Source: Patescibacteria group bacterium (GTDB lineage Bacteria; Patescibacteriota; Patescibacteriia; Veblenbacterales; UBA10138). Taken from it: a stretch of 64,000 nucleotides of DNA. The stretch covers positions 14,895 through 78,894 of the forward strand of contig JBAZOT010000003.1 of assembly GCA_041648575.1 (NCBI GenBank), read 5' to 3'. The position numbers were made by a program, and so were the translations under genes. This document shows positions 1 to 64,000 of this stretch, one piece after another. Within the stretch, counting starts at the first letter, position 1. Each line of letters starts with the position of its first letter. Below the pieces are notes generated by a model that saw only the letters and a list, made by a program, of their open reading frames with translations, was not told the DNA's origin and did not search any database.

Positions 1-250
1 TGAATCCACTATCAATGACTCCAGCTAAAACTGTAATACCGTGCTTAGCAGCCAAGCCTGATTTATCCCAACATAAACCAACGAAACCCTCTGGAATGGC
101 TATAGCCACGCCGGTTCTAATTCCAGAGACATACTTACCTGCCGGAGCAATATAATCCTCCAAAGCAAACAAATCCAACGCAGCATCACCCGGTAAGGCA
201 TAGCTTGGCAATTTTGCGCGCGGATCAACTTTTTTTACTTGCAGTTGCAT
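1..250 (-). CDS. dut: dUTP diphosphatase (dUTPase), N-terminal part; runs off window start
   Basis: Reverse-complement translation from ATG at 250: MQLQVKKVDPRAKLPSYALPGDAALDLFALEDYIAPAGKYVSGIRTGVAIAIPEGFVGLCWDKSGLAAKHGITVLAGVIDSGF. This matches the dUTPase motifs (ATxGSAGxDL-like, GVIDSGYRG-like). Not in the ORF track because it is truncated. Confidence 0.75.
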   Translation of the reverse strand, partial: MQLQVKKVDPRAKLPSYALPGDAALDLFALEDYIAPAGKYVSGIRTGVAIAIPEGFVGLCWDKSGLAAKHGITVLAGVIDSGF

Positions 251-261
251 AAATATCATAT

Positions 262-1272
262 TTACTTATTAGTAATCTTTTCTTTATTAGCCAGATTAGC
301 CAGTTTTTCTTTAGCCCTAACAATACCAGCGGGACAACGATTACCCCAACCATCTAGAAATTTACCTTCTTTTAATACACATATCACTTCACAATTATTT
401 GGACAACCACCACATTCAATACTAACAGTTTTAAATTCAATATCCTGAACATTAAAACTAAAAAGTTTTTCAGATTGTGTATCACGAGCCAACATGGCCA
501 CTCCAATCGCTCCCATTAAATGACCAATTTCATCAACAATGATTTTATGACCTGTAATATTACCGAAAGACCTTACTACTCCAACATTTTTACTAACACC
601 ACCTTGAAAAACAACTGGCGGTTCAATATTTTTTCCTTTGCCAACATTATTTAAATAATTATAAACGATGGAATTACATAACCCAGCAATAATATCCTCT
701 TTAGAATAACCCATCTGCGCTTTATGAACCAAATCCGATTCAGCAAATACAGTACAACGGCCAGCAATTTTAGTTGGCGTATTGGATCTTAAAGCGTAAG
801 TACCAAACTCCTCCACGGGGATGTTTAAACGTCTAGCCTGTGAGGCTAAAAATGAACCGGTACCAGCTGCGCACAGTGTATTCATCGCATAATCAACCAC
901 TACTCCATTATCAATAATAATAAGTTTGCTGTCTTGTCCACCAATTTCAAAAATTGTTCTGACTTCAGGATGGAACGCTAAAGTGCCAATCGCATGAGCA
1001 GTAATCTCATTCTTAATTACAGTAGCCTCTAAAATTGTACCAATCAATTCACGAGCTGAACCAGTGGTACCTACGCCAACTATTGTAAGATTATTACCAT
1101 TAATTTGCTTCTTAACCTCTTTTAGTACCAGTCGAACTGCCCCAATCGGATCACCTTCGGTCCATAGATATGATTGAGCATAAATCCTATTATTATGATC
1201 GATCACTACAGCTTTAGTAGAAATCGAACCAATATCAAACCCTAAATATACTTTAATGGGCGCTGGTAGCAT
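262..1272 (-). CDS. BadF/BadG/BcrA/BcrD-type ATPase (HgdC-like 'CoA-substrate-specific enzyme activase') with C-terminal Cys cluster
   Basis: GFDIGSISTKAVV, EIGGQDSK and CAAGTGSF acetate/sugar-kinase-fold motifs typical of HgdC/YjiL activases. C-terminal CGGCPNNCEV...CPAG Cys motif. Confidence 0.7.
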   Translation of the reverse strand: MLPAPIKVYLGFDIGSISTKAVVIDHNNRIYAQSYLWTEGDPIGAVRLVLKEVKKQINGNNLTIVGVGTTGSARELIGTILEATVIKNEITAHAIGTLAFHPEVRTIFEIGGQDSKLIIIDNGVVVDYAMNTLCAAGTGSFLASQARRLNIPVEEFGTYALRSNTPTKIAGRCTVFAESDLVHKAQMGYSKEDIIAGLCNSIVYNYLNNVGKGKNIEPPVVFQGGVSKNVGVVRSFGNITGHKIIVDEIGHLMGAIGVAMLARDTQSEKLFSFNVQDIEFKTVSIECGGCPNNCEVICVLKEGKFLDGWGNRCPAGIVRAKEKLANLANKEKITNK

Positions 1273-2371
1273 AATTGATTTTAGTGGTATTAGAATTTAA
1301 TTTATCTCTTTTCATAATCAACATATCATAAAAAGCCTCTAAACGTGTTTTAATTCCCGTCTCTGAAGTTTGGGCGTCAAAGCTAAAATAAATAATGGGC
1401 ACTTTATAATCCTTTGATAAACGGTAAAGTGCAGACATCGCATTAACCTCGGGCATACAACCAAAAGGCTTTAAATGAATAATGCCATCAAAACCCTGTT
1501 TAATCAACTTATGGGCTAACGCTACACTTTCTGTACCATGCGCACCTATATGATATTTTAAATATGGACTGGCTAATCTTAACAATTTAGTAATATGCGT
1601 GCCAAAAGAAAAGATATCATGAAGAATACTAGAAACGCTGCAAAAACGGTAAACTTCAATTCCCTTCTTAGCTAATTCCATTTCAATATTAAAATTTGAA
1701 AAAGGTTCCATTAAAACATATAATTCACCAACAATACCAACCCTTACTGGCTTGGTTGGTTTAACTACCTCAATTTCCTTAAATAATTCTTCATACTTTT
1801 TTCTTAATTGATTGATATCTTTTTTTGTACGCACACGCCCCAACTCGGATAAAAAAATTTTAAATAGCCGTTCATATTGACCTGGGTTTTTTTCAAAACC
1901 AATATTTTTTCTGATATAATCCTCTATTTCATCAATAACCTTAACTTTAAAATATGAAAGATAATATGTTTTAAAAAAACGCCAATATGTTAACTCTGAA
2001 TTATAGCTTCTAAAAATTTTAGCCAATGAAATGGGGTTGTAAGTATTAGTTAATTTAATCAGTGTGAATTTATATCCCATATTTTTTAAAATCGCTTCCT
2101 GTACTTCGCCGTAATAACCAAAGCGGCACCCACCACCAGCTTGAATAAGTAAATTAGCGCCACGCTCTAACACCTCAATGTAATTCCCTAAATTATATTT
2201 AAAAGGGACACAAACAGCCTCGGGGCTATATTTAAAACCAAGATCAACGGTCTTCCTGGTAATTGGCGGCGGCGGCACTAATTCTCCACCCAACATTTCT
2301 GCAAATGGTTTAATAGCTACATAATAATTTCCCATTAACGGGAAACTAATTTTTCTGTGTATTTGCTTCAT
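1253..2371 (-). CDS. DUF2229 (YjiM-like, 2-hydroxyacyl-CoA dehydratase-related) protein
   Basis: C-terminal KPFGCMPE...FDAQTSETGIKTRLEAF motif of the DUF2229 'CoA enzyme activase uncharacterised domain'. Overlaps both neighbours by ~20 nt, suggesting translational coupling. Confidence 0.55.
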   Translation of the reverse strand: MKQIHRKISFPLMGNYYVAIKPFAEMLGGELVPPPPITRKTVDLGFKYSPEAVCVPFKYNLGNYIEVLERGANLLIQAGGGCRFGYYGEVQEAILKNMGYKFTLIKLTNTYNPISLAKIFRSYNSELTYWRFFKTYYLSYFKVKVIDEIEDYIRKNIGFEKNPGQYERLFKIFLSELGRVRTKKDINQLRKKYEELFKEIEVVKPTKPVRVGIVGELYVLMEPFSNFNIEMELAKKGIEVYRFCSVSSILHDIFSFGTHITKLLRLASPYLKYHIGAHGTESVALAHKLIKQGFDGIIHLKPFGCMPEVNAMSALYRLSKDYKVPIIYFSFDAQTSETGIKTRLEAFYDMLIMKRDKLNSNTTKINYATSAH

Positions 2372-3302
2372 ATTTCAATTTACTTGCCTTTATTTTTAAA
2401 ATATCAACAAAACTCTCCAAGCGTGTTTTTAATCCAGCTTCTGACTGCAGCTCATCTAAAGTTATTACCACAATCGGAATATCTTTTATTTTATTCTGAC
2501 AAAGATTAATAACTAAAGAATCGGGTCCGCAGGGAAAAGTCATTAAAAATATAATGCCATCAAGATGCGGACGGTAAAGTTCAATAGCACCTAAAAAGTA
2601 TTTATGATAAGTCCAATATAAATCACGAGATAAATTAGTTGCCAATTGACGCGCCTGATCTTCATCAACAATGTTAGAATAAACTAAATCAACACCTTGT
2701 GATTCTAAAAACTTAACAATTGGTACACCCAAAAACGCATCATGTGTAGTGTAGGGGTGTGAAACAATTAATACCAGTGGATTGCTATTATCCCTGTCTT
2801 TAAATTTATTTACCTGATCGTTTACTAATTTTTGGTGATGTTGCTTATATTTTTTCTTTGCCTGAATATAAGCCAAGGCACGAGTAAAGGGATTACTATT
2901 TAATTGTTTTGCCATTAAAAATAAACCTATGCTCTCCCCTTTAAACTTCCCAGCATCTATTGTATAAGTTAAAATATTGATTTTATCAAAGCTATTACGG
3001 ACAATATCAACTAAGGCCATAAACTTAGTACACAAAAATTCACCATGCCGTAACGAAACAATGCGTGGTATAAAAATATAATCAACCTTATCCTTTAAAT
3101 AATCTACATGGCCTAAAAAAATTTTTACTGACAAACAACTTTCATCAACTGCTATATTAATACCCCGAGCCATTATTTCCTTATTAGTCGGCGGACTAAC
3201 AACCAACTGGCAACCTAATCTACTAAAATACTCATGCCAAAAAACAGAATATTTATGATAAAGCAAGGCACGCGGCAAACCAATTTTCTTCATAACGAAC
3301 AT
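2346..3302 (-). CDS. DUF2229 (YjiM-like) protein, paralogue of the downstream ORF
   Basis: Shares the C-terminal pattern (MTFPCGPDS...LDELQSEAGLKTRLESF) with ORF 1253..2371. ATG at 3302. Confidence 0.5.
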   Translation of the reverse strand: MFVMKKIGLPRALLYHKYSVFWHEYFSRLGCQLVVSPPTNKEIMARGINIAVDESCLSVKIFLGHVDYLKDKVDYIFIPRIVSLRHGEFLCTKFMALVDIVRNSFDKINILTYTIDAGKFKGESIGLFLMAKQLNSNPFTRALAYIQAKKKYKQHHQKLVNDQVNKFKDRDNSNPLVLIVSHPYTTHDAFLGVPIVKFLESQGVDLVYSNIVDEDQARQLATNLSRDLYWTYHKYFLGAIELYRPHLDGIIFLMTFPCGPDSLVINLCQNKIKDIPIVVITLDELQSEAGLKTRLESFVDILKIKASKLKYEANTQKN

Positions 3303-3305
3303 GAT

Positions 3306-3878
3306 TTATTTAATATATCTACTAATAATCTTATTCTCAATTTGCTTATATAATTCTCCCAATGTATTTTCATTTATCAACTTAATACTAGCTTTCTTTC
3401 CCAAACGCTTAATATAAACCTCGGTTGGTAAATTTTCTTCGCGTTTAAATTGTTCAATGTTAAAATGCGCTTCGCCAACTTTTTCACTCCTGGCTTTAGC
3501 CCGCTTAAAACGTGTCGCTAAACTCGCAGTAACATAAACTAGTAAAAATCCAGGTATTTTGCTTAAAATCTCATATTCTCCAAGATGTCGTAAACCATCA
3601 ATCACAAATTTATTACCAGTTGTTCCTTCTAACCTAAATTTTAACACCTCGGCCAGTATTCCACCGCCAAATCGCTCACGTAATCCTCCCATCAAATTCA
3701 TCTCATTAACTCTGGTAATGGGTAAATGAAGCCTGTTTAAAATATCTACCACAATTTTAGAAAAACGAAAACTCTTAAACCGGTATCGTTTAACCAAATA
3801 TTTGCTAACCATTTCTTTACCGGAAAGTTTTTCTCCTACCAAAACTGATATTATTTTCTTGGTCTTAATTGTTTTCAT
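3306..3878 (-). CDS. P-loop NMP-kinase-like protein (putative (d)NMP kinase)
   Basis: Variant Walker A VLVGEKLSGKE plus an IDGLRHL motif resembling the IDGFPR NMP-binding motif of adenylate/CMP kinases. Lies between dcd and the DUF2229 genes. Confidence 0.4.
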   Translation of the reverse strand: MKTIKTKKIISVLVGEKLSGKEMVSKYLVKRYRFKSFRFSKIVVDILNRLHLPITRVNEMNLMGGLRERFGGGILAEVLKFRLEGTTGNKFVIDGLRHLGEYEILSKIPGFLLVYVTASLATRFKRAKARSEKVGEAHFNIEQFKREENLPTEVYIKRLGKKASIKLINENTLGELYKQIENKIISRYIK

Positions 3879-3897
3879 AAAATAAACCTAGATTACT

Positions 3898-4464
3898 CTA
3901 GGTTTTAAAATTCTCATAAATTTTACTAGCCTGTGGAACATCGGCACCATAATACTTGGAACGAAGCTCCTTGCTTCCATAAGGCCGTTCGCAAGGAGAA
4001 GACAGTGGCATAAAAGCAATCTGCGCTATAGCCATTTTGTAATATAGCTTTACTGGCAAGTTACCAATATTATGTAGTTCTAAAGTCGGCTTTAATGAAT
4101 TTCCTGGATCAATAAAACCGGCCGTAGCATGAATGATAATTCCAATCCTGCCCAAAGAAGATTTTCCTTCTAAACGCCCTACCATATCATTAGACAAAGT
4201 TATTCTTTCTATAGTAACACCAAGAGCAAATTCGCCTGGGTGTAGAACAAACGGTTGATCTTCTTTAATTTCTACTTTATCCATTAAATCTGGTGTCTTC
4301 TCTCTAACATCAATGCAAACATGACCGGTGTTTTTAAATATCAAAAATTGATTATCCAAATGCAAATCAACAGATGCCGGTTGAATAGATTCATCAAACA
4401 ATGGCTCAATTTTTATTCTACCTTCAGCTAATATTTTTTTAATATCTTTGTCTGATAAAATCAT
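3898..4464 (-). CDS. dcd: dCTP deaminase
   Basis: 188-aa protein MILSDKDIKKIL...ASVDLHLDN...GFIDPG, a typical Dcd family member of the dUTPase fold. Confidence 0.85.
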   Translation of the reverse strand: MILSDKDIKKILAEGRIKIEPLFDESIQPASVDLHLDNQFLIFKNTGHVCIDVREKTPDLMDKVEIKEDQPFVLHPGEFALGVTIERITLSNDMVGRLEGKSSLGRIGIIIHATAGFIDPGNSLKPTLELHNIGNLPVKLYYKMAIAQIAFMPLSSPCERPYGSKELRSKYYGADVPQASKIYENFKT

Positions 4465-4537
4465 ATAATTGGATAAATAATTTTCAATCTACGGCTCATA
4501 ATTTTTTACACTAACCACTGTATTAGTGATCTTTAAA

Positions 4538-5221
4538 CTAAATTACCAAGGGAATGGCTGGCCCCATAGAACAAGTCAATACAGCATTTTTAAGATAAGT
4601 ACCCTTAACGCCTGTAGGTTTAGCCTTGCGTATCGCCTGCAACAGATTTTCAGCGTTTTCCTGTAATTTTATTGCGTCAAATGACATTTTACCAATCATC
4701 TGATGCACATTACCAGATTCATCCACTTTAAAACTAATTTTACCAGAATTAAGTGCTTGCACAACTTTTCCCACATCTGGAGTAATAGTCTCGGTTTTAG
4801 GATTAGGCATTAAACCTTTTTGCCCCAGAATTTTAGCAATCGGTGCCATTTTCTTCATCATACCTGGTGTAGCAACCGCAACATCAAAATCACATTTCCC
4901 AGTGGTGGCTATTATTTTTATTAACTCGTCTCCACCCACAATCGTCGCTCCAGCTGCCTTAGCTTCTTTTTCATTAGCTTCTTCACAAAAAACCGCCACT
5001 TTTTTTAACTTACCTAAACCGTGTGGCAAAGTTGTGAAACCACGCACTTGTTGATTAGCTTGTTTAGTGTCAACTCCCAGTTTGAAATGAATTTCCACCG
5101 ATTGATCAAACTTAGTGGCTGGCATTTGTTTTAAAAGCTCTACTGCTTCTTTAATATTATAACGCTTGCCCGGCTCAATTTTAGAACGGGCAGCTGTATA
5201 TCGTTTACCTGATTTTGACAT
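4538..5221 (-). CDS. rplA: 50S ribosomal protein L1
   Basis: Clear L1 sequence. Canonical position after rplK. Confidence 0.95.
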   Translation of the reverse strand: MSKSGKRYTAARSKIEPGKRYNIKEAVELLKQMPATKFDQSVEIHFKLGVDTKQANQQVRGFTTLPHGLGKLKKVAVFCEEANEKEAKAAGATIVGGDELIKIIATTGKCDFDVAVATPGMMKKMAPIAKILGQKGLMPNPKTETITPDVGKVVQALNSGKISFKVDESGNVHQMIGKMSFDAIKLQENAENLLQAIRKAKPTGVKGTYLKNAVLTCSMGPAIPLVI

Positions 5222-5323
5222 AAATTTTTCCTTTCTTTACTCTCTCGTCCTGCCTATTGGCAGATACAAGATTAGTGGTTCAAACTCCCGATATTAATCA
5301 GGATCCCACCCATATTAATTAAA

Positions 5324-5752
5324 TTATCCTTCTACTGTTAAACCCATTTGCCTGGCAGTACCTTCAATAATTTTCATTGCGGCATTGATATCGTTGGCAT
5401 TTAAATCCGACATCTTTATCTTAGCAATTTCTTCAATTTGTTTCTTAGTAACTTTACCTACTTTCTCTTGCAAAGGCTTACCCGAACCCTTGGTAATACC
5501 AGCGGCTTTTTTAAGCAGCTCGGCTGCCGGCGGAGTTTTTAAAATAAAAGTATAACTGCGATCCTCAAAGACAGTTATTTCACAAGGAATAATATCATTA
5601 CCCTTGTCTTTGGTGGCGGCATTAAATTTAGTGCAGAATTCCTGCAAATTTAATCCATGTTGCCCCAAAGCTGGCCCCACCGGCGGCGCTGGAGTGGCTT
5701 TACCTGCTGATATTTGAAGTTTGATAACTGTTTTTACTTTTTTACCTGCCAT
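5324..5752 (-). CDS. rplK: 50S ribosomal protein L11
   Basis: [33 protein letters not shown], the canonical L11 N-terminus. Confidence 0.95.
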
Positions 5753-5786
5753 ACAAAAATATAAAATTTAAAAATAAAATGCAAAA

Positions 5787-6332
5787 TTAGATCTTTTGAA
5801 TTTGTAAAAAATCCAACTCTACTGGCGTTTCCCGTCCAAACATTGAAACCAATACTTTTACTTTACCCCGACCTTCGTCTACCTCGGATACCTTACCGTC
5901 AAAATCCTTAAAAGGCCCATCACTAATTTTTACTGCCATACCAACAGTCACATCCATTTTATAAGTTGGCTCTTCAATGCCCATTCTTTTTTGCAACGCC
6001 TTCATTTCTTCTTCTGAAACTGGAGTTGGAGTGGTGCCGCTACCAATAAATCCAGTAACATTTGGGGTATTACGCACCACATACCATGAATCATCAGTCA
6101 CCATCATTTCCACTAATACGTATCCTGGAAAAATTTTCTCTTCAACCACTTTACGCTTGCCATTTTTAATGCGAATCTTTTTTTCAGTGGGAATTAAAAT
6201 ATTAAAAATCTTATCACCCATATCCATTGATTCAATACGCTGCTTTAAATTGCGGGTAACATTTTCCTCATAACCAGAATAGGTATGTAGGGCATACCAA
6301 CGTCTACCTTGTTGTATTATCTGTCGCGGCAT
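5787..6332 (-). CDS. nusG: Transcription termination/antitermination factor NusG
   Basis: NGN and KOW domains (WYALHTYSGYE...). The ORF-track start is a TTG at 6344. The ATG at 6332 (MPRQII...) is the more likely start. secE-nusG-rplK-rplA synteny. Confidence 0.9.
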   Translation of the reverse strand: MPRQIIQQGRRWYALHTYSGYEENVTRNLKQRIESMDMGDKIFNILIPTEKKIRIKNGKRKVVEEKIFPGYVLVEMMVTDDSWYVVRNTPNVTGFIGSGTTPTPVSEEEMKALQKRMGIEEPTYKMDVTVGMAVKISDGPFKDFDGKVSEVDEGRGKVKVLVSMFGRETPVELDFLQIQKI

Positions 6333-6482
6333 ATCCAGTAACAATAACTTGACCTGCTAAAAATTAAGCGAGTCAAAAGTTTATTTAATAGTTAGATCGG
6401 TCTTGTTTAAAAAAGATAACATAGATTAATAGTATAGATAATTTCTATCAGCACGAGCTTAAGTCAAGTTTTGTTACTGGAC
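6333..6482. repeat. ~148-bp intergenic element with ~22-bp terminal inverted repeats (copy 1), filling the whole secE-nusG spacer
   Basis: Left arm ccagtaacaataacttgacctgctaaaaattaagcgagtc. Right arm agcttaagtcaagttttgttactgg. The arms are reverse complements, giving a predicted 18+6-bp stem. A second copy lies at 51633..51779. Confidence 0.6.
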
Positions 6483-6487
6483 ATAAT

Positions 6488-6676
6488 TTATTTATATAAT
6501 AATTGCTGCAACCCTATATTAAAAATATAATCTAAGGCGCCTAAAAAAATAGCTACCCCCAAAGAAATACCAATCACCAACAAAGTATGTTGGGTAGTTT
6601 CTTTTTTGGTAGGCCAAACAACCCTTTTAAGTTCTTCAATTGATTGTTTAAAATAATTGGTTAATTTATTAGGCAT
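6488..6676 (-). CDS. secE: Preprotein translocase subunit SecE
   Basis: 62-aa single-TM protein with the conserved VVWPTKKET motif. Upstream of nusG. Confidence 0.8.
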   Translation of the reverse strand: MPNKLTNYFKQSIEELKRVVWPTKKETTQHTLLVIGISLGVAIFLGALDYIFNIGLQQLLYK

Positions 6677-7094
6677 AACGATCTTAAAATCAATTATTCA
6701 TTAAAATAAAACCCAGTTTTTAAAGTCTTTTAAAAGGCCCCTTGCTGGGCCTCTATTAAAAAGAATAGCACGAAGTTAAAATGCTGGCAAGTGCCTAAAA
6801 CACTATTGAAAATTAATAAAAAGCCCTAAATACCGTAGTAGTTGGGAGATAGTGGTGAAGATTATTAAGAATTAATGTTTTGTAGAGAAGATGTGCAGAT
6901 GCACAAGGGGCGAGTTTTTTAGTAGGAGTTTGGGGATACAATTTAAACCTCTAAGTTATAAAGATTTAAATTGTATCCCTGTCACCACGCTACCAACCTG
7001 CCTGTTTTTCCTCTTGTTAATCCTTCTCCACCACCATCTATCTTAATTTTACTCCTAAATTAACAATTTGTCAAATCAACCAAATTTGGATTGC

Positions 7095-7250
7095 GTATAA
7101 CGTATGCGGATATGAGAAGTTGCGAAGCAATTTGGGATGAGACTCTGCAAGAGCCGAGACTCATATCCGCTGTTAGGCGAGGGTGAGCGACCAACGGGAG
7201 CGAAAGTGCAACGCCCCCTTGAGTTCAAACCTGAGCCGTCCCTCAATTTA
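7095..7250. other. GC-rich structured element (candidate ncRNA / repeat family, member A)
   Basis: Local GC is far above the genome background. Perfect 11-bp stem gcggatatgag...ctcatatccgc. Core TAGGCGAGGGTGAG...GGAGCGAAAGTG is shared with 58800..58985. The 3' end (ttaggcga...ttcaaacctgagcc) is repeated in inverted orientation at 8027..8056. Confidence 0.4.
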
Positions 7251-7982
7251 GTTTTTAACATTCTTTTGCTTGATTACAATAATTTGTCCAGTAATATGAT
7301 CTGCCTCTTTTGAAGCTAAAAACAAAGTCAAGCTTGCGACATCTTCGGATTGAAGTGCGTTATCTGGTGTAGCATCATCTGGGAAAAATTTTTTGTACGC
7401 TTCAGTTGCTACATCAGAAGGCGAAATGCAATTAACTTGAATTTGATGATTTCTAAGTTCGTGAGAAAGTCCAACCGTTAAATCTTCAATCGCTTTTTTG
7501 GACACGAAATAAGGAAGCCAACCTTTTGCGCCACTCTCGAAAGTTCCTGAAATGTTGATGATTTTACTACCTTGTTTCATTAAGGAAACGAGTTCGTGTG
7601 ATAAAATGGTTGGCGCAGTTAAACCCACTGCGTAAGTATCCAAAATTTCATCGGTTGAATAATCAGCAAATTCAATCCCTGAAAACGCTTTGTCTTTAGA
7701 GTGCCAAATACCAGCAACATTGACGAGAATATCTATTTCGCCTTCTGACTCCTTGATATTTTGAGCAAACTTTTTTATCTCATCAACACTTCTTAAGTCA
7801 ACACAAAAAATTTTTCCTTCGCTACCTGCTTCTTTAACAAGCTCAAGTGTTTTTTCTAAACCATCTTTGGAGCGAGCCAAAAGCATAGTTTTCGCACCTT
7901 CCGAAGCGAGCTTGACGGATATAGCACGACCAATGCCAATACTTGCACCTGTGATGACGGCAATTTTGTTTTTTAGCTTCAT
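7248..7982 (-). CDS. SDR-family oxidoreductase (short-chain dehydrogenase/reductase)
   Basis: TGASIGIGRA Rossmann motif and an SDR catalytic region. Codon usage is visibly more GC-rich than neighbouring genes. Confidence 0.85.
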   Translation of the reverse strand: MKLKNKIAVITGASIGIGRAISVKLASEGAKTMLLARSKDGLEKTLELVKEAGSEGKIFCVDLRSVDEIKKFAQNIKESEGEIDILVNVAGIWHSKDKAFSGIEFADYSTDEILDTYAVGLTAPTILSHELVSLMKQGSKIINISGTFESGAKGWLPYFVSKKAIEDLTVGLSHELRNHQIQVNCISPSDVATEAYKKFFPDDATPDNALQSEDVASLTLFLASKEADHITGQIIVIKQKNVKN

Positions 7983-8318
7983 AAAATTATTGTAATCATT
8001 AAGGATTTATAAAACAATCGATAGCTTGATAGGCTCAGGTTTGAATTTCGCCTAACTGGTTTATATGTGGAGTAAATGTTTAATATATGCATAAATTTGT
8101 ATGATATGTGGAATAAACTTACAAAATTATTAAATATCTAAATTCTTAACCCACCTCCGCCCTGGCTGCAGGTAAATTTTCCAACCATTTTCTTATTCGC
8201 ACGAATAAGAAAGTAGTAATCCAGGGATAACCACTTAAATACCCAACTTCTTTACCCGCCTCCGCTAAAGCTTCTGGCTTCGCTCTAGCTTAGGCGGACA
8301 ACTCGGTGGGCAGGCATT

Positions 8319-10373
<2,055 letters not shown>

Positions 10374-12881
10374 TTAATGATCTCTAACTTCTGCGTTAAA
10401 TTTTTTAATTAATATTTGCTTAATCTTTTCTATTACCTTGTCCACTTCTTCTGATGTTAATGTCCTATCCGAGGCACGTAAAGTCACGGTAAAGGCGATA
10501 CTGTGTTTAGGGGCGTAAACATCAAATAGTTCAATTGATTCTAATAAATCCATATTCTCAATTTCTTTTTGAATTTGAGACCAAGTTACCCTTTCTGGCA
10601 AAATAATTGATAGATCTCTCGCAGCTTCGGGGTACTCTGGTGGCGGTTCCGATGGGCTGGTCGGCCCTATTTCCAACATATCAAGTGACAACTCAATTAC
10701 TGCAGTAAATTCAGGCAAATCTAACTCCCGTCGTAATTTTTCTTGCAATATCCCGATGTGCCCAACTGTCTCGTTATTAATAATAATATCGGCTGCCATA
10801 TTTTCATTAAACCAGTCATGCTTAATTTTTTGCACTTCCACTAACTTAAAATCATTTTCCAGTTCATGGCCGATCTGTACGAGAACCCCAACCATATCAC
10901 GGTAACACCGGAGGAGGTCATCTCGTTCGTCACGTTTATTTCTACCAAGAACTATACCCAAATGAAACGGCTGTTTGGGTAAATTGCCACCCCCAGGTCT
11001 TCGTAAATACTCCTTACCGGATTCCGCCACAAAGACCCGGCCAATTTCAAACATTTTAACATTTTTATGTTTCTGACTATTTAAACCGGCTTGCCCTAAA
11101 AAGTTGGGTAATAAAGTTGGTCGTAAATAAGGCTTGCCCTGATCTGTTGGGTTTTCTAATTCAATACTTAAATCGCTTGTTATATGTTTACCTCTAATAG
11201 TCAGCCCAAAGTTTTGTAAATCTTTTTCACCCACAAATGAATGACTTAAAGTCTCTGTAAACCCAGCACCAATCAAGCACTCACGAATTTTTTGCATTAA
11301 CAATTGCTTTTCATCGGCCAATGGTTTAGTAATGGTAAAACTCGGCAGACTCGGCGTAATTTTTCCATAACCATAAATCCGTGCTACTTCCTCCAACAAA
11401 TCTTCACGAATTGTTACGTCTCTAGTGGCCCGCCATGAAGGCACGGTTACTTGCCATTTGACCACGCTGTCATCGCGATCCGCCCTGATCGGAGTGGCGA
11501 TCTTATGAGATTGCTTCGATCCGCTCGCAATGACTTTTATTTTAAAACCCAAATTCTCCAATATATTTTTAATCTGGCTATATTTTATTTTCGTACCCAA
11601 ACGCTCATTAATCCAATCGGGATTTACATTAATTTCAACCGGTTTAAATTTTTTAGGATATTCATCAACTAGGTCGCTGGCAACTTTTACGCCTGTAATT
11701 ATTTGTTGCATTATAGCCACAAAGCGCTTAATGCCAATTTCTGCTAGTTCTGGATCCAAAGCTTTTTCAAAACGAACAGATGCTTCGCTGCGTAAACCAA
11801 GTTTGCTGGCTGTTTGTCTTATACTAATCGGATTAAAAGTCGCAGATTCTACCACCAAGTTAGTTGTGCTAGATGAAACCTCACTAAACTCGCCACCCAT
11901 TACGCCAGCCACAGCAATCGCACTTTTATCATCAGCAATAACCAACATCTCACTGGATAATTTTCTGGATTCTCCATCTAGTGTTTTTATTACCTCTCCG
12001 GAGTTTGCTGTTCTGACAACAATTTTTGGAGAAGATAATTTTTGTAGATCAAAAGTGTGCAGTGGTTGGCCAGTTTCCAACATTACATAATTAGCAGCGT
12101 CCACCACATTATTTATTGATCTCATACCCAGGGCTTCTAATCTATTCTTTAACCATGTTGGTGATGAGGTAATCTTAATTCCAGCCAGCACCACCCCCAT
12201 ATACCTGTGGCATAAATCAGAGTTTTTAATTTCAACTTTAAACCCATTAGAGCCTTTTGGCAAATCAGCCAATTCCGGTAGTTTTAATTTTGTATTCCAC
12301 AAAGCTGCTAACTCCCTAGCCACACCCAAATGACTCCACAAATCAGGTCGATGAGTAATTGATTTATTATCAACTTCAATAACCAAATCATCTTTACCTA
12401 AAGCTTTGGCTAATAGTGTTCCAGGTTTAGCATCCAAATACGATAAATCCATAATGCCGTGCTCTGGTTCGTTATCATCAACCAAACCTAATTCTGCGGC
12501 CGAACAAGCCATACCATTACTTTTAACTCCACGAATAGTAGCAGCTTCCAATGACGCAAATTCACCCTCTCCATGCCATTTGACCAACGCGCCAGGTTGA
12601 GCCAGCGCGACTTTCATTCCTTCTTTTAAATTAATTCCTCCGCATACTATTTCCACTGTTTTGCCACCAATATCAACTGTAGCTAACTTTAATTTATCAG
12701 CATTAAGATGTGTTGATACTTTTATAACTAAGCCTACCGTGACTTTATTCAACTTTTCTGCCTCGCTGGTAACTGATTCTACCTCCATAACTGACATAGT
12801 CAAAAGCTCGCCCAACTCGCGCGCACTGATCCGCTTGGGTTTAACTATTAACTCTGCTAATGTTTTGTAAGAAAGATGCAT
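10374..12881 (-). CDS. pheT: Phenylalanine--tRNA ligase beta subunit
   Basis: 835-aa protein with tRNA-binding, B3/B4 and B5 domains and a class II-like C-terminus. Confidence 0.95.
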   Translation of the reverse strand: MHLSYKTLAELIVKPKRISARELGELLTMSVMEVESVTSEAEKLNKVTVGLVIKVSTHLNADKLKLATVDIGGKTVEIVCGGINLKEGMKVALAQPGALVKWHGEGEFASLEAATIRGVKSNGMACSAAELGLVDDNEPEHGIMDLSYLDAKPGTLLAKALGKDDLVIEVDNKSITHRPDLWSHLGVARELAALWNTKLKLPELADLPKGSNGFKVEIKNSDLCHRYMGVVLAGIKITSSPTWLKNRLEALGMRSINNVVDAANYVMLETGQPLHTFDLQKLSSPKIVVRTANSGEVIKTLDGESRKLSSEMLVIADDKSAIAVAGVMGGEFSEVSSSTTNLVVESATFNPISIRQTASKLGLRSEASVRFEKALDPELAEIGIKRFVAIMQQIITGVKVASDLVDEYPKKFKPVEINVNPDWINERLGTKIKYSQIKNILENLGFKIKVIASGSKQSHKIATPIRADRDDSVVKWQVTVPSWRATRDVTIREDLLEEVARIYGYGKITPSLPSFTITKPLADEKQLLMQKIRECLIGAGFTETLSHSFVGEKDLQNFGLTIRGKHITSDLSIELENPTDQGKPYLRPTLLPNFLGQAGLNSQKHKNVKMFEIGRVFVAESGKEYLRRPGGGNLPKQPFHLGIVLGRNKRDERDDLLRCYRDMVGVLVQIGHELENDFKLVEVQKIKHDWFNENMAADIIINNETVGHIGILQEKLRRELDLPEFTAVIELSLDMLEIGPTSPSEPPPEYPEAARDLSIILPERVTWSQIQKEIENMDLLESIELFDVYAPKHSIAFTVTLRASDRTLTSEEVDKVIEKIKQILIKKFNAEVRDH

Positions 12882-12979
12882 GTAATTTCAAAATGTAAAA
12901 ATCAAAATGCAAAATGACAGATTAAACTTTAAAATTAATAAATAATTTTGATTTTTGATTTTTTAATTTTAAATTAACT

Positions 12980-13003
12980 AAAATTGCTCTAAAAATCTTA
13001 AAT
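12980..13003. repeat. 24-bp direct repeat (copy 2) duplicating the 3' end of pheS
   Basis: aaaattgctctaaaaatcttaaat versus aaaattgttctaaaaatcttaaat at 13901..13924. Together they bracket the inserted gene 13035..13880. Confidence 0.6.
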
Positions 13004-13034
13004 TTACTGACAGAAGAAGAAATGATAAATAACC

Positions 13035-13880
13035 CTACTTAATATTTCTTGATGAAGCCTCGTGTAATCCAGTAGATAAATCGCCCTTTGGTTGACTTAG
13101 ACAAAACAATAACACATAATCTTGATCATTATTCTTTGAGGTGTAAGTATAATCTTGATCGGGACAACCTCCTTCCATCCATGGCTGAGGATTACTGGGT
13201 ATCTGCCCCATATACACGGTTTCAAGTTTAGCATCGCAGTGACTCATAAAACCTTTTGAACTTAAACACAACCCACCCACAGCCAACGGTGCGGTGACTT
13301 TTGGATAATAATTTAACTCATCAAAATAAAACTCTAGCACCGTTTGTATTTGCCTTACGTCTGACAATCGTTTACCATCTCGTGATTTTTCTAATTTAGA
13401 ACTACCTGCGGGTAATACGCCAAGTAGAATCACTGCGATAATTATGTAACTCACCACATTAAACAAAACAGTCAATAGTGCGGTTTGACGACGAGTAAAT
13501 CCAAGCTTAAACAACCTACTTTTTACTACCCAGTACTCAATAAAAACAGTCGCGGGGAATAAAAATATGATGAAATAGGCAACATCAGTACCATAACCGT
13601 TTATTGGTAAAATTCCACCAATTATAGAAGTAACAAGATTGGCGATTAAGGATACTAAAATACTTTGCTTCCACGAAATTTCTTTTTTAAAAATCCAGCG
13701 CGAGAAATAGTAAATAGCTAGTGTCTCTGAAATAAAAATTATTGGGTAAATATACCAAACCGGAAGTAATGTATAGATAATTGGGGCTGCTAAATCCGCG
13801 TGGGCTATACCAGGCATCAACAACATGATTCCAATAACAAACAAGAGTCTATTAATTTTTATAATTATAAGTCGATTCAT
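13035..13880 (-). CDS. Membrane protein with C-terminal type IV pilin-like domain (inserted between pheS and pheT)
   Basis: Four predicted TM helices at the N-terminus. C-terminal KLGFTRRQTALLTVLF...GKRLSDVRQIQTVLEFYFDELNYYP resembles the pilin/pseudopilin N-terminal helix followed by the conserved YY..YP region, with paired Cys residues. Flanked by 24-bp direct repeats. Confidence 0.5.
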   Translation of the reverse strand: MNRLIIIKINRLLFVIGIMLLMPGIAHADLAAPIIYTLLPVWYIYPIIFISETLAIYYFSRWIFKKEISWKQSILVSLIANLVTSIIGGILPINGYGTDVAYFIIFLFPATVFIEYWVVKSRLFKLGFTRRQTALLTVLFNVVSYIIIAVILLGVLPAGSSKLEKSRDGKRLSDVRQIQTVLEFYFDELNYYPKVTAPLAVGGLCLSSKGFMSHCDAKLETVYMGQIPSNPQPWMEGGCPDQDYTYTSKNNDQDYVLLFCLSQPKGDLSTGLHEASSRNIK

Positions 13881-13898
13881 AATAGAGTAAATAAAAAA

Positions 13899-14921
13899 TT
13901 AAAATTGTTCTAAAAATCTTAAATCACCCGATAAAAATAGACGGATGTCATCAATCTGATATTTCATCATAACCAAACGAGACAGGCCTAAGCCAAAGGC
14001 AAAACCAGAAAATTTTTCAGGATTTACACCTCCAGCTTTTAATACGTTGGGATGCACTAAACCACAAGGCATCAATTCCACCCAACCAGATTGCTTACAA
14101 ACACTGCAACCTTTACCACCGCAAATAAAGCATTTTACATCCAGCTCAAATCCCGGCTCCACAAATGGAAAATAACCAGGTCGCAATCGAATCTCCACCT
14201 CTTTTTTAAATATTCCTTTTAACAACTCATTCATTACCCCGATCAAATGAGCTACGGTTATACCCTCTGCCACTACCAAACCTTCTAAGTGCCAAAAAGT
14301 ATTATCATGAGAAGCGTCAGTTGCTTCATAACGAAAGACTTTTCCCGGCACTACTGCGCGCAAAGGTGCGCCATATTTTTCCAGAGCCCTTACTTGCACG
14401 GACGAAGTATGAGTACGAAGCAACATCCTGTTGCCACTAATTGGCTTTTTTTCTTTAATATAAAAAGTGTCTTGAATATCTCGTGCTGGATGCCAGGAGG
14501 GAATATTTAAAGCCTCAAAATTATAATACTCGCTTTCCAATTCTGGTCCATCGAGTACCATAAAACCCATAGAGCGAAACAAATCTTCTAGTTCTTTTTG
14601 TACAATGGTTATGGGATGATAATGCCCGCGCGCGGGTTTAATACCAGGCAAAGTAACATCAAAAAATTCATCTAACTCTTTATTATTAGAAATATTTTTT
14701 TGCGTAAAAGCATTTTCTAAATCAACCTTCAACTCATTGGCTAACTTACCTAAACGTGGCCTCTGTTCTATACTAGATGCTTTAACCAATTGCATGACAG
14801 CGGCTAACTCTCCCTTACGGCCTAAATACTTAATCTGCCAATTTCGTAATTCGGCAGTCGAACGTAAAGATGACAATTCAGTCAGCGCTTGTTTTTTTAC
14901 ATTATTAATCTTATCAATCAT
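13899..14921 (-). CDS. pheS: Phenylalanine--tRNA ligase alpha subunit
   Basis: Class II motifs (FRSMGF, NIPSWHPARD, GLGLSRLVM). The last 8 codons lie inside direct repeat copy 1 (13901..13924). Confidence 0.95.
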   Translation of the reverse strand: MIDKINNVKKQALTELSSLRSTAELRNWQIKYLGRKGELAAVMQLVKASSIEQRPRLGKLANELKVDLENAFTQKNISNNKELDEFFDVTLPGIKPARGHYHPITIVQKELEDLFRSMGFMVLDGPELESEYYNFEALNIPSWHPARDIQDTFYIKEKKPISGNRMLLRTHTSSVQVRALEKYGAPLRAVVPGKVFRYEATDASHDNTFWHLEGLVVAEGITVAHLIGVMNELLKGIFKKEVEIRLRPGYFPFVEPGFELDVKCFICGGKGCSVCKQSGWVELMPCGLVHPNVLKAGGVNPEKFSGFAFGLGLSRLVMMKYQIDDIRLFLSGDLRFLEQF

Positions 14922-14924
14922 AAA

Positions 14925-15320
14925 TCAATCTTGTTCAGGCGGAACCTGTCGCCGCATTGATAAAAAGAAAAATTCAATTATTGTTAAAGCCAAAATTAAA
15001 ATAACTAAATTCCACCATGTTAATAATTTTTGATCTTGAAGTAATAAGGCTAACACAATTACGATTCCTAAAGATATTCCTTGACGAAAAGATATAGAAA
15101 CTTGCCTAAACACCACTTCATCTTTGCGCAACCAATAGCGAATTGCAAACCCTATCAATGTGGTAGTGCCAATAATGGCAATAAACAAGGCCAGGTAAAA
15201 AAACACAAACCCCATTGTTCCAGCTGATTCTGGTGCTAAATAATTAATTACCAATAACCAAGCTGCCCAAGCACCACAGGTACTTAACAGCATTAAAAGA
15301 ATATACTGGCGTAATGTCAT
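14925..15320 (-). CDS. Hypothetical small membrane protein (4 predicted TM helices)
   Basis: Hydrophobic profile only. Confidence 0.45.
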   Translation of the reverse strand: MTLRQYILLMLLSTCGAWAAWLLVINYLAPESAGTMGFVFFYLALFIAIIGTTTLIGFAIRYWLRKDEVVFRQVSISFRQGISLGIVIVLALLLQDQKLLTWWNLVILILALTIIEFFFLSMRRQVPPEQD

Positions 15321-15434
15321 GAAAATTATTAAAAATTAAAAAAGGGGTTTTATTTACCCATTTATTTTAGCATATTTTCAGCATTTCTACAAGTCTAAAA
15401 TGTTAATGAAATTATGCCAATTCTACTGCTAACA

Positions 15435-15725
15435 TTAGCCAAAAATTCTCAATCTTTTAACCTTTCCAGGAAACCGTGTTTCCAGGATTTTTAAAATCTC
15501 TTTTTCTGACAATTTTATCTCCTGCCCCAAGACCGAAGAAGAGACTTGAATATGTAAAGTATCATCCTTAAAAAATACGTTGCGAACAATATCTAAAGCA
15601 GAATTTCCCCAACGTTTTGATAAATAACTATTAAATTCTTCAACCATTTGGGCAATAATTGCTTGTTTTAACACCCCGTGATCCAACAACCGCGATGGTA
15701 AAATGCTTTTTAATGATTGGAACAT
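15435..15725 (-). CDS. DUF721/DciA-like protein
   Basis: ~96 aa with the pattern ...W...ALDIVRNVFFKDDTLHIQVSSSVLGQEIKL..., typical of DUF721 proteins that occur near replication genes. Confidence 0.45.
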   Translation of the reverse strand: MFQSLKSILPSRLLDHGVLKQAIIAQMVEEFNSYLSKRWGNSALDIVRNVFFKDDTLHIQVSSSVLGQEIKLSEKEILKILETRFPGKVKRLRIFG

Positions 15726-15727
15726 AG

Positions 15728-17170
15728 TTATTTAATTTTCTTAACTATACCTTTATTAGCGTCTACTTCCACCAAATCGCCATCTTTAAATAATAAAGTG
15801 GCATTATTAGTACCAACTATACAAGGAATCTTTAATTCCCTGGCAGTAATGGCAGCGTGACAAATCAAGCCGCCTTTATTAGTAACAATAGCCGCTGCTT
15901 TTCTCATAGCTGGTAATAAATCAGGACTAGTAGCTTGCGAAAGCAAAATATTACCGCGATTCATCTTTATCATATCTTTAGGTATTTGTATAATCTTTAC
16001 CACCCCTTTGACTTTTCCGGTATAAGCACATTGCCCCCTAGTTTCTTTGGATAAAGACTGTTCTTGTTGAATAATTAAGGAAGAAACATACTTTTTAGCT
16101 TGAGAATCAATCATCATCTGATTGCCTTGCTTATTAACTAAAAAACATGAAAAATGACGTCGTCTTTCTAACGCAGAAATATCTAGCTTCTTTTCCAGAA
16201 TAAACCCAGGCACCTCCCAAGGAAGAAGGAAAGTAAATATTTTCCAGTCATTCACACCTTGTTGTTTTGCAAGCAATCTCCACAGTGCCTCATATGAATA
16301 AAAGCTATGAGTCAAAAGGTCTTTACGTAAACCTTTCTGCCAAATTACGGTCTGGGCTAACTGAACCAGAAATCTCGCTCGATTAGTATAATTTAACTTA
16401 GCCATTAACTCCTGCTGTTGTTTTTTTATTTTATTAAGTTGCAGAGGTAAAGACAAATTAACATTTCCCCTACAGACAGTACCGAACTCTTTCTTAAATT
16501 CTTCAAATAAAATAACTGGACCTAAATATAAATAATCAAGCCAACAATAATTCCTATATAATTTTTTTAAAATTAAGGTGAGCCGATTTTTACTTAATGC
16601 TTTACGGCGGCTAGCTAATAAAGCTAACTTGTAATCTTTTTTTTGATGAAGACTTAATTTGGTAACTTGGCTCAATAATGTCCAATGTTTATTAAAATCC
16701 TTAGCAGAAGAGAATCCTCTCAATTCTTCCATGATTTTATTCGATAGATGATTTTTACCATCAATAATTAAACCGTTTACTATTACTCCACTCACTTGAT
16801 AGAGGTGTTGAAGATTACTAACTTTCATAAACTCCTTCGCTAAACTTGATCTGGATAATTTATCTAACGGTAAATTCCTAAACAACTTAGCGCTCTTAAA
16901 AAATTTATCAGCATAAAGGTTAATCTTATCGTATATCTTGGTACGCCATTTGTTATCATTTAACAAGCGATTAGCGGCAAAGTTGGCTGATTTATTAAAC
17001 TCTTGATCATCAAAAAAATAAGTGCACACACCTTTGTCCATCACTGCTATAACTTTGGTGATATAACTACCACCCCCTAATCGAGGAAAATCATGAACAA
17101 AGCCACGTCCATGGTACCCTAACAATAACCAATGGCCACTAAATATCCTGTCATAAATTAACAGAGCCAT
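15728..17170 (-). CDS. PEP-utilizing enzyme mobile (phosphohistidine swivel) domain protein
   Basis: C-terminal GGLICHAAITARELKIPCIVG, the canonical PEP-utilizers His motif. The N-terminal ~370 aa is not assignable. Confidence 0.55.
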   Translation of the reverse strand: MALLIYDRIFSGHWLLLGYHGRGFVHDFPRLGGGSYITKVIAVMDKGVCTYFFDDQEFNKSANFAANRLLNDNKWRTKIYDKINLYADKFFKSAKLFRNLPLDKLSRSSLAKEFMKVSNLQHLYQVSGVIVNGLIIDGKNHLSNKIMEELRGFSSAKDFNKHWTLLSQVTKLSLHQKKDYKLALLASRRKALSKNRLTLILKKLYRNYCWLDYLYLGPVILFEEFKKEFGTVCRGNVNLSLPLQLNKIKKQQQELMAKLNYTNRARFLVQLAQTVIWQKGLRKDLLTHSFYSYEALWRLLAKQQGVNDWKIFTFLLPWEVPGFILEKKLDISALERRRHFSCFLVNKQGNQMMIDSQAKKYVSSLIIQQEQSLSKETRGQCAYTGKVKGVVKIIQIPKDMIKMNRGNILLSQATSPDLLPAMRKAAAIVTNKGGLICHAAITARELKIPCIVGTNNATLLFKDGDLVEVDANKGIVKKIK

Positions 17171-17175
17171 ATTAT

Positions 17176-17889
17176 TTAAATAATGCTAATAATATTAGTA
17201 TTTTCAGAGGAAGAAAGTAAACGGAAACCGCCTAATGGTTTGGGTCTTTTTGTTTGGGTAAATTCTTTCCTCATTAACTCTGCTATTTGTTCGTCTGTAA
17301 ATTTCTCATCCTGGTAGCTAATAGCCAAATCCAAAGTACGGGCAAAAAAGCCATGTGAAATGAATAGCGGCTGACGATTGGTATACTTATTTATTCTCCT
17401 TAAATATGTCAAAAAATTATTAGCTCTTTTATAAACATCAACAGGCCCCTCATCAATGATGTTGCCGTTTAAGAATGAATCGATGAATTTATTCCTCACC
17501 TCACTCATATCCTTAGCTTGTTCATAATATTCTGGAGTTATGTCGTCCATAGGAAATTTTACTTCTTTCAAATAATCGGAGGGGTGTACCTCTATATCAG
17601 CATCTACCAACCCTCTGACTAATTCAGCTGTCTGTCTACCTCGCAAAGCTGATGAACAAATAATGATATCAAAATCACCTTTCTTAATTTCTCCACTGCT
17701 TATCTTTTCTTGAATCAATTTAGTACTACTTTCTTTGTCTATGGGCGGATCCGTTTCTCCCCTCATAAATTTCACCAGTAACTCATAAGGAGGTTTTTCA
17801 CCTTTCTCAATATAAGTACTAATATCTAACACGTCGCCATGCCGTAAAAATAGTGATTCTAAATTCTCTCTACTAGACTTTGTGAACAT
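17176..17889 (-). CDS. Histidine phosphatase superfamily protein (phosphoglycerate mutase-like)
   Basis: N-terminal LRHGD and C-terminal ISHG motifs. Confidence 0.5.
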   Translation of the reverse strand: MFTKSSRENLESLFLRHGDVLDISTYIEKGEKPPYELLVKFMRGETDPPIDKESSTKLIQEKISSGEIKKGDFDIIICSSALRGRQTAELVRGLVDADIEVHPSDYLKEVKFPMDDITPEYYEQAKDMSEVRNKFIDSFLNGNIIDEGPVDVYKRANNFLTYLRRINKYTNRQPLFISHGFFARTLDLAISYQDEKFTDEQIAELMRKEFTQTKRPKPLGGFRLLSSSENTNIISII

Positions 17890-17896
17890 ATATTTA

Positions 17897-20800
17897 TTAT
17901 ATCAAAAATTTATACTGACAATCGTGACCGCCGTCTTTGTGAATCTCACTAAAATTATCCTGCTTTATAGATTCTATTATTTGCTCAATAACTTCTAAAT
18001 AGCGCGCTTGTAAATCTTCTAATTCTTCAGCCGCGCCCAAAAACGGATCAGACCAAACATTTTTATTTAAATACCAATATTGGCAATTAACCACTTTCTC
18101 CTGAAGAAACTCCTGCGCTGCTAATTGATAAATTAATAACTGGTCCTTGTCCACTTTAGCTAAATTTTTTGGCGGATTTTCACCAGTTTTATAATCAATA
18201 ATATTTACACCACCGACAGTAACATCCATCCGATCTATTTTGCCGACAAATTTATAATCACCAAAACGTATTTTAAAAAACTGCTCAATATATTTCGGTT
18301 GGGGTGGGTTATTTTTAATGGCATCGTAAAAAGTCTTAATTTGCTCCAATCCCCGCTTTTTAAAATTCTCGCGCTCTTGTTTGCTTTCGTACCAATCATC
18401 CAACCACACCTCTTGATAAATATTTTCCAGCTCTTTAATAGTTGGTAATTGAATCTTGCCTTTAGTTTTGCTGCCGGCAGTAAACAATCCCAACTGTTCT
18501 GAAGACAGGCGGCTTTGCCAAAGTTTCATAAAATGCTCCAAGGCTTTGTGCATGCTAGAACCAAAGCTTAAATAAGCATTACCCGGGGTAGGAATTTTTA
18601 GTAAATAACGGTATTTAAATTCCAACGGACATTTTAAATAACTGGAAATCGAAGAAAAAGAAAAATGTTCTGGTATTGAATAACTAACTTTTCTAGTTTT
18701 TACGCTGGTTTCTTTTTTATCCAACATTGATTCATCTTTCACTGTTGATTTGTCATAAACATTTTTATCAGCTAACCCAAGCTCATAAAGAAATTGCGAC
18801 GGCTTCCTTTTTTGCTTGCCAAAATAATCTAAAGCATAAGTAAAATATAAGCTGCGTTTGGCTCGCGTCATAGCTACATAAAACAGCCGACGCTCTTCTT
18901 GTAAATGAACATCACCTTCGGGTAAAATTTCCTTAATTAATTCCGTAGGCAAAACAATGGCTTCACGCCGCTCTGTGGATGGAAATCGGCGATCCACTAA
19001 CTGCACAATAAATACATATTTAAATTCCAAACCCTTGGCCGAGTGCACAGTAATTACTTTTACCATTTCCGGACCTTCTTCCCAAGCTGGCGGCAACTCG
19101 CCCTCTTCTCCAGCTTCCAGCTCTAAGGCAAACAAATTTAAAAAATTATTTAAACTTTTGTCAGTATTATCCAATTCAAACTCCTGGGTTTTTTTGAAAA
19201 AAGCCGTTAAATAATTAGCTTGTTTAATAACTTCGTAATTATCTTGATTTTGCACTAGCCAATCGCTCACGCCAATATCGCGTATCACGCGCAAATATGT
19301 TTCACTGGCTGTTTTTTCGCGGGCAAAACTAGAATGTTTAGTAATAAAATTTAATAAATTTTCAACTATTTTTTGGCCCTCGGTTGATAAAGGAATAGTT
19401 TTGGACTGATTTATAGCTTCGTACAAAGACAATGCTTTGCGATTGGCAAAATAAAGCAAGCTAGACAGGTCACTATTAGGCAATTTGAACCAGGGTGTGG
19501 TTAAAATGCGGTATAGGGCTTGAGACTCGTGATAATTGTCTAACAGCTTAAAATAAGCCATTAAATCAAGAATAATGGCCTCCTGGTAAAGCCCACGGCT
19601 AGCTACATACTCAAAAGGTATGCTGGCCTTGCGCAAACCCTGCAAAAACGGTTCAGCCGAAGCATTAGCCCTAACTAAGATAGCAAAATCATCCCAAGTA
19701 GCTTCTGAATCTATCTTTTTTAATTCAACAATTTTATTTATTACTCCAAACGATTCCTGATGAAGATTACTATAAGTCAGCAGTTCAATATTACCTGACT
19801 CACAACTGACTGCTTTTAATTTCTTAGATAATTTTTTTGCGCCTTGGCTCAACTTTATTTCTAATCGGTAAGGATTGTTTTGTTGGATAAATTTATAAGA
19901 CAAATCCAGAATGTCTTGCGTGCTGCGATAATTGGTAATTAACAAAATTTCTTTGGCCTGCGGATAATCTTTTTTAAATTCCAAAATATTAGAAATGGAA
20001 GCACCGCGGAATTTAAAAATTGACTGATCGTCATCCCCTACTACCGTAACATTATTAGCTGGAGCTGCTAAAATTTTTATTAATTCGTATTGCGCATAAT
20101 TAGTATCTTGAAACTCATCAATTAAAATGTATTTGAATTGTTTCTGAAAATGTTTTAAAACCCCAAGCCTAGTACGAAAAAGTTTCAAGCAATAATTAAT
20201 TAAATCACCAAAATCCAAAGCATTGTTATCTAACAGCAATTTTTGATAAACATGATAAGCCCGCGCAACTTCTTGCAAGCGTACGCTTTCATTTTCGTCT
20301 TCATTAATAATCTCGCTTTCGGTTTTTTCCACATCCTTACTTTTTCTCGTACTCTTACTCTTACTAATTTTCAAGAACTCACTTTGACCAGTGTTAAGTC
20401 TTTGTGATTCAGCTAGTTTCAAATAATCCCCCGGATACACTTCTTCATCTTTTGCTCGGGAAAAATGCTTAATTAAAGCATGCACAAATTTAGTGGAATT
20501 ACCCAAAGGCCGATAATAATCCAAATCAAATTTATCTAAATTCTGTTTAACCAATAGCCACTGTTCAGTAGTATTTAACAATTTAAAATCTCCGGGTAAG
20601 CCAATGTCCAGGCCATAATCTTTTAACACGCGCTCGGCAAAGGAGTGGAAAGTAGAAACCCATAAATTTACATAACCTAAAGGAAGTAGCTTATCCACCC
20701 GCTCTTCCATTTCACCAGCTGCTTTATCAGTAAAAGTTAAAGCTAAAATCTCGTTCGGTTTAGCTTTTTTTTGCTCAATTAGCCAAGCAATCCGCCTGGT

Positions 20801-20929
20801 AATTACAGTAGTTTTGCCCGTGCCAGCGCCAGCCACTATAAGAAGCGGCCCATCGCCATGCGTCACCGCCACTTTTTGTTCGGGATTTAAATCTTTGAGC
20901 AAATCATTGGTTCCTAACTTTTTCACCAT
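17897..20929 (-). CDS. UvrD/PcrA-type ATP-dependent DNA helicase fused to a C-terminal PD-(D/E)XK (RecB-like) nuclease domain
   Basis: Walker A AGAGTGKT and helicase motifs. C-terminal IIDYKTG...HKDGGHDCQYKFLI is a RecB-like nuclease motif with Cys residues. Confidence 0.85.
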   Translation of the reverse strand: MVKKLGTNDLLKDLNPEQKVAVTHGDGPLLIVAGAGTGKTTVITRRIAWLIEQKKAKPNEILALTFTDKAAGEMEERVDKLLPLGYVNLWVSTFHSFAERVLKDYGLDIGLPGDFKLLNTTEQWLLVKQNLDKFDLDYYRPLGNSTKFVHALIKHFSRAKDEEVYPGDYLKLAESQRLNTGQSEFLKISKSKSTRKSKDVEKTESEIINEDENESVRLQEVARAYHVYQKLLLDNNALDFGDLINYCLKLFRTRLGVLKHFQKQFKYILIDEFQDTNYAQYELIKILAAPANNVTVVGDDDQSIFKFRGASISNILEFKKDYPQAKEILLITNYRSTQDILDLSYKFIQQNNPYRLEIKLSQGAKKLSKKLKAVSCESGNIELLTYSNLHQESFGVINKIVELKKIDSEATWDDFAILVRANASAEPFLQGLRKASIPFEYVASRGLYQEAIILDLMAYFKLLDNYHESQALYRILTTPWFKLPNSDLSSLLYFANRKALSLYEAINQSKTIPLSTEGQKIVENLLNFITKHSSFAREKTASETYLRVIRDIGVSDWLVQNQDNYEVIKQANYLTAFFKKTQEFELDNTDKSLNNFLNLFALELEAGEEGELPPAWEEGPEMVKVITVHSAKGLEFKYVFIVQLVDRRFPSTERREAIVLPTELIKEILPEGDVHLQEERRLFYVAMTRAKRSLYFTYALDYFGKQKRKPSQFLYELGLADKNVYDKSTVKDESMLDKKETSVKTRKVSYSIPEHFSFSSISSYLKCPLEFKYRYLLKIPTPGNAYLSFGSSMHKALEHFMKLWQSRLSSEQLGLFTAGSKTKGKIQLPTIKELENIYQEVWLDDWYESKQERENFKKRGLEQIKTFYDAIKNNPPQPKYIEQFFKIRFGDYKFVGKIDRMDVTVGGVNIIDYKTGENPPKNLAKVDKDQLLIYQLAAQEFLQEKVVNCQYWYLNKNVWSDPFLGAAEELEDLQARYLEVIEQIIESIKQDNFSEIHKDGGHDCQYKFLI

Positions 20930-21035
20930 AACTTTAGTTTATCAATCATTGACAAATTAGACTAGATGGTGTAAAATGTTTTTACAAAAAACAAAGTATT
21001 ATTTACAATATCTAAATATAGAAAGGAAAACTGCA

Positions 21036-21263
21036 ATGATAAATACATCTGGTTGCTCAATGGCCGTTATTGTTGGTATATGTCTAATACTTATGGCTGA
21101 TTTTATTGCACTTATGGGTGCGATCCCACAATATAACTCCATGATTATAATACTCGCGATTGTAATAATGGCAATGGGAATTTTGACACTTAGTATTTCC
21201 GCGTATTTTTGGTTAAATAGACTTGACCATAATCAGGGGGAAATATTGAAAAAATTAAAATAA
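21036..21263 (+). CDS. Hypothetical small membrane protein
   Basis: GAAAGGA ribosome-binding site 8 nt upstream of the ATG at 21036. Two TM helices. The ORF track places the start earlier, at 20976. Confidence 0.4.
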   Translation: MINTSGCSMAVIVGICLILMADFIALMGAIPQYNSMIIILAIVIMAMGILTLSISAYFWLNRLDHNQGEILKKLK

Positions 21264-21379
21264 CTAAATTAAACACAAACGATTTGACGCTGACAAAAAA
21301 AATTGCCGGCGTTTTTTATAAAATTTAAAAAGTGACCCATAATATTTATGAGCCACTTCATGTTAGATAAATCTCTGTT

Positions 21380-21904
21380 TTACATCTTTACAATATACTG
21401 ACGCCGTTTGCTACCACTGAAAACATGTAATATTGGAATAACTTCCAATAATTCTCCTTGCTGTGGTGGAAATTTTTTTTCACTATAAGATGAAAACAAG
21501 GCTTTGGTCACAAAATATGCTTCGCGTAGCATTAATAATAACTTATCAACACTAATATCTTTAACTCTAGCCCAAGCGCAAGGGTAATGAACTCCAAGAA
21601 CAATTGTATGAATATCCTTCATTATTGCGCCATCTACTAATTGCTTTAATAAAGCAACGCGCAACGGATTATCAAGTTCATCAATACCTAGAACCGCAGC
21701 ACCACCATGATGAGAAAAAATATGAATTCGTTTGTTAAATTGATGATGGTGTGTTATCCAATCATGTGAATGATCACCGTCAGAACAGATAATAAGTTCA
21801 ATTCCGTCTGCACGAGTTAAACTTGAGGAATCAACATCAAGTAGCAGACCGGCTTTTCGCCAAGATGCAATACGTTGAATATCTTCTTTATTAATATCTA
21901 CCAT
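21380..21904 (-). CDS. Hypothetical protein, possibly divergent beta-carbonic-anhydrase-like metal-binding protein
   Basis: ICSDGD and VHYPC resemble the CxDxR / HxxC zinc ligands of beta-CA, but the Arg is replaced. Weak. Confidence 0.3.
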   Translation of the reverse strand: MVDINKEDIQRIASWRKAGLLLDVDSSSLTRADGIELIICSDGDHSHDWITHHHQFNKRIHIFSHHGGAAVLGIDELDNPLRVALLKQLVDGAIMKDIHTIVLGVHYPCAWARVKDISVDKLLLMLREAYFVTKALFSSYSEKKFPPQQGELLEVIPILHVFSGSKRRQYIVKM

Positions 21905-22022
21905 ATTTTTTTCCTTTGATTAATTTATTTATAAAGAACAACATTTTTTAATACTTTATAATATATTAGTAATCAAAAAATGTCAAGAGTAAAAATATTT
22001 AACTGATTATAAATTCTATTTA

Positions 22023-22472
22023 TTATTCTTCAATTCTTGGCCCCAGTGGCTTACGGTCGCGTCTTTTGCGAACTACCTTAAGCCGAGCTAATTCTTTTTC
22101 CAACTTAGCTGCCAAAGCTGTGTAATCAACTGCCTCAACCTGTTTTTTCTCCATTAAATCCTTGGCTCTTTGTCGCGCTTCTTCTGCTCTAATTTCATCA
22201 ATTTCTTCTGCTCGTTCTGCTGTATCTGCCAGCACCACGACTTTACCAGGTCTAACCTCAATAAATCCACCAGAAACTGCCATAGAAATTTCTTCATTGC
22301 CAATCTTTACTCTGACTTCTCCAGGAACTAATGAAGATACCAAAGGAAGATGATTTGGCAAAACAGTAATCTCGCCCATTTTAGTCGGCAGAGTAATTGA
22401 TTCCACATTTGGCGCGTCAAACACCACGCGTTCGGGGGTGGCTATTTGAAAATGAAGATTTTTTTCAGACAT
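22023..22472 (-). CDS. atpC: ATP synthase F1 epsilon subunit
   Basis: Typical epsilon sequence and position after atpD. Confidence 0.9.
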   Translation of the reverse strand: MSEKNLHFQIATPERVVFDAPNVESITLPTKMGEITVLPNHLPLVSSLVPGEVRVKIGNEEISMAVSGGFIEVRPGKVVVLADTAERAEEIDEIRAEEARQRAKDLMEKKQVEAVDYTALAAKLEKELARLKVVRKRRDRKPLGPRIEE

Positions 22473-22492
22473 AAATTTTAAACACTTAGAAT

Positions 22493-23899
<1,407 letters not shown>

Positions 23900-24022
23900 T
23901 TAATAGTTGATAGTTATTAGTAATAAATTTAAGCTATTGACAGATTAATAAGTTTATATTAAGGTTAGATAAAATTCAAGATAAATAATTAATTAAAATT
24001 GTAAATTTCTAAGGAGTAAAAA

Positions 24023-24220
24023 ATGATTATCTATATCTACGACATATTAACCCCTGATGACCTAACCATCACTGAACTTAGAGAATTAATGAATCATTAT
24101 GGCCAAAAAGGAATTAAAGTCAAAGTGCTACACATAGAAAAAATTCGGGGGGGAATTGTACAAAATTGCGGTAATATTATTTTACAAACAACACAAGAAG
24201 TGGCTACCATCCAAAAATAA
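24023..24220 (+). CDS. Hypothetical 65-aa protein encoded antisense within the atpG-atpD spacer
   Basis: Strong SD AAGGAG 8 nt upstream of the ATG. Weak hairpin plus T-run downstream. No recognisable homology. Confidence 0.4.
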   Translation: MIIYIYDILTPDDLTITELRELMNHYGQKGIKVKVLHIEKIRGGIVQNCGNIILQTTQEVATIQK

Positions 24221-24327
24221 AATACTCCTGTCAAATATCAATTTATTCGTTTCTTCAACTCCAGCGATGAATACATCAACGGAGTTTTTTATTTTCTTAA
24301 AATTACAGTTTTTATTTTTTCTGGATT

Positions 24328-24377
24328 CCCCCACTACGCGGGGCAAGCCGCTGGAGTTTATCCCCGCGTAGGCGGGG
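24328..24377. repeat. GC-rich palindromic element (inverted pair of CRISPR type I-E-repeat-like units)
   Basis: cccccactacgcgggg ... ccccgcgtaggcgggg forms a ~14-bp GC stem. The unit gagtttatccccgcgtaggcggggacggg shares about 20 of 29 positions with the reverse complement of the E. coli type I-E CRISPR repeat. Only this inverted pair is present, with no spacers. Confidence 0.5.
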
Positions 24378-24427
24378 ACGGGAATGACGTTTTTAAATCT
24401 TACTCTATACTCTTACTCTTACTTAAT

Positions 24428-25369
24428 TCATCCTTCCACCGCTACACGGCCGCCAGTGATATCTGCTAATTCCGTGGTAATTGAAGCTTGGCGCGCCTGG
24501 TTATAAGTTAGGGTTAATGAGGAAACCATATCGTCCGCTGCGTCAGAGGCATTGCGCATAGCCAACATTCTGGCTGAATGCTCCGAAGCATCAGATTCTA
24601 AAAGAGCTTGGTAAATTTGCACCTCAAGCAACCTGGGGAGCAAATCTTCCAGTACCTGATCTGGTGTTGGTTCAAATAAATATTCGTAATTATATAAATA
24701 CGACGGCTGGTACTTTTCTGACTGATTTGGTTTATCTTGATCCGGTATGCGCGCTTGACCTAAATCAGCATCTGCTTCAATTTCTATTGGCAGTAATTGT
24801 TTAATACGTGGTTTTTGTGCCATGGGAGAAATAAAATCCGTATATGCCATTACCACGCGATCATAATAACCACGCAAATAATCATCAATTAATAATTTGG
24901 CAATCGGAGTTACCTCGTCAATTCTGGTGGTAATGTCAGCTTTGGTAAACTCTGCCATGATAGTATGACCATGTCTAAACATAATGTCGCGACCACGCTT
25001 TCCTACAGCCACTAAATCAGCCTCTAGCTCAACCTGCTGACTGCGATGGCGTTCAATATATAAATTTGCTCTATTAGCCAACTGATGATTAAATCCACCG
25101 CATAATCCACGATTAGATGTAACTATCACCAACCCAATATGTTTGGTGGTTTCTCGACGATGCAATAACGGGTGGTGGGCAGGATCGGTGCGCCTAACTA
25201 GCTCCTGCAGCATTTCCCAGCCCAAATTAGCATAAGTACGCGTAGCTAAAACATTGGCTACTGCTTTTCTCATTTTAGCAGCCGACACCATTTCCATTGC
25301 TCGAGTTATTTGATTGGTGTTTTTTATGGAGCGTATTCGCCTTTTTATTTCGCGAGTAGCCTGGGGCAT
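24428..25369 (-). CDS. atpG: ATP synthase F1 gamma subunit
   Basis: Typical gamma sequence. Confidence 0.9.
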   Translation of the reverse strand: MPQATREIKRRIRSIKNTNQITRAMEMVSAAKMRKAVANVLATRTYANLGWEMLQELVRRTDPAHHPLLHRRETTKHIGLVIVTSNRGLCGGFNHQLANRANLYIERHRSQQVELEADLVAVGKRGRDIMFRHGHTIMAEFTKADITTRIDEVTPIAKLLIDDYLRGYYDRVVMAYTDFISPMAQKPRIKQLLPIEIEADADLGQARIPDQDKPNQSEKYQPSYLYNYEYLFEPTPDQVLEDLLPRLLEVQIYQALLESDASEHSARMLAMRNASDAADDMVSSLTLTYNQARQASITTELADITGGRVAVEG

Positions 25370-25404
25370 ATTAAAAATTTAAAATTTAAAAATCAAAATG
25401 AAAA

Positions 25405-26907
25405 CTAAACTATCATTTTTTTAACCTCTTCAACTGCTGTCTTAATTGCTTGTTCAATTTCTGGAGTTAATTCTTTTTTATCAGCAATCTGTTTTAATAC
25501 CGGCTGTCCTTTTAGATAATGATGGAATTTCTTTTCAAAATCAGAAATTTTCTCGACTGCTACATCATCCAGTAAACCATTAACTACCGAGTACAATATG
25601 GCGATTTGATTTGTAACGGACAAAGGTTCATACTGGCCTTGTTTTAAAATTTCAGTAATACGCTTACCTCGCTCTAATTGTTTCTTAGTTGTTTCGTCTA
25701 AATCAGAACCAAACTGGGCAAAAGCGGCGAGCTCTCTGTATTGGGCCACATCCAAACGCAATTTTCCAGCAACTTTTTTCATCGCCTTAACCTGTGCTTT
25801 TGAGCCAACGCGCGATACTGATAACCCCACATTAACTGCTGGCCTAATACCCTGATAAAATAAATCGCTTTCTAAATAGATCTGACCATCGGTAATGGAA
25901 ATAACATTAGTGGGAATATAAGCTGATACGTCGCCAGCTTGCGTTTCAATAATCGGCAAAGCTGTTAAACTTCCACCGCCATAATCTTTGTTGAGCTTAG
26001 CGGAACGTTCCAGTAACCGGGAATGTAAATAAAAAATATCTCCCGGATATGCCTCACGTCCTGGTGGCCTCCTTAGTAATAAAGAAATCTGCCTGTAGGC
26101 CACTGCATGTTTGGATAAATCATCATAAATCAACAACACATCTTTACCTTTATCCATAAAATATTCTCCCATTGCACATCCGGAGTATGGCGCTAAAAAC
26201 GTTAACGCCGCCGGATCCGAAGCACCAGCTACCACCACAGTGGTATAATCCATGGCGCCGAATTCCTGTAACTTGGCAACAATTTTTGCCACTTTTGATT
26301 CTTTTTGTCCAATGGCAACATAAACACAAAATACCTCCTGACCTTTTTGATTAATAATCGTATCAACCGCCAAAGCAGTTTTACCGGTTTGCCGGTCACC
26401 AATAATAAGCTCGCGCTGCCCGCGACCAATGGGAATCATTGAATCAATTGCTTTAATACCGGTTTGCAACGGGGTGTCGACTGATTGCCTAGTAATAACA
26501 CGTGGAGCAATTTTTTCTACTGGATAAAAAGTTTCAGCTTTAACTGGGCCTTTACCATCTAGTGGTTCGCCCAAGGGATCAACTACGCGACCGACAATTC
26601 CCTTGCCAGTAGGAACAGATAATATACGGCCAGTGGTTTTTACTGTGTCTCCTTGTTTAATCTCCACATAGTCCCCTAAAATCATGACTCCGACCATTGC
26701 TTCTTCTAAATTTAAAGCCACACCAAAAATTCCTTTGGGAAATTCAACCATTTCGCCTGATTGTACCGTCGCTAAACCAGAAATTTTAGCAATACCATCG
26801 CCTACCTCCACTACTGTACCGATTTTTTCGCCTGTTACCTTTCCTTCAAAATCAGCTAATTTGCTGGTTAATGATTTTAATAAACTTTCTTTGGTAATTT
26901 CAGTCAT
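25405..26907 (-). CDS. atpA: ATP synthase F1 alpha subunit
   Basis: Walker A GDRQTGKT. Conserved alpha subunit. Confidence 0.97.
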
Positions 26908-26931
26908 ATAAGCTATTTAAAAAATTAATTT

Positions 26932-27327
26932 CTAATTTGTTAATTGATAATATAATTTGTCCAGCTTTCCTTTAACGCTAAAATCGAACCGTTCGCCATC
27001 TATAACTACCACTACTCCACCCAGCAAATGTGGCTTAACCTGCCATTCAACAGTAAATTCTCCCGGAACAGATTTTTTCAAGCTACTTACTAAGCCTTTT
27101 TGCTCTTGAGTATTAAGCTCCCTGCCGGTGGTAATTAATATTTGATGTTCCTGAGTTAAAGAATGCCAAACATCGTTAACCTCCTGAACAATTCTCTTGC
27201 GCCAAACAAAATGCTTGTTTTTTAGAACTTGTTGCCATAAACAGTCAATAATTTTATCTTTATTTGCTGGCTGCCGCAAGACATCGGAGATTAATTGTTT
27301 AGCGTAATAGCGAGGACTTATTTTCAT
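26932..27327 (-). CDS. atpH: ATP synthase F1 delta subunit (OSCP), short form
   Basis: C-terminal LGGVVVVIDGERFDFSVKGKLDKL, characteristic of delta. Position between atpF and atpA. Confidence 0.7.
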   Translation of the reverse strand: MKISPRYYAKQLISDVLRQPANKDKIIDCLWQQVLKNKHFVWRKRIVQEVNDVWHSLTQEHQILITTGRELNTQEQKGLVSSLKKSVPGEFTVEWQVKPHLLGGVVVVIDGERFDFSVKGKLDKLYYQLTN

Positions 27328-27329
27328 AA

Positions 27330-27845
27330 TTATTTTTTGTGATTACGATTAGTTATTTCTTGCATTGCTTCATCAATCACTTTTTTGTCTAAAGTAGGAG
27401 TTGTTACTTTACCTAAAACTTTAGCCACTGCTTGGACCACTAAACTAGAGGCCTGCTTTTTAACTTCATTTAACATCTCTTCTTTCTCCACTATAAATTT
27501 TTGACGTGTCTCCTGAACCACTCGTTCTGCTTCGGTACGTACTTTTTGCAACGTTTCCTGACGCTGGACTTCGCTTCTGGCTTCACCCTGGCGCTGAATT
27601 TCTTCCGACTGTTTTCTAGCCTCAGTTAAAACCTCTTCTCGAGTTATGGTTAATTGCTTCATTTCTTGTTCAATCCGTTTGGCGTCGGCTAGACTTTTTT
27701 CTATTTCCTTGGTCCGACTGTCCATAGTTTTCATTAATGGTTTAAGTGCAAATTTCCACAATACTCCTATTACAATACCGAAATTGATTAATTGGGCAAT
27801 CATTAATTTCCAATCAACGTGAAATGTATTTATAAAATCTTCCAT
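27330..27845 (-). CDS. atpF: ATP synthase Fo subunit b
   Basis: N-terminal TM helix plus a long charged coiled coil. Confidence 0.8.
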   Translation of the reverse strand: MEDFINTFHVDWKLMIAQLINFGIVIGVLWKFALKPLMKTMDSRTKEIEKSLADAKRIEQEMKQLTITREEVLTEARKQSEEIQRQGEARSEVQRQETLQKVRTEAERVVQETRQKFIVEKEEMLNEVKKQASSLVVQAVAKVLGKVTTPTLDKKVIDEAMQEITNRNHKK

Positions 27846-27916
27846 AAATATTAATTAAAAATAATCATTTTTCGGCAGAAGGCTTGCGTTTTTCAAACCT
27901 TCTGAATGAAAAACAA

Positions 27917-28174
<258 letters not shown>

Positions 28175-28223
28175 TTATTATTTAACGTCACCAGCAAATA
28201 CTCAGTTAATTAATAAATGCAAA

Positions 28224-29153
28224 TTAATGTTCCTCTGCTGTCGAAGCAACAGAAAAATAAACTAAAGTTAGCATGGCAAAAATCAACGCCTGAACAACAC
28301 CCACTATTACTTCTAAAAACATGAAGGGTATAGGCAAGACAAAAGCAAAAATTACGGCAATTGATGCTAATAATACTTCACCTGCAAAAATATTACCAAA
28401 TAATCGAAAAGATAGTGAAGCGACTTTGGCCGCTTCTCCAATAATTTCAATCAAACCAACAAAAAATTTTACTGGACTGATAAAAATTACTGCCGGCTCT
28501 TTAATTATTTTCTTTGGTATATTTATTAATTCCTTAATGTTAATAAACTTATTAAAATATTTCCAAATGCCTACTGAAATAACGCCAAAAAGATTTGAAC
28601 CAATCACCGCCATCACTGCCAAAACAAAAGTAGTGTTGAAATCTGCGGTAGCGCCACGTAACAATGGAACAAAAACTTGGTGTCCGCTCTCAACCTCTAT
28701 AAAACCAACCGACCCAACTCCTGGTAACAATCCTAACCAATTATTCAATAGAATAAAAATAAAAATCACAAAAACAAAGGGAAAAATTTTAAGAGATTTT
28801 TTTCGATCACCGGTAACTTGGTCAGCCAACCCTAATGACCCTTCAATAATAGTTTCCAACGCAGTTTGCAACCGCGAGGGAATTCTGGTTATTCTTTTGC
28901 TAATTACCATAGCAAATAAAACCAAAATCACCACTACCAACCAAGAATTAATTAATGAATTAGTAACTGTAAAATTGCCAATGTGAAAAATCGGTTCTGA
29001 ATACAAAGTAACTTCGTGAGTTACCTGCTGTTCTATATTTTCTTCATTAATCAAGGTAGTTTCATTATTAACTGGTAATTGAAGATTATTGGTTTCTTCT
29101 GCTAACATCATTAGTGGTCTTTCTTTGACGCGCTTCTTTGTCTGCTTCCGCAA
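28224..29153 (-). CDS. atpB: ATP synthase Fo subunit a (with N-terminal extension; true start probably downstream of 29153)
   Basis: LSFRLFGNIFAGE motif with the essential Arg. The first ~23 codons overlap the atpI-like ORF, so an internal Met start is likely. Confidence 0.85.
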   Translation of the reverse strand: MRKQTKKRVKERPLMMLAEETNNLQLPVNNETTLINEENIEQQVTHEVTLYSEPIFHIGNFTVTNSLINSWLVVVILVLFAMVISKRITRIPSRLQTALETIIEGSLGLADQVTGDRKKSLKIFPFVFVIFIFILLNNWLGLLPGVGSVGFIEVESGHQVFVPLLRGATADFNTTFVLAVMAVIGSNLFGVISVGIWKYFNKFINIKELINIPKKIIKEPAVIFISPVKFFVGLIEIIGEAAKVASLSFRLFGNIFAGEVLLASIAVIFAFVLPIPFMFLEVIVGVVQALIFAMLTLVYFSVASTAEEH

Positions 29154-29367
29154 TATATCTGGAAGCGATGCGAGTTATAGACAAGGTAGCAACAACAATT
29201 CCTAAACTTAATAAAATTAAAGTATACAGAGGTTCGCTATTATATATTTTATCCAAAATCCTGCCGCCATAAAGCGCCGCGATTATAGGCACCACAATTA
29301 ACCCAGTTACTTCCGAAAAAAGCGCCAGGGCTTGGTGCCACCACTGGTTATTTTTTTGCTCAATCAT
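29086..29367 (-). CDS. AtpI/AtpZ-like small membrane protein preceding atpB
   Basis: 93-aa protein with 2 TM helices at the head of the atp operon. Confidence 0.4.
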   Translation of the reverse strand: MIEQKNNQWWHQALALFSEVTGLIVVPIIAALYGGRILDKIYNSEPLYTLILLSLGIVVATLSITRIASRYIAEADKEARQRKTTNDVSRRNQ

Positions 29368-29602
29368 AGCTTTATTTTACCCCTAGACGCTCCTTTTGGA
29401 CAGCGCAATCTAAAGCATTGATTATTAACTCGCTCGGACTAAATAAACTTATGATGATAAATAAAAAGGGCAGTGGTAAAACCTCAAGCGAGTATTATAA
29501 CCATTTTTTATGATTACGTCAATGGTTAATAAATTTTTTGGCTAAAATTAGATAAAAAACAAATATAACTCTAATTTTTAAGAGTTTTTTATCTATTATA
29601 AT

Positions 29603-30649
29603 TTATTCATCCTCGTTCTTCGGCTTATCTAAAACTAATGGTTCAATCTCGGCCGCCGTTCCAGAAATTCTTAGCACATCCTTATCTATCTTCCCCAATT
29701 CTTTATAAGCAATATTGTAAGTACTAACAGTTGTTCCTAAATGCCCACCCAACTTTTTCATATACTCTTCGTAACTGGCAATATGTCTCCCTAACGCTTC
29801 TACGTTTTTTCTAATCTCTTTAGCCGATTCTTCTATTTGTAAAGCTTTCAAACCCTGCAGCACAGTTTGTAAATATGCCAAAAAAGAAGTTGGCGAAACT
29901 ATAATCACATGTTTTTCTTTAAACGCATACTCAATTAAATCACGGGTATTAACTTTTACCGCGCCAACCTGTGTCACTAACAAATCATAATAAATTGCCT
30001 CATGCGGAATAAACATAAAAGCAAACTCCATGGTTTTTTCAGCTGGTTTTACGTATTTTGAAGTTTCATCAATTCGCGCCTTTAAATCAGCTTTAAAGGT
30101 TTTTTCTAACCGCTCGCGTTCTACTGGATCTCTTTCTTCAGCTAAACGATTATAATTTTCCAGAGAAAACTTAGAATCAATGGGAATAATTTTGTCTTTT
30201 ACAAAAACTACTGCGTCTACAATCGTACCGTCTTTAAATTCATATTGCATCTGGTAACTGCCAGTTGGTAAAACATTTTTTAATAAAGTCTCTAAATAAT
30301 ATTCACCCAATATTCCCCGCTGCTTTGGATTTTTCAAAATATCTTGTAAACTTTGCAGCTGATCAGCAAAATTAACCACCTGCTTGTTGGTTTCATCCAG
30401 CTTAGTCAGACGCTCGGTTACATCCCGTATTATTTTAGCTGACTCCCCAAACTGCTGTTGCATAGCCTTGGTTGATTCGCCCAATTTATTATCCAAAGTT
30501 CTGGTAATCTCATTTAGCTGGTTTTGGAGCATTAATAAACTATTTGCATCGGGTGCTGAACCAGTAGAAATGCGCGATTTCAATAATAAAAACAAGACGA
30601 CAAACCCTACTAGCACGACAATTAAAAGTATAATAAATTCTATACTCAT
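29603..30649 (-). CDS. rmuC: DNA recombination protein RmuC
   Basis: N-terminal TM helix plus coiled coil. QRGILGEYYLETLLKNVLP and the RmuC nuclease-like C-terminus. Confidence 0.85.
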   Translation of the reverse strand: MSIEFIILLIVVLVGFVVLFLLLKSRISTGSAPDANSLLMLQNQLNEITRTLDNKLGESTKAMQQQFGESAKIIRDVTERLTKLDETNKQVVNFADQLQSLQDILKNPKQRGILGEYYLETLLKNVLPTGSYQMQYEFKDGTIVDAVVFVKDKIIPIDSKFSLENYNRLAEERDPVERERLEKTFKADLKARIDETSKYVKPAEKTMEFAFMFIPHEAIYYDLLVTQVGAVKVNTRDLIEYAFKEKHVIIVSPTSFLAYLQTVLQGLKALQIEESAKEIRKNVEALGRHIASYEEYMKKLGGHLGTTVSTYNIAYKELGKIDKDVLRISGTAAEIEPLVLDKPKNEDE

Positions 30650-30777
30650 AGAATTATTATAACAGAACTTCGTTCTTTTGCCAGGATCTTATTTACTATA
30701 AAAATTGTGTTATACTTAAAGTAAATCTAACAAAAAGTGCCATTTTACAAATCAATACCCCTGAAAGGAGTAACGCC

Positions 30778-31488
30778 ATGACTAAAGCTCTGACTTTTAA
30801 TCGTACTACTTTTCCCCTTCTTTACCGTCGCTATTTAAGTATTGCTTTAACTATAGCAATCTTTGTACATCTTGCGGTAATTGCTGTTTATTATATTGTC
30901 TCGTCATTTACCGTTGAAGAGTCAATAGTAATGGTCAGACTAACAAAATATATCGACCTACCACCTCCACCATCAATAGATCAGGCTAATAATCCACCAA
31001 TAGTTAACTTTAATATACAAGCAACAATTGGAAAAGGGATACCCGTCCCTGTGCTTGACGCAGAAGTCAATCCCGATCAAACCATTGCTTCACAAACAGA
31101 ACTATCACAGCAAGCTAACGCCACCAGTAATATTTTAAATACTCAATCAAATGTAGAATTTATTCTTGACCAAAAAATTAATATTGAAGACGAGGAACCT
31201 CCTGATTTTGTGCCAGTAGAGAAACAACCTGTGCCTGTTAAGACTCAACAACCAGCATATCCTGAAATTGCCAGACGAGCTGGTGTGGAAGGAACTGTTT
31301 GGGTAAAAATTCTTATAGATAAAGAAGGTAAAGCTAAGAAAGCGGTAATTATTAAAAGCGATGCAGAGATATTTAATGAAGCGGCAATTCAGGCTGCACT
31401 GCAATGGGTGTTTACGCCCGCTATGATGAATAATGGTCCAGTTCAAGTATGGGCCGCTGTTCCTTTTCGTTTTAAATTAAATAAATAA
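30778..31488 (+). CDS. TonB C-terminal domain protein (energy transducer TonB family)
   Basis: N-terminal TM anchor and a Pro-rich linker. C-terminal YPEIARRAGVEGTVWVKILIDKEGK...AALQWVFTPA is the TonB_C fold signature. AGGAG SD 8 nt upstream of the start. Confidence 0.65.
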   Translation: MTKALTFNRTTFPLLYRRYLSIALTIAIFVHLAVIAVYYIVSSFTVEESIVMVRLTKYIDLPPPPSIDQANNPPIVNFNIQATIGKGIPVPVLDAEVNPDQTIASQTELSQQANATSNILNTQSNVEFILDQKINIEDEEPPDFVPVEKQPVPVKTQQPAYPEIARRAGVEGTVWVKILIDKEGKAKKAVIIKSDAEIFNEAAIQAALQWVFTPAMMNNGPVQVWAAVPFRFKLNK

Positions 31489-31527
31489 AAAAACTGCTTT
31501 GACAACATCAACTCAATAAACAAAACA

Positions 31528-31559
31528 ATCCCGTGTATTCCATCACGGGATTTTAATTT
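31528..31559 (+). terminator. Rho-independent terminator after the TonB-domain gene
   Basis: ATCCCGTG-tattccat-CACGGGAT followed by TTTAATTT. Confidence 0.6.
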
Positions 31560-31591
31560 ACCAAATAAATGTAATAATCCGAGTCGACAAC

Positions 31592-31629
31592 TAGTCATTT
31601 TTATGTCTGGCCAGACATAAAAATGACTA
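31592..31629. repeat. 38-bp perfect palindrome (tagtcatttttatgtctgg|ccagacataaaaatgacta)
   Basis: Exact reverse-complement symmetry, no spacer. The outer 9 nt (TAGTCATTT / AAATGACTA) and the 5' flank caac are shared with the palindrome at 32712..32749. Confidence 0.7.
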
Positions 31630-31780
31630 TCCCAATTTAAAGGGGAAATGGAGAAAATTTTTGGAATAAAATACATTCGAACCGCCACGCGATTTTAAAT
31701 ACCAAAAAAGGGCCACAAAACCAACTAAAACTATTATGATTAAAAATATAAATTCCGTATTCATAACACCATTCTAGCAA

Positions 31781-31814
31781 AAAAGAAAGGGTCTGGAAAT
31801 ACAATCCCAGACCC
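31781..31814 (-). terminator. Rho-independent terminator of the secreted Cys-rich protein gene
   Basis: On the minus strand: GGGTCTGG-gattgtatt-TCCAGACCC followed by TTTCTTTTTT. Confidence 0.65.
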
Positions 31815-31843
31815 CATGAAACTACTATCTAATGGCCTTAGTG

Positions 31844-32566
31844 CTAAAACGATTGAAATGATCGGACAATCTTATCCACCCAGCTAGCCCTACGCATTAA
31901 CTCGTTAGCTATCTGCGGTGCTTGACCCTCCATTACCTTCGCCTCCTCAATCAGTATATTCCTCATCTCAACATTGGTGAGACCAGAAACATCATACCAA
32001 GCCAACGCGGTATCCAGATAAGAAATATTACCTGGTTCCATGTATCGTTCTCCAGTAACAACACTACGCATACCGTCGCTATAGAAACTGAGATACAAAT
32101 TACCAACCATCACCGCCGAGCGCGAAGCTGATACCGTATCACCGCACTTGATGTATAAGTGATAAGCATACTCTGGAAAACTCTTTCTCCCATAACCATC
32201 ATCACAATGTGGTATCCCATAGTATGTTAAGTCTGCTAGGAGTAAGCCCCACCCCTGACGTCTCTTGAACCAGTATGGATCATCACAGGAACTATCACAT
32301 ATCTGATAAATCCTTCTCACTGTGTTTACAAACTCCCAACCACAATAAAATGGGTCATCGGTCCCTGAATAACCCCCTACATCAGTCCATGAATAATTAT
32401 CTGGGTTATATCTCATACCCTCCACAATCTTATACTCGACCAGATTCTTGACCAAAGTGCGATAAGACTGTTCAGGGGACTCTTGCTTTTCCTTGGCAGG
32501 TAAAGTGTTATTTATGACTAAACCAGCCACAGCCAAAAAGATAATGATTGTAAAGTACTTTTTCAT
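31844..32566 (-). CDS. Secreted cysteine-rich hypothetical protein (signal peptide)
   Basis: N-terminal MKKYFTIIIFLAVAGLV signal peptide. 8 Cys residues. No family recognised. Flanked by the two 38-bp palindromes. Confidence 0.6.
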   Translation of the reverse strand: MKKYFTIIIFLAVAGLVINNTLPAKEKQESPEQSYRTLVKNLVEYKIVEGMRYNPDNYSWTDVGGYSGTDDPFYCGWEFVNTVRRIYQICDSSCDDPYWFKRRQGWGLLLADLTYYGIPHCDDGYGRKSFPEYAYHLYIKCGDTVSASRSAVMVGNLYLSFYSDGMRSVVTGERYMEPGNISYLDTALAWYDVSGLTNVEMRNILIEEAKVMEGQAPQIANELMRRASWVDKIVRSFQSF

Positions 32567-32651
32567 ATAACACCTGTTTATTTTTGTTTAATAAATTCCC
32601 CATTATTTGGGACTTTTTTAAAGATCTTTACTGTTTTTACAATAACAATAC

Positions 32652-32680
32652 ATAATACGGCAAACTACTTTATTTGTCAA
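32652..32680 (-). promoter_or_regulatory. Sigma70-like promoter for the secreted Cys-rich protein gene
   Basis: On the minus strand: TTGACA-N17-TATTAT, about 80 nt upstream of the ATG. AGGTG SD before the start. Confidence 0.5.
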
Positions 32681-32711
32681 TATCCATACTAAACTAGATT
32701 AAATCACCAAC

Positions 32712-32749
32712 TAGTCATTTACCCTTTCGCGCGAAAGGGTAAATGACTA
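32712..32749. repeat. 38-bp perfect palindrome (tagtcatttaccctttcgc|gcgaaagggtaaatgacta)
   Basis: Exact symmetry. Lies ~35 bp upstream of the -35 of the promoter above and downstream of arsR. Its inner half-site is reused in the imperfect site upstream of arsR. Confidence 0.7.
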
Positions 32750-32777
32750 AAGAAATAATTTATGCATAAACAGTTAA

Positions 32778-33056
32778 TTAGCTAGTCTGACGGACTTGCT
32801 TAAGAAGCTGCTGCAACAAACTACTTAACCCCTCATCTAAACTATATAGACCTACGTATCCAAATTGCCTGCGTTCTAAAAACCCCACTTGCCGCAATAG
32901 CACTAAGTGTTTAGAGGTGGACTTAAATGATAGATGAATCGCCGTCGCAACGTCACCTACTGTCCGCTCTTTACCATCGGACAACAACCTTAGTATCTCC
33001 AGCCGCTTTCTCGCACCCAGCGCCCGGTAAACCTTTTCTAACTCTCGTAGACGCAT
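32778..33056 (-). CDS. ArsR/SmtB-family HTH transcriptional regulator
   Basis: 92-aa protein. RLEILRLLSDGKERTVGDVATAIHLSFKSTSKHLVLLRQVGF is a winged-helix ArsR signature. Confidence 0.75.
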   Translation of the reverse strand: MRLRELEKVYRALGARKRLEILRLLSDGKERTVGDVATAIHLSFKSTSKHLVLLRQVGFLERRQFGYVGLYSLDEGLSSLLQQLLKQVRQTS

Positions 33057-33072
33057 GTTGGTAGTATATCAT

Positions 33073-33100
33073 ATTTACTGATTCGCGCGAAAGGGTAAAT
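33073..33100. promoter_or_regulatory. Imperfect palindrome (atttactgattcgcgcgaaagggtaaat) in the arsR promoter region; candidate autoregulatory operator
   Basis: Shares the half-site CGCGCGAAAGGGTAAAT with the perfect palindrome at 32712..32749. Sits 17 to 44 bp upstream of the arsR ATG and is nested in TGTTGGT...ACCAACA. Confidence 0.45.
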
Positions 33101-33120
33101 AATCATATAAACCAACACAT

Positions 33121-33960
33121 TTACAAACTAAATAAATTTCTCGCATTTTGAGTTGTAACCCTAGCCAGCTCGTCTAAACTTATATTTTTCAATTCAGCTA
33201 TTTTCTTTGCCACCTCCACTATATACGCCGGCTCGTTGCGGGTGCCCCGATAAGCTTGGGGGGCCAGATACGGCGCGTCTGTTTCTACCATTATCCTATC
33301 AATTGGAGTTTCTTTTACTACTTTTAACAATCCCGGACTGGCATTTTTAAAAGTAATAATTCCGGTAAACGATAATAAAAATCCTAAATCTAAAAATTGT
33401 TTAGCTTGCTCTTGGGTACCTAAAAAACAATGAGCCACGCCCTTTTTTGATAATCTACCTTTGTCTAATTCTTGTTTTAAAATCATCAACAAATCATCAT
33501 AAGCTTCACGGCAATGAATAATAACAGGTAAATTAAGTTCGTCGGCTAAAGTAATATGCTGCCTAAACAATTCTTGTTGCTTTGTTTTAACTTCTGTCTT
33601 ATCAACGCCATCTGGAAAACGATAATAATCCAATCCACACTCCCCTATGGCTACCACTTTACTACCAGAACCACGTGCTAAAGCAGAATATCTTGATGGA
33701 TTAAAAACCTCGGCCCGAGTTTTAAAATAAATTTCTTCCTCATCCACTTCTTGCTCAAATAAATGAATGGGATGAAGCCCAATCGCGGCATATAAATTAT
33801 CATGTTCCTGTGCTAATTTTACTGCCCGCTCCGATGTGTCCCATTGACTGCCAAGATTAATAATACAAGTCACACCAGCACGATGAGCTCGTTTAATTAC
33901 CTCATCAGTATCATTCTTAAACGCATTAAAATTCAAATGGCAGTGAGTATCAATCAACAT
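33121..33960 (-). CDS. tatD: TatD-family metal-dependent hydrolase/DNase
   Basis: LIDTHCHL N-terminus and the conserved His/Glu/Asp ligand pattern. Confidence 0.9.
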   Translation of the reverse strand: MLIDTHCHLNFNAFKNDTDEVIKRAHRAGVTCIINLGSQWDTSERAVKLAQEHDNLYAAIGLHPIHLFEQEVDEEEIYFKTRAEVFNPSRYSALARGSGSKVVAIGECGLDYYRFPDGVDKTEVKTKQQELFRQHITLADELNLPVIIHCREAYDDLLMILKQELDKGRLSKKGVAHCFLGTQEQAKQFLDLGFLLSFTGIITFKNASPGLLKVVKETPIDRIMVETDAPYLAPQAYRGTRNEPAYIVEVAKKIAELKNISLDELARVTTQNARNLFSL

Positions 33961-33963
33961 TTA

Positions 33964-34497
33964 TTAAATAGACAAATTAACATTAGGAATGTATGGTTGT
34001 ATTTTTTCGAGAACTTCCGGTAATAATGGGATTAAAACTCCGGCAAACATAATTAAATCTTGGGCAATATCAGAATTAGCTATAGCTTGAGTAATTGATA
34101 ATGGCAAGTCAACTGATCCGGAAAAATATAAAACTAAGCCCAAGGTTAAACCACCCTCTACCAACCCCAGCACCGCACCACCTAAATGATTAATAGTTTT
34201 TAAAAATGGAATAAAGCTGACAAAACGAAAAGTACGATCCAAAATATAAAAACCAAAACCAACCAAGCGATTAATCACTATAAATAATATAAGAAAAATT
34301 ATAATTTTAATCCATCCTGAATCATAACCAATCCAATTGACAACTAAATCAAAAATTGGCAGATAAAGTCGTCCAGCAATAAACGCACCAGCAATTGTCC
34401 CCACTAAAGCTCCGAGTGTATGAATAAAACCAAACCAAAATCCAAACCAAACAAAACCAAACAAAATAAGAAGTAAAAATGCATCAAAAATTCCCAT
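33964..34497 (-). CDS. CvpA-family membrane protein
   Basis: N-terminal pattern MGIFDAFLLLILFGFVWFGFWFGFIHTLGALVGTIAGAFIAGRLY typical of CvpA. 4 TM helices. Confidence 0.55.
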   Translation of the reverse strand: MGIFDAFLLLILFGFVWFGFWFGFIHTLGALVGTIAGAFIAGRLYLPIFDLVVNWIGYDSGWIKIIIFLILFIVINRLVGFGFYILDRTFRFVSFIPFLKTINHLGGAVLGLVEGGLTLGLVLYFSGSVDLPLSITQAIANSDIAQDLIMFAGVLIPLLPEVLEKIQPYIPNVNLSI

Positions 34498-34508
34498 AAA
34501 TGTTATTA

Positions 34509-35915
34509 TTAGTTAGTTAATCGCGGAAATAATGGCTCCGCTTTAGTAATTTTATCAGCAAATAGCGCCCGTTGAATAGTCTTGGCAGTTTCGGGCATAA
34601 AGGGTAATAACAATTCGGCTACCAATTGTAATTTTGCAACACTTTCTCCTAAAAATATTTTAACTTCATCAATTTTACCCGCTTTAAAAAGTAGCCATGG
34701 CTTGTGGTTGTCAATTGATTGATCAATTTCCCTACTTAAACCAAAAATATAATTAAGCGCCCCATTAAAATTTAGTGAATTAATATAATCATCTATACTA
34801 CCCCTAACCGGTGAAGATTTTTTTATACCATACTGTTCCACCATATTAGTAACTCGAGAAAAAGTATTGCCCAGACCATTAGCCAAATTGCTATCGTAAC
34901 GCTCTCGAAAACGAGCTAAAGAAATATCGCTATCATTTGCAAAAGATAATTGCGATAAAATAAGATACCTAGTGGCATCAAGGCCAAATTGCTTAATCAA
35001 ATCAGCAGGATCAATAACATTGCCTAAAGATTTGGACATCTTCTGGCCATCAACAGTAAAAAAACCATGTGCGGCCACTACTTTGGGTAAATCTAATCCA
35101 GCTGCCAATAAAAAAGCTTCCCAAATAACTGCATGAAACCATAAAATATCTTTTCCTAATAAATGAACCTGAGCAGGCCAAAAACCTTTTGCTTTCTGGA
35201 TAAATTGAGTTGCCGAATAATAATTAACTAGAGCATCTATCCATACATAAACCGTTTGTGTTTTGTCCCAGGGTATTGGTACACCCCAACTTACTTCGGA
35301 TCGTGAAATTGAAACATCATCTAATCCTTTTTTTAATTTTCCTACTATTTCATTTTTTCGTTCTTCAGGAACAATCTGGTATTTACCTTGGTTTATGGCA
35401 TTAAGTAACTCTTCTCTAAAAGCCGATAGTTTGAAAAAATAATTTTTTTCCTTTTGCTTAACTGGTTTATCTTTGGGATGTAATGGACATACATTGTTAA
35501 TCAAATCATCAATCTGTAAAAATTTCTCACAACCGATACAATAAAGCCCTTCATATTCCCCATCATAAATAAATCCGCGATCATAAATTTTCTGCAATAA
35601 TTCCTGCACTATTTGTTGGTGTTCCGGTTGAGAGGTACGAATAAAATCATCATGAGACAACCCGAGGATTTTCCAAGCCTGTTTAAAAGTTTGGGAAATT
35701 TTATCTGTAAATTCTTCAGGTGTTAAACCAGCAGCCTCGGCCGCCTGTTGAACCTTGGCGCCATGCTCATCAGTTCCAGTTAAAAAAAATACTTCATCCC
35801 CCCTATCTCGATGCCAACGCGCTAAAACGTCAGCACATAAAGTGGTATAAGCATGCCCCAGGTGTGGTTTATCATTCACATAATAAATAGGAGTGGTGAT
35901 ATAATATTTACTCAT
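34509..35915 (-). CDS. metG: Methionine--tRNA ligase
   Basis: HLGHAYTT (HIGH) and KMSKS motifs. The ORF track starts at a TTG at 35948; the ATG at 35915 (MSKYYITTPIYY) leaves a 4-nt gap to rsmI. Confidence 0.95.
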   Translation of the reverse strand: MSKYYITTPIYYVNDKPHLGHAYTTLCADVLARWHRDRGDEVFFLTGTDEHGAKVQQAAEAAGLTPEEFTDKISQTFKQAWKILGLSHDDFIRTSQPEHQQIVQELLQKIYDRGFIYDGEYEGLYCIGCEKFLQIDDLINNVCPLHPKDKPVKQKEKNYFFKLSAFREELLNAINQGKYQIVPEERKNEIVGKLKKGLDDVSISRSEVSWGVPIPWDKTQTVYVWIDALVNYYSATQFIQKAKGFWPAQVHLLGKDILWFHAVIWEAFLLAAGLDLPKVVAAHGFFTVDGQKMSKSLGNVIDPADLIKQFGLDATRYLILSQLSFANDSDISLARFRERYDSNLANGLGNTFSRVTNMVEQYGIKKSSPVRGSIDDYINSLNFNGALNYIFGLSREIDQSIDNHKPWLLFKAGKIDEVKIFLGESVAKLQLVAELLLPFMPETAKTIQRALFADKITKAEPLFPRLTN

Positions 35916-35919
35916 ATTT

Positions 35920-36594
35920 TTATTTACCTTCTGTATTAACAATAACAACGAATTCGCCCTTGGTCGAGCTGGCCTGCAGTTGTTTTAAAATTTCCGTCGC
36001 AGTTCCACGATAAATAGTCTCAAATTTTTTTGTTAATTCCCGCGCCACAATTAAGCTTCGGGCGGGTATAATTTCGGATAATACTTCAAGCGTTTTAACT
36101 ATCCGATAAGTTGATTCATAAAAAATAACTGGCGAAGAACTAGCAGCTACTCGTTTAAAAAAAGTTTGCCGGCCTTTTTTGTGAGGCGGCCAACCAAAAA
36201 AATAAAATTCCTGTAAATTTATACCAGCAATGGAAATGGCACAAGTTAAAGCCGATACCCCAGGTATAGGCACAATAGTAATTCCCTGTTTAACCGCTTG
36301 TTCAACCAATTTACCACCCGGATCAGCCAACCCTGGCGTACCAGCATCTGTAACATAAGCGAATACGCTGCCCTTTATTAATTTATTAACAAATACATCT
36401 AACTCCGCTTGTTTTGAGTGTTGATGTAAACTAAATAACTGTTTATGAATATCAAAACGCTCGAGTAATTTACTGGTTACTCTTTTATCTTCACAAATTA
36501 TTGCATCAACCTGTTTTAAAACATCCCTAGCCCTAAAAGTCAGGTCAGCTAAATTACCAATAGGTGTTGCTACGACATACAAAACTCCAGCCAT
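35920..36594 (-). CDS. rsmI: 16S rRNA (cytidine1402-2'-O)-methyltransferase RsmI
   Basis: YVVATPIGNLADLTFRA...ICEDKR, of the tetrapyrrole-methylase fold. Confidence 0.85.
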   Translation of the reverse strand: MAGVLYVVATPIGNLADLTFRARDVLKQVDAIICEDKRVTSKLLERFDIHKQLFSLHQHSKQAELDVFVNKLIKGSVFAYVTDAGTPGLADPGGKLVEQAVKQGITIVPIPGVSALTCAISIAGINLQEFYFFGWPPHKKGRQTFFKRVAASSSPVIFYESTYRIVKTLEVLSEIIPARSLIVARELTKKFETIYRGTATEILKQLQASSTKGEFVVIVNTEGK

Positions 36595-36603
36595 GATATT
36601 AAC

Positions 36604-37686
36604 TTAAGGTATTTTATCAGAAGTTGTCTCCTCGGTTTCCAATTTTTGATCACTAGTTTGCCAACCTTCAAAAAAATCAGAAACAAATACCGCAATAGCA
36701 GTGGCTAAAGGAATAGACAAAATCGCGCCCATAATTCCACCTAATTTTACGCCAACCAATATCACTACTATTGATATTATTGGGTTTAAACCAACCGCTT
36801 TCCTCATAATAGTCGGCACAATAATATTGTTCTCTAATTGCTGCACTACTACATAAAGAACAACAATTAATAAACCTTGAATTGGTGAAATAGTAAAAGC
36901 AAGAAAAACAGCTGGTATGGCTCCAATTATTGGACCGACAAAGGGAATAATTTCTGTTAAACCAGCCCACAACGCCAACACTAAGGCATATTCCATACCA
37001 AATAATTTTAGACCAATATAAGTCAACGCTCCAATAATTAACATTAATAACAATTGCGCCCGAAACCACAAACCCAGCTTGATATTTATCCTGCTCATCA
37101 ACTGCATAATGTATGGCTGATACTTAGCTGGTGTAATGGACCGTAAAAATCGTTTAAGACCGTTTTCTTGCACAATCAAATAAAAACTAATTACTAAAAT
37201 TACCACCAACTGAATCAATCCGCCAAAAATAGAAGTGACAGTAGAAAAAATTGAGTTAGCAGTACTGGCCAGTGTTGCGCCGATATTTTCTAAAAATGAT
37301 CTGATGGTTGCGGCCGACTCTATATCACTAGAATGTTGTATGGCTGATAGTCCACTAACTGCTTTAATATAATAATTGGGCAAAGCAGAAGCCAACTGCT
37401 GTATTTGCTGAACCAGTGGCGGTATTAATAAAAAAACTACCAATGAAATTATTAAAAAAATTGCCAAATAAATAGCAATCAATGATACGGCACGAGGTAT
37501 TCGATGTCGTTGTAATGAATCTACCCAAGGCCCCAAGGCAGCCGCTACCACAACTGATACAAATAACAGCCCTAAAATATCCAGGATCATATATAACAAA
37601 TAGATTAACAGAATAACTAAGGCCACTTTTACTATGGAGCCAATAGAAATGGTTAATGATGAAGTGTTAGATAATGGTCTTTGCAT
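36604..37686 (-). CDS. AI-2E family transporter (UPF0118/PerM-like)
   Basis: 8 TM helices and the characteristic GLKLFGMEYALVLALWAGLTEIIPFVGPIIGAIPAV core. Confidence 0.75.
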   Translation of the reverse strand: MQRPLSNTSSLTISIGSIVKVALVILLIYLLYMILDILGLLFVSVVVAAALGPWVDSLQRHRIPRAVSLIAIYLAIFLIISLVVFLLIPPLVQQIQQLASALPNYYIKAVSGLSAIQHSSDIESAATIRSFLENIGATLASTANSIFSTVTSIFGGLIQLVVILVISFYLIVQENGLKRFLRSITPAKYQPYIMQLMSRINIKLGLWFRAQLLLMLIIGALTYIGLKLFGMEYALVLALWAGLTEIIPFVGPIIGAIPAVFLAFTISPIQGLLIVVLYVVVQQLENNIIVPTIMRKAVGLNPIISIVVILVGVKLGGIMGAILSIPLATAIAVFVSDFFEGWQTSDQKLETEETTSDKIP

Positions 37687-37701
37687 AAGTGTTTAATTAA
37701 A

Positions 37702-38970
37702 TTATTTTAACCAAGAAACAAATTTTTTAGCCTCTTTAAAAGGCCCAATCATAGCTAAAGTATAACATTTGGGATCAATAATTGCACGCGCCACCCGCTG
37801 TAAATCTAATGCAGTGATTTTTTGAATCCTATTGATTAATTCAGCTGGCAGCTCTAATTTATGCTCCAGTAGTATTTGTCTACCTATCAATTCAGCCACA
37901 CTAGCCGAATCTTCCAATGAGAGTAATAATTTTCCTTTAACAAAATCCTTGGCCTTGGTTATTTCTGTTAATGGAATTTTTTCTATTCGCAGTCGCTCTA
38001 ATTCTTGACGGATTAAAGTTACAGCCCTGGATAACCTGTCTTTATCCAACCCAGCTTGAATAGCCAAAACACCAATACCTTCATAGGCAGATAATGATGC
38101 TCTTATAAAATAACACAAACCTTCTTGCTCTCTTAATCGAGAAAATAAACGCGAACTCATGTTGCCGCCTAGAATCACTGCTAATAATTCAGCAATTAAA
38201 ATGTCGGGGTGACGTAATGATAAAGCCGGTAATCCTAATGATAGCTGTATTTGTTTGGTATCTTTGTATTTTACAACTACCTTTGGCTGCCTAATCTTAA
38301 TAATTTGTTTGCCAAATTTTGGTTTTATACCAACACCAGTATTTTTTCCAAAATATTTATTTATCAACTGAAGTGCCTGTGAATTACTTTTTCCCGATAC
38401 AACTAGTAGCATATTTGAGGGGTGATAATATTTTTTCAAATAATCATGAACCGCTGGCTTGGTTAAAGACCGTACTGATTCTCGCGAACCGCTTATTAAT
38501 CGTCCCAAGGTTTGGCCTTTAAACATTTCGCCCTCAAGTAAATCTTCTACATACAATATTGGATTGTCTTCATACATATTTATTTCCTGAACAATAACTT
38601 CTTTTTCTCGCGCCATTTCTTGTTTATCTATCAATGGCTGCCAAACCAATTCCGATAACACTTTAAGTATAGTTTCAAAATGTTCAGCCGCTGCTTTAAT
38701 ATATAAACCTGTAACCTCTTTACCGGTATAAGCATTAAAATCTGCCCCTAAACCATCAATTAAATGAGTAAGCTCTTTTGAGGTTGGCCAGGTTTTAGTA
38801 CCTTTAAAAACCATGTGCTCTAAAAAATGTGAGACACCTGCTTGATTATTTTTTTCTAGACGCGATCCGGTATGTACCAAAACCAAAACCGTCACCGCTT
38901 CGGTTGAACCAAGATCAGCGATGACTACTGGCAGCTTATTTGCCAAACTATAACGTTTTTTTATTTTCAT
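37702..38970 (-). CDS. M16-family zinc peptidase (insulinase-like)
   Basis: HFLEHM inverted zinc-binding motif (HxxEH) plus an inactive C-terminal M16 domain. Confidence 0.8.
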   Translation of the reverse strand: MKIKKRYSLANKLPVVIADLGSTEAVTVLVLVHTGSRLEKNNQAGVSHFLEHMVFKGTKTWPTSKELTHLIDGLGADFNAYTGKEVTGLYIKAAAEHFETILKVLSELVWQPLIDKQEMAREKEVIVQEINMYEDNPILYVEDLLEGEMFKGQTLGRLISGSRESVRSLTKPAVHDYLKKYYHPSNMLLVVSGKSNSQALQLINKYFGKNTGVGIKPKFGKQIIKIRQPKVVVKYKDTKQIQLSLGLPALSLRHPDILIAELLAVILGGNMSSRLFSRLREQEGLCYFIRASLSAYEGIGVLAIQAGLDKDRLSRAVTLIRQELERLRIEKIPLTEITKAKDFVKGKLLLSLEDSASVAELIGRQILLEHKLELPAELINRIQKITALDLQRVARAIIDPKCYTLAMIGPFKEAKKFVSWLK

Positions 38971-40392
38971 TTAAATAAAAGAATATTTTTCATTAAAGTA
39001 GCCTAACAGGTCGCTAATTACCACCCGCTCCTGCTTCATGGTGTCGCGATCGCGTACCGTTACTTTATTGTCGGTTAAACTTTCAAAGTCAACCGTGACA
39101 CAATAAGGCGTACCAATTTCATCTTGCCGGCGATAACGACGCCCGATAGAGGATATTTCATCGTAATCAACCATAAAACTAGAGGATAAAACCTGCCAGA
39201 TTGATTGAGCAACTTTACTAAGTTCTGGTTTTTTGGAAAGTGGTAAAACTGCAGCCTTATAAGGCGCTAAGTCTTTATGAAGTTTAAGTACTACTTCGGT
39301 CTCTTTGGTAGATTCAGTAGTAGTAGTACGCCCGCCCTCAATTTCAGTATAAGCGTCAACTAAAAACGCTAAAGTTGCCCGATCAGCCCCACCCGAAGTT
39401 TCAATTACCCAAGGAGTATATTTCTCACCTGTTTCTGTATTATGATATTTTAATTCCTTGCCGGAAAATTTCTCATGTCGTGAAAGGTCCCAATCGCCCC
39501 GATTATGAACTCCTTCTAATTCCTTAAATTCCGCATCGCCAGCAAAAGGAAATCTATAATCAATATCTACAGCGCGTTTGGCATAATGAGCTAACTCATC
39601 CTTTTTGTGTTCTCGAATATTAAGGTGCTCTGATTTAATGCCATAAGCCTTATACCACTCTTGTCTTTGTTTTAACCAATACTCAAACCACTTATCAGCG
39701 TCTTTAGAATTTATAAACCACTGCATTTCCATTTGTTCAAACTCCCGCGTACGAAAGATAAAATTTCCTGGCGTGATTTCATTGCGAAAAGCCTTGCCAA
39801 TTTGAGCAATACCAAAAGGAATTTTCTGTCGCGTGGTATTAACCACGCTATCATAATCAACATAAATACCCTGAGCTGTTTCTGGCCGCAAATAAAGCTG
39901 CGCTGCATCTCCCTCCACTGGACCCATAAAAGTCTTGAACATTAAATTAAAATCGCGTTTACCAGTTAATTCTCCATTGCATTCAGGACATTTTAATTCA
40001 CTAACGTCGCGTGGTATTTCTTTATCCCATTTAGGATAAAGGCTACGGAAATCTTCTAATAAATGATCAGCGCGAAACCTTTTTTTACATGATTTACAAT
40101 CCACCAGTGGGTCGGTAAAACTTTGAATATGACCCGATGCCTCCCAAACCTTGGGGTGCATTAAAATTGCTGAATCTAACCCCACAATATCCTGATGTTG
40201 TTGCACCATCGTTTTCCACCAAGCTTTTTTAATATTGTTTTTCAGCTCCACCCCCAGCGGCCCGTAATCATAACAAGAATTAAGCCCGCCATAAATTTCT
40301 GATGAAGGAAAAATAAATCCCCGCCTTTTTGCGAGGCTGACAATTTTCTCCATTTTATCTTGAACTGAAGATGTTTTATTGACTTTAACCAT
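38971..40392 (-). CDS. glyQS: Glycine--tRNA ligase, dimeric (archaeal/eukaryotic-like alpha2) type
   Basis: Class II motifs and an anticodon-binding domain in a single 473-aa chain. Confidence 0.9.
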   Translation of the reverse strand: MVKVNKTSSVQDKMEKIVSLAKRRGFIFPSSEIYGGLNSCYDYGPLGVELKNNIKKAWWKTMVQQHQDIVGLDSAILMHPKVWEASGHIQSFTDPLVDCKSCKKRFRADHLLEDFRSLYPKWDKEIPRDVSELKCPECNGELTGKRDFNLMFKTFMGPVEGDAAQLYLRPETAQGIYVDYDSVVNTTRQKIPFGIAQIGKAFRNEITPGNFIFRTREFEQMEMQWFINSKDADKWFEYWLKQRQEWYKAYGIKSEHLNIREHKKDELAHYAKRAVDIDYRFPFAGDAEFKELEGVHNRGDWDLSRHEKFSGKELKYHNTETGEKYTPWVIETSGGADRATLAFLVDAYTEIEGGRTTTTESTKETEVVLKLHKDLAPYKAAVLPLSKKPELSKVAQSIWQVLSSSFMVDYDEISSIGRRYRRQDEIGTPYCVTVDFESLTDNKVTVRDRDTMKQERVVISDLLGYFNEKYSFI

Positions 40393-40476
40393 AGTGTCTT
40401 TACTTTAATAAATTTTATGGTTTTTGGCAAATAAAAAACTCTTTAACAATATATGACAATTGCCCATTATCTATTA

Positions 40477-41445
40477 TTACTCAATTAACTTCTTAAACTT
40501 TTCCACCATTGGCACTTGTTCTGCTTCTACTCCATAAGATTGTGCTAAATAATATGCTGTCCAGTCTGCTAACAATAACGAGGAAAATACCTTTTGTAAG
40601 TGTGAATCACCTTGTAATTTAATTATTTTAACAGGAAACTTTCTATCTTTATATAACTTTTCTAATACTTCCATTCTGGTTTGAATACGTTCATTATCAT
40701 CATCATCTAGTAAAAAAATAAAAAAATACTTTTTGGATAAAGCACGTGTAGAGCCAACCGCATCAAAACCCGTCATCTCATTATGATTCATTTCCGGCAA
40801 AATATTATAAAAAGCAGGAATTTTTCCTGTCTCATTTAATTTTATTTTCCAGCTATAAGCAATTATTTGATTACGAAATGAACTGTAAATAACTGGCACA
40901 TATTCATGGAGTGTTTGTGCCAATTCTTTTCCTACTGGTTCCAACGCTTCGGGATTAAGCAAACGCAACAATGAATTGGATTGTTTAATTAACTGATCTT
41001 CACCCATTGCTTTCAATATCGCTCGGTAATTAAAACCTAATGCCATGCGCGGTTGAATGCCGGTGTTGGGAATGATAATTCTAGGAACTTTGTATTCCTC
41101 AGCTAATTCATGCAACTTGCCATTAATAGATATTGCCAAACGCTGGTATTTTAATTGTCCAGCGCAATTAAAACCGTCCAACGGCTCTTCCGTATTTCCA
41201 GAGTAAGATACAAATATAGTTAGGGTTTTTGACTGTTTATTTTTAGGAATAAAAGGCAACCCGTAATCAGGATGGGTGACGAGTGGTAATTCGGGATTTA
41301 AGGACTTTACTAAATTAGCAGCCAACAGTGACCCCCCAATACCACAGGCCACAAAATTGTTAAAATTTTTGGTATTACAAACAGGATCTATTCGCGGATT
41401 AAACAAAAACTGTTTGGGAAAATTTAAAATAGCTTCGCGCATCAT
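40477..41445 (-). CDS. Bifunctional phosphoglucose/phosphomannose isomerase (SIS domain, archaeal-type PGI/PMI)
   Basis: GIGGS and SYSGNTEE SIS motifs. ~320 aa. Confidence 0.6.
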   Translation of the reverse strand: MMREAILNFPKQFLFNPRIDPVCNTKNFNNFVACGIGGSLLAANLVKSLNPELPLVTHPDYGLPFIPKNKQSKTLTIFVSYSGNTEEPLDGFNCAGQLKYQRLAISINGKLHELAEEYKVPRIIIPNTGIQPRMALGFNYRAILKAMGEDQLIKQSNSLLRLLNPEALEPVGKELAQTLHEYVPVIYSSFRNQIIAYSWKIKLNETGKIPAFYNILPEMNHNEMTGFDAVGSTRALSKKYFFIFLLDDDDNERIQTRMEVLEKLYKDRKFPVKIIKLQGDSHLQKVFSSLLLADWTAYYLAQSYGVEAEQVPMVEKFKKLIE

Positions 41446-41449
41446 AAAT

Positions 41450-42358
41450 TTATGAATTAAAAATATTATAAAAATAATGATATTGGTCTGCGATGCTATC
41501 TATTGCTTGCTGGTCAGTAAGTTTATTATTCAAATATTGCTTTAATGATTCTAAAAAAATAGTACGACCAATGGCAAAACCAATAACGCCAGTGATCCCC
41601 TTACCAGCCATTAGCCACCTTTCCATATTTTGCGGATTTTCTCCCCTACCTAAAATAATTAAATTAACATTATCCCGTCCACCAGCTTTAATTTGTTTAA
41701 TCGTTGTTTGATAATGATCTGATTTAGTCATGCCCTCAATTTTCCAAACATCTGGCTCTACTCCAGCAGTTTGTAATTCAGCTATCATTTTTACTACCAA
41801 AGAAGGGCGAATTTCTTGATCATATTTATTAATATCACCAGCTTGTGCTAATTGTTCCGCTGTTGCCGGCACTAAAGTTTCAATTAAAAATTTATAACCG
41901 CTCTTATGGCACCAATCACTAAACTCTTTTAATTTTTTTTGCTGCCGCAAATTTGATTCTTGATCACCCCGCGGATTGTAGCGAATTAAAGCTTTAATAA
42001 AAGTTGGCTGATATTTTTCTATATGTTGATCAAATTCCTTACCGTATTCTAGAGTAAATTCTGTTTGTCCACTTTTTTCTACTGACAAACAAACTAAATA
42101 ACCAGCGTGCTTAGCTTCGTGTAATATTTTATCGCAAAACTGTTCATCTACCAAAATCGCAGCTCGTTCTTTCGGCACTAAATTACTTTCTATCGCTTTA
42201 ACAAAACCCTGATAAATTAGATGTTTTAAATCACAAATCTTATGTGAATCTTCATTACCTAACTCACCACTAATATGCAGTAAATCACGAATAAACGAAG
42301 ACCGATGGTCAAAAGCCAAGATAAACAAGGGTTTAGTATAACCTAAATTTGCTACCAT
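41450..42358 (-). CDS. Class I aldolase-like TIM-barrel protein (DUF2090/LacD-like)
   Basis: LAFDHR N-terminal motif. Adjacent to the PGI/PMI gene. Confidence 0.35.
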   Translation of the reverse strand: MVANLGYTKPLFILAFDHRSSFIRDLLHISGELGNEDSHKICDLKHLIYQGFVKAIESNLVPKERAAILVDEQFCDKILHEAKHAGYLVCLSVEKSGQTEFTLEYGKEFDQHIEKYQPTFIKALIRYNPRGDQESNLRQQKKLKEFSDWCHKSGYKFLIETLVPATAEQLAQAGDINKYDQEIRPSLVVKMIAELQTAGVEPDVWKIEGMTKSDHYQTTIKQIKAGGRDNVNLIILGRGENPQNMERWLMAGKGITGVIGFAIGRTIFLESLKQYLNNKLTDQQAIDSIADQYHYFYNIFNS

Positions 42359-42411
42359 AGTTAAAGTTTACCAAGTTTTACTGATAAATTAAACCCGCCG
42401 TTACCTTGTAT

Positions 42412-43095
42412 CTATTGTTCTTTAAATTCATCCAAGCAAGTTTCCAAATCTGGGGTTTTGGTCCAACCACATTGGTTATCTTCCTGGCGCTCGCAAACCG
42501 CCCGAGTATAACACACGTATTCGGGTTTAAAGTCGCAAGTCGTAATAACTTCTTCATCAGCGCAAATCTGTTTACTACAACCAGTTATAATACACGGTTT
42601 GGTGAGTAGTTGATTATCTTCACCAAATAATACCGGGATATTAATTTGTGCGTCGTACTCTGGTAAACCAGAAGGATTGTCTTTTTGTAAAACCAAAACC
42701 CCAGCATCGCTAGATGGTTTGGTAAAAGTTAAACTGGCAACAAATGGCACAAAATTTTCTGTCATCCAATCACTTTGCGCTTGGGCAATACCTTGGGCTA
42801 ATATATTTCCTTGGTCATCTAAAAGTCTAATCGGAAACGATGCTTCAAAAAACCAGGTTCCGCGCGCCTCTCCAGTAACTTGTAACGGACTGGCTACTAA
42901 CTGCTGCTTCTGCGGTTTAACAACTTTAATTAAATTCTCAACTTCTTGATCAACATCAACTGGACTATTGTTAACTATAGGCGAATTATTATTTAAGTTA
43001 TCACTGGTCTCAAACTGCTGCCAAATTATAAATCCCATCCAACCCAAAGCTAAAATGATTACCAGACTGATTATTATTCTTATAATTTTAGTCAT
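42412..43095 (-). CDS. Secreted protein with Gmad2-like Ig domain and C-terminal Cys-rich region
   Basis: Signal/anchor sequence. GEARGTWFFEASFPIRLLDDQGNIL motif. 8 Cys residues in the last 60 aa. Confidence 0.5.
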   Translation of the reverse strand: MTKIIRIIISLVIILALGWMGFIIWQQFETSDNLNNNSPIVNNSPVDVDQEVENLIKVVKPQKQQLVASPLQVTGEARGTWFFEASFPIRLLDDQGNILAQGIAQAQSDWMTENFVPFVASLTFTKPSSDAGVLVLQKDNPSGLPEYDAQINIPVLFGEDNQLLTKPCIITGCSKQICADEEVITTCDFKPEYVCYTRAVCERQEDNQCGWTKTPDLETCLDEFKEQ

Positions 43096-43103
43096 AGATT
43101 TTG

Positions 43104-43592
43104 TTATGGTTGTAAAATATCTTCAGTACGTCCGTCAATAGAAATTATAACTTGTTTAAGTTCTGGAAATTGTTGCAGAGTGCTAATAATTTGCTGACGA
43201 ATATTGGTCACTCGGCAAGAACCGCCGACTTGATACTCTAACTGTTGATTAAAATCAACGCGTACTACACACTGTTCAATGATAAAATTTTGAATAACTA
43301 CTCCTTGATTAATACTAGTAAAATAACCTTGTTCTTTCTCGTCATCGGTTGGACCAATTAGTAGACTTTCCAGGACTACTTGCTCTTTATTAATAATGGA
43401 TACCTGCCTTAAAACTGGAAAAACCTTAGTACAGTCTAGTGCTTGTGGATCAAGCTTGCTATTGCCAAAAAATAATTCCACTGTATTCATTTGCTCTAGT
43501 GGCGCTTTGGCTTCTTGAATAGTTAATATAAAAAATATTAATGCTATGATTAAAAACAGTACAATAATCAACAATACATAACGGCGGGTCAT
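43104..43592 (-). CDS. GerMN domain protein (membrane-anchored)
   Basis: LLIGPTDDEKEQGYFTSI...VRVDFN...GGS...QIISTLQQFPELKQVIISIDG matches the GerMN pattern. Confidence 0.6.
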   Translation of the reverse strand: MTRRYVLLIIVLFLIIALIFFILTIQEAKAPLEQMNTVELFFGNSKLDPQALDCTKVFPVLRQVSIINKEQVVLESLLIGPTDDEKEQGYFTSINQGVVIQNFIIEQCVVRVDFNQQLEYQVGGSCRVTNIRQQIISTLQQFPELKQVIISIDGRTEDILQP

Positions 43593-43598
43593 AAAATA

Positions 43599-44177
43599 TT
43601 AATTGATTTCTAATAATTCAATTTCAAAAATAAGTGTGGCTTTGGCGGGTATCGCTCCATTGCCCACGCCTTGATCACCATAAGCAAGGTTAGAGGGAAT
43701 AATCAATTTGCGCTGTTCGCCTGGCTTCATTCCCACTAATCCCTGATCCCAACCCTTAATAACTTGCCCCTCGCCAAGGGAAAACACAAATGGTTCACCA
43801 CGATCCCGACTGGAATCAAATTTTGTACCATTGGTAAGCCAACCGGTATAGTGGACTGCTAGCTCGTCGCCTGTTACTGCTTCGCGCCCCTGGCCTGGTT
43901 TAATTATTTCAATTAACAAATTATCTGACTGACTAGTAGCAGTATTAGTTGGTAAATTTGTTCCTGTATTTCCAGATGATTCTTCGGTTGTTTTTAAACT
44001 ATCCCTAAATTCAATGGCCTGCTCATTGTTATTATTAATAATTTCCATATCATTATTCTTAAAAAAAATAAAATAAATTCCAATCAAAACTGCTAAACCA
44101 ACTAAAGTGCCAATAATTATGCCAATTGTCTGACTGGTATAAGTACGCTCACTTCTATTAGATAAATCTAGATACAT
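43599..44177 (-). CDS. FKBP-type peptidyl-prolyl cis-trans isomerase (membrane-anchored)
   Basis: [16 protein letters not shown]...[27 protein letters not shown] is a canonical FKBP domain. Confidence 0.85.
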
Positions 44178-44201
44178 AAGATGAAACTATTTTAATATTT
44201 A

Positions 44202-44816
44202 CTACTTTACATTCTGGTTATTAAATCGCCGATTAATGATTTCTATTTGTTGCTTTAATAAATTATCATCAGTTACCAGTTTTATTTTCTCTTGTTTAAG
44301 AGCAGGTGGTAATTTATCAAATTTCTCTACTATATTTTTGATGGTAACTAACTGTTCGTGATTATAACTCTGCTCATTAATTTTACTTTGCTTGTTAATA
44401 TAAGGCCAGATTTCCTCTAATGCTTCGTGTTCAGCAATAATTCTAGTTAAGGTTTTCTCCCGACTAGTGGCTAATTGGTAATGTTTTTGATCATACCATG
44501 ATACGCTAATGCCTTGCTTATATAACAACTCTCCCAGTTGAACTAAATAAGAGGCTACATTATGACTTTCTTTTAAATCATGCGAACGCTGTTGGTCTTG
44601 ATCATCTAGTAAAATGCTAAATTCCCATTCTAATTGATGTAACATACTAGTGCATAAACCCTCCATAACTGCATGATACTGCGATTTTTCAAATTTTTCA
44701 GTAATATTATTTTCAAAATCACCCAAACGATCAATGATTTTTTCATCAAAATTAGATAATTGTTCTGTAACTAATTCTGGATTTTTTTCACTGGTGGTTA
44801 ATGTCTCGCGAAACAT
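44202..44816 (-). CDS. Hypothetical protein
   Basis: ORF of consistent composition. No recognisable motifs. Confidence 0.4.
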   Translation of the reverse strand: MFRETLTTSEKNPELVTEQLSNFDEKIIDRLGDFENNITEKFEKSQYHAVMEGLCTSMLHQLEWEFSILLDDQDQQRSHDLKESHNVASYLVQLGELLYKQGISVSWYDQKHYQLATSREKTLTRIIAEHEALEEIWPYINKQSKINEQSYNHEQLVTIKNIVEKFDKLPPALKQEKIKLVTDDNLLKQQIEIINRRFNNQNVK

Positions 44817-44819
44817 AAA

Positions 44820-47393
44820 TTATAATTTACTGGCTTTTTCTACCCTCACCACGCTCCCCGGCTCTAGCACTACCACATCTCTACGGGTCAATTTACCAGT
44901 TAATAAATAATTTGCCAAAGCATTATCAACTTTATCTTGAATTACCCGTTGCAAAGGTCGTGCTCCGTATAATGGATCAAATCCTTCGCGTGCTAATTCT
45001 TCAATTGCCGTTGCTGAAGCTTGCAAAGTTATTCCTTTGGTTAATAAATTTCGCGCCAATTTATCTAGCAATAATTTAGTTATAGCAATTACGTTTTGAA
45101 AATCTAACGGTTTAAAAACTACCACGCCATCAAATCTATTAATCAATTCCGGTCTAAAATACTGTTTTAATTCATTTTGTAATAAGTATTGATGAATTTG
45201 TATAATGGTCTTGCCTTGACGCATGCTGTCCTGAATAAATTGCGTGCCAGCATTAGAAGTGGCAATGATAATCGTGTTAGTGAAATCAACAGTTCGTCCA
45301 GTTGAATCAGTTAACCGACCGTCATCGAATAACTGTAAAAAGACATTTAAAATATCAGGATGAGACTTTTCAAATTCATCAAGTAAAATTAAAGCGTAGG
45401 GAGCTTGCCTTACTGCTTCGGTTAAGTAACCAGCTTCCCGACCCATCCCTGGCGGCGCGCCTATTAGTCGATAAATGCTCTCGGCAGTTTGATATTCTGA
45501 CATATCCAAACGAATCATCTTGTTTTCGCCGCCAAAATATTCAGCTGCCACGGTTTTTGCTAATTCTGTTTTACCAACACCTGTCGGGCCTAAAAATAAA
45601 AAAGTGGCAATTGGCCGTGATGCTGTCCGTAACTCAACGCGTGCCCGCCTTAAAGCTGCTGCCACCAACCGCACAGCTTCGTCTTGGCCAATAATGCGCT
45701 GATGTAAAATATCCTCCAAATTAAGCAACCTTTCGCCCTCGGCCTTGCTGATTTTGGTAACTGGCACATTTACTTTTCCCGACACCAGTTGAGCAATATC
45801 TTCAGCGGTAATAGTTGTATTCTCTTTATTTTTTTGCCTGACAAATACTGCAGCTTCTTCACAAATCTTAATGGCTTTCTCTGGTAAAAAACGATCAGGA
45901 ATAAAACGCCGTGATAAATCCACCGCTTGTGCTAAGGCCCCATAAGAAAAATAAACTTTATGCTGATATTCAAGCTGCCCCACTGTTGCCTCTAAAATTT
46001 GTATGGCCACATCGTTTGTTGGCTCTTCTATTTTTACTTTTTCCAAAGCATTACCCAAAGAAGTACGATCCAAATAACTGCGCTGGTCGCTGGGGGTAGT
46101 AGACGCTAAAGTAATAATCCCTGACTTACCAATAAAATTGGCGATCATTTCTGACACATCTAAATTTTCCTTGCCACCAGTACTTTGACCCACTAAATTA
46201 TGAATGTCATCAATATATAAAATAATATTGCTAGCTCGCGATATCTCATTCATGATTTGCAGTAACTTATGTTCAACTTCATTAGCATTGTTAGCGCCGC
46301 CAACTAATGCGGGTACTGATAACTGAATCAATTTTTTGTCTTTCATTGTCTCTGGTACTTCTTCGGCCACCATAGCTTGGGCAATACCCTCGACAATTGC
46401 TGTTTTACCGACGCCCGATTCACCAACTAAAACCACGCTGGAATGACCACCTTCAATAATGCGGAAAATTTCCTGAATTTCCTTATCGCGTCCAATACAA
46501 GGCTTCAGATATCCATGAGCTGCCAAATAGGTTAATTCATGACTAATTTGATCTAATAAAGGCGTAGCTACGGCTAAATAGGCTCGATCTAAAGCATGGC
46601 GCGGGCGCCAGGCTGCTTTTCGCGCACGACGCGATACTTCTTGCCGTAAACGGCGCCTAACAGCAAACCAAATAGTAATATTTTCTATCATCACTGGTTC
46701 AATAGCCAACTCATCTAAAACTTCCCGCGCTAAAGATTCATTTTTAGCTATGGCTAAAAGCATTTCTCCAACTTCAACTTGCTGACTTCGCTGGACTAAA
46801 GCCAATTCAGTCGCCTTAACAAAAATTCCTTGCACTGAATTGCTTAATTGTGGATTAGTACCAGTGGTTACTTTAGTCAACGCGTTTGATAAAGTATTAA
46901 ATAACTTATCTGGATCAACACCTAATCTGGAAAAAACCGCTTGTCCACTTCTGGTTTTTAAAGAGGCAGCCAATAAATGAATTTCCTTAATTTCATTATG
47001 CGAAAATTTATGGGCATATCGAAACGCCTCTTCCAGTAACTGCCAAACTTCGGGTGACAAATAATTCTCAACTTTAATAGCTTGATCTTTAGCGTCAATT
47101 AAAATTTTATGAGCAGTCCGTTCCTGTTCTAAGCGATAAAAAGTATAACCAAAAAAGAAAACTGCCAACCAAAATAATCGATGTAGCTCGGCTGGCGGCA
47201 TAATTGACTCCCACCAAAATCCTCCTTGTTCAATAAATAAAAATAATCGCCAGAAATAAAATACCAAAAAAATTATCGCTAACAACAATGAACAACCACC
47301 CACTAAGCGATACATTAACTGGCGAAATTTGCGCGCCAATAACGACGGTAAAGTTGGTTTTATTGTCCAGGCAATGACCGACATTTTAAACAA
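44820..47393 (-). CDS. ClpC/ClpA-like AAA+ ATPase (two AAA modules) with N-terminal transmembrane extension
   Basis: Clp_N repeat. Walker A GESGVGKT and GPTGVGKT. Sensor and arginine-finger regions. The first ~90 aa contain two predicted TM helices, which is unusual for ClpC. Confidence 0.85.
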   Translation of the reverse strand: MFKMSVIAWTIKPTLPSLLARKFRQLMYRLVGGCSLLLAIIFLVFYFWRLFLFIEQGGFWWESIMPPAELHRLFWLAVFFFGYTFYRLEQERTAHKILIDAKDQAIKVENYLSPEVWQLLEEAFRYAHKFSHNEIKEIHLLAASLKTRSGQAVFSRLGVDPDKLFNTLSNALTKVTTGTNPQLSNSVQGIFVKATELALVQRSQQVEVGEMLLAIAKNESLAREVLDELAIEPVMIENITIWFAVRRRLRQEVSRRARKAAWRPRHALDRAYLAVATPLLDQISHELTYLAAHGYLKPCIGRDKEIQEIFRIIEGGHSSVVLVGESGVGKTAIVEGIAQAMVAEEVPETMKDKKLIQLSVPALVGGANNANEVEHKLLQIMNEISRASNIILYIDDIHNLVGQSTGGKENLDVSEMIANFIGKSGIITLASTTPSDQRSYLDRTSLGNALEKVKIEEPTNDVAIQILEATVGQLEYQHKVYFSYGALAQAVDLSRRFIPDRFLPEKAIKICEEAAVFVRQKNKENTTITAEDIAQLVSGKVNVPVTKISKAEGERLLNLEDILHQRIIGQDEAVRLVAAALRRARVELRTASRPIATFLFLGPTGVGKTELAKTVAAEYFGGENKMIRLDMSEYQTAESIYRLIGAPPGMGREAGYLTEAVRQAPYALILLDEFEKSHPDILNVFLQLFDDGRLTDSTGRTVDFTNTIIIATSNAGTQFIQDSMRQGKTIIQIHQYLLQNELKQYFRPELINRFDGVVVFKPLDFQNVIAITKLLLDKLARNLLTKGITLQASATAIEELAREGFDPLYGARPLQRVIQDKVDNALANYLLTGKLTRRDVVVLEPGSVVRVEKASKL

Positions 47394-47736
47394 AAATTAA
47401 AATTAATGACACTGGTAACAATGCCAGCCAAATTAAAAAAATCGCCGTGTACCACAACACCCAAAAAACCAAACGAATAAATTTATAGATCACCAAAACC
47501 GTGCGCATCAATAAACTAATGGCGCGCCCCGAAATGGTGTAATCGCCATACATTGGCTTAAAAAAGTATTTTAAAAATAACCCCAGAGCCAACCGTTCCC
47601 AGGTATTATGAAGACTTTCTAAGCAATACTGGCCAACCATTTTTAACCCACCAGTATACCACCACCAAGGGAACCGCCACAGGTCGCCAATAACATTTAA
47701 AGCTAATTTACTAACTTCTTCCCGCGCATATGTCAT
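47386..47736 (-). CDS. Hypothetical small membrane protein
   Basis: Hydrophobic, Trp-rich. Overlaps the clp start by 8 nt. Confidence 0.35.
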   Translation of the reverse strand: MTYAREEVSKLALNVIGDLWRFPWWWYTGGLKMVGQYCLESLHNTWERLALGLFLKYFFKPMYGDYTISGRAISLLMRTVLVIYKFIRLVFWVLWYTAIFLIWLALLPVSLILIFV

Positions 47737-47789
47737 ACGCTTATATTATACTTTATTTTATGCAGGGAGAAAAGAAAATATCTTTGCTT

Positions 47790-48920
47790 CTATAACTTAC
47801 CTTTTTTAATAGCTAAACGAATAATCTTCATCAATTCCAAATAAAAATGCAGATTGTGAATAGTGGCCAGGCGCAAGGCCAGGGTTTCTTGGATATCAAA
47901 CAAATGTCTTAAATAAGCGCGGGTGGTTTTTAATTGGGCGCAGGTAAAACACAAACAACCTTGCTCCAAAATAGAAAAATCTTTTTTATAAACCGCGCTT
48001 TTAATATTTATTGCTTCATAAAACTTTTTACCGCTGGCTAGTAATTTTACTTTATCCTGCTGGCCTGATTTTAACCACAGATAAATTCGTCCATGCCGCG
48101 CCTCTCGAGTCGGAATTACACAATCAAAACAATCCACTCCTCGCTTTACCGCCTCCACAATATTTTCTGGATACCCCACGCCCATTAAATAATGTAATTT
48201 ATCCTGCGGCAATAACGGAACAGTATAATCTAAAACTTGGTACATTTGTTTTGGTTCTTCGCCAACAGCTAATCCACCAATAGCATAACCATCAAAGGGT
48301 AATTGTTTTAATTCTCCGCAACTTTGCTGACGCAAATCTTTAAAAACTGAACCTTGAGCAATTCCAAACAATGCCTGACCCGGTTTTTTAATTTTTGGCC
48401 AATACTTTATTGCTTGCTTAGCCCATGATGAAGTTCGCTCTACTGCCGCACCTGCTTCTTGCTTAGTACAAGGATAACCAACACATTCATCTAACACCAT
48501 TACTATATCTGATCCTAATTCAACTTGTATGGCTAAAGCTAATTTAGGAGTTAAAAAATATTTATTACCATTTTCCGGTACTCTAAATTCCACTCCATCT
48601 GGTTTTACTTTACGTACCTTACTTAAACTAAAAACTTGAAACCCGCCTGAATCAGTTAAAACTGGACCTGACCAACCCATAAATTTATGCAAACCACCGG
48701 CCTGGCGAATAACCTCACGTCCAGGCTTTAGCCATAAATGATAGGTGTTAGACAAAATAATTTGGGCACCCAGCGCCTTAATATCTGCCACAGACAAACT
48801 CTTTACTGCCCCACGGGTAGCAATTGGTAAAAAAAACGGCGTTTCGATTTTACCGTGCCGAGTTTTAAAAACCCCAACCCGGGCTTGACTTTTAGGTGAC
48901 TTTTGTTCTAAAGTAAACAC
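47790..48920 (-). CDS. tgt: Queuine tRNA-ribosyltransferase
   Basis: LTDSGGFQVFSL and Zn-site CxCxxC...H motifs. Confidence 0.9.
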   Translation of the reverse strand: MFTLEQKSPKSQARVGVFKTRHGKIETPFFLPIATRGAVKSLSVADIKALGAQIILSNTYHLWLKPGREVIRQAGGLHKFMGWSGPVLTDSGGFQVFSLSKVRKVKPDGVEFRVPENGNKYFLTPKLALAIQVELGSDIVMVLDECVGYPCTKQEAGAAVERTSSWAKQAIKYWPKIKKPGQALFGIAQGSVFKDLRQQSCGELKQLPFDGYAIGGLAVGEEPKQMYQVLDYTVPLLPQDKLHYLMGVGYPENIVEAVKRGVDCFDCVIPTREARHGRIYLWLKSGQQDKVKLLASGKKFYEAINIKSAVYKKDFSILEQGCLCFTCAQLKTTRAYLRHLFDIQETLALRLATIHNLHFYLELMKIIRLAIKKGKL

Positions 48921-48974
48921 AATTAAAAAATATCACAAATCAAATCAAATTAAAAATAAAAGGAGGGTAATGTC

Positions 48975-49721
48975 TTGTTCCTTAATAAAATGTTAATAAA
49001 GGCAGAGATTATAGCCTCTGTGATAATAAGGGTAAAAGATATAACAATAGATTATATTATTGATCCATTTGTTCCGATTCAAACAAATCGCCGTAAAATC
49101 AGAAACGCCTTAGTTTCTTTTGCAAAATATCTATCACGTCCGCTATCGGAAAAAGTTGACTTGTGGATTGAGCAAGATATAATCTCAACCGCTAATATTA
49201 TCTCCCTAAGCAGGGCACTAATGGCTGGCCCGCTATTCTTAATATTTACCCATTTTGACTTGGGTATTACCTACCAAATGGGACCCTTGATATGGGCTTT
49301 CGTTTCTGACTATATAGATGGAGTTTTAGCTAGAAAAATGTCTCAGGTGACTGATTTAGGCGCTGGATTAGATGCGGCTTGCGACAAAATATTTGCCTTT
49401 TTTGTTGCAATATCTTATTTAGATCAACTTTTTTACTCGCCGTTCAACGCCGTGGCGTTTATAATATTAGATGGATTCCTGCTAACTTTAGGTATTATGT
49501 TGTATTTAGCCAGAAAAAAAGGACATTATCAAGGTAAGGCCGAAGTTAGAGCTAATTGGTTAGGTAAAATTAAATTCAACCTTCAAGCTGGAGCATGTTT
49601 CTGTTGGATGAATTACTGGACAACAGAGGGCCACTACTTTTTACTTGGCGCCAATTTGTTTGCACTTGGTAGCCTGATACGGCACCTTTCTCCTAAAATA
49701 AAAAATAATGAGACCGGATAA
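48975..49721 (+). CDS. CDP-alcohol phosphatidyltransferase family protein
   Basis: DYIDGVLARKMSQVTDLGAGLDAACDKIF matches D-x2-DG-x2-AR-x8-G-x3-D-x3-D. GGAGGG SD 7 nt before the TTG start at 48975. Confidence 0.7.
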   Translation: MFLNKMLIKAEIIASVIIRVKDITIDYIIDPFVPIQTNRRKIRNALVSFAKYLSRPLSEKVDLWIEQDIISTANIISLSRALMAGPLFLIFTHFDLGITYQMGPLIWAFVSDYIDGVLARKMSQVTDLGAGLDAACDKIFAFFVAISYLDQLFYSPFNAVAFIILDGFLLTLGIMLYLARKKGHYQGKAEVRANWLGKIKFNLQAGACFCWMNYWTTEGHYFLLGANLFALGSLIRHLSPKIKNNETG

Positions 49722-49739
49722 GCAACTTCTGGTCTTTTT

Positions 49740-51632
49740 TTATCTAACAACCACTCCTTTGCCTTGCGCGCCTAAATCATTATCCAGTTCTGTGGTAACT
49801 AATTTATCTGTAGCAATTAAATCTGCACCGCTATAAGCATCCCGAGCTGTGGCAGTGGTGGTTTTTACCAACACTAAAATTTTATCCGCATCTTGCTCTG
49901 CCGGTGTAATAGCTACTTCAAAAGACGCTTCTGGTTTATCAAATTTAAACCCTACGCCCGCAGGCAGACGATTTAATTCCCAACGCACTTCGCGAGTATT
50001 GGGATTATATGTTAATGGCTGGCCATGCGATACTGTCGTTTGTCCGGTCCAGGTTACATCTTGGGGTAAAGTAGTAGTAACTTCAACGTTGCTAGCCTCA
50101 TTAATAGTATTGGCTAATCTCCAAAAAATATTATAAGTGGTAGTGTTGCCTACTCGCGGCGGCAACTGTCCCGAGCCAATTTTTATCAACTGATCTGTGT
50201 AATACCTACCTTCTGTTTGAACTAATAATTGTGTATTAATCTTGGTAATTATAATATTTGATTCAGTAGTAACCGGCTGTAATTTACCACCAATCAATTG
50301 CTCGGCACTCGCCTTAACGCTGGTATTAAAACTATAAGGCGACATATTGTTAGGAGCAACACTTACAACTTTCAAGCGAAAATTAATACTGCCTTTGGTA
50401 CCAGGAGCAACTCTAGCTAAACTGGGCAACTCATTTTTTGTCCAAACCACTGCGTTTTCTGTCTCTTTAACATTAGTTGGCGTATCTGTTTGCCAAGAGG
50501 TCCAATCTAATAACTCGGAATTTAATTTGGTCTCTAACACTAAATTAGTTAAAGCAATTTCCCCTTCATTAGCATAACGCAATTCAAAATCAATTTGTTC
50601 CCCCCAATCAGCATAGCTTTTTAAAACTACCTGATTCGCAGTTAATGACAATGTTAAATGAGACTCAATTAACGTTACAGATATTTTCTTTTCTTCTTGA
50701 ATAGTAAAAGTATTATCGTCATTAATCACACCAATGGCTACAGAAAAATCCTGAATACCAGCACTAGCTGAAGTGGTAAACCTGCCGGTAAATTCCAGCT
50801 CGCCAACACTTTTGGCAGATAGGTCATCCAATTTCCATAAATTTATTTCGCCAATTACTGATTCTAATTTTGGAAGATCCAATTCGAAGCCGCTGGGGCT
50901 AATGAATTTTAATGCTAAATTCGGCAACGCCGCAGTAGAAGTATTATTATACTTAATTTTTAATGCCAAATCTTGATCAAAAGGTAATTGTGCAGGAGCT
51001 TCTAAATCTATGGTTACTACCGAAGCAATTAATTCTGTGGAAAAAACTGTCGTCTTGGCAAACTGTGCTTTAAAATTTTCCGGCTCATATGTAAAAACCG
51101 CGGCCATTTCCTTAATCTCGCCAACCTCACCAACCATTTGCCCGGTTATTACCAACTCTCCACTACCTTTGGCGTCAACTTGACCTAAGAGAAATCTAGT
51201 CTTGGCTTCATCATCAGCTGGTTTACTGGTTTCAGTTACGACAAAACCAGTCGGATAGCGAAAATTAACTTCCAAAAAATTTAAACCAACTCCCTGATCA
51301 TTATTCCAAGACAAAGTATAATTAATCATTTGCCCCGATGGCGCACTGACTGGACCAGATAATTTCACCTTAACCGCTTCTTCGCCAAATTTTGTATTCT
51401 GACCACTAAAAAAAACAAACCAAATGCCACCGACAATAATTACCACTAATAAAGTGGTCGTTAACCATAACCAACCACGCTGACGTGAAGCTTTTTTTCT
51501 TAGCACGCGAAAATCTTCAGGTGGATCTTGGCGATACATGCGCGCCAATTCACGCTCGGCAACTTCTGCAGTTAAAGGTGTTTTTTTTGATTTTGATAAA
51601 GTATCAAGAGGTGGCCTAGAAATATTAGACAT
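49740..51632 (-). CDS. Large membrane-anchored surface protein with repeated beta-rich domains
   Basis: N-terminal cytoplasmic tail, one TM helix, then ~550 aa of extracellular T/S/N/V-rich repeated domains. The ATG at 51632 (MSNISRPPL) is preferred over the TTG at 51644. Confidence 0.6.
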   Translation of the reverse strand: MSNISRPPLDTLSKSKKTPLTAEVAERELARMYRQDPPEDFRVLRKKASRQRGWLWLTTTLLVVIIVGGIWFVFFSGQNTKFGEEAVKVKLSGPVSAPSGQMINYTLSWNNDQGVGLNFLEVNFRYPTGFVVTETSKPADDEAKTRFLLGQVDAKGSGELVITGQMVGEVGEIKEMAAVFTYEPENFKAQFAKTTVFSTELIASVVTIDLEAPAQLPFDQDLALKIKYNNTSTAALPNLALKFISPSGFELDLPKLESVIGEINLWKLDDLSAKSVGELEFTGRFTTSASAGIQDFSVAIGVINDDNTFTIQEEKKISVTLIESHLTLSLTANQVVLKSYADWGEQIDFELRYANEGEIALTNLVLETKLNSELLDWTSWQTDTPTNVKETENAVVWTKNELPSLARVAPGTKGSINFRLKVVSVAPNNMSPYSFNTSVKASAEQLIGGKLQPVTTESNIIITKINTQLLVQTEGRYYTDQLIKIGSGQLPPRVGNTTTYNIFWRLANTINEASNVEVTTTLPQDVTWTGQTTVSHGQPLTYNPNTREVRWELNRLPAGVGFKFDKPEASFEVAITPAEQDADKILVLVKTTTATARDAYSGADLIATDKLVTTELDNDLGAQGKGVVVR

Positions 51633-51779
51633 ACCCAGTAACAAAAACTTGACCTGCTAAAAATTAAGCGAGTCGAGATAATTAATAATAAAAGTTGGTT
51701 GGTTTATAAAAGCTGACATAAATTGATAATATAGATGATTTTTACCAGAGCTTAAGTCAAGTTTTGTTACTAGGCATAT
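51633..51779. repeat. ~147-bp intergenic element with terminal inverted repeats (copy 2), filling the recO / surface-protein spacer
   Basis: The 40-nt left end and 25-nt right end are nearly identical to the copy at 6333..6482. The middle is ~75% similar over its alignable length. Confidence 0.6.
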
Positions 51780-52529
51780 TTATAGAATACTACGTAAAAG
51801 TTTTAATGTATAGAGTTGTCGTCCTGCCTGTCCTTGGACATAATCAACCAAAAATCCTAAAAGTTCAGCTGGTAATTGACGATTATACGGTGGTTCCGCT
51901 CGTGTCGCTAGGGTGTGTAAATAACTTAAAGCGTCATCAGTTAATAAAAACAAACCACTGCTATCGATGATACAATTTTTATGATAAAAACCATGTTCTC
52001 TAAAACTAAACACCACGGGCGCTGCTAATTCACCTTGGCATTTTGGACACCTAGTAACTTGAATTGCTAGACCAGTAATTTTTAATATTTTATAAATAAA
52101 TCTGCCCAGATATGTTCTGGCTCGCTCACGCCAAGCCGGCTCATCTTTGGGAATATCTTTTAATTGGCTTAAATAATACCTTAGCGATTTTAATAATTCC
52201 GGTTCAGGCGCGCCTAAAGAAGTTAGCACATCAGTTATTTCCAAAAACGAAGTGCCTAAAATGGCGGTATTTAAATGATAAGGTGTTTTTAAAAAAATTC
52301 TTTTAAGTTCCGCGCCTGCTAATTTATCATATTTTTTCCCCGGTGCCACCTGTACCTGAACTTCACCAAAAATCACCAAATGTGGAGCTAATTTAGATAA
52401 AATTTTTCGCGAACTAGTAGCTACCGCCTCAACCTTACCCCGTCGCTCTGTAAAAATAGTATAAAGCCGATCATTTTGCCTATGACTTCTAGCGCGTAAA
52501 ACAATACCGGTAGTGGTATAAGTAGACAT
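51780..52529 (-). CDS. recO: DNA repair protein RecO
   Basis: OB-fold N-terminus and a C-terminal zinc finger (CPKCQGE...HKNC). Confidence 0.8.
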   Translation of the reverse strand: MSTYTTTGIVLRARSHRQNDRLYTIFTERRGKVEAVATSSRKILSKLAPHLVIFGEVQVQVAPGKKYDKLAGAELKRIFLKTPYHLNTAILGTSFLEITDVLTSLGAPEPELLKSLRYYLSQLKDIPKDEPAWRERARTYLGRFIYKILKITGLAIQVTRCPKCQGELAAPVVFSFREHGFYHKNCIIDSSGLFLLTDDALSYLHTLATRAEPPYNRQLPAELLGFLVDYVQGQAGRQLYTLKLLRSIL

Positions 52530-52539
52530 GTTTAAAAAG

Positions 52540-53022
52540 CTATTTTTTTTCTTCTCTTTCCTTTAATATTTCTTTAAGAGTGGCTAAAAGTAATTGTTCC
52601 CGATTAACCTGCTCTAATAGAGAAAACTCATAATTAGCTTTATCAGCTATATTTCTCCTCCGACCATGTTCTAGATCTTTTATTTCTTTTTTTATAAATT
52701 CATTAGAAGCGTTAATATATCTACCTTTAATATTTTTAATAAAGTTATCCCATTCTAATCTGATATTATCAATTTGTTTAGTAGTCGGCTCTAACCTTGT
52801 AGATCCATCTTCGGAAAATACTAATTTGGCGCCATCAGCTAATAATTCTTTGGTTTCTATTTCTTGTTCGATCACTATTTGTTCTTCGTCGGTGAATCCC
52901 TTACCTATTCCTTTTTCTTTAACGACCTCATCTCTTAATTCTTTCCAACTCCTTTTCTTATCTTTTGAAGTGTTTTGGACCAATTCTGGCGCCGGCGACA
53001 TTTCTCTTGAATTCATAAACAT
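52540..53022 (-). CDS. Hypothetical charged (K/E-rich) protein
   Basis: ORF only. Confidence 0.4.
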   Translation of the reverse strand: MFMNSREMSPAPELVQNTSKDKKRSWKELRDEVVKEKGIGKGFTDEEQIVIEQEIETKELLADGAKLVFSEDGSTRLEPTTKQIDNIRLEWDNFIKNIKGRYINASNEFIKKEIKDLEHGRRRNIADKANYEFSLLEQVNREQLLLATLKEILKEREEKK

Positions 53023-55983
53023 TCAATTAATTATTAAATTTATTGTTATAATTACACCATCGATTTCTATTTTTTCTGGCAAAGTCTCTTTAGTATAATC
53101 AATTTTAGATGCAATAGTACTTTTAATAACTTGTTTTTCGTTGGATTGCAGAGCTTTAACAATATTATCTGGTGCTGATACTTTTAGATTAACTTTATCT
53201 TTCACAGTTAATTTTTTCTCTTTTCTTAAAGCGTTTACTTGCCTAATAAATTCACGCACCAAGCCCATATCCTTTAGTTCTTCGTCTAATTTTATGTCCA
53301 ATTCGCAAGACAAACTATCGTCTTTGATAGTGGTCACTTCTAAAACATTAACCTCTTCTGCTAAAATCTTTTTTAAATCATCAGTCAAATCTAAACCAGT
53401 AACTTTTAATAACCGTAGTGGCTGTCGCACTTTAATTTTACTTTCTGCTCGCTTTGCCAAAGCCAGTTCTACTGCTTGCCTTAAGTTAGACATATTAGAC
53501 AATAAGATATTCTGATCCTTAGATAAATCATTGCTCGTAGGCCAATTATCTAAATGAACAGATTCTTGTCCACCCTGAAGGCGCCGATACAATTCTTCTG
53601 CTATAAAAGGTGTAAATGGAGCAAGTAAAATTGCCAGCTTATAAAGCACAAATCCCAAAGTGGAGCGGGCTAAATTTTTATCTTCACCGTCTTCTTTAAA
53701 CCGCTCTCGACTGCGCCTGACATACCAAGTTGATAATTCAGTAATAAATTCAGTAATTTTTCTACCCGCTTCAGTAATCTCATATTTTTCTAAATGTTCA
53801 GTTATTTCATTAATTAATTTTTGTAACAAAGCTAAAATCCACTGGTCTAATATATTTGGTGATTTAGATACCGCCGTTGGCACCGGATCATCTTGTTTAT
53901 ACAATTCATAAAATGTTAAAACATTCATTAAAATTAATAAAGTCCGCTTAACCACTTCTTCAACTGCTTGGGGGTCAAAATTCTTTGGCTCGCCAGGCTG
54001 ATTAGCAGTATAAAAATGGAAACGCAGGGCATCAGCTCCATATTTAGCAAAAATTTCCCAAGGATCAACAATATTGCCTTTAGATTTAGACATTTTTTGC
54101 CCGTGTTTATCATTTATATGCCCCAAGCAAATCACATTTTTATAAGGTGGAATTTCTTTAATCGCTCCTGATTTTTTAAGTAAAGTAGCCACAGCTAAAA
54201 GCGTATAAAACCAACCGCGGGTTTGATCAATGGCCTCTGATATAAAATCAGCCGGATAACTATTTGCTATTTGCTCCGAGCTTCCAGTTAAGTATGGGTA
54301 TCCCCATTGAGCAAAAGGCATACTCCCTGAATCAAACCAGCAATCAGCCACTTCTGGCACACGCTTCATTGTTCCGCCACACTTACAAGACCAGGTTATT
54401 TCATCAATAAATGGGCGATGAATATCAAATTCATGATTCATTATTCTTGATTCATGATTCGATGCTAATTTTGCAAGCTCTTCCAAACTGCCAACGCACA
54501 TTATTTCCTTACACTTATCACACACCCAGATTGGTAATGGCGTTCCCCAATAGCGCTCCCGAGAAATAGCCCAATCTTTAGCACCATCTAACCACTCGCC
54601 AAATCGCCCATGTTTGATATGCTCCGGATACCAATTTATTTTCTCATTAGCAGCTTTCATTTCCTCGCGAAGCTCTGACATTTTTATAAACCACGACGGC
54701 TTAGCATAATAAAGCAGTGGCGTGGAACAACGCCAACAAAACGGATAATCATGAGTATACATTTCTTGCTTAAACAAAAGCTCACGTTTTTTTAAATCCT
54801 CAACTATTCCTGCTTCCACTTCTTTATCCTTAACAAATTTGCCAGCCCATTGGACTACGTCTTTAGTAAAATGACCGTCTTCACTAACCGTATGATATTT
54901 AGGTAAACCAACTTGTGTCCCCAAATCAAAATCATCTTCGCCATACATCACTGCCGCATGCACTACACCACTACCTTCGGTCGTGGTAACAAAATCAGCT
55001 GCGTACACGCGGTAGGATTTGTCGTTCTGAAGGGGTTTGATGTCAAATAATGGTTCATATTCAAGGCCAACTAGGTCTTTTCCTTTGAAAACTTCTTCCA
55101 CTTCCAAAGCGCAACCCATAAAAATCCTGCCTCCAAGAGCCGACTCCGAACTCTTTTCAAAAATATCTTTTGCTAAAATAAGGTAGCCACTCCCATGCTC
55201 GTTCGGAATAGAATCAACGAACTCCGCTTCGGGAAGAATTCGTGCCTTCACGTATTCAATGTTTTTCCCAACTGCCAACGCTACATTTCCAGGCAAGGTC
55301 CAAGGAGTAGTCGTCCAAGACAAAATATAAGTATCATTATCAATTTTGATTTTTGCCTGCCCCGGCTTCACTTTAAACTTAATGTACACCGACGGTTCGG
55401 TAATACTTTTATAACCCAATGCTACTTCGTGACTAGAAAGCGCGGTTTCACAGCGCGGACAGTGGGGCAAAACTTTATAATCTTTATACAATAAACCGGA
55501 CTCGTAAACTTTTTTCAAAATCCACCACAAACTTTCAATATAATAATTTTCATAAGTTACATAGGGGTGTTCCAAATCCAACCAATAACCCATGCGCTCG
55601 GTTAATTTTTCCCAATCAGCTTTGTATTTCCACACATCCTCGCGACAATGAGCATTAAATTTAGCCACGCCGTATTTTTCAATATCTGGCTTGCCTTGGA
55701 ATTTTAATTCTTTTTCCACTTGTAATTCCACTGGCAAACCTTGAGTATCCCACCCGGCTTTACGCTCCACTTGGAACCCGCGCATAGTTTTATAACGTGG
55801 GATTAAATCCTTAAAAGCCCGCGCTAACACATGATGCAAACCGGGCTTGCCGTTAGCCGTGGGCGGGCCTTCAAAAAAAACAAAGCGTCCTTGAGGTGCT
55901 TCTTTCTCCAGTGATTTTTGAAAAATATTATTCTTTTTCCAAAAATCAAGAATCTTTTGTTCCAGCTCGGGAAATTTAATCAT
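53023..55983 (-). CDS. ileS: Isoleucine--tRNA ligase (type 2, archaeal/eukaryote-like)
   Basis: HIGH-like (PTANGKPGLHH) and KMSKS motifs. CP1 editing domain. 986 aa. Confidence 0.95.
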   Translation of the reverse strand: MIKFPELEQKILDFWKKNNIFQKSLEKEAPQGRFVFFEGPPTANGKPGLHHVLARAFKDLIPRYKTMRGFQVERKAGWDTQGLPVELQVEKELKFQGKPDIEKYGVAKFNAHCREDVWKYKADWEKLTERMGYWLDLEHPYVTYENYYIESLWWILKKVYESGLLYKDYKVLPHCPRCETALSSHEVALGYKSITEPSVYIKFKVKPGQAKIKIDNDTYILSWTTTPWTLPGNVALAVGKNIEYVKARILPEAEFVDSIPNEHGSGYLILAKDIFEKSSESALGGRIFMGCALEVEEVFKGKDLVGLEYEPLFDIKPLQNDKSYRVYAADFVTTTEGSGVVHAAVMYGEDDFDLGTQVGLPKYHTVSEDGHFTKDVVQWAGKFVKDKEVEAGIVEDLKKRELLFKQEMYTHDYPFCWRCSTPLLYYAKPSWFIKMSELREEMKAANEKINWYPEHIKHGRFGEWLDGAKDWAISRERYWGTPLPIWVCDKCKEIMCVGSLEELAKLASNHESRIMNHEFDIHRPFIDEITWSCKCGGTMKRVPEVADCWFDSGSMPFAQWGYPYLTGSSEQIANSYPADFISEAIDQTRGWFYTLLAVATLLKKSGAIKEIPPYKNVICLGHINDKHGQKMSKSKGNIVDPWEIFAKYGADALRFHFYTANQPGEPKNFDPQAVEEVVKRTLLILMNVLTFYELYKQDDPVPTAVSKSPNILDQWILALLQKLINEITEHLEKYEITEAGRKITEFITELSTWYVRRSRERFKEDGEDKNLARSTLGFVLYKLAILLAPFTPFIAEELYRRLQGGQESVHLDNWPTSNDLSKDQNILLSNMSNLRQAVELALAKRAESKIKVRQPLRLLKVTGLDLTDDLKKILAEEVNVLEVTTIKDDSLSCELDIKLDEELKDMGLVREFIRQVNALRKEKKLTVKDKVNLKVSAPDNIVKALQSNEKQVIKSTIASKIDYTKETLPEKIEIDGVIITINLIIN

Positions 55984-56071
55984 AATGTTTTTATTATAGT
56001 AAAAATATTACCAAAAAACAAGGCTCGAGGTTTAAAAAATATTAGCTATTGGCTACAAGCTATTAGCCAAT

Positions 56072-57787
56072 TTACATCCTTTCCACTGTTTCTATACCTA
56101 AAATTGCCAAACCTTGCTTTAAAATCAGCGCTGATTTTTGCACCAGGTCTAAGCGCAAAAAACGCAACGGTCCGCTGGCTTTTAATACTGGCGACTCATG
56201 ATAATAAAAATTCACCGTATTAGCTAACTCATAAAGATAATTGGCCAGCAGGTGCGGAAAATTTTCTTGTGCCGAACGGGTTAAGGCGTCCTGATATTGC
56301 ACTAACTTTCTTAATAACTGCAAATCGTTATCTTCCAAATAATGAGAATCAAATTTAATCGTAGTTATTTTTCCAGCTTTAGCTAAAATACTTTTTAAAC
56401 GAACATAAGTATATTGTAAATACGGCCCGCTGTTACCGGAAAACGATAACATTTTATTCCAATTAAAGACAATATCGGTTAAACGATTTTGTGATAGATC
56501 ATTATATTTAATAGCGCCAACGCCAATTGCTTCAGCCGCCGTGGTTTTTTCCACTGGTGATAATTTGGGATTTTTCTTTTGTACTACTCGCCAAGCCAAA
56601 TCCACTGACTTGTTAAATAATTCTTCCAATTTAACAATTTTTCCTTCGCGTGTAGCCATTTTTTTACCATCTTCGCCAAAAATAAAACCAAACTTAATAT
56701 GCTGTGGCTTCGTTTTGCCAGCATATCTTGCTAATTCTGCCGTAGCAAATAATTGATCAAAATATAAAGATTGTTCGCTTCCCACCACATAAAGCATTAA
56801 CCAAGGTTTATATTTACTAACCCGTGATCGTAAAGCGGACAAATCGCGAGTTGAATAAAGAGAAGCGCCGTCGGATTTTTGTACTAGCATGGCAGGCAAC
56901 TTTTCATTGTCAAAAATTACCACAATGGAACCATCTGGATTCTTAGTAACAATTTTTTGCTTAATTAAATCTTTAAGTACACCAATTAAGGCTTTTTGGT
57001 ATAAACTTTCACTTTCAAAGTGATCGAATTTTATTCCCAACCGTTGATATAACTTATTAAACTCCTTGAGTGAAAAAGTTTTAAACAGACGCCAAATGGA
57101 CTGCAGTTTAGGATTGCCATCTTCTAATTTTCTAAAAGCAATTTGGGCTTCTTTTTCTAATTCCGGATGTTTGGTAACTTGCTCATGAAAATAAACATAA
57201 ACCCGTAACATTTCATTAATAGGATTTTTTTTCAAATTAACCTTACTACCCCATTTTTGATAAGCCACCAATAATTTACCAAATTGTGTACCCCAATCAC
57301 CCAAATAATTCAAGCTAACCACTTTGGCTCCCAACGCTTTATAAATATTAACCAGAGCCTGACCAATAATAGTCGAACGCAAATGACCAATATGCATTGG
57401 CTTGGCAATATTGGGTGATGAATATTCAATCACAATTTTTTTACCACGATATAATGGAAAAACTGCTGTTTTGCTTTGATTTATTAATTCGTGATATAAC
57501 GCTTCTGATGACAAGAAAAAATTAACAAAACCTGGGCCAGCCGGTTCAACTTTGGCAAAATGCTGACGAATAAATTTACTTTGCACTAACTCACCCACCA
57601 GAGTATCGGTAATTTGACTGGTGGGAACACCCCAACGCGCGGCTACTTTAAGCGCCACATTAGTAGTGAAGTCCCCTTGCCACAATTCCTTAGGTGCGGT
57701 TATTTCTACATCTTCAGCTGCCAATTGCCAGTGCGCCTTAACTACTTTGCCAATTTCTTGTTGTAACTTTTTTATTAACATAAGCAA
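56072..57787 (-). CDS. argS: Arginine--tRNA ligase
   Basis: HIGHLRS class I motif and the DALR anticodon-binding C-terminus. Confidence 0.95.
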   Translation of the reverse strand: MLMLIKKLQQEIGKVVKAHWQLAAEDVEITAPKELWQGDFTTNVALKVAARWGVPTSQITDTLVGELVQSKFIRQHFAKVEPAGPGFVNFFLSSEALYHELINQSKTAVFPLYRGKKIVIEYSSPNIAKPMHIGHLRSTIIGQALVNIYKALGAKVVSLNYLGDWGTQFGKLLVAYQKWGSKVNLKKNPINEMLRVYVYFHEQVTKHPELEKEAQIAFRKLEDGNPKLQSIWRLFKTFSLKEFNKLYQRLGIKFDHFESESLYQKALIGVLKDLIKQKIVTKNPDGSIVVIFDNEKLPAMLVQKSDGASLYSTRDLSALRSRVSKYKPWLMLYVVGSEQSLYFDQLFATAELARYAGKTKPQHIKFGFIFGEDGKKMATREGKIVKLEELFNKSVDLAWRVVQKKNPKLSPVEKTTAAEAIGVGAIKYNDLSQNRLTDIVFNWNKMLSFSGNSGPYLQYTYVRLKSILAKAGKITTIKFDSHYLEDNDLQLLRKLVQYQDALTRSAQENFPHLLANYLYELANTVNFYYHESPVLKASGPLRFLRLDLVQKSALILKQGLAILGIETVERM

Positions 57788-57839
57788 CTTTATTATAGCA
57801 GAAATTTTAGTTTATCACTTCATAATGATAAATTTTCAA

Positions 57840-57871
57840 AATAAAAACCCTAGTCTATTTCAAAACTAGGG
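57840..57871 (-). terminator. Rho-independent terminator downstream of hypothetical gene 57914..58678
   Basis: On the minus strand: CCCTAGT-tttgaaatag-ACTAGGG followed by TTTTTATTTTG. Confidence 0.55.
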
Positions 57872-57913
57872 TAATTTATACATTTCTATTGATTTAACAC
57901 CTAATTGATCCTT

Positions 57914-58678
57914 TTAAATCCTTTTGCGTTTTTCCATCACAGAAAGTGTTAAATATACATTAACAAGCCCCCTCATTCTATTATTGGGAGATCCATCTTT
58001 ACCAAGCACTGCATCAGTTATAGAATCACAACCACATCCATAATCTTTTTTATACTGGTCATGAATATACTTTTCTAACACGGGAATAGCTAAAAATTCC
58101 TCAGTAAAAATAAAGTGCTCGTCTTGCTCCGCCAAAATCATTGGTAAAATAATACGCTGATGAATTTGAGAAACCTCTGGTAAGTTGGCTAAAATTGCTG
58201 CTTCATATGTAGTTAATCTACTCTCGTTGATACTACGATTACGACTGACAGCATAATACACGATGTACAAAAAATCTTTTAAATGCTTTTTGTCCTGCTC
58301 CCGATGAGAAATATTCTCATTGCTTGAAAAAAAATTTAAAATATTAAGTACAAATTTACCAATATTTGGATTTTTGTCCTGTGCCAAAAGGCTAAAGTCA
58401 AGACAAGCGCAAAGAACCGAACGTGCCTTTTCCGCTACACTATCGTTATAACAATTCAATTGACTACCTTTATAACTCCTGCCGGGTGACATATCAGCGA
58501 ACTCTATAAGCAAGTTAAAAGCCTGTTCCACCTCAATATATGACTTTTTTACGCCAAAGTACTGACCCACCGCATGGAGCAACCCGATCGCCTCATCTGT
58601 ATTTGTCAAGTTGGGGTTATACAACTTCTCTTCAATTTCTTTGAATGAAGTGGTTGGTGTAAAATCTCGTTGTATCAT
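57914..58678 (-). CDS. Hypothetical protein
   Basis: 254-aa ORF with no recognisable motifs. Confidence 0.45.
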   Translation of the reverse strand: MIQRDFTPTTSFKEIEEKLYNPNLTNTDEAIGLLHAVGQYFGVKKSYIEVEQAFNLLIEFADMSPGRSYKGSQLNCYNDSVAEKARSVLCACLDFSLLAQDKNPNIGKFVLNILNFFSSNENISHREQDKKHLKDFLYIVYYAVSRNRSINESRLTTYEAAILANLPEVSQIHQRIILPMILAEQDEHFIFTEEFLAIPVLEKYIHDQYKKDYGCGCDSITDAVLGKDGSPNNRMRGLVNVYLTLSVMEKRKRI

Positions 58679-58799
58679 TGTTAAAACTCCTATATTATTT
58701 TTGTATTTCGCCCGCCTATTTTAGGCCGGCTTGGTTAGTTATTTTTCTCAGGCTTAACCCGAGTATATTACCTTAATACTTTGAGTATTTTAAGTCAAA

Positions 58800-58985
58800 T
58801 TCTTATTGCCTCGCTAGGGCGTTTGATTTAAATATTGCCACCATAGCGAGGGTAAGGTAACGGCGTGGAACCGGAGCGAGCGAAATGGTAGCCGCGTGTT
58901 GTGTCCTTGCGGCATAGCGGCTACCGTGAGCTACGGTAACGCCGTCTTGCCCGAAGCTCTAGGTGGCGCTTTTTCCCACCACTTT
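58800..58985. other. GC-rich structured element (candidate ncRNA / repeat family, member D)
   Basis: Stems CCTCGCTA/TAGCGAGG and GGTAGCCGC/GCGGCTACC. Core TAGCGAGGGTAAGG...GGAGCGAGCGAAATGG is alignable with 7187..7230. Confidence 0.4.
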
Positions 58986-59019
58986 TTTTAAAAAAGTGGT
59001 GAAAGACAATTTTTTAATA

Positions 59020-59050
59020 AAAAATCAAAAAACCCCGAACTTAATCGGGG
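59020..59050 (-). terminator. Rho-independent terminator of the infC-rpmI-rplT operon
   Basis: On the minus strand: CCCCGA-ttaagt-TCGGGG followed by TTTTTTGATTTTTT. Confidence 0.65.
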
Positions 59051-59073
59051 CTTGATAAAAAATTTACAGACTA

Positions 59074-59427
59074 TTAAGTTTTGGGTTTAACCATTTCTAC
59101 CACTTTGGAAAAAATAATAGGATGTTCAGCAGCTAATTCAGATAATACTTTTCGGTTCAAAGTAACTTTGGCTTTTTTTAATAAATTAATAAATTGACTA
59201 TAGGTTAACCCATGCTCCCTAACCGCGGCATTTAATCTAATAGTCCAAAGTTTGCGGAACTCCCGCTTACGGTTGCGGCGATCACGATAAGCATAAACAC
59301 CAGCTTTACGAGACGCCACTTTAGCTAGTTTAATCTTACTCTTGCGACCCCAACGGTAACCTTTGGTCCGTTTTAAAATATTTCTTACTCTTTTAGCGTG
59401 CATTACGCCGCGTTTTACTCTAGACAT
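59074..59427 (-). CDS. rplT: 50S ribosomal protein L20
   Basis: MSRVKRGVMHAKRVRNILK..., the canonical L20. Confidence 0.95.
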   Translation of the reverse strand: MSRVKRGVMHAKRVRNILKRTKGYRWGRKSKIKLAKVASRKAGVYAYRDRRNRKREFRKLWTIRLNAAVREHGLTYSQFINLLKKAKVTLNRKVLSELAAEHPIIFSKVVEMVKPKT

Positions 59428-59475
59428 AAATTTATAAATCCTAAATTCTAATCCGCCGGTAGGCGGCTAAATTAA

Positions 59476-59673
59476 TTAACTTCCAGGAATTAATTTTCTC
59501 AACGCCCTAACATTAACATCAGCAATAGTTGAATCGCGTCGTTTCGCCATGCTGGTTTTTCCTGACTCTCTAGCATTAAAATGATCCTGACCAGCAGTTC
59601 GTTTTAAAAATTTACCACGAGCGGAAATTTTAAATCGCTTGCTAGATGCTTTATGTGTCTTCTTTTTTGGCAT
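59476..59673 (-). CDS. rpmI: 50S ribosomal protein L35
   Basis: MPKKKTHKASSKRFKISARGK, the canonical L35. Confidence 0.9.
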   Translation of the reverse strand: MPKKKTHKASSKRFKISARGKFLKRTAGQDHFNARESGKTSMAKRRDSTIADVNVRALRKLIPGS

Positions 59674-59758
59674 AATTATAAATAAAGGGATAAAACAAAA
59701 GCCTTAAAACAGGCTTGCTATATGGCTGATATATTTATACAGTATTTTCAAAAAATAT

Positions 59759-60274
59759 TCAAGTTTTACGCGTAATTTGCATGGACAACCGCCCTCCCTG
59801 CCTAGAAAACGCCGCCTGTACTACTATATTGTCGCCTAATGAAGATATAAAATTATTAAACACCTGCTGGGCTAAATCGCCTCGTGCTTTTTCCCTACCC
59901 CTTAAAATCATTTCCAATTTTATCTGATTTCCTTCTATTAAAAATTTTTCTGCCTGCTTTTTTCTTATTTCCAAATCATGCTTACCAATGTTTAAAGTTA
60001 ATCTTAAACCTTTAACCTCAATTTTCTTAAGTTTCGCTTTTTGCTGCTTTTCCAATTTTTGCTGCTTATACTGAAACTGACCAAAATCCATTATTTTACA
60101 AATTGATGGCCGAACCGTAGGGTTTACTTCTACCAAATCCAAACCAGCCTCTTGCGCCAGCTGTAAGGCAGTATAAGTTGCTACCACGCCCCTGGGCTTG
60201 CCAGTTTCATCTATTAACTGAACCTCGGGTAGACGTATATATTGATTAACTCGATAACGAAATTTATTACTCAA
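59759..60274 (-). CDS. infC: Translation initiation factor IF-3
   Basis: Both IF3 N- and C-domains present. Non-ATG (TTG) start, in keeping with the unusual starts typical of infC. Confidence 0.9.
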   Translation of the reverse strand: MSNKFRYRVNQYIRLPEVQLIDETGKPRGVVATYTALQLAQEAGLDLVEVNPTVRPSICKIMDFGQFQYKQQKLEKQQKAKLKKIEVKGLRLTLNIGKHDLEIRKKQAEKFLIEGNQIKLEMILRGREKARGDLAQQVFNNFISSLGDNIVVQAAFSRQGGRLSMQITRKT

Positions 60275-60292
60275 GTCTTTTTGATTAAATAG

Positions 60293-60550
60293 TTAAATTA
60301 GACTTAATGTTTCTCTTAATATTAGATGTAAAGATTTTTTCCCAGGATTAGTTTTAAAATATTTCTCGCGCCTTAGGGCGTCACCCTTAGCTAAAAAACC
60401 TTCATAAAAAATTAATTTACACGGGCGTCTATTCTTGGTAGCGGGTGCCCCTCCTGCGTTATGTGTTTTAACTCTGTCCTTTAAATTCGAAGTAAAACCA
60501 ATATAAAACTTTTTATCTTTCAAACTATATAATAGGTAAACGTAATACAT
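60293..60550 (-). CDS. GIY-YIG nuclease family protein (small stand-alone)
   Basis: YYVYLLYS...KFYIGFTSNLKDRVKTHN is a GIY-YIG core. The start at M22 (60550) is preferred over 60613. Confidence 0.7.
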   Translation of the reverse strand: MYYVYLLYSLKDKKFYIGFTSNLKDRVKTHNAGGAPATKNRRPCKLIFYEGFLAKGDALRREKYFKTNPGKKSLHLILRETLSLI

Positions 60551-60698
60551 TTGTCTACTGCCCTTAAAGTACGCGCTTCGCTTGACTTTAGGGCATGAAG
60601 TATATGCTAGCAAATTAATACGCCATGAAGTTGTATAAAGAAGTAAATACTTCTTGGCTCGCCATGAAGTTATGCGAATAAAATGAGCATATACTTCA

Positions 60699-61081
60699 TG
60701 GTGGAGATGGCGGGAATTACACCCGCGTCTAAGACAATTAACTTTACCCTTCTACAAACTTAGTCTGATTAATTTTGACAGAAGTCAAATCAGACCAAAG
60801 CCCCTGTCAATCTGTCCTAAGTAATGTCGGCCTAAGCACTAGAACAATACTTAAACCCTGCTCGATAAATGACGCTCTATAAGACTATCGAGATCGTCTA
60901 ATAGAACGGCCTCTGCTTAAATTAAGCAAAAGCTGGTGCTAGTGTCAAAGTGCTAAAAGCAGCTTTGGCGCGAGCTACAAATGATTTGGCATTTGTGAAG
61001 TGTGATGCTTTTATTACGCAGACACATCAACTGCGGTCTGCCAGACAAAGATCACTGCCTTATCGATTGTTAAACATCCCC
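60699..61081 (-). ncRNA. ssrA: tmRNA (ssrA)
   Basis: The minus strand begins GGGGAUGUUUAACAAUCGAUAAGG. The 3' end is GACGCGGG-UGUAAUU-CCCGC-CAUCUCC-A-CCA. This gives a 7-bp acceptor stem (GGGGAUG/CAUCUCC) with a G3.U pair, and the CCA is encoded. An internal tag ORF reads ...AKSFVARAKAAFSTLTLAPAFA*. The RNA lies 86 nt downstream of smpB. The T-loop is atypical (UGUAAUU). Confidence 0.7.
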
Positions 61082-61167
61082 CAAAGTCAAGCAAGAGTCT
61101 TGGATAAGTGTAAAAAAACTAACCTCTTTTCTCTATCTCTTACTCTTTACTCATCGTTGGCGAAAGT

Positions 61168-61614
61168 TTAATATTTTAACGAGCGTCTAATTTCTCTATT
61201 AACTTCTCTTTTTTTAATAGCTACTCTTTTATCATATTTATTCTTGCCCACAGCCACAGCAATCTCTACCTTTACCATACCGTGAGTAGTATACACTGAA
61301 ATTGGAACAATTGTCAAGCCTTTAACCCTGCCTTTACCTAATAAATAAGAAAGTTCTTTTTGATGCAAAAGTAATTTGCGATCACGCTTTGGCTCGTAAT
61401 TTTTTTGCACACCTCGGGCTGGTGCATAAGGCGCAATATGAGCGCCCACCAACCATAATTCACCCTGTTTGGGAATAACATAACTGCCTTGCAAATTAAT
61501 GCTACCGCGTTTAGCAGATTTCACTTCTGCGCCCTGCAATACCAAACCAGCTTCAAATTTCTCCTGAATATTGAAGTTAAATAGAGCTTTTTTATTGTCA
61601 GCTAAATGAGGCAT
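61168..61614 (-). CDS. smpB: SsrA-binding protein SmpB
   Basis: 148-aa protein. ...GAEVKSAKRG...ELWLVGAHIAPY... is the canonical SmpB. Confidence 0.9.
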   Translation of the reverse strand: MPHLADNKKALFNFNIQEKFEAGLVLQGAEVKSAKRGSINLQGSYVIPKQGELWLVGAHIAPYAPARGVQKNYEPKRDRKLLLHQKELSYLLGKGRVKGLTIVPISVYTTHGMVKVEIAVAVGKNKYDKRVAIKKREVNREIRRSLKY

Positions 61615-61687
61615 AGATTAATAATAACTTTTTAATAAAAAAATGGCCATCCCGTAAAAATTACTAGGAGATGGCCTTCTAACTTGT

Positions 61688-62011
61688 TTATTCTTTTTCT
61701 TCGCGTTCGCACCGTTCAATGAATCTTCGGATTCGTTCCGAACCGCTATATGCATCATTACTAAATAATATGACACCAATGCCCACGTGTCTAACATCAA
61801 TGGCAGTGGCGGTTATTATCTTAGTAACAACCAGAAGGCCACGAAGATAAATTCTTCGCATCCTAGGTATCAACCAGGTGAAAGGAATAATAATGCAAAC
61901 AACATCAAATGGTGTTGGTAAATTAATGAAACGAGTAGCTGCCACTAATAATAAAATTGAAGAAATGACAGCAACTAGCACGAGGATAAAACGTACAATT
62001 TTATGCGACAT
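61688..62011 (-). CDS. Hypothetical small membrane protein
   Basis: 3 predicted TM helices. Preferred over the overlapping ORF 61618..61800. Confidence 0.35.
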   Translation of the reverse strand: MSHKIVRFILVLVAVISSILLLVAATRFINLPTPFDVVCIIIPFTWLIPRMRRIYLRGLLVVTKIITATAIDVRHVGIGVILFSNDAYSGSERIRRFIERCEREEKE

Positions 62012-62128
62012 TATATGTCCCTTTAATTAAGTTGAACATTTATTTTTTTATTTTTTATTTAAAAGTACAGCTATTTATACTATATCAAATCCCTAATTTT
62101 GTCAATGGTAATTATCCACAAGCTGGCC

Positions 62129-62156
62129 TTGACAAATTCTGTGGATATGCTATCAT
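62129..62156 (+). promoter_or_regulatory. Sigma70-like promoter for the 62363..63250 gene (long structured 5'UTR follows)
   Basis: TTGACA-N16-TATCAT(ATAAT). The ~200-nt leader contains hairpins (CTTGCCTGTG/CACGGACAAG, TCTTGT/ACAAGA). AGGAAGGA SD before the ATG. Confidence 0.4.
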
Positions 62157-62362
62157 ATAATGTTTTGAAGGTTTTGATTGAATTTTGACAATTGAAAAGC
62201 TCGGTAGTAAAGTCTTGCCTGTGCACGGACAAGGTAACCCCTTTATTATCGGGCCCAATTAGGTGCTAATAATTACTAAAACCAAAAACCCGTTTTTGTG
62301 TTGTCAGTCTTGTGGGTTACAAGATTGAAACAAACAAAAACATATAGGAAGGAAATATTCCT

Positions 62363-63250
62363 ATGGAAAAAAATAACATAAATAACGCAGTAGTTGATGA
62401 GGCGTTGAATGATACAGCGCCGATAACAACTGTGGAACCGGAATCAACGTCGCCTACTCCGGATCCGACACTAGCAATAGATGATCGACCAGAGCCAGAT
62501 CTTGCTCCAACAGGAGACGATCAATCGTGGTTCCAAAAAAATATTCTTTTAATCGGCCTGATTGTCGGGGTCGTGTTGGTGGCACTCATACTATTTGCGT
62601 TTAAGTCATGTGGCGGAGACGATAAGGGCACAAAAAAAACGACAAAGATCGTTGACTCAACAGCCGTAGCTGATTCAACTGCGAGGGCTAAAGCCGACTC
62701 GCTCGTGAAGGCTAAAGAACTCGGCTATCAAAATCTTATTGATTCACTAAATAAGATGCAGCCAATGAATCTATTGGACGTTATTTCTCAACTCGACGTT
62801 CAAGGAAAAATCTGGAAAAGCCAGGTTAAGGCAGTACAAACAGTGACTGGTAATCTTCACCAGAAAGCGCTGGCACTCGACGGCCAATCTAGAGTTGGAG
62901 TATGGGGTCAAATTACCCAAATGTCATCAACACTACCCAGTGTTTCCACTATTCCCGAGATCCTCAACACTATCTCAGCAGATGTTGTTGAGATAAAAAA
63001 GGACATAAAGGAACATCGGAAAGGTGCTCGTGCCTCTCATAATCAAGCGGTTGCCCAGCGCAATGAAATCCAGAACCAACTAGACGATCTGGATACTCAA
63101 ATAACTATGGCTCGTGGTGCACTTACTACTGCCAAAGAAGAGCTCAAAAAAGCTCTTCAATCTGGTGAGCAATCAAAAATTGATAACCAGATGATAAATC
63201 TCCAGCTTCGTCTTGAAGCTCTGGAAAGATTACAGAAAATACATAAGTAA
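62363..63250 (+). CDS. Membrane-anchored coiled-coil protein (hypothetical; composition suggests horizontal acquisition)
   Basis: Acidic Pro/Thr-rich N-terminus, one TM helix (ILLIGLIVGVVLVALILFAF), then a long coiled coil. Visibly higher GC and different codon usage from neighbours. Confidence 0.55.
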   Translation: MEKNNINNAVVDEALNDTAPITTVEPESTSPTPDPTLAIDDRPEPDLAPTGDDQSWFQKNILLIGLIVGVVLVALILFAFKSCGGDDKGTKKTTKIVDSTAVADSTARAKADSLVKAKELGYQNLIDSLNKMQPMNLLDVISQLDVQGKIWKSQVKAVQTVTGNLHQKALALDGQSRVGVWGQITQMSSTLPSVSTIPEILNTISADVVEIKKDIKEHRKGARASHNQAVAQRNEIQNQLDDLDTQITMARGALTTAKEELKKALQSGEQSKIDNQMINLQLRLEALERLQKIHK

Positions 63251-63276
63251 CCATCAATAAACATTGAGGTTACGAA

Positions 63277-63310
63277 GGAGTTATCAACGCATAACTCCTT
63301 TTTTATTTTT
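63277..63310 (+). terminator. Rho-independent terminator
   Basis: GGAGTTAT-caacgc-ATAACTCC followed by TTTTTTATTTTT. Confidence 0.75.
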
Positions 63311-63327
63311 AAGCCTTAGTGTTTGCC

Positions 63328-63425
63328 GTCATTGCGATTGTCACCCTACGGGTGATCTCCCGAAGGGACGACTTCGTCACGTTGTTCCTCGCAATGACAA
63401 AAAAATGGTTGTTCCTCACAATGAC
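63328..63425. repeat. Cluster of one inverted and two direct copies of the 10-mer GTCATTGCGA / TCGCAATGAC (18-nt tandem unit GTTGTTCCTC(G/A)CAATGAC x2)
   Basis: gtcattgcga at 63328. gttgttcctcgcaatgac at 63381..63398. gttgttcctcacaatgac at 63408..63425. Small GC hairpins lie between them. Confidence 0.4.
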
Positions 63426-63450
63426 CAAAAAACGACCAAACGCGTAGGTC

Positions 63451-63969
63451 CTATTTATTTAATATCTGCTCGGCTTTACCGATTAAGTTCTGAGCTTGAA
63501 ATTGCTTTTCTATCAACTCCGCTTTTCCAATCAATGCTTGAGCATTGGTTTTGCTTACCACCAACTTTTCCAAATTCTCGCCAATAGTACCAGAAAGCTT
63601 GCCTTGAGATAATTTATGCCCCAAAGTAGTATCTAATTCTTGGTACAATTTATCAATCATCGCTTGCTGTTCCCCGCCGTAACTGCCCTTAAAACTCGCT
63701 AATGCTGTTTTGGTATCAAGCGACAATACTTTATTTACTAAATTATGATCTTGAGCAGCAGGAATTATTTCAAATCTGCTTTTTAATATTCTCACATAAT
63801 CAGCCAGCTCGGTTTGCGCGTTTTTAGCCAGCTCATAAGTATGTGTCACAGTTTCAGCATCAAATTTATTTTTATCAATAAATTCCACTGCTAAATTTTT
63901 ATTAGTAGCAGGCGACAATAACTTGGTCTGTAATTTTACACCGTCAGTGACGCGATTATGCTTTACCAT
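63451..63969 (-). CDS. Hypothetical protein
   Basis: 172-aa ORF with no recognisable motifs. Confidence 0.45.
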   Translation of the reverse strand: MVKHNRVTDGVKLQTKLLSPATNKNLAVEFIDKNKFDAETVTHTYELAKNAQTELADYVRILKSRFEIIPAAQDHNLVNKVLSLDTKTALASFKGSYGGEQQAMIDKLYQELDTTLGHKLSQGKLSGTIGENLEKLVVSKTNAQALIGKAELIEKQFQAQNLIGKAEQILNK

Positions 63970-64000
63970 CTCGTCTACATAATTATAATCAACTTCTTTC

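Follow-up and report, generated by a model that had tools for sequence, protein, structure and literature searches.

Two related inverted-repeat elements were found in the 64,000-nt stretch of Patescibacteria DNA analysed here (the window): copy 1 lies between secE and nusG, and copy 2 between recO and a gene specifying a 630-aa protein (Table 1). All of the genes surrounding the two copies are on the minus strand. Both had been described in an earlier note made from the sequence, with coordinates that proved right to within 1-5 nt. On the transcribed strand, copy 1 reads TAA(secE stop)-ATT-ATG/TCCAGTAACAAAACTTGAC TTAAGC ... GCTTAA TTTTTAGCAG GTCAAGTTATTGTTACTGGA/T-ATG(nusG), the slashes marking the ends of the element, with 10 nt (N10) separating the GCTTAA block from the 3' arm GTCAAGTTATTGTTACTGGA; the secE stop codon is 6 nt away and the nusG ATG 1 nt away. 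Copy 2 reads TAA(recO stop)-A-T-ATG/CCTAGTAAC ... GTTACTGGG/T-ATG(630-aa protein), its ends being as in copy 1. The arms, of 19 and 20 nt, pair with a single bulged base, which is located in the 3' arm. Identity between the copies is 81-84% overall and 96-100% in the arms and subterminal blocks, in agreement with the earlier account of a second copy having the same ends and a diverged middle.

Table 1. Positions of the two elements, their parts and the relevant genes in the 64,000-nt window
Feature	Position	Strand	Description
Copy 1	6334..6481	-	Probable non-autonomous MITE-like element, 148 bp, secE/nusG spacer
Copy 1, 5' arm	6463..6481	-	TCCAGTAACAAAACTTGAC, 19 nt
Copy 1, 3' arm	6334..6353	-	GTCAAGTTATTGTTACTGGA, 20 nt, one bulged base
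Copy 1, upstream TATG	6482..6485	-	Part of the target-site duplication
Copy 1, downstream TATG	6330..6333	-	Part of the duplication; ATG at 6330-6332 is the present nusG start
Copy 1, vestigial mini-ORF	6464..6484	-	MSSNKT*, remnant of the nuclease N-terminus MPSNKTS
Copy 1, inner pairing block	6457..6462	-	TTAAGC, partner GCTTAA
Copy 1, inner pairing block	6364..6369	-	GCTTAA, partner TTAAGC
Copy 2	51634..51774	-	Probable non-autonomous element, 141 bp, recO/630-aa gene spacer
Copy 2, 5' arm	51756..51774	-	CCTAGTAACAAAACTTGAC
Copy 2, 3' arm	51634..51653	-	GTCAAGTTTTTGTTACTGGG
Copy 2, upstream TATG	51775..51778	-	Preceded by the recO stop TAA, then A
Copy 2, downstream TATG	51630..51633	-	ATG at 51630-51632 starts the 630-aa protein
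Copy 2, vestigial mini-ORF	51757..51777	-	MPSNKT*
nusG	5787..6332	-	Host gene next downstream from copy 1; 181 aa, counted from the true ATG start and not from the TTG at 6344
secE	6488..6676	-	Host gene upstream of copy 1
630-aa protein gene	49740..51632	-	Host gene downstream of copy 2
recO	51780..52529	-	Host gene upstream of copy 2
GIY-YIG gene	60293..60553	-	86 aa; the sole GIY-YIG gene in the window; 47% identical to the element nuclease, without element arms

Each arm was matched twice within the window, where approximately zero matches are expected, and two matches were obtained in 0 of 100 shuffles. Solo arm-like matches in the window (e.g. at 32052) are due to chance and lie inside coding sequence, and the source contig (record positions 5333-88321, ~83 kb) contained neither copies beyond the two nor a full-length parent. 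A Logan assembly and ENA entry ERZ27249422 (101 kb) contain the same contig, in both cases with copy 1. That the inverted repeats arose by chance or through misassembly is a negligible prospect: nothing but the AT-rich composition can be cited for it, two matches never arose in the shuffles, and identical copies recur in the independent ENA and Logan assemblies.

A TATG direct repeat stands on either side of copy 1 and of copy 2. Since both copies are flanked in this way, the repeats bear the signature of a target-site duplication, the insertions having been made into TAA-ATT-ATG (copy 1) and TAA-A-T-ATG (copy 2). The upstream TATG supplies the ATG of a mini-ORF, and the downstream one that of the host gene; in copy 1 the upstream ATG, 3 nt past the secE stop, is the former place of the nusG ATG. 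The mini-ORFs (ATGTCCAGTAACAAAACTTGA and ATGCCTAGTAACAAAACTTGA) were confirmed in the window copies, of which this six-codon stump is the only ORF content.

The 'MLLxM' N-terminus that the two downstream gene products had been said to share is an artefact: it appears when the longest ORF is listed, a TTG within the 3' arm then being taken as the start. The 80 NusG orthologues, without exception, begin at the ATG with M-[PSA]-[RK]-Q, and the 630-aa protein has orthologues of 625-639 aa, in agreement with an ATG start as well. A Shine-Dalgarno sequence is indeed absent upstream of both genes, but this is not specific to the element: an SD-like 4-mer precedes just 6 of 50 long ORFs against a 6% background, so that its absence is genome-wide.

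The RNA of the two copies is predicted to fold with energies of -41.2 kcal/mol (copy 1; z -5.2) and -37.8 kcal/mol (copy 2; z -6.1), the downstream AUG sitting within the basal stem in both, and the DNA fold gave a z of -4.2. These folds support the long interrupted stem, downstream AUG included, that had been proposed for the transcript. A strong and non-random stem that includes the AUG, in an element lying on the transcribed strand upstream of genes (one reversed copy is known), is what a cis-regulatory mRNA element would offer, whether as an RNase III site or as a leader controlling downstream translation through a functional leader peptide, M(S/P)SNKT. Rfam, however, returned no match at the gathering threshold nor at E<=1. 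An internal sigma-70 promoter was considered and rejected; the TTGACT/TTGACA in the 5' arm is without a properly spaced -10 box.

The secE-nusG junction was compared in 80 loci retrieved by NusG; the host was placed in Patescibacteria near Veblenbacteria, Kerfeldbacteria and Uhrbacteria. The spacer is 15 nt or shorter in about half of these relatives. In the closest ones (93% NusG identity) it measures 1-13 nt and holds a single (T)ATG (e.g. TAA-ACT-ATG); these short, element-free junctions represent empty sites for copy 1, and they speak against a regulatory element belonging to this junction. Among the 80 junctions a homologous short copy occurs in L007 only, at the same TATG. Its arms are changed in a compensating way, and it shows 87% identity with copies from different loci in other genomes and less than 77% with copy 1, and so represents an independent insertion. 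In addition, the nusG TATG of L011 is occupied by a tandem pair of full-length elements whose arms belong to a related family. The junction occupied by copy 2 contains unrelated spacers of 77-90 nt in relatives.

Further copies, whose absence the earlier note had named as a ground for refutation, are numerous. While exact 22-mers from either element end had no match in genome contigs or metagenome contigs, and two patterns searched in viral contigs had none there, the gapped two-arm pattern GTAACAAAACTT-N95-125-AAGTTNTTGTTAC gave 41 more matches, distributed over 39 stretches of JGI metagenome contigs and numbering as many as 3 on a single contig. This pattern demands both arms intact, so that the copy statistics cover such copies only. 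Removal of duplicates left 37 unique copies, the ends of which are CCCAG...CTGGG save for a few compensated or wobble variants; the family as a whole was found in JGI, NCBI and ENA data. In 28 of the 37 an ATG located 0-1 nt past the 3' arm opens a same-strand ORF (at least 80 aa in 26 cases, the other 2 ORFs being cut by the contig end). Three copies adjoin another element copy, and in tandem arrays one TATG is common to neighbouring units. Two copies, with TTGA flanks, lie in the -35 box of a promoter; the notion that these flanks are TTG start codons was ruled out, since the boxes are 55 and 118 nt upstream of real genes. One copy is reversed, at an opposite-strand ATG (L112), orientation being otherwise nearly fixed.

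Flank repeats were scored at 40 loci. They were TATG (23), ATGA (3), TTGA (2), and TATGA, CATG, ATG, CTGG, TCAAA and CATA (1 each), and the remaining 6 loci showed no exact flank repeat, 3 of these having CATG versus TATG. Because the flanks differ in sequence and are duplicated all the same, the target-site duplication is real, with a target preference for (T)ATG. Identity reaches 93-99% (maximum 99.3%) between copies that sit at unrelated loci and differ in their flanks, which points to recent movement. The element is thus mobile now or was so recently; its insertion generates a duplication of about 4 bp, with (T)ATG as the preferred target, and surviving copies are found mainly at start codons and in a single orientation.

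These flanks also bear on the type of movement. A single-strand element of the IS200/IS605 or REPIN/RAYT type, mobilised by an HUH Y1 transposase, would suit the hairpin-dependent architecture, the 4-nt target, the near-fixed orientation and the many short derivatives. Such an element is very improbable, however, as flanks are duplicated whatever their sequence (TTGA, CTGG, TCAAA, ATGA), whereas peel-and-paste gives no duplication, and no HUH/Y1 gene is associated, a GIY-YIG gene being the only ORF between the arms. Peel-and-paste without duplication was rejected for its conflict with the duplicated flank data; the cutting and religation of sticky ends at TATG, taken as the whole mechanism, fits the fixed orientation and was rejected for its conflict with the non-TATG duplicated flanks.

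The 19/20-nt arms with one bulge are kept in all 42 family members folded. Inner-arm variants between subfamilies are always compensated (CTTGAC/GTCAAG, CTTCAC/GTGAAG, CTTTAG/CTAAAG), the second stem likewise shows compensatory pairs, and the conserved CAAAAT block of one subfamily is explained by pairing; covariation, which the earlier note had suggested looking for in relatives, is therefore present. Single-sided stem changes favour G-U over A-C by 14 to 4 on the sense strand, which is weak evidence given that they were counted over copies that are not independent. This bias fits a sense-strand structure, such as a regulatory RNA, and fits a single-stranded DNA hairpin equally well. In other subfamilies the mini-ORF runs to 13-17 codons and its stop is not conserved, so that the description of a conserved M(S/P)SNKT* is good for both window copies and does not extend to the length or stop elsewhere; the stump ORF ends after six codons because the 'CTTGAC' arms of the window copies place a TGA in frame. 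A functional leader peptide is poorly served by such variation, the mini-ORF being explained as a nuclease N-terminus (see below), and neither the target-site duplications, nor the dozens of dispersed copies before unrelated genes, nor the tandem arrays are expected of a cis-regulatory element, which we regard as an unlikely explanation. The earlier note is therefore partly supported: its structural reading is correct, and a better explanation is available than a dedicated leader or RNase III site carrying a conserved mini-ORF. RNase III processing or a translational effect are possible as secondary consequences of the element.

Full-length members of the family were found by fuzzy arm searches in about 1 Mb of fetched loci. 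They are ~310 bp long and consist of a 5' arm (CCCAGTAACAAAACTT..., 19 nt), one ORF, a subterminal hairpin and a complementary 3' arm (...AAGTTNTTGTTACTGGG, 20 nt) that holds the stop codon of the ORF, with a 4-bp direct repeat, usually TATG, around the whole. In L084, for example, the sequence is TATG/CCCAGTAACAAAACTTCACAG ATA TTC TAC ... AAG TGA AGTTGTTGTTACTGGG/TATG, and the ORF is in frame from the flanking ATG across the 5' arm to a stop inside the 3' arm. The N-terminus MPSNKTS of the encoded nuclease is consequently translated from the 5' arm, beginning at the duplicated host ATG. The order (T/C)ATG, 5' arm, ORF, 3' arm, TATG, followed by a host gene or another element, was observed at 8 independent loci: between dnaA and a T2SS-ATPase gene (L132), between an ABC ATPase and a permease gene (L122), between a divergent promoter and a holin-like gene (L138), between secE and nusG (L011), between rpoC and the next gene (L157), in front of ftsW (L158), and at L084 and L156. 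Assembly scaffolds have gaps that start at the arm. The arm of every full-length copy examined lacks stop codons and shares the reading frame of the host ATG. In full-length elements the stop of the nuclease ORF precedes the host ATG by 18 nt, and codon 9 is usually ATG or GTG, so that an internal start is possible. The arms of L156 (CCCCGTGAAGCAAAATCCAA / TTGGATTTTGCCTTACGGGG) are quite different with the geometry unchanged, and since they still pair, it is complementarity and not sequence that is conserved. A subterminal sequence, GTTTGGC(T/A)TCGCAAGTGAAGTT, is common to the short copy L085 and the full-length L084, and such sharing identifies the short copies as deletion derivatives.

The element ORF specifies a single-domain GIY-YIG protein of 91-100 aa with no second domain, matching PF01541 at 55.2 bits (cut-off 22.6; E 9e-15). 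The catalytic Y/Y-I-G/R/H/E positions are conserved: residues Y13, G26, T28, R34, H38, E58 and E70 are invariant in 24 sequences, and Y24 is nearly so (>=90%). A protein search returned 401 close homologues of ~100 aa in Patescibacteria MAGs, nearly all of which start with MPSN(K/N)TS and finish with ...RHFRAN.VWHRK; 1,021 cluster representatives match at E<=1e-10. NCBIfam gave only sub-threshold matches to group-I-intron endonucleases. The best PDB sequence matches are to the UPF0213 proteins 1ZG2 and 1YWL. UPF0213 proteins form the Slx1/YhbQ/YazA group of structure-selective nucleases (PMC7017083).

The hallmark of DDE-type transposition is the combination of terminal inverted repeats with a target-site duplication that is short and variable, and GIY-YIG enzymes are not known for strand transfer. 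An ordinary MITE, moved by a DDE-type transposase encoded elsewhere, with the GIY-YIG ORF as a passenger or nested insertion, therefore had to be weighed. The evidence makes it rather unlikely. About 1 Mb of fetched loci held no conventional IS having these termini, and no transposase gene, nor anything but the GIY-YIG ORF, was enclosed by arm pairs in them. Both at the 8 independent loci and in about 400 homologues, the ORF runs from within the 5' arm to within the 3' arm; an ORF that spans from arm to arm implies long-term linkage, unlike a passenger. The arms drift, even to unrelated sequences as in L156, and yet stay complementary, which points to the recognition of structure, and the orientation is nearly fixed, unlike that of typical DDE MITEs.

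The window elements are, with high probability, non-autonomous, internally deleted (MITE-like) members of a tiny Patescibacteria mobile-element family with a GIY-YIG parent. The window copies are shorter than ~300 bp, have no complete ORF, and possess terminal inverted repeats, a target-site duplication, dispersed copies, an empty site (copy 1) and a coding relative, all of which are features of MITEs. The observations behind this assignment are the anatomy, the duplication, the copy number, the near-identical dispersed copies, the empty site, the recurrent hits on the nusG TATG and the ends held in common with nuclease-bearing elements. The window copies no longer have the nuclease ORF and retain its stump, along with both arms, the subterminal blocks and the duplicated TATG; the mini-ORF M(S/P)SNKT* is the truncated nuclease N-terminus, and it has been kept because the 5' arm has been kept. 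A point against this assignment is that the ~83 kb of source contig contains no full-length cognate, and that the GIY-YIG gene of the window is just 47% identical and armless; that gene is a possible source of nuclease in trans.

Insertion takes place at (T)ATG, in most cases at a host start codon, and nearly all copies point the same way. Of the two ATGs, the upstream one keeps the initiation context of the host gene and heads the element ORF, and the downstream one stays as the host start. By analogy with the Ssn nucleases considered below, the GIY-YIG nuclease may mobilise full-length and deleted copies alike by recognising the arm hairpin. If the nuclease read this hairpin on one strand, this would account for the covariation of the arms, the retention of the bulge, the fixed orientation and an offset of 4 nt, although the orientation bias could come from selection instead of mechanism. 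To our knowledge no GIY-YIG nuclease acts as a transposase, and we know of no strand-transfer chemistry for these hydrolytic enzymes; with hydrolytic chemistry, the 4-bp duplication would need host repair or another mechanism.

In the mRNA, the sequence just past the old gene junction would pair with that just before the host AUG in a stem of ~20 bp. One might speculate that a ribosome ending at secE or recO, or one initiating at the duplicated AUG (the stump ORF), melts the 5' arm and frees the real AUG. The upstream ATG lies 2-3 nt past the upstream stop codon, which is its native context, and the position of the nuclease stop in full-length members would suit termination-reinitiation. The opening of the stem by upstream ribosomes would explain why an insertion before an essential, SD-less gene is tolerated. 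This translational relay is conjectural, and the stop position of the mini-ORF, which is not conserved across subfamilies, counts against it.

Taking these proposals together, the parent might represent a new class of minimal autonomous transposon, with an Ssn/UPF0213-like GIY-YIG mobiliser, recognition of the arm hairpin, strand-specific insertion at (T)ATG, and a start-codon parasitism in which translation is handed back to the host gene. On the sequences available we put this forward tentatively, its chances being a little short of even. If it is true, a role would be provided for a large family of hypothetical small GIY-YIG proteins, prokaryotic transposition would gain a new catalytic class, and an autonomous transposon of ~310 bp would be among the smallest conceivable. 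Should the nuclease drive mobility, a new enzymatic route of transposition and a compact, site-specific nuclease/hairpin pair would result.

What had seemed a local oddity is recast as a widespread Patescibacteria mobile-element family, the close nuclease subfamily of which has about 400 members; the matching proteins are currently annotated just as 'GIY-YIG nuclease family protein'. An element that inserts exactly at a start codon and duplicates the ATG borrows host expression signals in an unusual manner, without killing the gene, and it offers a natural system for the study of initiation in the SD-poor, possibly leaderless-prone CPR bacteria. In practical terms, the repeats break assemblies and mislead gene callers, the 'MLLxM' extension and spurious mini-ORFs being examples.

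A full-text literature search revealed no description of this element architecture. Correia/NEMIS elements and other MITEs resemble the short copies in size (100-160 bp), terminal inverted repeats, short duplication, intergenic position and co-transcription, and the hairpins of Correia/NEMIS elements in Neisseria can be cut by RNase III, altering expression. Correia elements, however, are found in either orientation, produce a TA duplication and lack a coding parent of this kind, in contrast to the (T)ATG target, the start-codon position and the GIY-YIG origin found here. The Seg proteins of T4 and I-TevI are likewise selfish GIY-YIG genes wedged between host genes. GIY-YIG homing enzymes possess a separate DNA-binding domain (~250 aa in total), spread by homologous repair, and have neither inverted repeats nor duplication; they are bound to one locus, whereas the present family occupies many non-homologous loci. 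At rpmI-rplT and in the MS2 coat-replicase region a downstream start is paired with an upstream segment and opened by translating ribosomes; the comparable pairing predicted here is a by-product of transposon arms.

REPIN/RAYT and IS200/IS605 systems likewise combine a small nuclease gene with numerous short non-autonomous derivatives that form hairpins. They share with this family a target of four nucleotides and a specificity for strand or orientation, and in them, too, structure is recognised rather than a fixed terminal sequence. They differ in employing an HUH Y1 transposase, in making no target-site duplication, in having subterminal hairpins and in not using start codons.

The Ssn nucleases and their NTS/SRM hairpin repeats were described by Chenal et al. 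(Nat Commun 2025; PMC11893778). These single-domain GIY-YIG enzymes bind a single-stranded DNA hairpin in one orientation and cut a few nt upstream, and their NTS-ssnA-NTS layout was likened to an insertion sequence, mobility being put forward as a hypothesis only (PMC11893778). The present data add sequence-level evidence for the mobility of small single-domain GIY-YIG genes with hairpin repeats. The proteins are of similar size (~94 aa in Ssn, 91-100 aa here), and Y6, Y17 and E64 of SsnA have counterparts in Y13, Y24 and E70 here, after a 7-residue extension encoded by the arm. Both systems have hairpin-forming repeats on either side of the nuclease gene, together with many gene-less repeats dispersed beside genes. 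Recognition is directional in Ssn; for a strand-specific cleavage of single-stranded DNA beside the hairpin, the near-fixed orientation and the sense-strand bias of G-U over A-C are indirect hints here. The comparison with Ssn (clade cd10448) rests on size, catalytic spacing and layout, the best structure matches here being UPF0213 proteins. Each Ssn flank is its own palindrome of 20-50 nt, whereas the flanks here are mutually complementary and the whole element is one hairpin; a single local hairpin, near the 3' arm, is SRM-like, and flanking self-palindromic repeats are lacking. The 4-bp duplications, empty sites, start-codon insertion and arm-through ORF observed here have not been reported for Ssn. 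The parent falls outside any described IS family found; its closest counterpart is Ssn/NTS and, in logic, REPIN/RAYT and IS200/IS605.

A GCTCG motif is kept on both sides of the internal loop in the CAC/GAC subfamily of short element copies, to which the copies of the window belong (columns ~21–30 and ~115–130 of alignment A2). The two occurrences (AAGCTCG... and ...CTCGCTT) are direct repeats without mutual pairing and may constitute a protein-binding site.

Among the loci fetched for comparison (L-numbers), the TTGA-flanked copies lie in promoter -35 hexamers: one promoter, TTGAAT-17-TATAGT, precedes a lepB-like gene, the other, TTGACT-17-TATCAT, precedes uvrA, and in each the target duplication restores the -35 box. 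The TTGG/TTGA flanks of a 92%-identical sister copy in L089 hint that the target may have shifted in one sublineage. A second arm family, CCC(A/C)GTAATACAACTT...AAGTTGATATAC(T/C/G)GGG, has short copies of its own, which frequently stand in tandem with elements of the first family and have the TATG in common with them; a nested insertion was also observed.

Coordinates of the features described (window positions, or positions within comparison loci)
Feature	Position	Strand	Remarks
Stretch without convincing ORF, 570 nt	6677..7247		upstream of secE
26-nt palindrome TTTACC(C/T)...CGCGCGAAAGGGTAAA, two copies	32717..32755 and 33073..33111
HTH (ArsR-like) ORF, 92 aa	32778..33056	(-)
GIY-YIG gene, 86 aa	60293..60553	(-)	PF01541, E 1.4e-16
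tmRNA	60699..61081	(-)	sole Rfam gathering-level match in window
TTGA-flanked element copies	L085 433-584; L120 2522-2664		reverse-strand coordinates
Sister copy, 92% identical	L089 about 6297-6440		flanks TTGG/TTGA
Second-arm-family copies	L121 2417-2700; L117 6083 onward; L104 6800 onward; L122 2319-2480; L158 about 1025-1150
Nested insertion	L117 5837-6081
N-run starts at element 3' arm	L124, L126, L128, L129, about position 2310 or 1215

The repeat family breaks up metagenome assemblies: in several ENA assemblies the scaffold gaps (N runs) start exactly at the 3' arm of a full-length element and many nuclease homologues are located on contigs of <2 kb.

The junctions occupied in the window hold other sequences in relatives. 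The secE-nusG spacers of L012/L015, L018, L022, L023/L030 and L028, and likewise the spacers between recO and the gene for the 630-aa protein in L152 and L153, contain inverted-repeat sequences of 80–150 nt which are unrelated to the window elements and lack TATG flanks. These tight junctions seem to gather several distinct hairpin elements.

No tRNA genes were found in the 64 kb window (1..64000). The stretch upstream of secE contains neither a convincing ORF nor a tRNA, and Rfam gave no match to it even at E<=1; its GC content is higher around 7060–7260, and a terminator-like hairpin (GGCCCAGCAAGGGGCC + TTTT) immediately precedes secE. The two palindrome copies, 356 bp apart, bracket the HTH ORF; they resemble a pair of operators, or else a further small repeat. 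SD-like motifs are scarce (6/50 long window ORFs) and a -10-like box lies 5–9 nt upstream of the ATG in many genes, both in the window and in the left flanks of L083 (TTGACA-17-TATACT-6-ATG), L094, L101, L102 and L113, which together suggest that leaderless or near-leaderless mRNAs are frequent in these organisms.

The lone GIY-YIG gene of the window, with tmRNA and infC as its neighbours on either side, specifies a protein showing 47% identity to the element-borne nuclease; the CCCAGTAA arms of the element family are absent at this gene. Its upstream spacer (145 nt, reaching 60698) contains two copies of ACTTCATGGCG; in the same spacer ATGAAGTATATGC and GCATATACTTCAT form an inverted repeat of 13 bp, and GCCCTAAAGT...ACTTTAAGGGC makes a hairpin. 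Gene and spacer repeats may represent a separate, Ssn-like nuclease/repeat pair.

Follow-up and report, generated by a model that had tools for sequence, protein, structure and literature searches.

The window (the entire stretch of 64,000 nucleotides of Patescibacteria DNA that was analysed) carries on its minus strand the genes of the two subunits of phenylalanyl-tRNA synthetase, with a third gene lying between them. pheS (alpha subunit, 340 amino acids; 13899..14921, minus strand) matches Pfam PF01409 (9.6e-92) and PF02912, and its product is 72% identical to those of the relatives L001 and L002 in the genome scan; pheT (beta subunit, 835 amino acids; 10374..12881, minus strand) carries the five PheT domains (B3_4, tRNA_synthFbeta, FDX-ACB, B5 and tRNA_bind). 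The open reading frame (ORF) originally predicted to separate them is indeed present at 13035..13880 (846 nt with its stop codon, 281 amino acids, minus strand), and all three ORFs are intact. gyrB and dciA are located near this site. The intervening gene belongs to an 893-bp segment (13004..13896, minus strand) that is missing from the syntenic relatives L002 and L003; the ORF starts 18 nt past the pheS stop codon, and 31 nt follow its own stop. Because it starts so close to pheS and has neither a terminator of its own nor a convincing promoter (promoter-like matches are at chance level), the inserted gene is probably co-transcribed with pheST. Its composition is host-like (GC 0.36, GC3 0.31). 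Codon usage was considered as a sign of foreign origin: the host-likeness of the insert is the lowest (0.10, against 0.13-0.24), yet its GC and GC3 are those of the host and its product is a membrane protein, so this measure is not decisive. On the upstream side of pheT lies the ancestral pheS-pheT spacer (12882..12975, minus strand), identified by its match to the sequence that follows pheS in L001; it is A/T-rich and contains an imperfect hairpin, whose fold z-score of -1.6 is not significant.

Two copies of the pheS end bracket the segment. Copy 1 (13897..13924, minus strand) is the functional tail, comprising the last 26 nt of the gene with its TAA stop and 2 nt beyond; copy 2 (12976..13003, minus strand) is a displaced, non-functional tail that encodes LRFLEQF*, terminates in TAG and adjoins the ancestral spacer. 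The duplication was originally described as a 24-mer, which occurs exactly twice in the 64-kb window, once at 13901-13924 and once, differing in a single position, at 12980-13003, and finds no match in any of 100 shuffled sequences. It extends to 28 nt (12976-13003 and 13897-13924, 26/28 identical, at a spacing of 921), whereas the best 28-mer match downstream of pheS in the shuffle test reaches a null maximum of 21. Nor is the 28-mer a dispersed motif, as a generic, frequently occurring sequence would be: when 160 related loci are added to the window and to 83 kb of its contig, the only matches of at least 22/28 away from a pheS end are the remnant itself and a single 22/28 sequence. The two differences between the copies (GAA/GAG and TAA/TAG) are both silent in the pheS frame, which fits both copies having once been coding ends; the remnant reads ...SVNLRFLEQF*, in the same frame as the TAG stop of the insert. 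The 18 nt upstream of the functional tail match L001 and L002 at 15-16/18, so native-like pheS runs directly into the functional tail. An extension of the remnant to ~45 nt (LLLSVN...) does not hold up, its flank matching pheS at 9/17-18 and any orthologue at no better than 11/18, which is a weak hint only.

The identity of the two copies is not by itself proof of a recent duplication, since the orthologous tails of other genera already match at 20-27/28. The same near-invariance of the tail DNA across related genera, among orthologues whose proteins are 58-72% identical, suggests that the pheS tail could serve as a recombination target common to several lineages. An assembly artefact or a chance repeat might be suspected because the sequence comes from a metagenome-assembled genome and is AT-rich here. 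Either is extremely improbable: the shuffled sequences do not yield such a match, the ORFs are intact and co-oriented, and the composition is that of the host. Misassembly induced by the repeat is unlikely because the longest exact stretch common to the two copies is only 16 nt. Several recorded contigs, among them a separate one of 10-20 kb, encode the identical insert protein between the same neighbours.

The nearest syntenic relatives supply the empty site that the original prediction supposed: pheS and pheT are 0 nt apart in L002 and 4 nt apart in L003. The first 24 nt past the stop codon of the remnant match the first 24 nt past the pheS stop codon of L001 at 21 positions, in register (20 or more matches have a null frequency of 0.0005), whereas the sequence past the functional pheS stop matches L001 at only 11/24. 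The insert is not homologous to the 76 nt that follow pheS in L001, and the TAG stop of the remnant is also the pheS stop of L001. The narrow gaps in the relatives and the match beyond the remnant identify the 893-bp segment, on sequence comparison, as a lineage-specific insertion, and the remnant as the ancestral end of pheS. In the search for closer strains the metagenome scan reached 68% at best and the genome scan 72%, and the 90% clusters of pheS, insert and pheT are all singletons.

The premise that pheS and pheT are normally adjacent is only half right, for 58 of 126 unique pheS-pheT junctions in relatives (46%) have a gap of at least 120 nt and hold at least 15 unrelated ORF families. 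The junction is not a special insertion hotspot: nearby junctions are equally or more variable, and at pheT-gyrB the proportion with a gap of at least 120 nt is 74%. None of the 73 relatives with a filled pheS-pheT gap has a comparable tail duplication (three reach p<=0.05, against 3.65 expected). A candidate second displaced tail in L014/L113 (20/28, p~0.005) turned out to be one arm of the inverted repeats that bound a MITE-like non-coding insert, and the gap ORF of L051 is not significant as a second pilin-like insert.

The product of the inserted gene is a fusion of a multi-transmembrane (TM) module with a pilin-like globular domain that has two pairs of cysteines, as had been proposed; HMMER, profile comparison with the PDB, AlphaFold and hydropathy all bear this out. 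Residues 1-156 (13413..13880, minus strand) comprise, by hydropathy, charge and AlphaFold, a signal-like segment (AHA|D) and four TM helices; the helices of the AlphaFold model span residues 2-38, 41-64, 70-93, 99-125 and 130-155, and the K/R-rich loops lie at residues 57-72 and 119-137. The sole homologue of this module is P0034, a stand-alone protein of 162 amino acids (36% identity over residues 25-152, E 1e-19). Residues 157-281, with the stop codon (13035..13412, minus strand), form a domain resembling GspG and the type IV pilins, for which an exhaustive HMMER search returns 2033 matches, mostly pilins of ~150 amino acids. Its family profile finds geopilin, GspG and PilA in the PDB at 1e-16 to 1e-4, including the GspG soluble domains 3fu1, 4lw9 and 3gn9. 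The AlphaFold model (pLDDT above 90) has a helix at 158-189 (alpha1C) and 6 strands forming a beta-sheet, and the cysteine pairs of the domain are Cys205/215 and Cys239/260; Foldseek puts pseudopilins and pilins first, though weakly (E~0.4), and the NCBIfam GspG match is weak. The long alpha1 helix packed on an antiparallel beta-sheet and the homology with GspG and pilins that define a pilin-family globular domain are thus both present.

What does not survive is the reading of KLGFTRRQ as a pilin N-terminus. These letters, residues ~125-132, fall within the N-terminal module, in a loop on its cytoplasmic side where P0034 has KYDFTSRQ, and the only G-F of the protein (residues ~127-128, followed by T-R-R-Q) comes after four hydrophobic segments. 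The prepilin motif N_methyl (PF07963) has no match in the insert protein, whereas it is present in 39 of 53 members of the family of the C-terminal domain; PF08334 is present in 21 of the 53. Pilus and secretion machinery genes (PilB/C/D, GspE/F) are absent from the 64-kb window and from 5.3-88.3 kb of the contig. The Pam pilus (preprint 10.64898/2026.03.03.709456), considered as a possible relation, is an unrelated Ig-like donor-strand system. The protein is predicted to begin with a signal-like segment that can be cleaved, to cross the membrane in four TM helices with K/R-rich loops on the cytoplasmic side, and to direct a disulfide-bearing pilin/GspG-like domain outward; because of this combination it is predicted to be a membrane-anchored surface protein rather than a pilus subunit.

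A search for the means by which this gene came to its place yields no feature that identifies the element as mobile, and it is a single case. Pfam scans of ORFs of at least 120 amino acids in the 64-kb window, and precomputed Pfam assignments for the flanks (contig 5.3-88.3 kb), show no integrase or transposase; 83 kb of the contig show no tyrosine or serine recombinase, Xer included. In all the collections searched, the gene and the repeat are each without a second copy: among 15 billion proteins no relative of the insert protein exceeds ~46% identity. Viral contigs (queried with the protein and with a 25-mer) and phage and plasmid records give no matches, and neither a circular form nor a donor of the gene was found. 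The suggestion of a target-site duplication or an att-like signature accordingly divides: an att-like origin may apply, with no recombinase, recurrence or second element found in its favour, and a transposon target-site duplication does not fit. An insertion sequence, MITE or transposon would account for direct repeats flanking the insert, and that is where the resemblance ends. The segment has one ORF, which does not encode a transposase, and none is found in the 83 kb; terminal inverted repeats are missing at 13004 and 13896 (near the two ends the best inverted pair, 15 nt at 80%, is not terminal), and neither the contig nor any database searched contains a further copy. Known target duplications measure 2-15 bp, and 28 bp is far above that range. 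This reading is effectively refuted. The features of an integron cassette are likewise missing, there being no integrase, a junction (GTTAATT) unlike GTTRRRY, and no structured attC among the inverted repeats. Of the marks of an integrative element, direct repeats at both junctions and an intact target gene are present; a recombinase gene was not found in the 83 kb, nor recurrence in the collections searched.

A site-specific recombinase encoded elsewhere in the genome could have acted on the 28-mer as an att- or dif-like core, the segment then being a cassette like an Xer-dependent element or a pdif module. Direct repeats around a single promoterless gene are what this would produce, and the insert sequence next to the core bears a weak likeness to pheS, such as a degenerate attP arm would show. 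The 28-mer also divides 11-6-11, its arms being complementary at 8/11 positions in copy 1 and 7/11 in copy 2; an arm score of at least 8 is reached by 0.25% of all 28-mers and 0.8% of AT-rich ones (frequencies that carry no correction for the choice of register, the symmetry having been found post hoc), and orthologous pheS tails mostly score 4-7. The dyad partly reflects the coding of LRFLEQF*, and the similarity to dif is at chance level: the 28-mer matches the dif sites of E. coli, B. subtilis and H. influenzae at 12-16/28, whereas chance alone yields matches of up to 19/28 in the window. On such marginal symmetry and chance-level similarity, an Xer/dif site is an improbable assignment. The 83 kb encode no tyrosine or serine recombinase, and neither the 160 loci nor the viral contigs show a recurrence; the participation of a distant site-specific recombinase is quite unlikely. 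Decidedly unlikely is a specific elaboration, that the 921-bp unit of gene plus 28-bp core is a minimal recombinase-less integrative cassette that would cycle between genomes as a circle and insert at the near-invariant, partly dyad-symmetric pheS 3' end by way of host Xer-type recombinases or RecA.

The explanation that we favour, tentatively and with a probability of roughly 0.4, is that a small circular DNA integrated by a single crossover (Campbell-type) at the pheS tail, which is highly conserved. A circle of ~0.9 kb bearing the insert gene and a copy of the 28-bp pheS tail would recombine with the resident tail, and the crossover would leave the insert between two tail copies, the upstream one completing pheS and the downstream one staying joined to pheT through the original spacer. 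Neither essential gene would be disrupted, which is probably why the event survived. The crossover might have been made by RecA on near-minimal homology, or by a recombinase encoded elsewhere in the genome. The minimal segment for efficient RecA-mediated recombination in E. coli is ~23-27 bp, placing 28 bp at the lower limit. CPR bacteria are documented to have Com genes and to undergo natural transformation (PMC10187176). The corresponding synthetic junctions are ...GGTGATTTAAGATTTTTAGARCAATTTTARTTAATTTAAAATTAAAAAATC for the empty site and, for the circle in the Campbell and cassette models, ...CTTCTTCTGTCAGTAA-ATTTAAGATTTTTAGARCAATTTTARTT-TTTTATTTACTCTATTATG. Campbell-type integration draws its support from the unique, non-random repeat, the empty sites of L002 and L003, the native context of the functional tail and of the remnant, the conservation of the tail, the silent differences between the copies, the lack of inverted ends and of nearby mobility genes, and the weak additional likeness to pheS (9/17-18) on the upstream flank of the remnant. 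Against it stand the failure to find a circle, a donor or a second copy of the gene, and the filled gaps, among which 0/73 has a significant second tail, so that the mechanism is not seen to recur. The nearest relatives are, moreover, too diverged for a donor tract to be detected in pheS, and a staggered break with fill-in or displacement by linear DNA could yield the same end product.

The first of these two routes is unlikely. A staggered break of ~28 nt at the pheS end, or a replication template switch, would have captured an unrelated fragment with no homology of its own, and fill-in would have doubled the 28 nt. Precisely the observed product would result, with both flanks native, and no element-encoded function is needed, in keeping with the absence of any. 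No bacterial enzyme is known to cut with a 28-nt stagger; it is left unexplained why the duplication covers just the stretch of the tail that is most conserved and stops 2 nt past the stop codon; and two later substitutions, both of which happen to be silent, must be supposed.

Displacement of the 3' end by linear foreign DNA, through homology-facilitated illegitimate recombination after transformation, is unlikely. A fragment from a related donor, containing the 3' part of pheS and the new gene, would anchor in pheS, and its non-homologous end would join 26 nt before the resident stop codon; the working tail would thus come from the donor, and the resident one would have been shoved downstream, as proposed for Rhs/CDI/T6SS effector loci. 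Here, too, new DNA directly follows a conserved anchor gene and is itself followed by a displaced resident 3' end. Small genes right after pheS are common in relatives, so donor fragments exist; two orthologous coding tails would be expected to differ silently, as these do, and the remnant shares its TAG with L001. The mechanism and the analogous displacement are documented (PMC3240628, PMC5361080), as is competence in the CPR (PMC10187176). pheS and pheT have the same nearest relatives, which argues against a donor-derived tail, and the functional tail is closer to the nearest relatives than is the upstream flank of the remnant. No breakpoint is seen along pheS, in a test of low power: synonymous identity runs at 0.45-0.62 with no clear step, synonymous sites being near saturation in the nearest relatives, and the value of 0.75-0.80 for the last 16 codons (against L001 and L002) is not significant. 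Homology-facilitated illegitimate recombination, moreover, usually deletes recipient DNA beside the anchor and does not duplicate part of it.

By whichever route it arrived, a single orphan pilin-like gene in the essential pheS-pheT operon has left a clear insertion footprint, as a one-off event known from this one case. Patescibacteria genomes are small and highly syntenic, yet contain many unrelated small genes between conserved neighbours. The footprints of such gains have usually decayed; the pheS-pheT locus retains one, a 28-bp duplicated gene end with both essential genes intact. Empty or circular forms in closer relatives or in reads would turn it into a concrete model for the gain of accessory genes in Patescibacteria, and the cassette reading, if true, would provide a way for small accessory genes for surface proteins to enter conserved operons of these bacteria with no harm to essential genes. 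The insert protein exemplifies a recurrent theme of the group, the reuse of pilin-type globular domains on non-pilin membrane anchors, which bears on the biology of the cell surface and of host contact.

The closest formal parallel is with integrative elements that rebuild the 3' end of a gene. Their classic targets are tRNA and tmRNA genes, and Campbell integration generates the direct repeats attL and attR. As in such elements, the insert lies at a conserved gene end that the duplication keeps intact, short direct repeats bracket it, and the displaced copy adjoins the original downstream DNA; unlike them, it occupies the end of a protein-coding gene, measures 893 bp, holds one gene and no integrase, and is not known to recur or to have a second att-bearing copy. 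With Xer-dependent integrative elements and pdif modules it shares the 28-bp length of the repeat, a partial 11-6-11 dyad, a single-gene cargo and a recombinase that would act in trans; it differs from them in that here dif similarity is at chance, symmetry is marginal, the site is in a coding end near gyrB and dciA and not at the terminus, and 83 kb contain no Xer. [quoted passage not shown] As for the protein, it lacks the class III signal peptide, N-methylation motif and Glu5 of type IV pilins and GspG, and its globular domain sits on a signal-peptide and 4-TM module in the pheST operon, away from pilus genes; its C-terminal 125 residues, with the conserved motif R-D-x2-R-x2-D...L-E...Y-P, two disulfides and a preceding hydrophobic helix, nevertheless belong with the globular domains of the type IV pilins and T2SS pseudopilins (GspG) of Patescibacteria.

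All genes of the pheS-insert-pheT region lie on the minus strand of a 101-kb contig: pheS (13899..14921), the inserted ORF WC575_01135 (13035..13880; 281 aa) and pheT (10374..12881). The 24-bp repeat of the original prediction occurs exactly twice in the window, with no match in 100 shuffles, and is part of a longer, 28-nt repeat (12976-13003 and 13897-13924; spacing 921) with 26/28 identity. Copy 1 comprises the final 26 nt of pheS, TAA stop included, plus 2 nt; copy 2, the remnant, translates as LRFLEQF followed by a TAG stop, in the frame in which the inserted ORF ends, likewise at a TAG. Both differences between the copies are silent (GAA/GAG, TAA/TAG). A search for the 28-mer as a dispersed motif found, away from pheS ends, one other match of at least 22/28 (22/28) in all of the sequence compared, and the window holds no further repeat-bracketed insert. 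A chance repeat or an assembly artefact is an unlikely source of the duplication, because the shuffle test gives a null maximum of 21 against the observed 26/28, because several contigs on record carry this identical protein in the same gene neighbourhood, and because the longest exact stretch common to the two copies is only 16 nt; we consider an artefact highly improbable.

The host is an uncultured Patescibacteria bacterium and a singleton species in the databases (at 90% identity, pheS, the insert and pheT each form a cluster of one); its nearest PheS relatives stand at 72% identity in genomes and 68% in metagenomes. The order AddA-DciA-TM131-pheS-pheT-gyrB is kept in the nearest relatives, and the empty site that one would look for exists: pheS-pheT spacing is 0 nt in L002 and 4 nt in L003, the closest loci with both genes. 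The contig of L001 (72%) stops 76 nt past pheS, in a stretch with no relation to the insert. Its first 24 nt match the sequence past the remnant's stop in register at 21/24, versus 11/24 for the sequence past the functional pheS stop (null frequency of ≥20/24 among AT-rich 24-mers, 0.0005), while just upstream of copy 1 the agreement with L001 and L002 is 15-16/18. Copy 1 thus continues the native pheS, copy 2 leads into the native spacer and pheT, and the intervening 893 bp (13004-13896) are an insertion. The pheT-upstream spacer (12882-12975) contains an imperfect hairpin of the A/T-rich motif AAAAATCAAAAAT(CAAAAT), which recurs at 25374-25400, between the genes for ATP synthase gamma and alpha; the pheS-pheT spacer of the related locus L083 (3620-3735) has a comparable hairpin built of (TCAAAR)n.

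The notion that pheS and pheT are normally adjacent, and the site therefore special, holds only in part: 48 of 126 unique junctions in relatives have gaps <20 nt, but 58 have gaps ≥120 nt. Co-oriented gap ORFs belong to at least 15 unrelated families, including Cys-rich proteins, an IS200-like gene, and thioredoxin-like lipoproteins and PQ-loop-like membrane proteins, these last two at about 15 loci each; the window's gene forms a family by itself. Gain of genes between conserved neighbours is general in these genomes rather than specific to pheS-pheT, since the control junction pheT-gyrB is even more variable (65% of gaps ≥300 nt, versus 33% for pheS-pheT, among 160 related loci). What is unique at the window's locus is the footprint, the duplicated tail. 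A second copy of a relative's own pheS tail appears only at chance level in the 73 relatives with a filled gap (3 at p≤0.05 versus 3.65 expected), and the best of these (20/28, in L014 and L113) turned out to lie in one of the inverted-repeat arms that enclose a non-coding insert. That 362-nt gap (L014 7047-7345, a Falkowbacteria genome; same sequence in L113) lacks an ORF, is bounded by AAGTAAGGTTCTTTAGA / TCTAAAGAACCTAAAGTA, encloses a second inverted pair, TTGTCATTCCCG...CGGGAATGACAA, and looks MITE-like. The gap of L017 (7354-7929, a Parcubacteria genome) holds a 191-aa putative IS200/REP-associated tyrosine-transposase-like ORF.

Any mechanism must account for the insertion of one promoterless gene, a 28-bp duplication that falls on the best-conserved part of the pheS end, native sequence on both flanks, two intact essential genes and the absence of element-encoded functions. 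The topologically simplest route, to which we assign a probability of roughly 0.4, is Campbell integration: a small circular DNA carrying a tail copy would meet the resident pheS tail, and a single reciprocal crossover between the two, through RecA or a recombinase encoded elsewhere, would insert it. The pheS tail is exceptionally well conserved in its nucleotide sequence. Orthologues at only 58-72% protein identity match the window tail at 20-27/28, so 26/28 alone cannot tell a recent duplication in situ from orthologous tails joined by recombination. Upstream of the remnant, similarity to pheS continues weakly (9/17-18; LLLSVN versus LFLSGD), and this flank has no good match among orthologues (≤11/18). 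The same product would also result from a staggered break or a template switch followed by fill-in, with no homology on the incoming DNA; this is the foremost of the unlikely alternatives. Next comes displacement of the pheS 3' end by linear DNA anchored there, also unlikely; such homology-anchored displacement normally deletes recipient DNA rather than duplicating it. It is nevertheless a documented process (PMC3240628, PMC5361080), plausible in competent CPR bacteria (PMC10187176).

A transposon has very little probability. Terminal inverted repeats are missing from both ends of the insert, and Pfam finds no mobility genes among window ORFs ≥120 aa, only housekeeping genes (L1, L11, NusG, GyrB, PheST, DciA, AddA-like helicase, F-ATPase, several tRNA synthetases, RecO, ClpB and others); the contig flanks (5.3-88.3 kb) add none. 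An exhaustive search found no relative of the insert protein above ~46% identity, and viral contigs, phage records and plasmid records gave 0 matches, nor do the viral contigs contain the tail 25-mer. Insert GC and GC3 are those of the host; no gene of the window scores lower in codon usage, but for a membrane protein such a score carries no decisive weight. No tRNA genes were found, only a tmRNA. At ~59.3-59.7 kb (7931-8188 of L165, the same contig overlapping and extending beyond the window) a stand-alone 85-aa GIY-YIG ORF is flanked by infC (IF3) and the tmRNA/smpB pair; just past the window's end (L165 11089-19861) are two adjacent giant ORFs of 1305 and 1554 aa with 0 Pfam matches.

The inserted gene is most likely expressed by read-through from pheS, as predicted from the 18-nt distance to the pheS stop, the absence of a terminator and promoter-like matches at chance level. 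Elsewhere in the window, a 28-nt GC-rich palindrome (ATTTACCCTTTCGCGCGAAAGGGTAAAT; second copy imperfect) at 32717-32744 and 33073-33100 flanks a 92-aa ArsR/SmtB-like winged-helix ORF (32778..33056, minus), and probably provides operators for self-regulation and for the downstream secreted protein.

The predicted mosaic of a four-TM module and a pilin-like domain is borne out. Residues 1-156 form a distinct module in which a signal-like segment, with AHA|D at its end, is followed by four TM helices. Its loops at 57-72 and 119-137 are rich in K/R, so that under the positive-inside rule the C-terminal domain would lie outside the cell. The module's only relative, the 162-aa stand-alone protein P0034 (36% identity across residues 25-152, E 1e-19), has its gene beside a flavodoxin-like gene, with no pilins nearby. 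Because P0034 has KYDFTSRQ where the window protein has KLGFTRRQ, the latter is a motif of the membrane module and not, as had been proposed, of the pilin-like domain; nor is it a prepilin cleavage site.

The family to which residues ~157-281 belong is very large (2033 matches at E≤1e-3) and consists mostly of ~150-aa canonical pilins with GFTLIELLVV...RDAKRxxDIRQIQTALELYY. A 53-member profile (N_methyl motif in 39, T2SSG in 21) matches geopilin, PulG/GspG and PilA structures, GspG soluble domains included, at E 1e-16 to 1e-4. The AlphaFold model packs helix 158-189 on a beta-sheet (mean pLDDT 82; C-terminal domain >90), Foldseek ranks pseudopilins and pilins weakly at the top, the near-invariant family residues are all present, and the paired Cys are 205/215 and 239/260. 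Anchored pilin-like domains are a recurrent design in this group, since the same domain is elsewhere fused to zinc-ribbon plus TM, RDD, lipoprotein or multi-TM anchors; the window's combination is new. Among the homologues P0003, P0004, P0060, P0078 and P0107, some are large proteins (450-855 aa) in which the pilin-like globular domain is repeated in tandem two or three times, and others carry it on an anchor of the RDD, zinc-ribbon or lipoprotein type. Its use extends well beyond pilus subunits. The window protein shares it with type IV pilins but lacks their defining N-terminus, no N_methyl motif being detected.

The insert does not qualify as a transposon, an integron cassette or an integrase-bearing element. 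A dedicated att/dif-type site with a recombinase acting in trans has a low probability. The 28-mer can be divided 11-6-11 with arms 8/11 complementary (seen in 0.8% of AT-rich 28-mers), and matches three dif sequences at 12-16/28, less than the 19/28 that the window reaches by chance at best. The locus presents a clean but single insertion footprint, and the event resembles in its working either an integration at a conserved gene's 3' end that rebuilds this end, or 3'-end displacement at polymorphic toxin loci.

Follow-up and report, generated by a model that had tools for sequence, protein, structure and literature searches.

CzrA and SmtB, two autoregulated repressors of the ArsR/SmtB family, bind 12-2-12 inverted repeats over their own promoters. 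HlyU, SdpR, BigR and PagR represent non-metal ArsR-type proteins, small members of the same fold without the classic metal sites, of which BigR and HlyU rely on cysteines. For Patescibacteria, descriptions of transcription-factor sites are, to our knowledge, almost lacking. The locus presented here, located in a window of 64 kb (the whole stretch of DNA that was analysed), provides a concrete candidate operator, and the layout of the promoter, of an ArsR-type regulator that is conserved in these uncultivated bacteria and contains no cysteine.

The locus carries three palindromes, P1, P2 and P3, which a previous sequence-only reading had assigned to a single family. The three palindromes are two different things: P3 and P2 form an operator pair of the predicted ArsR type (O1 and O2, respectively), and P1 belongs to a separate family, whose relatives occur elsewhere. 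The combination of this operator pair, an unrelated P1 palindrome and a recently inserted island is probably the correct description of the region. It makes the locus mostly a case of ordinary autoregulation and horizontal transfer, the main features of which are ordinary and leave current understanding in place. The features, with their coordinates in the window, are the following:

31527 to 31552, plus strand: intrinsic terminator of tonB, conserved in loci L056 and L057
31592 to 31629, no strand: P1, not an ArsR site, a palindrome of a separate family in which arms of 16 bp (TAGTCATTTTTATGTC) enclose a free 6-bp centre
31627 to 31764, minus strand: 5' fragment of rmuC, truncated beside P1, its first 26 codons 69% identical to the resident RmuC
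31771 to 31815, minus strand: terminator hairpin (31815-31788) and fossil rmuC promoter (TTTCCA-17-TAGAAT), which apparently came in with the island
31844 to 32566, minus strand: orphan gene for a predicted secreted all-alpha protein of 240 aa with five cysteines
32652 to 32680, minus strand: predicted promoter of the orphan gene (TTGACA-17-TATTAT), 11 of 12 matches to the consensus
32712 to 32749, no strand: P2, or O2, a perfect palindrome 29 bp 3' of the arsR stop
32778 to 33056, minus strand: arsR, encoding a 92-aa ArsR/SmtB-type winged-helix regulator with no cysteine and two histidines
33063 to 33068, minus strand: predicted arsR -10 hexamer TATACT, exactly 6 nt 5' of the ATG
33072 to 33101, minus strand: P3, or O1, the predicted promoter-proximal ArsR-type operator, with the halves ATTTACCCTTTCGCG and CGAATCAGTAAAT and a conserved 3-nt asymmetry (CCT vs TGA)
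33121 to 33332, minus strand: 3' end of tatD, a putative imported homologous-anchor tract, ~76% identical to L056 (98% in the part of tatD beyond it, starting at 33333)

Specifically, P1 (31592-31629, TAGTCATTTTTATGTCTGGCCAGACATAAAAATGACTA) and P2 (32712-32749, TAGTCATTTACCCTTTCGCGCGAAAGGGTAAATGACTA) are both perfect palindromes of 38 bp which, as originally noticed, have the outer 9 bp of their arms in common and are preceded alike by caac on the plus strand. In the 64-kb window, the pattern TAGTCATTT-N20-AAATGACTA is matched by these two sites only, even allowing up to three mismatches, with 0.07 matches expected. Besides P1 and P2, only one other zero-spacer palindrome with arms of at least 13 nt was found window-wide, at 8187-8214. 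The imperfect copy of the P2 half-site reported 5' of arsR is indeed present as P3 (33072-33101), which shares TTCGCGCGAAAGGGTAAAT with P2 and lies 16-45 bp 5' of the arsR start (33056). Single-strand folding of P1 and P2 gave energies of -21 to -27 kcal/mol (z = -6 to -8). Comparison of the region with known RNA families returned only sub-threshold microRNA-hairpin noise, and a full-text literature search for the motif strings gave no match.

The arsR product is, by its sequence, a winged helix-turn-helix protein of the HTH_5 type (Pfam PF01022, E = 7e-8, 32.6 bits vs a 22-bit cut-off), which places it in the ArsR/SmtB family, and its best match among solved structures is CzrA (1r1u, E = 6e-7). 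The NCBIfam model of the metalloregulator subfamily (HTH_metalloreg) assigns it 52 bits, just under the cut-off of 55 bits. In the alignment, the metal and metalloid sites (alpha-3 CXC, alpha-3N, and the alpha-5 His/Asp/Glu cluster) are absent from the protein, and both histidines fall in the helix-turn-helix. With no cysteine and only two histidines, the regulator is therefore not a classical metal sensor, and the metal or redox sensing previously proposed for it is unlikely. Its weaker matches include structures of HlyU and the model of the SdpR family. The protein resembles HlyU, SdpR, BigR and PagR in its small ArsR fold without classic metal sites, but its scores are far under the cut-offs of both SdpR (37.5 vs 100) and BigR (16 vs 155) and, unlike BigR and HlyU, it has no cysteine to rely on. 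No conserved partner gene adjoins arsR. The 6-nt spacing between TATACT and the ATG is repeated, as judged by eye, in homologous loci and, together with the lack of a Shine-Dalgarno sequence, leads us to infer that the arsR mRNA is leaderless.

By comparing homologous arsR loci of Patescibacteria (45-87% protein identity), it appears that P3 and P2 are a conserved pair of predicted operators, with the core TTCGCGCGAA, bracketing the cysteine-free arsR. The predicted half-site is TTTAC-N3-TTCGCG and the full site TTTAC-N3-TTCGCGCGAA-N3-GTAAA, that is, TTTAC-N3-TTCGCG joined to CGCGAA-N3-GTAAA. Both the core and the recognition helix are invariant across the homologous loci, the latter reading LS.KSTSKH in 10 ArsR homologues. 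The centre of O1 maps 30-34 bp 5' of the ATG in nine of 10 arsR loci and 53 bp 5' of it in the most distant one (L020). The O1 core doubles as the predicted arsR -35 (TTCGCG), 17 bp from the -10. With its dyad in this position and its core serving as -35, the putative inverted repeat lies over the promoter of its own gene, as in ArsR/SmtB operators. Positions 13-15 and 26-28 of O1 are unpaired in eight of nine sequences.

On the other side of the gene, an O2-type TTCGCGCGAA element is found 23-67 bp 3' of the arsR stop in every homologous locus with sequence there, and in most of these loci it is a perfect or near-perfect palindrome of 26-34 bp. Among the loci with sequence on both sides (L005 ends inside its own O2), O1 and an O2-type element flank arsR in L006, L007-9, L010-12, L013-15, L016-17, L019 and L020, whatever the neighbouring genes. 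The comparison of arsR neighbourhoods suggested by the earlier reading has yielded a recurring O1/O2 pair and no recurring orphan gene. In addition, the O2 arms covary, with 13 of 19 pairs changed on both sides and 93% of cells paired, values that were reached in none of 500 shuffles. In P2, the inner 28 bp correspond to the conserved ArsR-type site, and the outer TAGTC/GACTA arms and the GTTG tail, found in this genome only, are those of P1. The O2 sites of the homologous loci are not followed by a consistent T-tract, so any role as a hairpin would not be that of a canonical terminator.

The proposed autoregulation through ArsR-type inverted repeats is thus supported for P3 and P2, as predicted sites kept beside arsR homologues in all lineages examined, and not for P1, which is no such site. 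An ArsR dimer bound to O1, over the -35 and the spacer, would shut off its own gene. O2, a copy of higher symmetry just 3' of the stop, is most likely a second operator, and its transcript or DNA hairpin may also mark the end of the arsR unit. This architecture is similar to that of CzrA and SmtB in the HTH_5 winged helix predicted from sequence, in the dyad over the repressor's own -35 and spacer, and in the general arrangement of a small dimeric repressor. It differs in the lack of metal ligands (no cysteine, no alpha-5 His/Asp cluster), in a site of 14+14 bp with the invariant GC-rich centre TTCGCGCGAA, in the second palindromic copy just 3' of the arsR stop, and in the apparently leaderless mRNA.

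The operator pair belongs to a segment of about 1.7 kb, from ~31630 to 33332, which is a recent insertion as judged by sequence comparison. This island comprises the tatD 3' tract, O1, arsR, O2, the orphan gene, the terminator and the rmuC 5' fragment. The relative L056 is without the island: identity to it is 93% over atp-rmuC-tonB and 98% in tatD beyond the island (33333 onward), and its tonB-tatD spacer measures only 117 bp; L057 shows the same gene order, with a P1-like palindrome at the same position after tonB. The GC content of 33121-33332 is 0.42, compared to 0.36 in the remaining tatD, and that of arsR and the orphan gene is 0.43-0.47, compared to 0.37 window-wide. In addition, the homologous counterpart of 31771-31815 in L007 lies upstream of rmuC, and the rmuC fragment, with its upstream promoter and terminator, matches the L007 arrangement. 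Searches of plasmid, phage and viral collections with the island and with the two palindrome motifs gave no match, and a phage or plasmid origin was discarded on these grounds.

One end of the island maps to a homologous crossover inside tatD (~33333-33369), and the other to a joint within 0-45 bp of P1. The suggestion that the palindromes are the ends of a mobile cassette is therefore correct in so far as the region is an inserted island, and incorrect as to its ends, which lie elsewhere. We propose that the island was imported from a donor lineage with the gene order tatD-arsR-O2-X-rmuC, one end arising by homologous crossover in tatD. The other would be an illegitimate joint formed within the tatD-tonB spacer; as this spacer is short, the island would end beside P1. 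Such an event would correspond to homology-facilitated illegitimate recombination, a process of natural transformation known from Acinetobacter and Streptococcus. As in that process, one end of the foreign tract is homologous (tatD) and the other illegitimate, and a truncated duplicate of a neighbouring gene, here the rmuC fragment, is left behind; in contrast to the Acinetobacter and Streptococcus cases, the mechanism is deduced here from sequence alone. Read in this way, the locus shows at single-base detail how 1.7 kb were recently gained, one end being homologous and the other illegitimate, and would be direct evidence for how such small genomes gain orphan genes.

The orphan protein matches only itself among 5.8e9 proteins, shows three weak matches among 1.8e9 representatives, and belongs to no Pfam or NCBIfam family. 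Its AlphaFold2 model is helical, of the helical-repeat kind (pLDDT 72), and a PDB fold search with this model returned no significant match. The eight cysteines formerly attributed to the secreted protein are in fact five, none of which is conserved in the three remote homologues, and a Cys-rich motif was accordingly rejected. The near-consensus promoter (32680-32652) and the terminator (hairpin 31815-31788) attributed to the gene are both present on the minus strand, with a leader of ~75 nt and an AGGTG ribosome-binding site. The gene is absent from all the other arsR loci and from the closest relatives. The P2 centre maps ~86 bp upstream of the transcription start predicted for the gene, a distance that would allow P2 to regulate it; the orphan gene occupies a variable slot, and its control by ArsR is not supported.

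P1 contains neither the TTCGCGCGAA core nor the TTTAC-N3-TTCGCG half-site. It follows the pattern TAGTCATTTTTATGTC-N6-GACATAAAAATGACTA, in which the arms are invariant and the 6-bp centre is variable, and whose members occur in unrelated contexts, on contigs of ~35-58% GC. L050 contains a 38-mer identical to P1, and L028 and L052-L055 contain near-identical copies, on contigs of 48-58% GC, all with unrelated flanks. These data point to a second family of palindromes, 38-44 bp long, which is kept in genomes that differ widely in GC content. P1 is a resident intergenic palindrome that follows the terminator of tonB, where the convergent tatD operon ends, and might, most likely, be the target of a sequence-specific dimeric protein. 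A mobile element or a recombination site could equally have invariant arms over a wide GC range and unrelated flanks. A PaaX-like gene (L028) and TrmB-like genes (L053, L055) neighbour some P1-type sites; both types of regulator were rejected as users of P1, as the window contains no gene of either type and they are not placed alike with respect to the P1-type sites. An IS end was likewise discarded, since the inverted repeats of the IS982-like element near the L054 site are different ones, ~110 bp from the site. The genome-wide search recommended by the earlier reading, for TAGTCATTT-N20-AAATGACTA, produced no general family, since 28 of the 30 loci recovered from 596 Gb of genomes were chance matches, including four unrelated perfect palindromes (Bacteroidetes, Bacillus, Kangiella, Oligoflexus) without common neighbours.

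Against this background, it is highly improbable that all three palindromes are operators of one ArsR in a small metal or redox regulon of arsR and the secreted protein. P2 and P3 do have the ArsR core in common, P2 lies between arsR and the orphan-gene promoter, P1 and P2 share the 9 bp of outer arm, and sites with the same core at other genes (O3 in L013, where O2 and O3 surround rmuC, and a site at 4299 in L020) indicate that small regulons exist. However, P1 is devoid of core and half-site, its family occurs at seven other loci with neither arsR nor the ArsR core nearby, P1 lies downstream of every surrounding transcription unit, the regulator has no cysteine and two histidines, and the orphan gene is missing from the other arsR loci and the closest relatives. 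We also consider very unlikely that P1 and P2 are recombination sites of a secreted-gene cassette (attC-like, dif/pdif-like or hairpin-transposon ends), with the shared arms and GTTG as the recombinase core. The sites of attC systems and of pdif modules or dif-integrating elements are likewise palindromic, with conserved outer and variable inner parts, and flank single genes. Here P1 and P2 carry, on the same edge, the direct repeat AAATGACTAGTTG of 13 bp, and the invariant arms with a variable 6-bp centre resemble tyrosine-recombinase core sites. Palindrome-bracketed genes recur, as in L053, where two P1-type sites surround an 860-bp insert (a site duplication as in attC/pdif systems), and in L013, with O2 and O3 around rmuC; moreover, L010 and L011 diverge inside O1. 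On the other hand, the bracketed P2-P1 segment holds the 5' fragment of rmuC together with the terminator and the promoter that belong to it, that is, a piece of a relative's chromosome and no discrete cassette, and the island runs past P2 through arsR into tatD. A tblastn search of the window found no tyrosine recombinase or transposase: as a test for an IntI-type recombinase, two tyrosine recombinases (L006, L019) gave only fragments with E of at least 0.02, and an IS982-like query gave no transposase. An integron was thus rejected, there being no integrase in the window and, unlike attC and pdif sites, no R/L core boxes, no inverted RYYYAAC/GTTRRRY pair and no extrahelical bases in P1 and P2, which are perfect palindromes with CAAC/GTTG on one side only. 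Other members of the P1 family lack the GTTG flank, and the plasmid, phage and viral collections hold no similar sequence. The features of the P1 family (invariant 16-bp arms, free 6-bp centre, one match per representative MAG) would be seen alike at a dif site and at the site of a dimeric transcription factor; a terminus dif was excluded by the monotonic GC skew, which shows no switch and is negative in 32 of 32 two-kb bins, and by gene orientation, as nearly all genes to either side of P1 lie on the minus strand.

Dispersed REP/MITE-like repeats without regulatory information are a scarcely plausible explanation. The copy identical to P1 in L050 and the near-identical ones, amid unrelated flanks, suggest spread and not vertical descent, but the copy number is low, with one P1 and one P2 in the 64-kb window, one match to the pattern per GTDB representative MAG carrying it and one or two per metagenome contig. 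This is at odds with the many-copy occurrence that the earlier reading had considered. In addition, no target-site duplications are visible, and the linkage of P2 and P3 to arsR is strict, each at a fixed distance from the gene. Unlikely, though far from negligible, is the possibility that P1 and P2 are mere transcript-end hairpins, of the tatD operon and of arsR, respectively, with a symmetry produced by quasipalindrome correction and no protein recognition. The strong folds would agree with this, as would the T-rich tails on the tatD strand of the palindromes at the P1 position in L056 and L057, and the fact that O2 is always 3' of the arsR stop and symmetric even where O1 is not. The intrinsic-terminator scan, however, calls the tonB hairpin and the one upstream of the rmuC fragment, and neither P1 nor P2, which have no T-tracts; T-rich tails are lacking in other P1-family and O2 members, and some P1-type sites are upstream of genes (L028, L052). 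Moreover, an element under structural constraint only should drift, yet no variation is seen in the arms of P1, and O1 and O2 have the same core. Distinctly unlikely, finally, is that P1-type palindromes are dedicated recombination or breakage hot spots for DNA uptake and duplication in Patescibacteria, with P2 a chimera of ArsR operator and P1 site, and O1-arsR-O2 a relocating palindrome-bounded module.

Beside the operator pair, the separate P1 palindrome and the island, the P1-like outer arms of P2 deserve mention. CATTT is frequent in the O2 sites of other lineages too, so the genome-specific identity of P1 and P2 is reduced to TAGT, mirrored on the other arm, and the one-sided GTTG tail, for which the probability of chance occurrence is ~1e-5. 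This extra identity is not explained by the island, and points to a possible functional or mechanistic link between P1 and P2. No single-step recombination giving the observed arrangement could be derived. In the simplest explanation, which is speculative, sequence may have been transferred between an O2 site and a P1-type palindrome via their common CATTT/AAATG, and template switching at the quasipalindrome might then have made the P2 arms symmetric. We know of no demonstration of quasipalindrome correction in these organisms. It would explain neither the asymmetry kept by O1 nor the first source of the P1-like arm of P2. As a mechanism of mutation, template switching at quasipalindromes is well established (PMC7202029); it would provide a way for one P2 arm to be copied from the other, and it would account for the perfect symmetry that O2 and P1 keep as their sequence changes from one lineage to the next.

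P1 (31592-31629) and P2 (32712-32749) are indeed perfect palindromes of 38 bp, and P3 (33072-33101) is an imperfect palindrome having 19 nt in common with P2. Both P1 and P2 fold far better than shuffled sequence, and they are the sole matches to TAGTCATTT-N20-AAATGACTA in 64 kb at a tolerance of up to three mismatches, where 0.07 would be expected. The promoter (TTGACA-17-TATTAT) was confirmed, as was a hairpin resembling a terminator. These observations of the sequence-only reading stand, and its proposal of arsR autoregulation through P3 and P2 finds support in comparative data, while its claims on P1 kinship, metal or redox sensing, an 8-Cys protein and cassette ends do not hold. All together, the main features of the region are an ArsR-type repressor that probably acts on its own gene, its two conserved operators, and the small, horizontally acquired island in which they lie. 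The regulator gene is the following:

32778-33056, minus strand: arsR, encoding a 92-aa winged-helix protein of the ArsR/SmtB type (Pfam HTH_5; the best-matching relative of solved structure is CzrA)

The arsR product contains no cysteine and two histidines, which argues against a metal or redox sensor. About twenty homologues were found (45-87% identity), all in groundwater-type metagenomes, and the DNA neighbourhoods around eight of them were compared. In every locus compared, arsR is bracketed by one site before its start (O1, P3 in the window) and another after its stop (O2, P2 in the window). Specifically, O1 carries a TTCGCGCGAA core, centred 30-34 bp ahead of the ATG or, in the remotest homologue, 53 bp ahead of it, and is followed by a -10-like hexamer exactly 6 nt ahead of the ATG, without a Shine-Dalgarno sequence; from this arrangement we infer that the arsR mRNA is leaderless. 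O2 maps 23-67 bp past the stop codon and shares the core of O1; in most loci it forms a palindrome of 26-38 bp, perfect or nearly so, the element being interrupted in loci L010-L012. The genes beside arsR vary by locus (tatD/rmuC, folD/integrase, murC or histidine kinase/161-aa ORF, and others); the invariant elements are the operator core, with the half-site TTTAC-N3-TTCGCG in both variants, and the recognition helix LS.KSTSKH.

The O2 arms show changes on both sides in 13 of 19 pairs, with 93% of cells paired, a level reached by none of 500 shuffles, whereas O1 has a 3-nt asymmetry (CCT vs TGA) fixed in eight of nine lineages. Given this difference, O2 is under an extra symmetry constraint, or subject to symmetric correction. 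In conclusion, the conservation of O1 and O2 around the homologues supports P3 as the predicted autoregulatory operator of arsR and P2 as its conserved downstream operator or hairpin, binding at both being likewise predicted. In addition, the arsR family probably runs small regulons, since the core recurs in sites beside other genes, one past the end of rmuC in L013-15 and one ahead of a 234-aa ORF in L020.

The window also contains the palindrome ACCATTTTCTTATTCGCACGAATAAGAAAGTAGT (8187-8214), located between gyrB (8319-10364, minus) and a short-chain dehydrogenase gene (7248-7982, minus); its core is of the ArsR type apart from a single mismatch, its half-sites are similar, and it may be a further ArsR site. 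Hexamers of the -10 type exactly 6 nt from the ATG, without Shine-Dalgarno sequence, were observed at arsR of several lineages and at rmuC (33063-33068, 31771-31776 and 30656-30661, and loci L005-L019), and leaderless mRNAs appear to be common in the window and these loci.

The orphan gene between P1 and P2 (31844-32566, minus) encodes a 240-aa secreted protein with five cysteines, where eight had been counted. Among 5.8 billion proteins its sole match is itself; when 1.8 billion representatives were searched in full with HMMER, three weak matches came up, none sharing a cysteine with it. Its N-terminus holds a hydrophobic segment, and the predicted structure is all-alpha and helical-repeat-like (pLDDT 72), with no significant PDB match. 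Unlike arsR and rmuC, the gene is preceded by a leader, about 75 nt long, in which AGGTG forms the ribosome-binding site. P2 lies upstream, its centre about 86 bp from the predicted start of the gene, and the proposed ArsR control of this gene is possible but unsupported.

As for P1, regarded earlier as a sibling of P2 and P3, it lacks the ArsR core, and both arsR and this core are absent from all P1-family loci found, which argues against that kinship. When one genome per species (596 Gb in all) was scanned with the outer arms common to P1 and P2, 30 loci came up, 28 of them background; four of these 28 are perfect palindromes from other phyla, unrelated to P1. The two relevant ones are L050, where a copy identical at 38/38 positions follows mfd-dprA in unrelated flanks, and L028, a Patescibacteria MAG in which a near-copy precedes a PaaX-like gene by 11 bp. 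The P1-type loci L052 to L055 came from JGI metagenomes, scanned with a relaxed pattern. The family follows the pattern TAGTCATTTTTATGTC-N6-GACATAAAAATGACTA, in which the 16-bp arms are invariant, save one or two positions in a few members, and the centre is free (TGGCCA, CAGCTG, CAGCTA, TAACTA or TAGGTG). Members have unrelated flanks and occur in one or two copies per contig, the metagenome contigs carrying them having a GC content of 48-58%, compared to 37% for the window. Because the sequence itself is conserved, beyond pairing alone, we favour a sequence-specific dimeric protein site rather than a pure hairpin for P1. No relatives were found in the viral contigs, phages or plasmids searched, and the family has neither an Rfam entry nor any mention that we found in the literature. 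A location of P1 at a GC-skew switch was rejected, no switch being present at the site, as was a role of the L054 site as the end of a nearby IS. On contig L051 (62% GC), the half-site GACAGAAAAATG occurs at 590-670 as one inverted pair and three direct 15-bp repeats, just past an ECF-sigma-like ORF; the arrangement is iteron-like, and its kinship with the P1 family is uncertain.

Two syntenic relatives, L056 and L057, were reached through the closest tonB homologues. Between L056 and the window, identity is 93% over atp-rmuC-tonB; in tatD it is about 76% over 33121-33332 and 98% from 33333 onward. The tonB-tatD spacer of L056 measures just 117 bp and contains neither arsR nor the orphan gene. 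L057 has the same gene order as the window and, after the tonB terminator, a 44-bp perfect palindrome with the inner core of P1, from which it differs in that 2 bp are symmetrically deleted and each arm has G in place of a C; P1 is thus the resident palindrome of the tonB-tatD spacer. The GC content of arsR and the orphan gene is 0.43-0.47, against 0.37 for the window. In addition, a 45-codon ORF (31627-31764, minus) duplicates the 5' end of rmuC, is about equally similar to L007 and to the resident rmuC, and brings with it the terminator and leaderless promoter found ahead of rmuC in L007. Loci L007-9 and L013-15 show the order tatD-arsR-O2-(0-250 bp)-rmuC, without tonB.

Judging from these comparisons, the DNA between the palindromes is a recent island. 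In its simplest history, a tatD-arsR-O2-X-rmuC lineage would have supplied about 1.7 kb of DNA, with a homologous crossover inside tatD at one end and an illegitimate joint in the short spacer holding P1 at the other; no donor genome was found. Homology-facilitated illegitimate recombination is a known pattern that the two ends match. Such ends speak against the palindromes as termini of a mobile cassette, and a joint beside P1 is expected from geometry alone, since the spacer is just about 120-160 bp long.

CATTT at the P1-equivalent position is already found in O2 sites of several lineages. In this genome alone, O2 further agrees with P1 in TAGT, whose mirror image stands on the opposite arm, and in the GTTG tail on one side, a coincidence between P1 and P2 of roughly 1e-5 by chance. 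A suggested route begins with an O2 site and a P1-type palindrome joined through microhomology (AAATG); quasipalindrome template switching, a mechanism reviewed in PMC7202029, would then copy one P2 arm onto the other. No single event giving the present P1/P2 arrangement could be derived.

The reading of the palindromes as recombination hot spots has a low probability; what keeps it alive is the recurrence of palindrome-bracketed genes. In L053 (780-2126), a stretch of about 270 bp, in which a P1-type palindrome has the 3' ends of a TrmB-like gene and the trigger-factor gene on either side, is present twice (71% identity); between the copies lies an 860-bp insert with a 101-aa membrane-protein gene that has its own promoter. 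In L013, O2 and O3 surround rmuC, and in L013, L014 and L015 three near-identical 32-bp palindromes (CCATTTACCCTTTCGCGCGAAAGGGTAAATGG; L013 at 3487, 3820 and 4985) bracket both arsR and the rmuC gene next to it, whose product has been implicated in restricting inversions at short inverted repeats. Finally, L010 (5955) and L011 (5159) carry an identical arsR module, with the same protein and identical DNA from the O1 core onward, behind murC or a histidine-kinase gene (one contig each), the homology beginning inside the O1 left arm.

The Logan assemblies of SRR8449827 break exactly inside P2 and P1 (L002 at its end, L004 at both ends). Such assemblies are probably fragmented by perfect palindromes that exceed the k-mer size in length, and similar sites may therefore often vanish at contig ends. 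In an Oligoflexus MAG (L046, 3041-6904), a 511-aa ORF occurs twice, in inverted orientation, on the two sides of a perfect palindrome of 54 bp; this is a large inverted duplication or else an artefact of assembly.

The tonB-like gene (30778-31488, plus) has three Patescibacteria relatives only (84, 70 and 69% identity); among the roughly 115 other homologues listed, nearly all those whose source is named are TonB proteins of Ignavibacteria or Bacteroidota (55-67% identity). This looks like an inter-phylum transfer of an outer-membrane energy transducer into the Patescibacteria lineage, which is usually thought to have no outer membrane. The sole Rfam match at the gathering threshold in the window is a tmRNA gene (60699-61081, minus).
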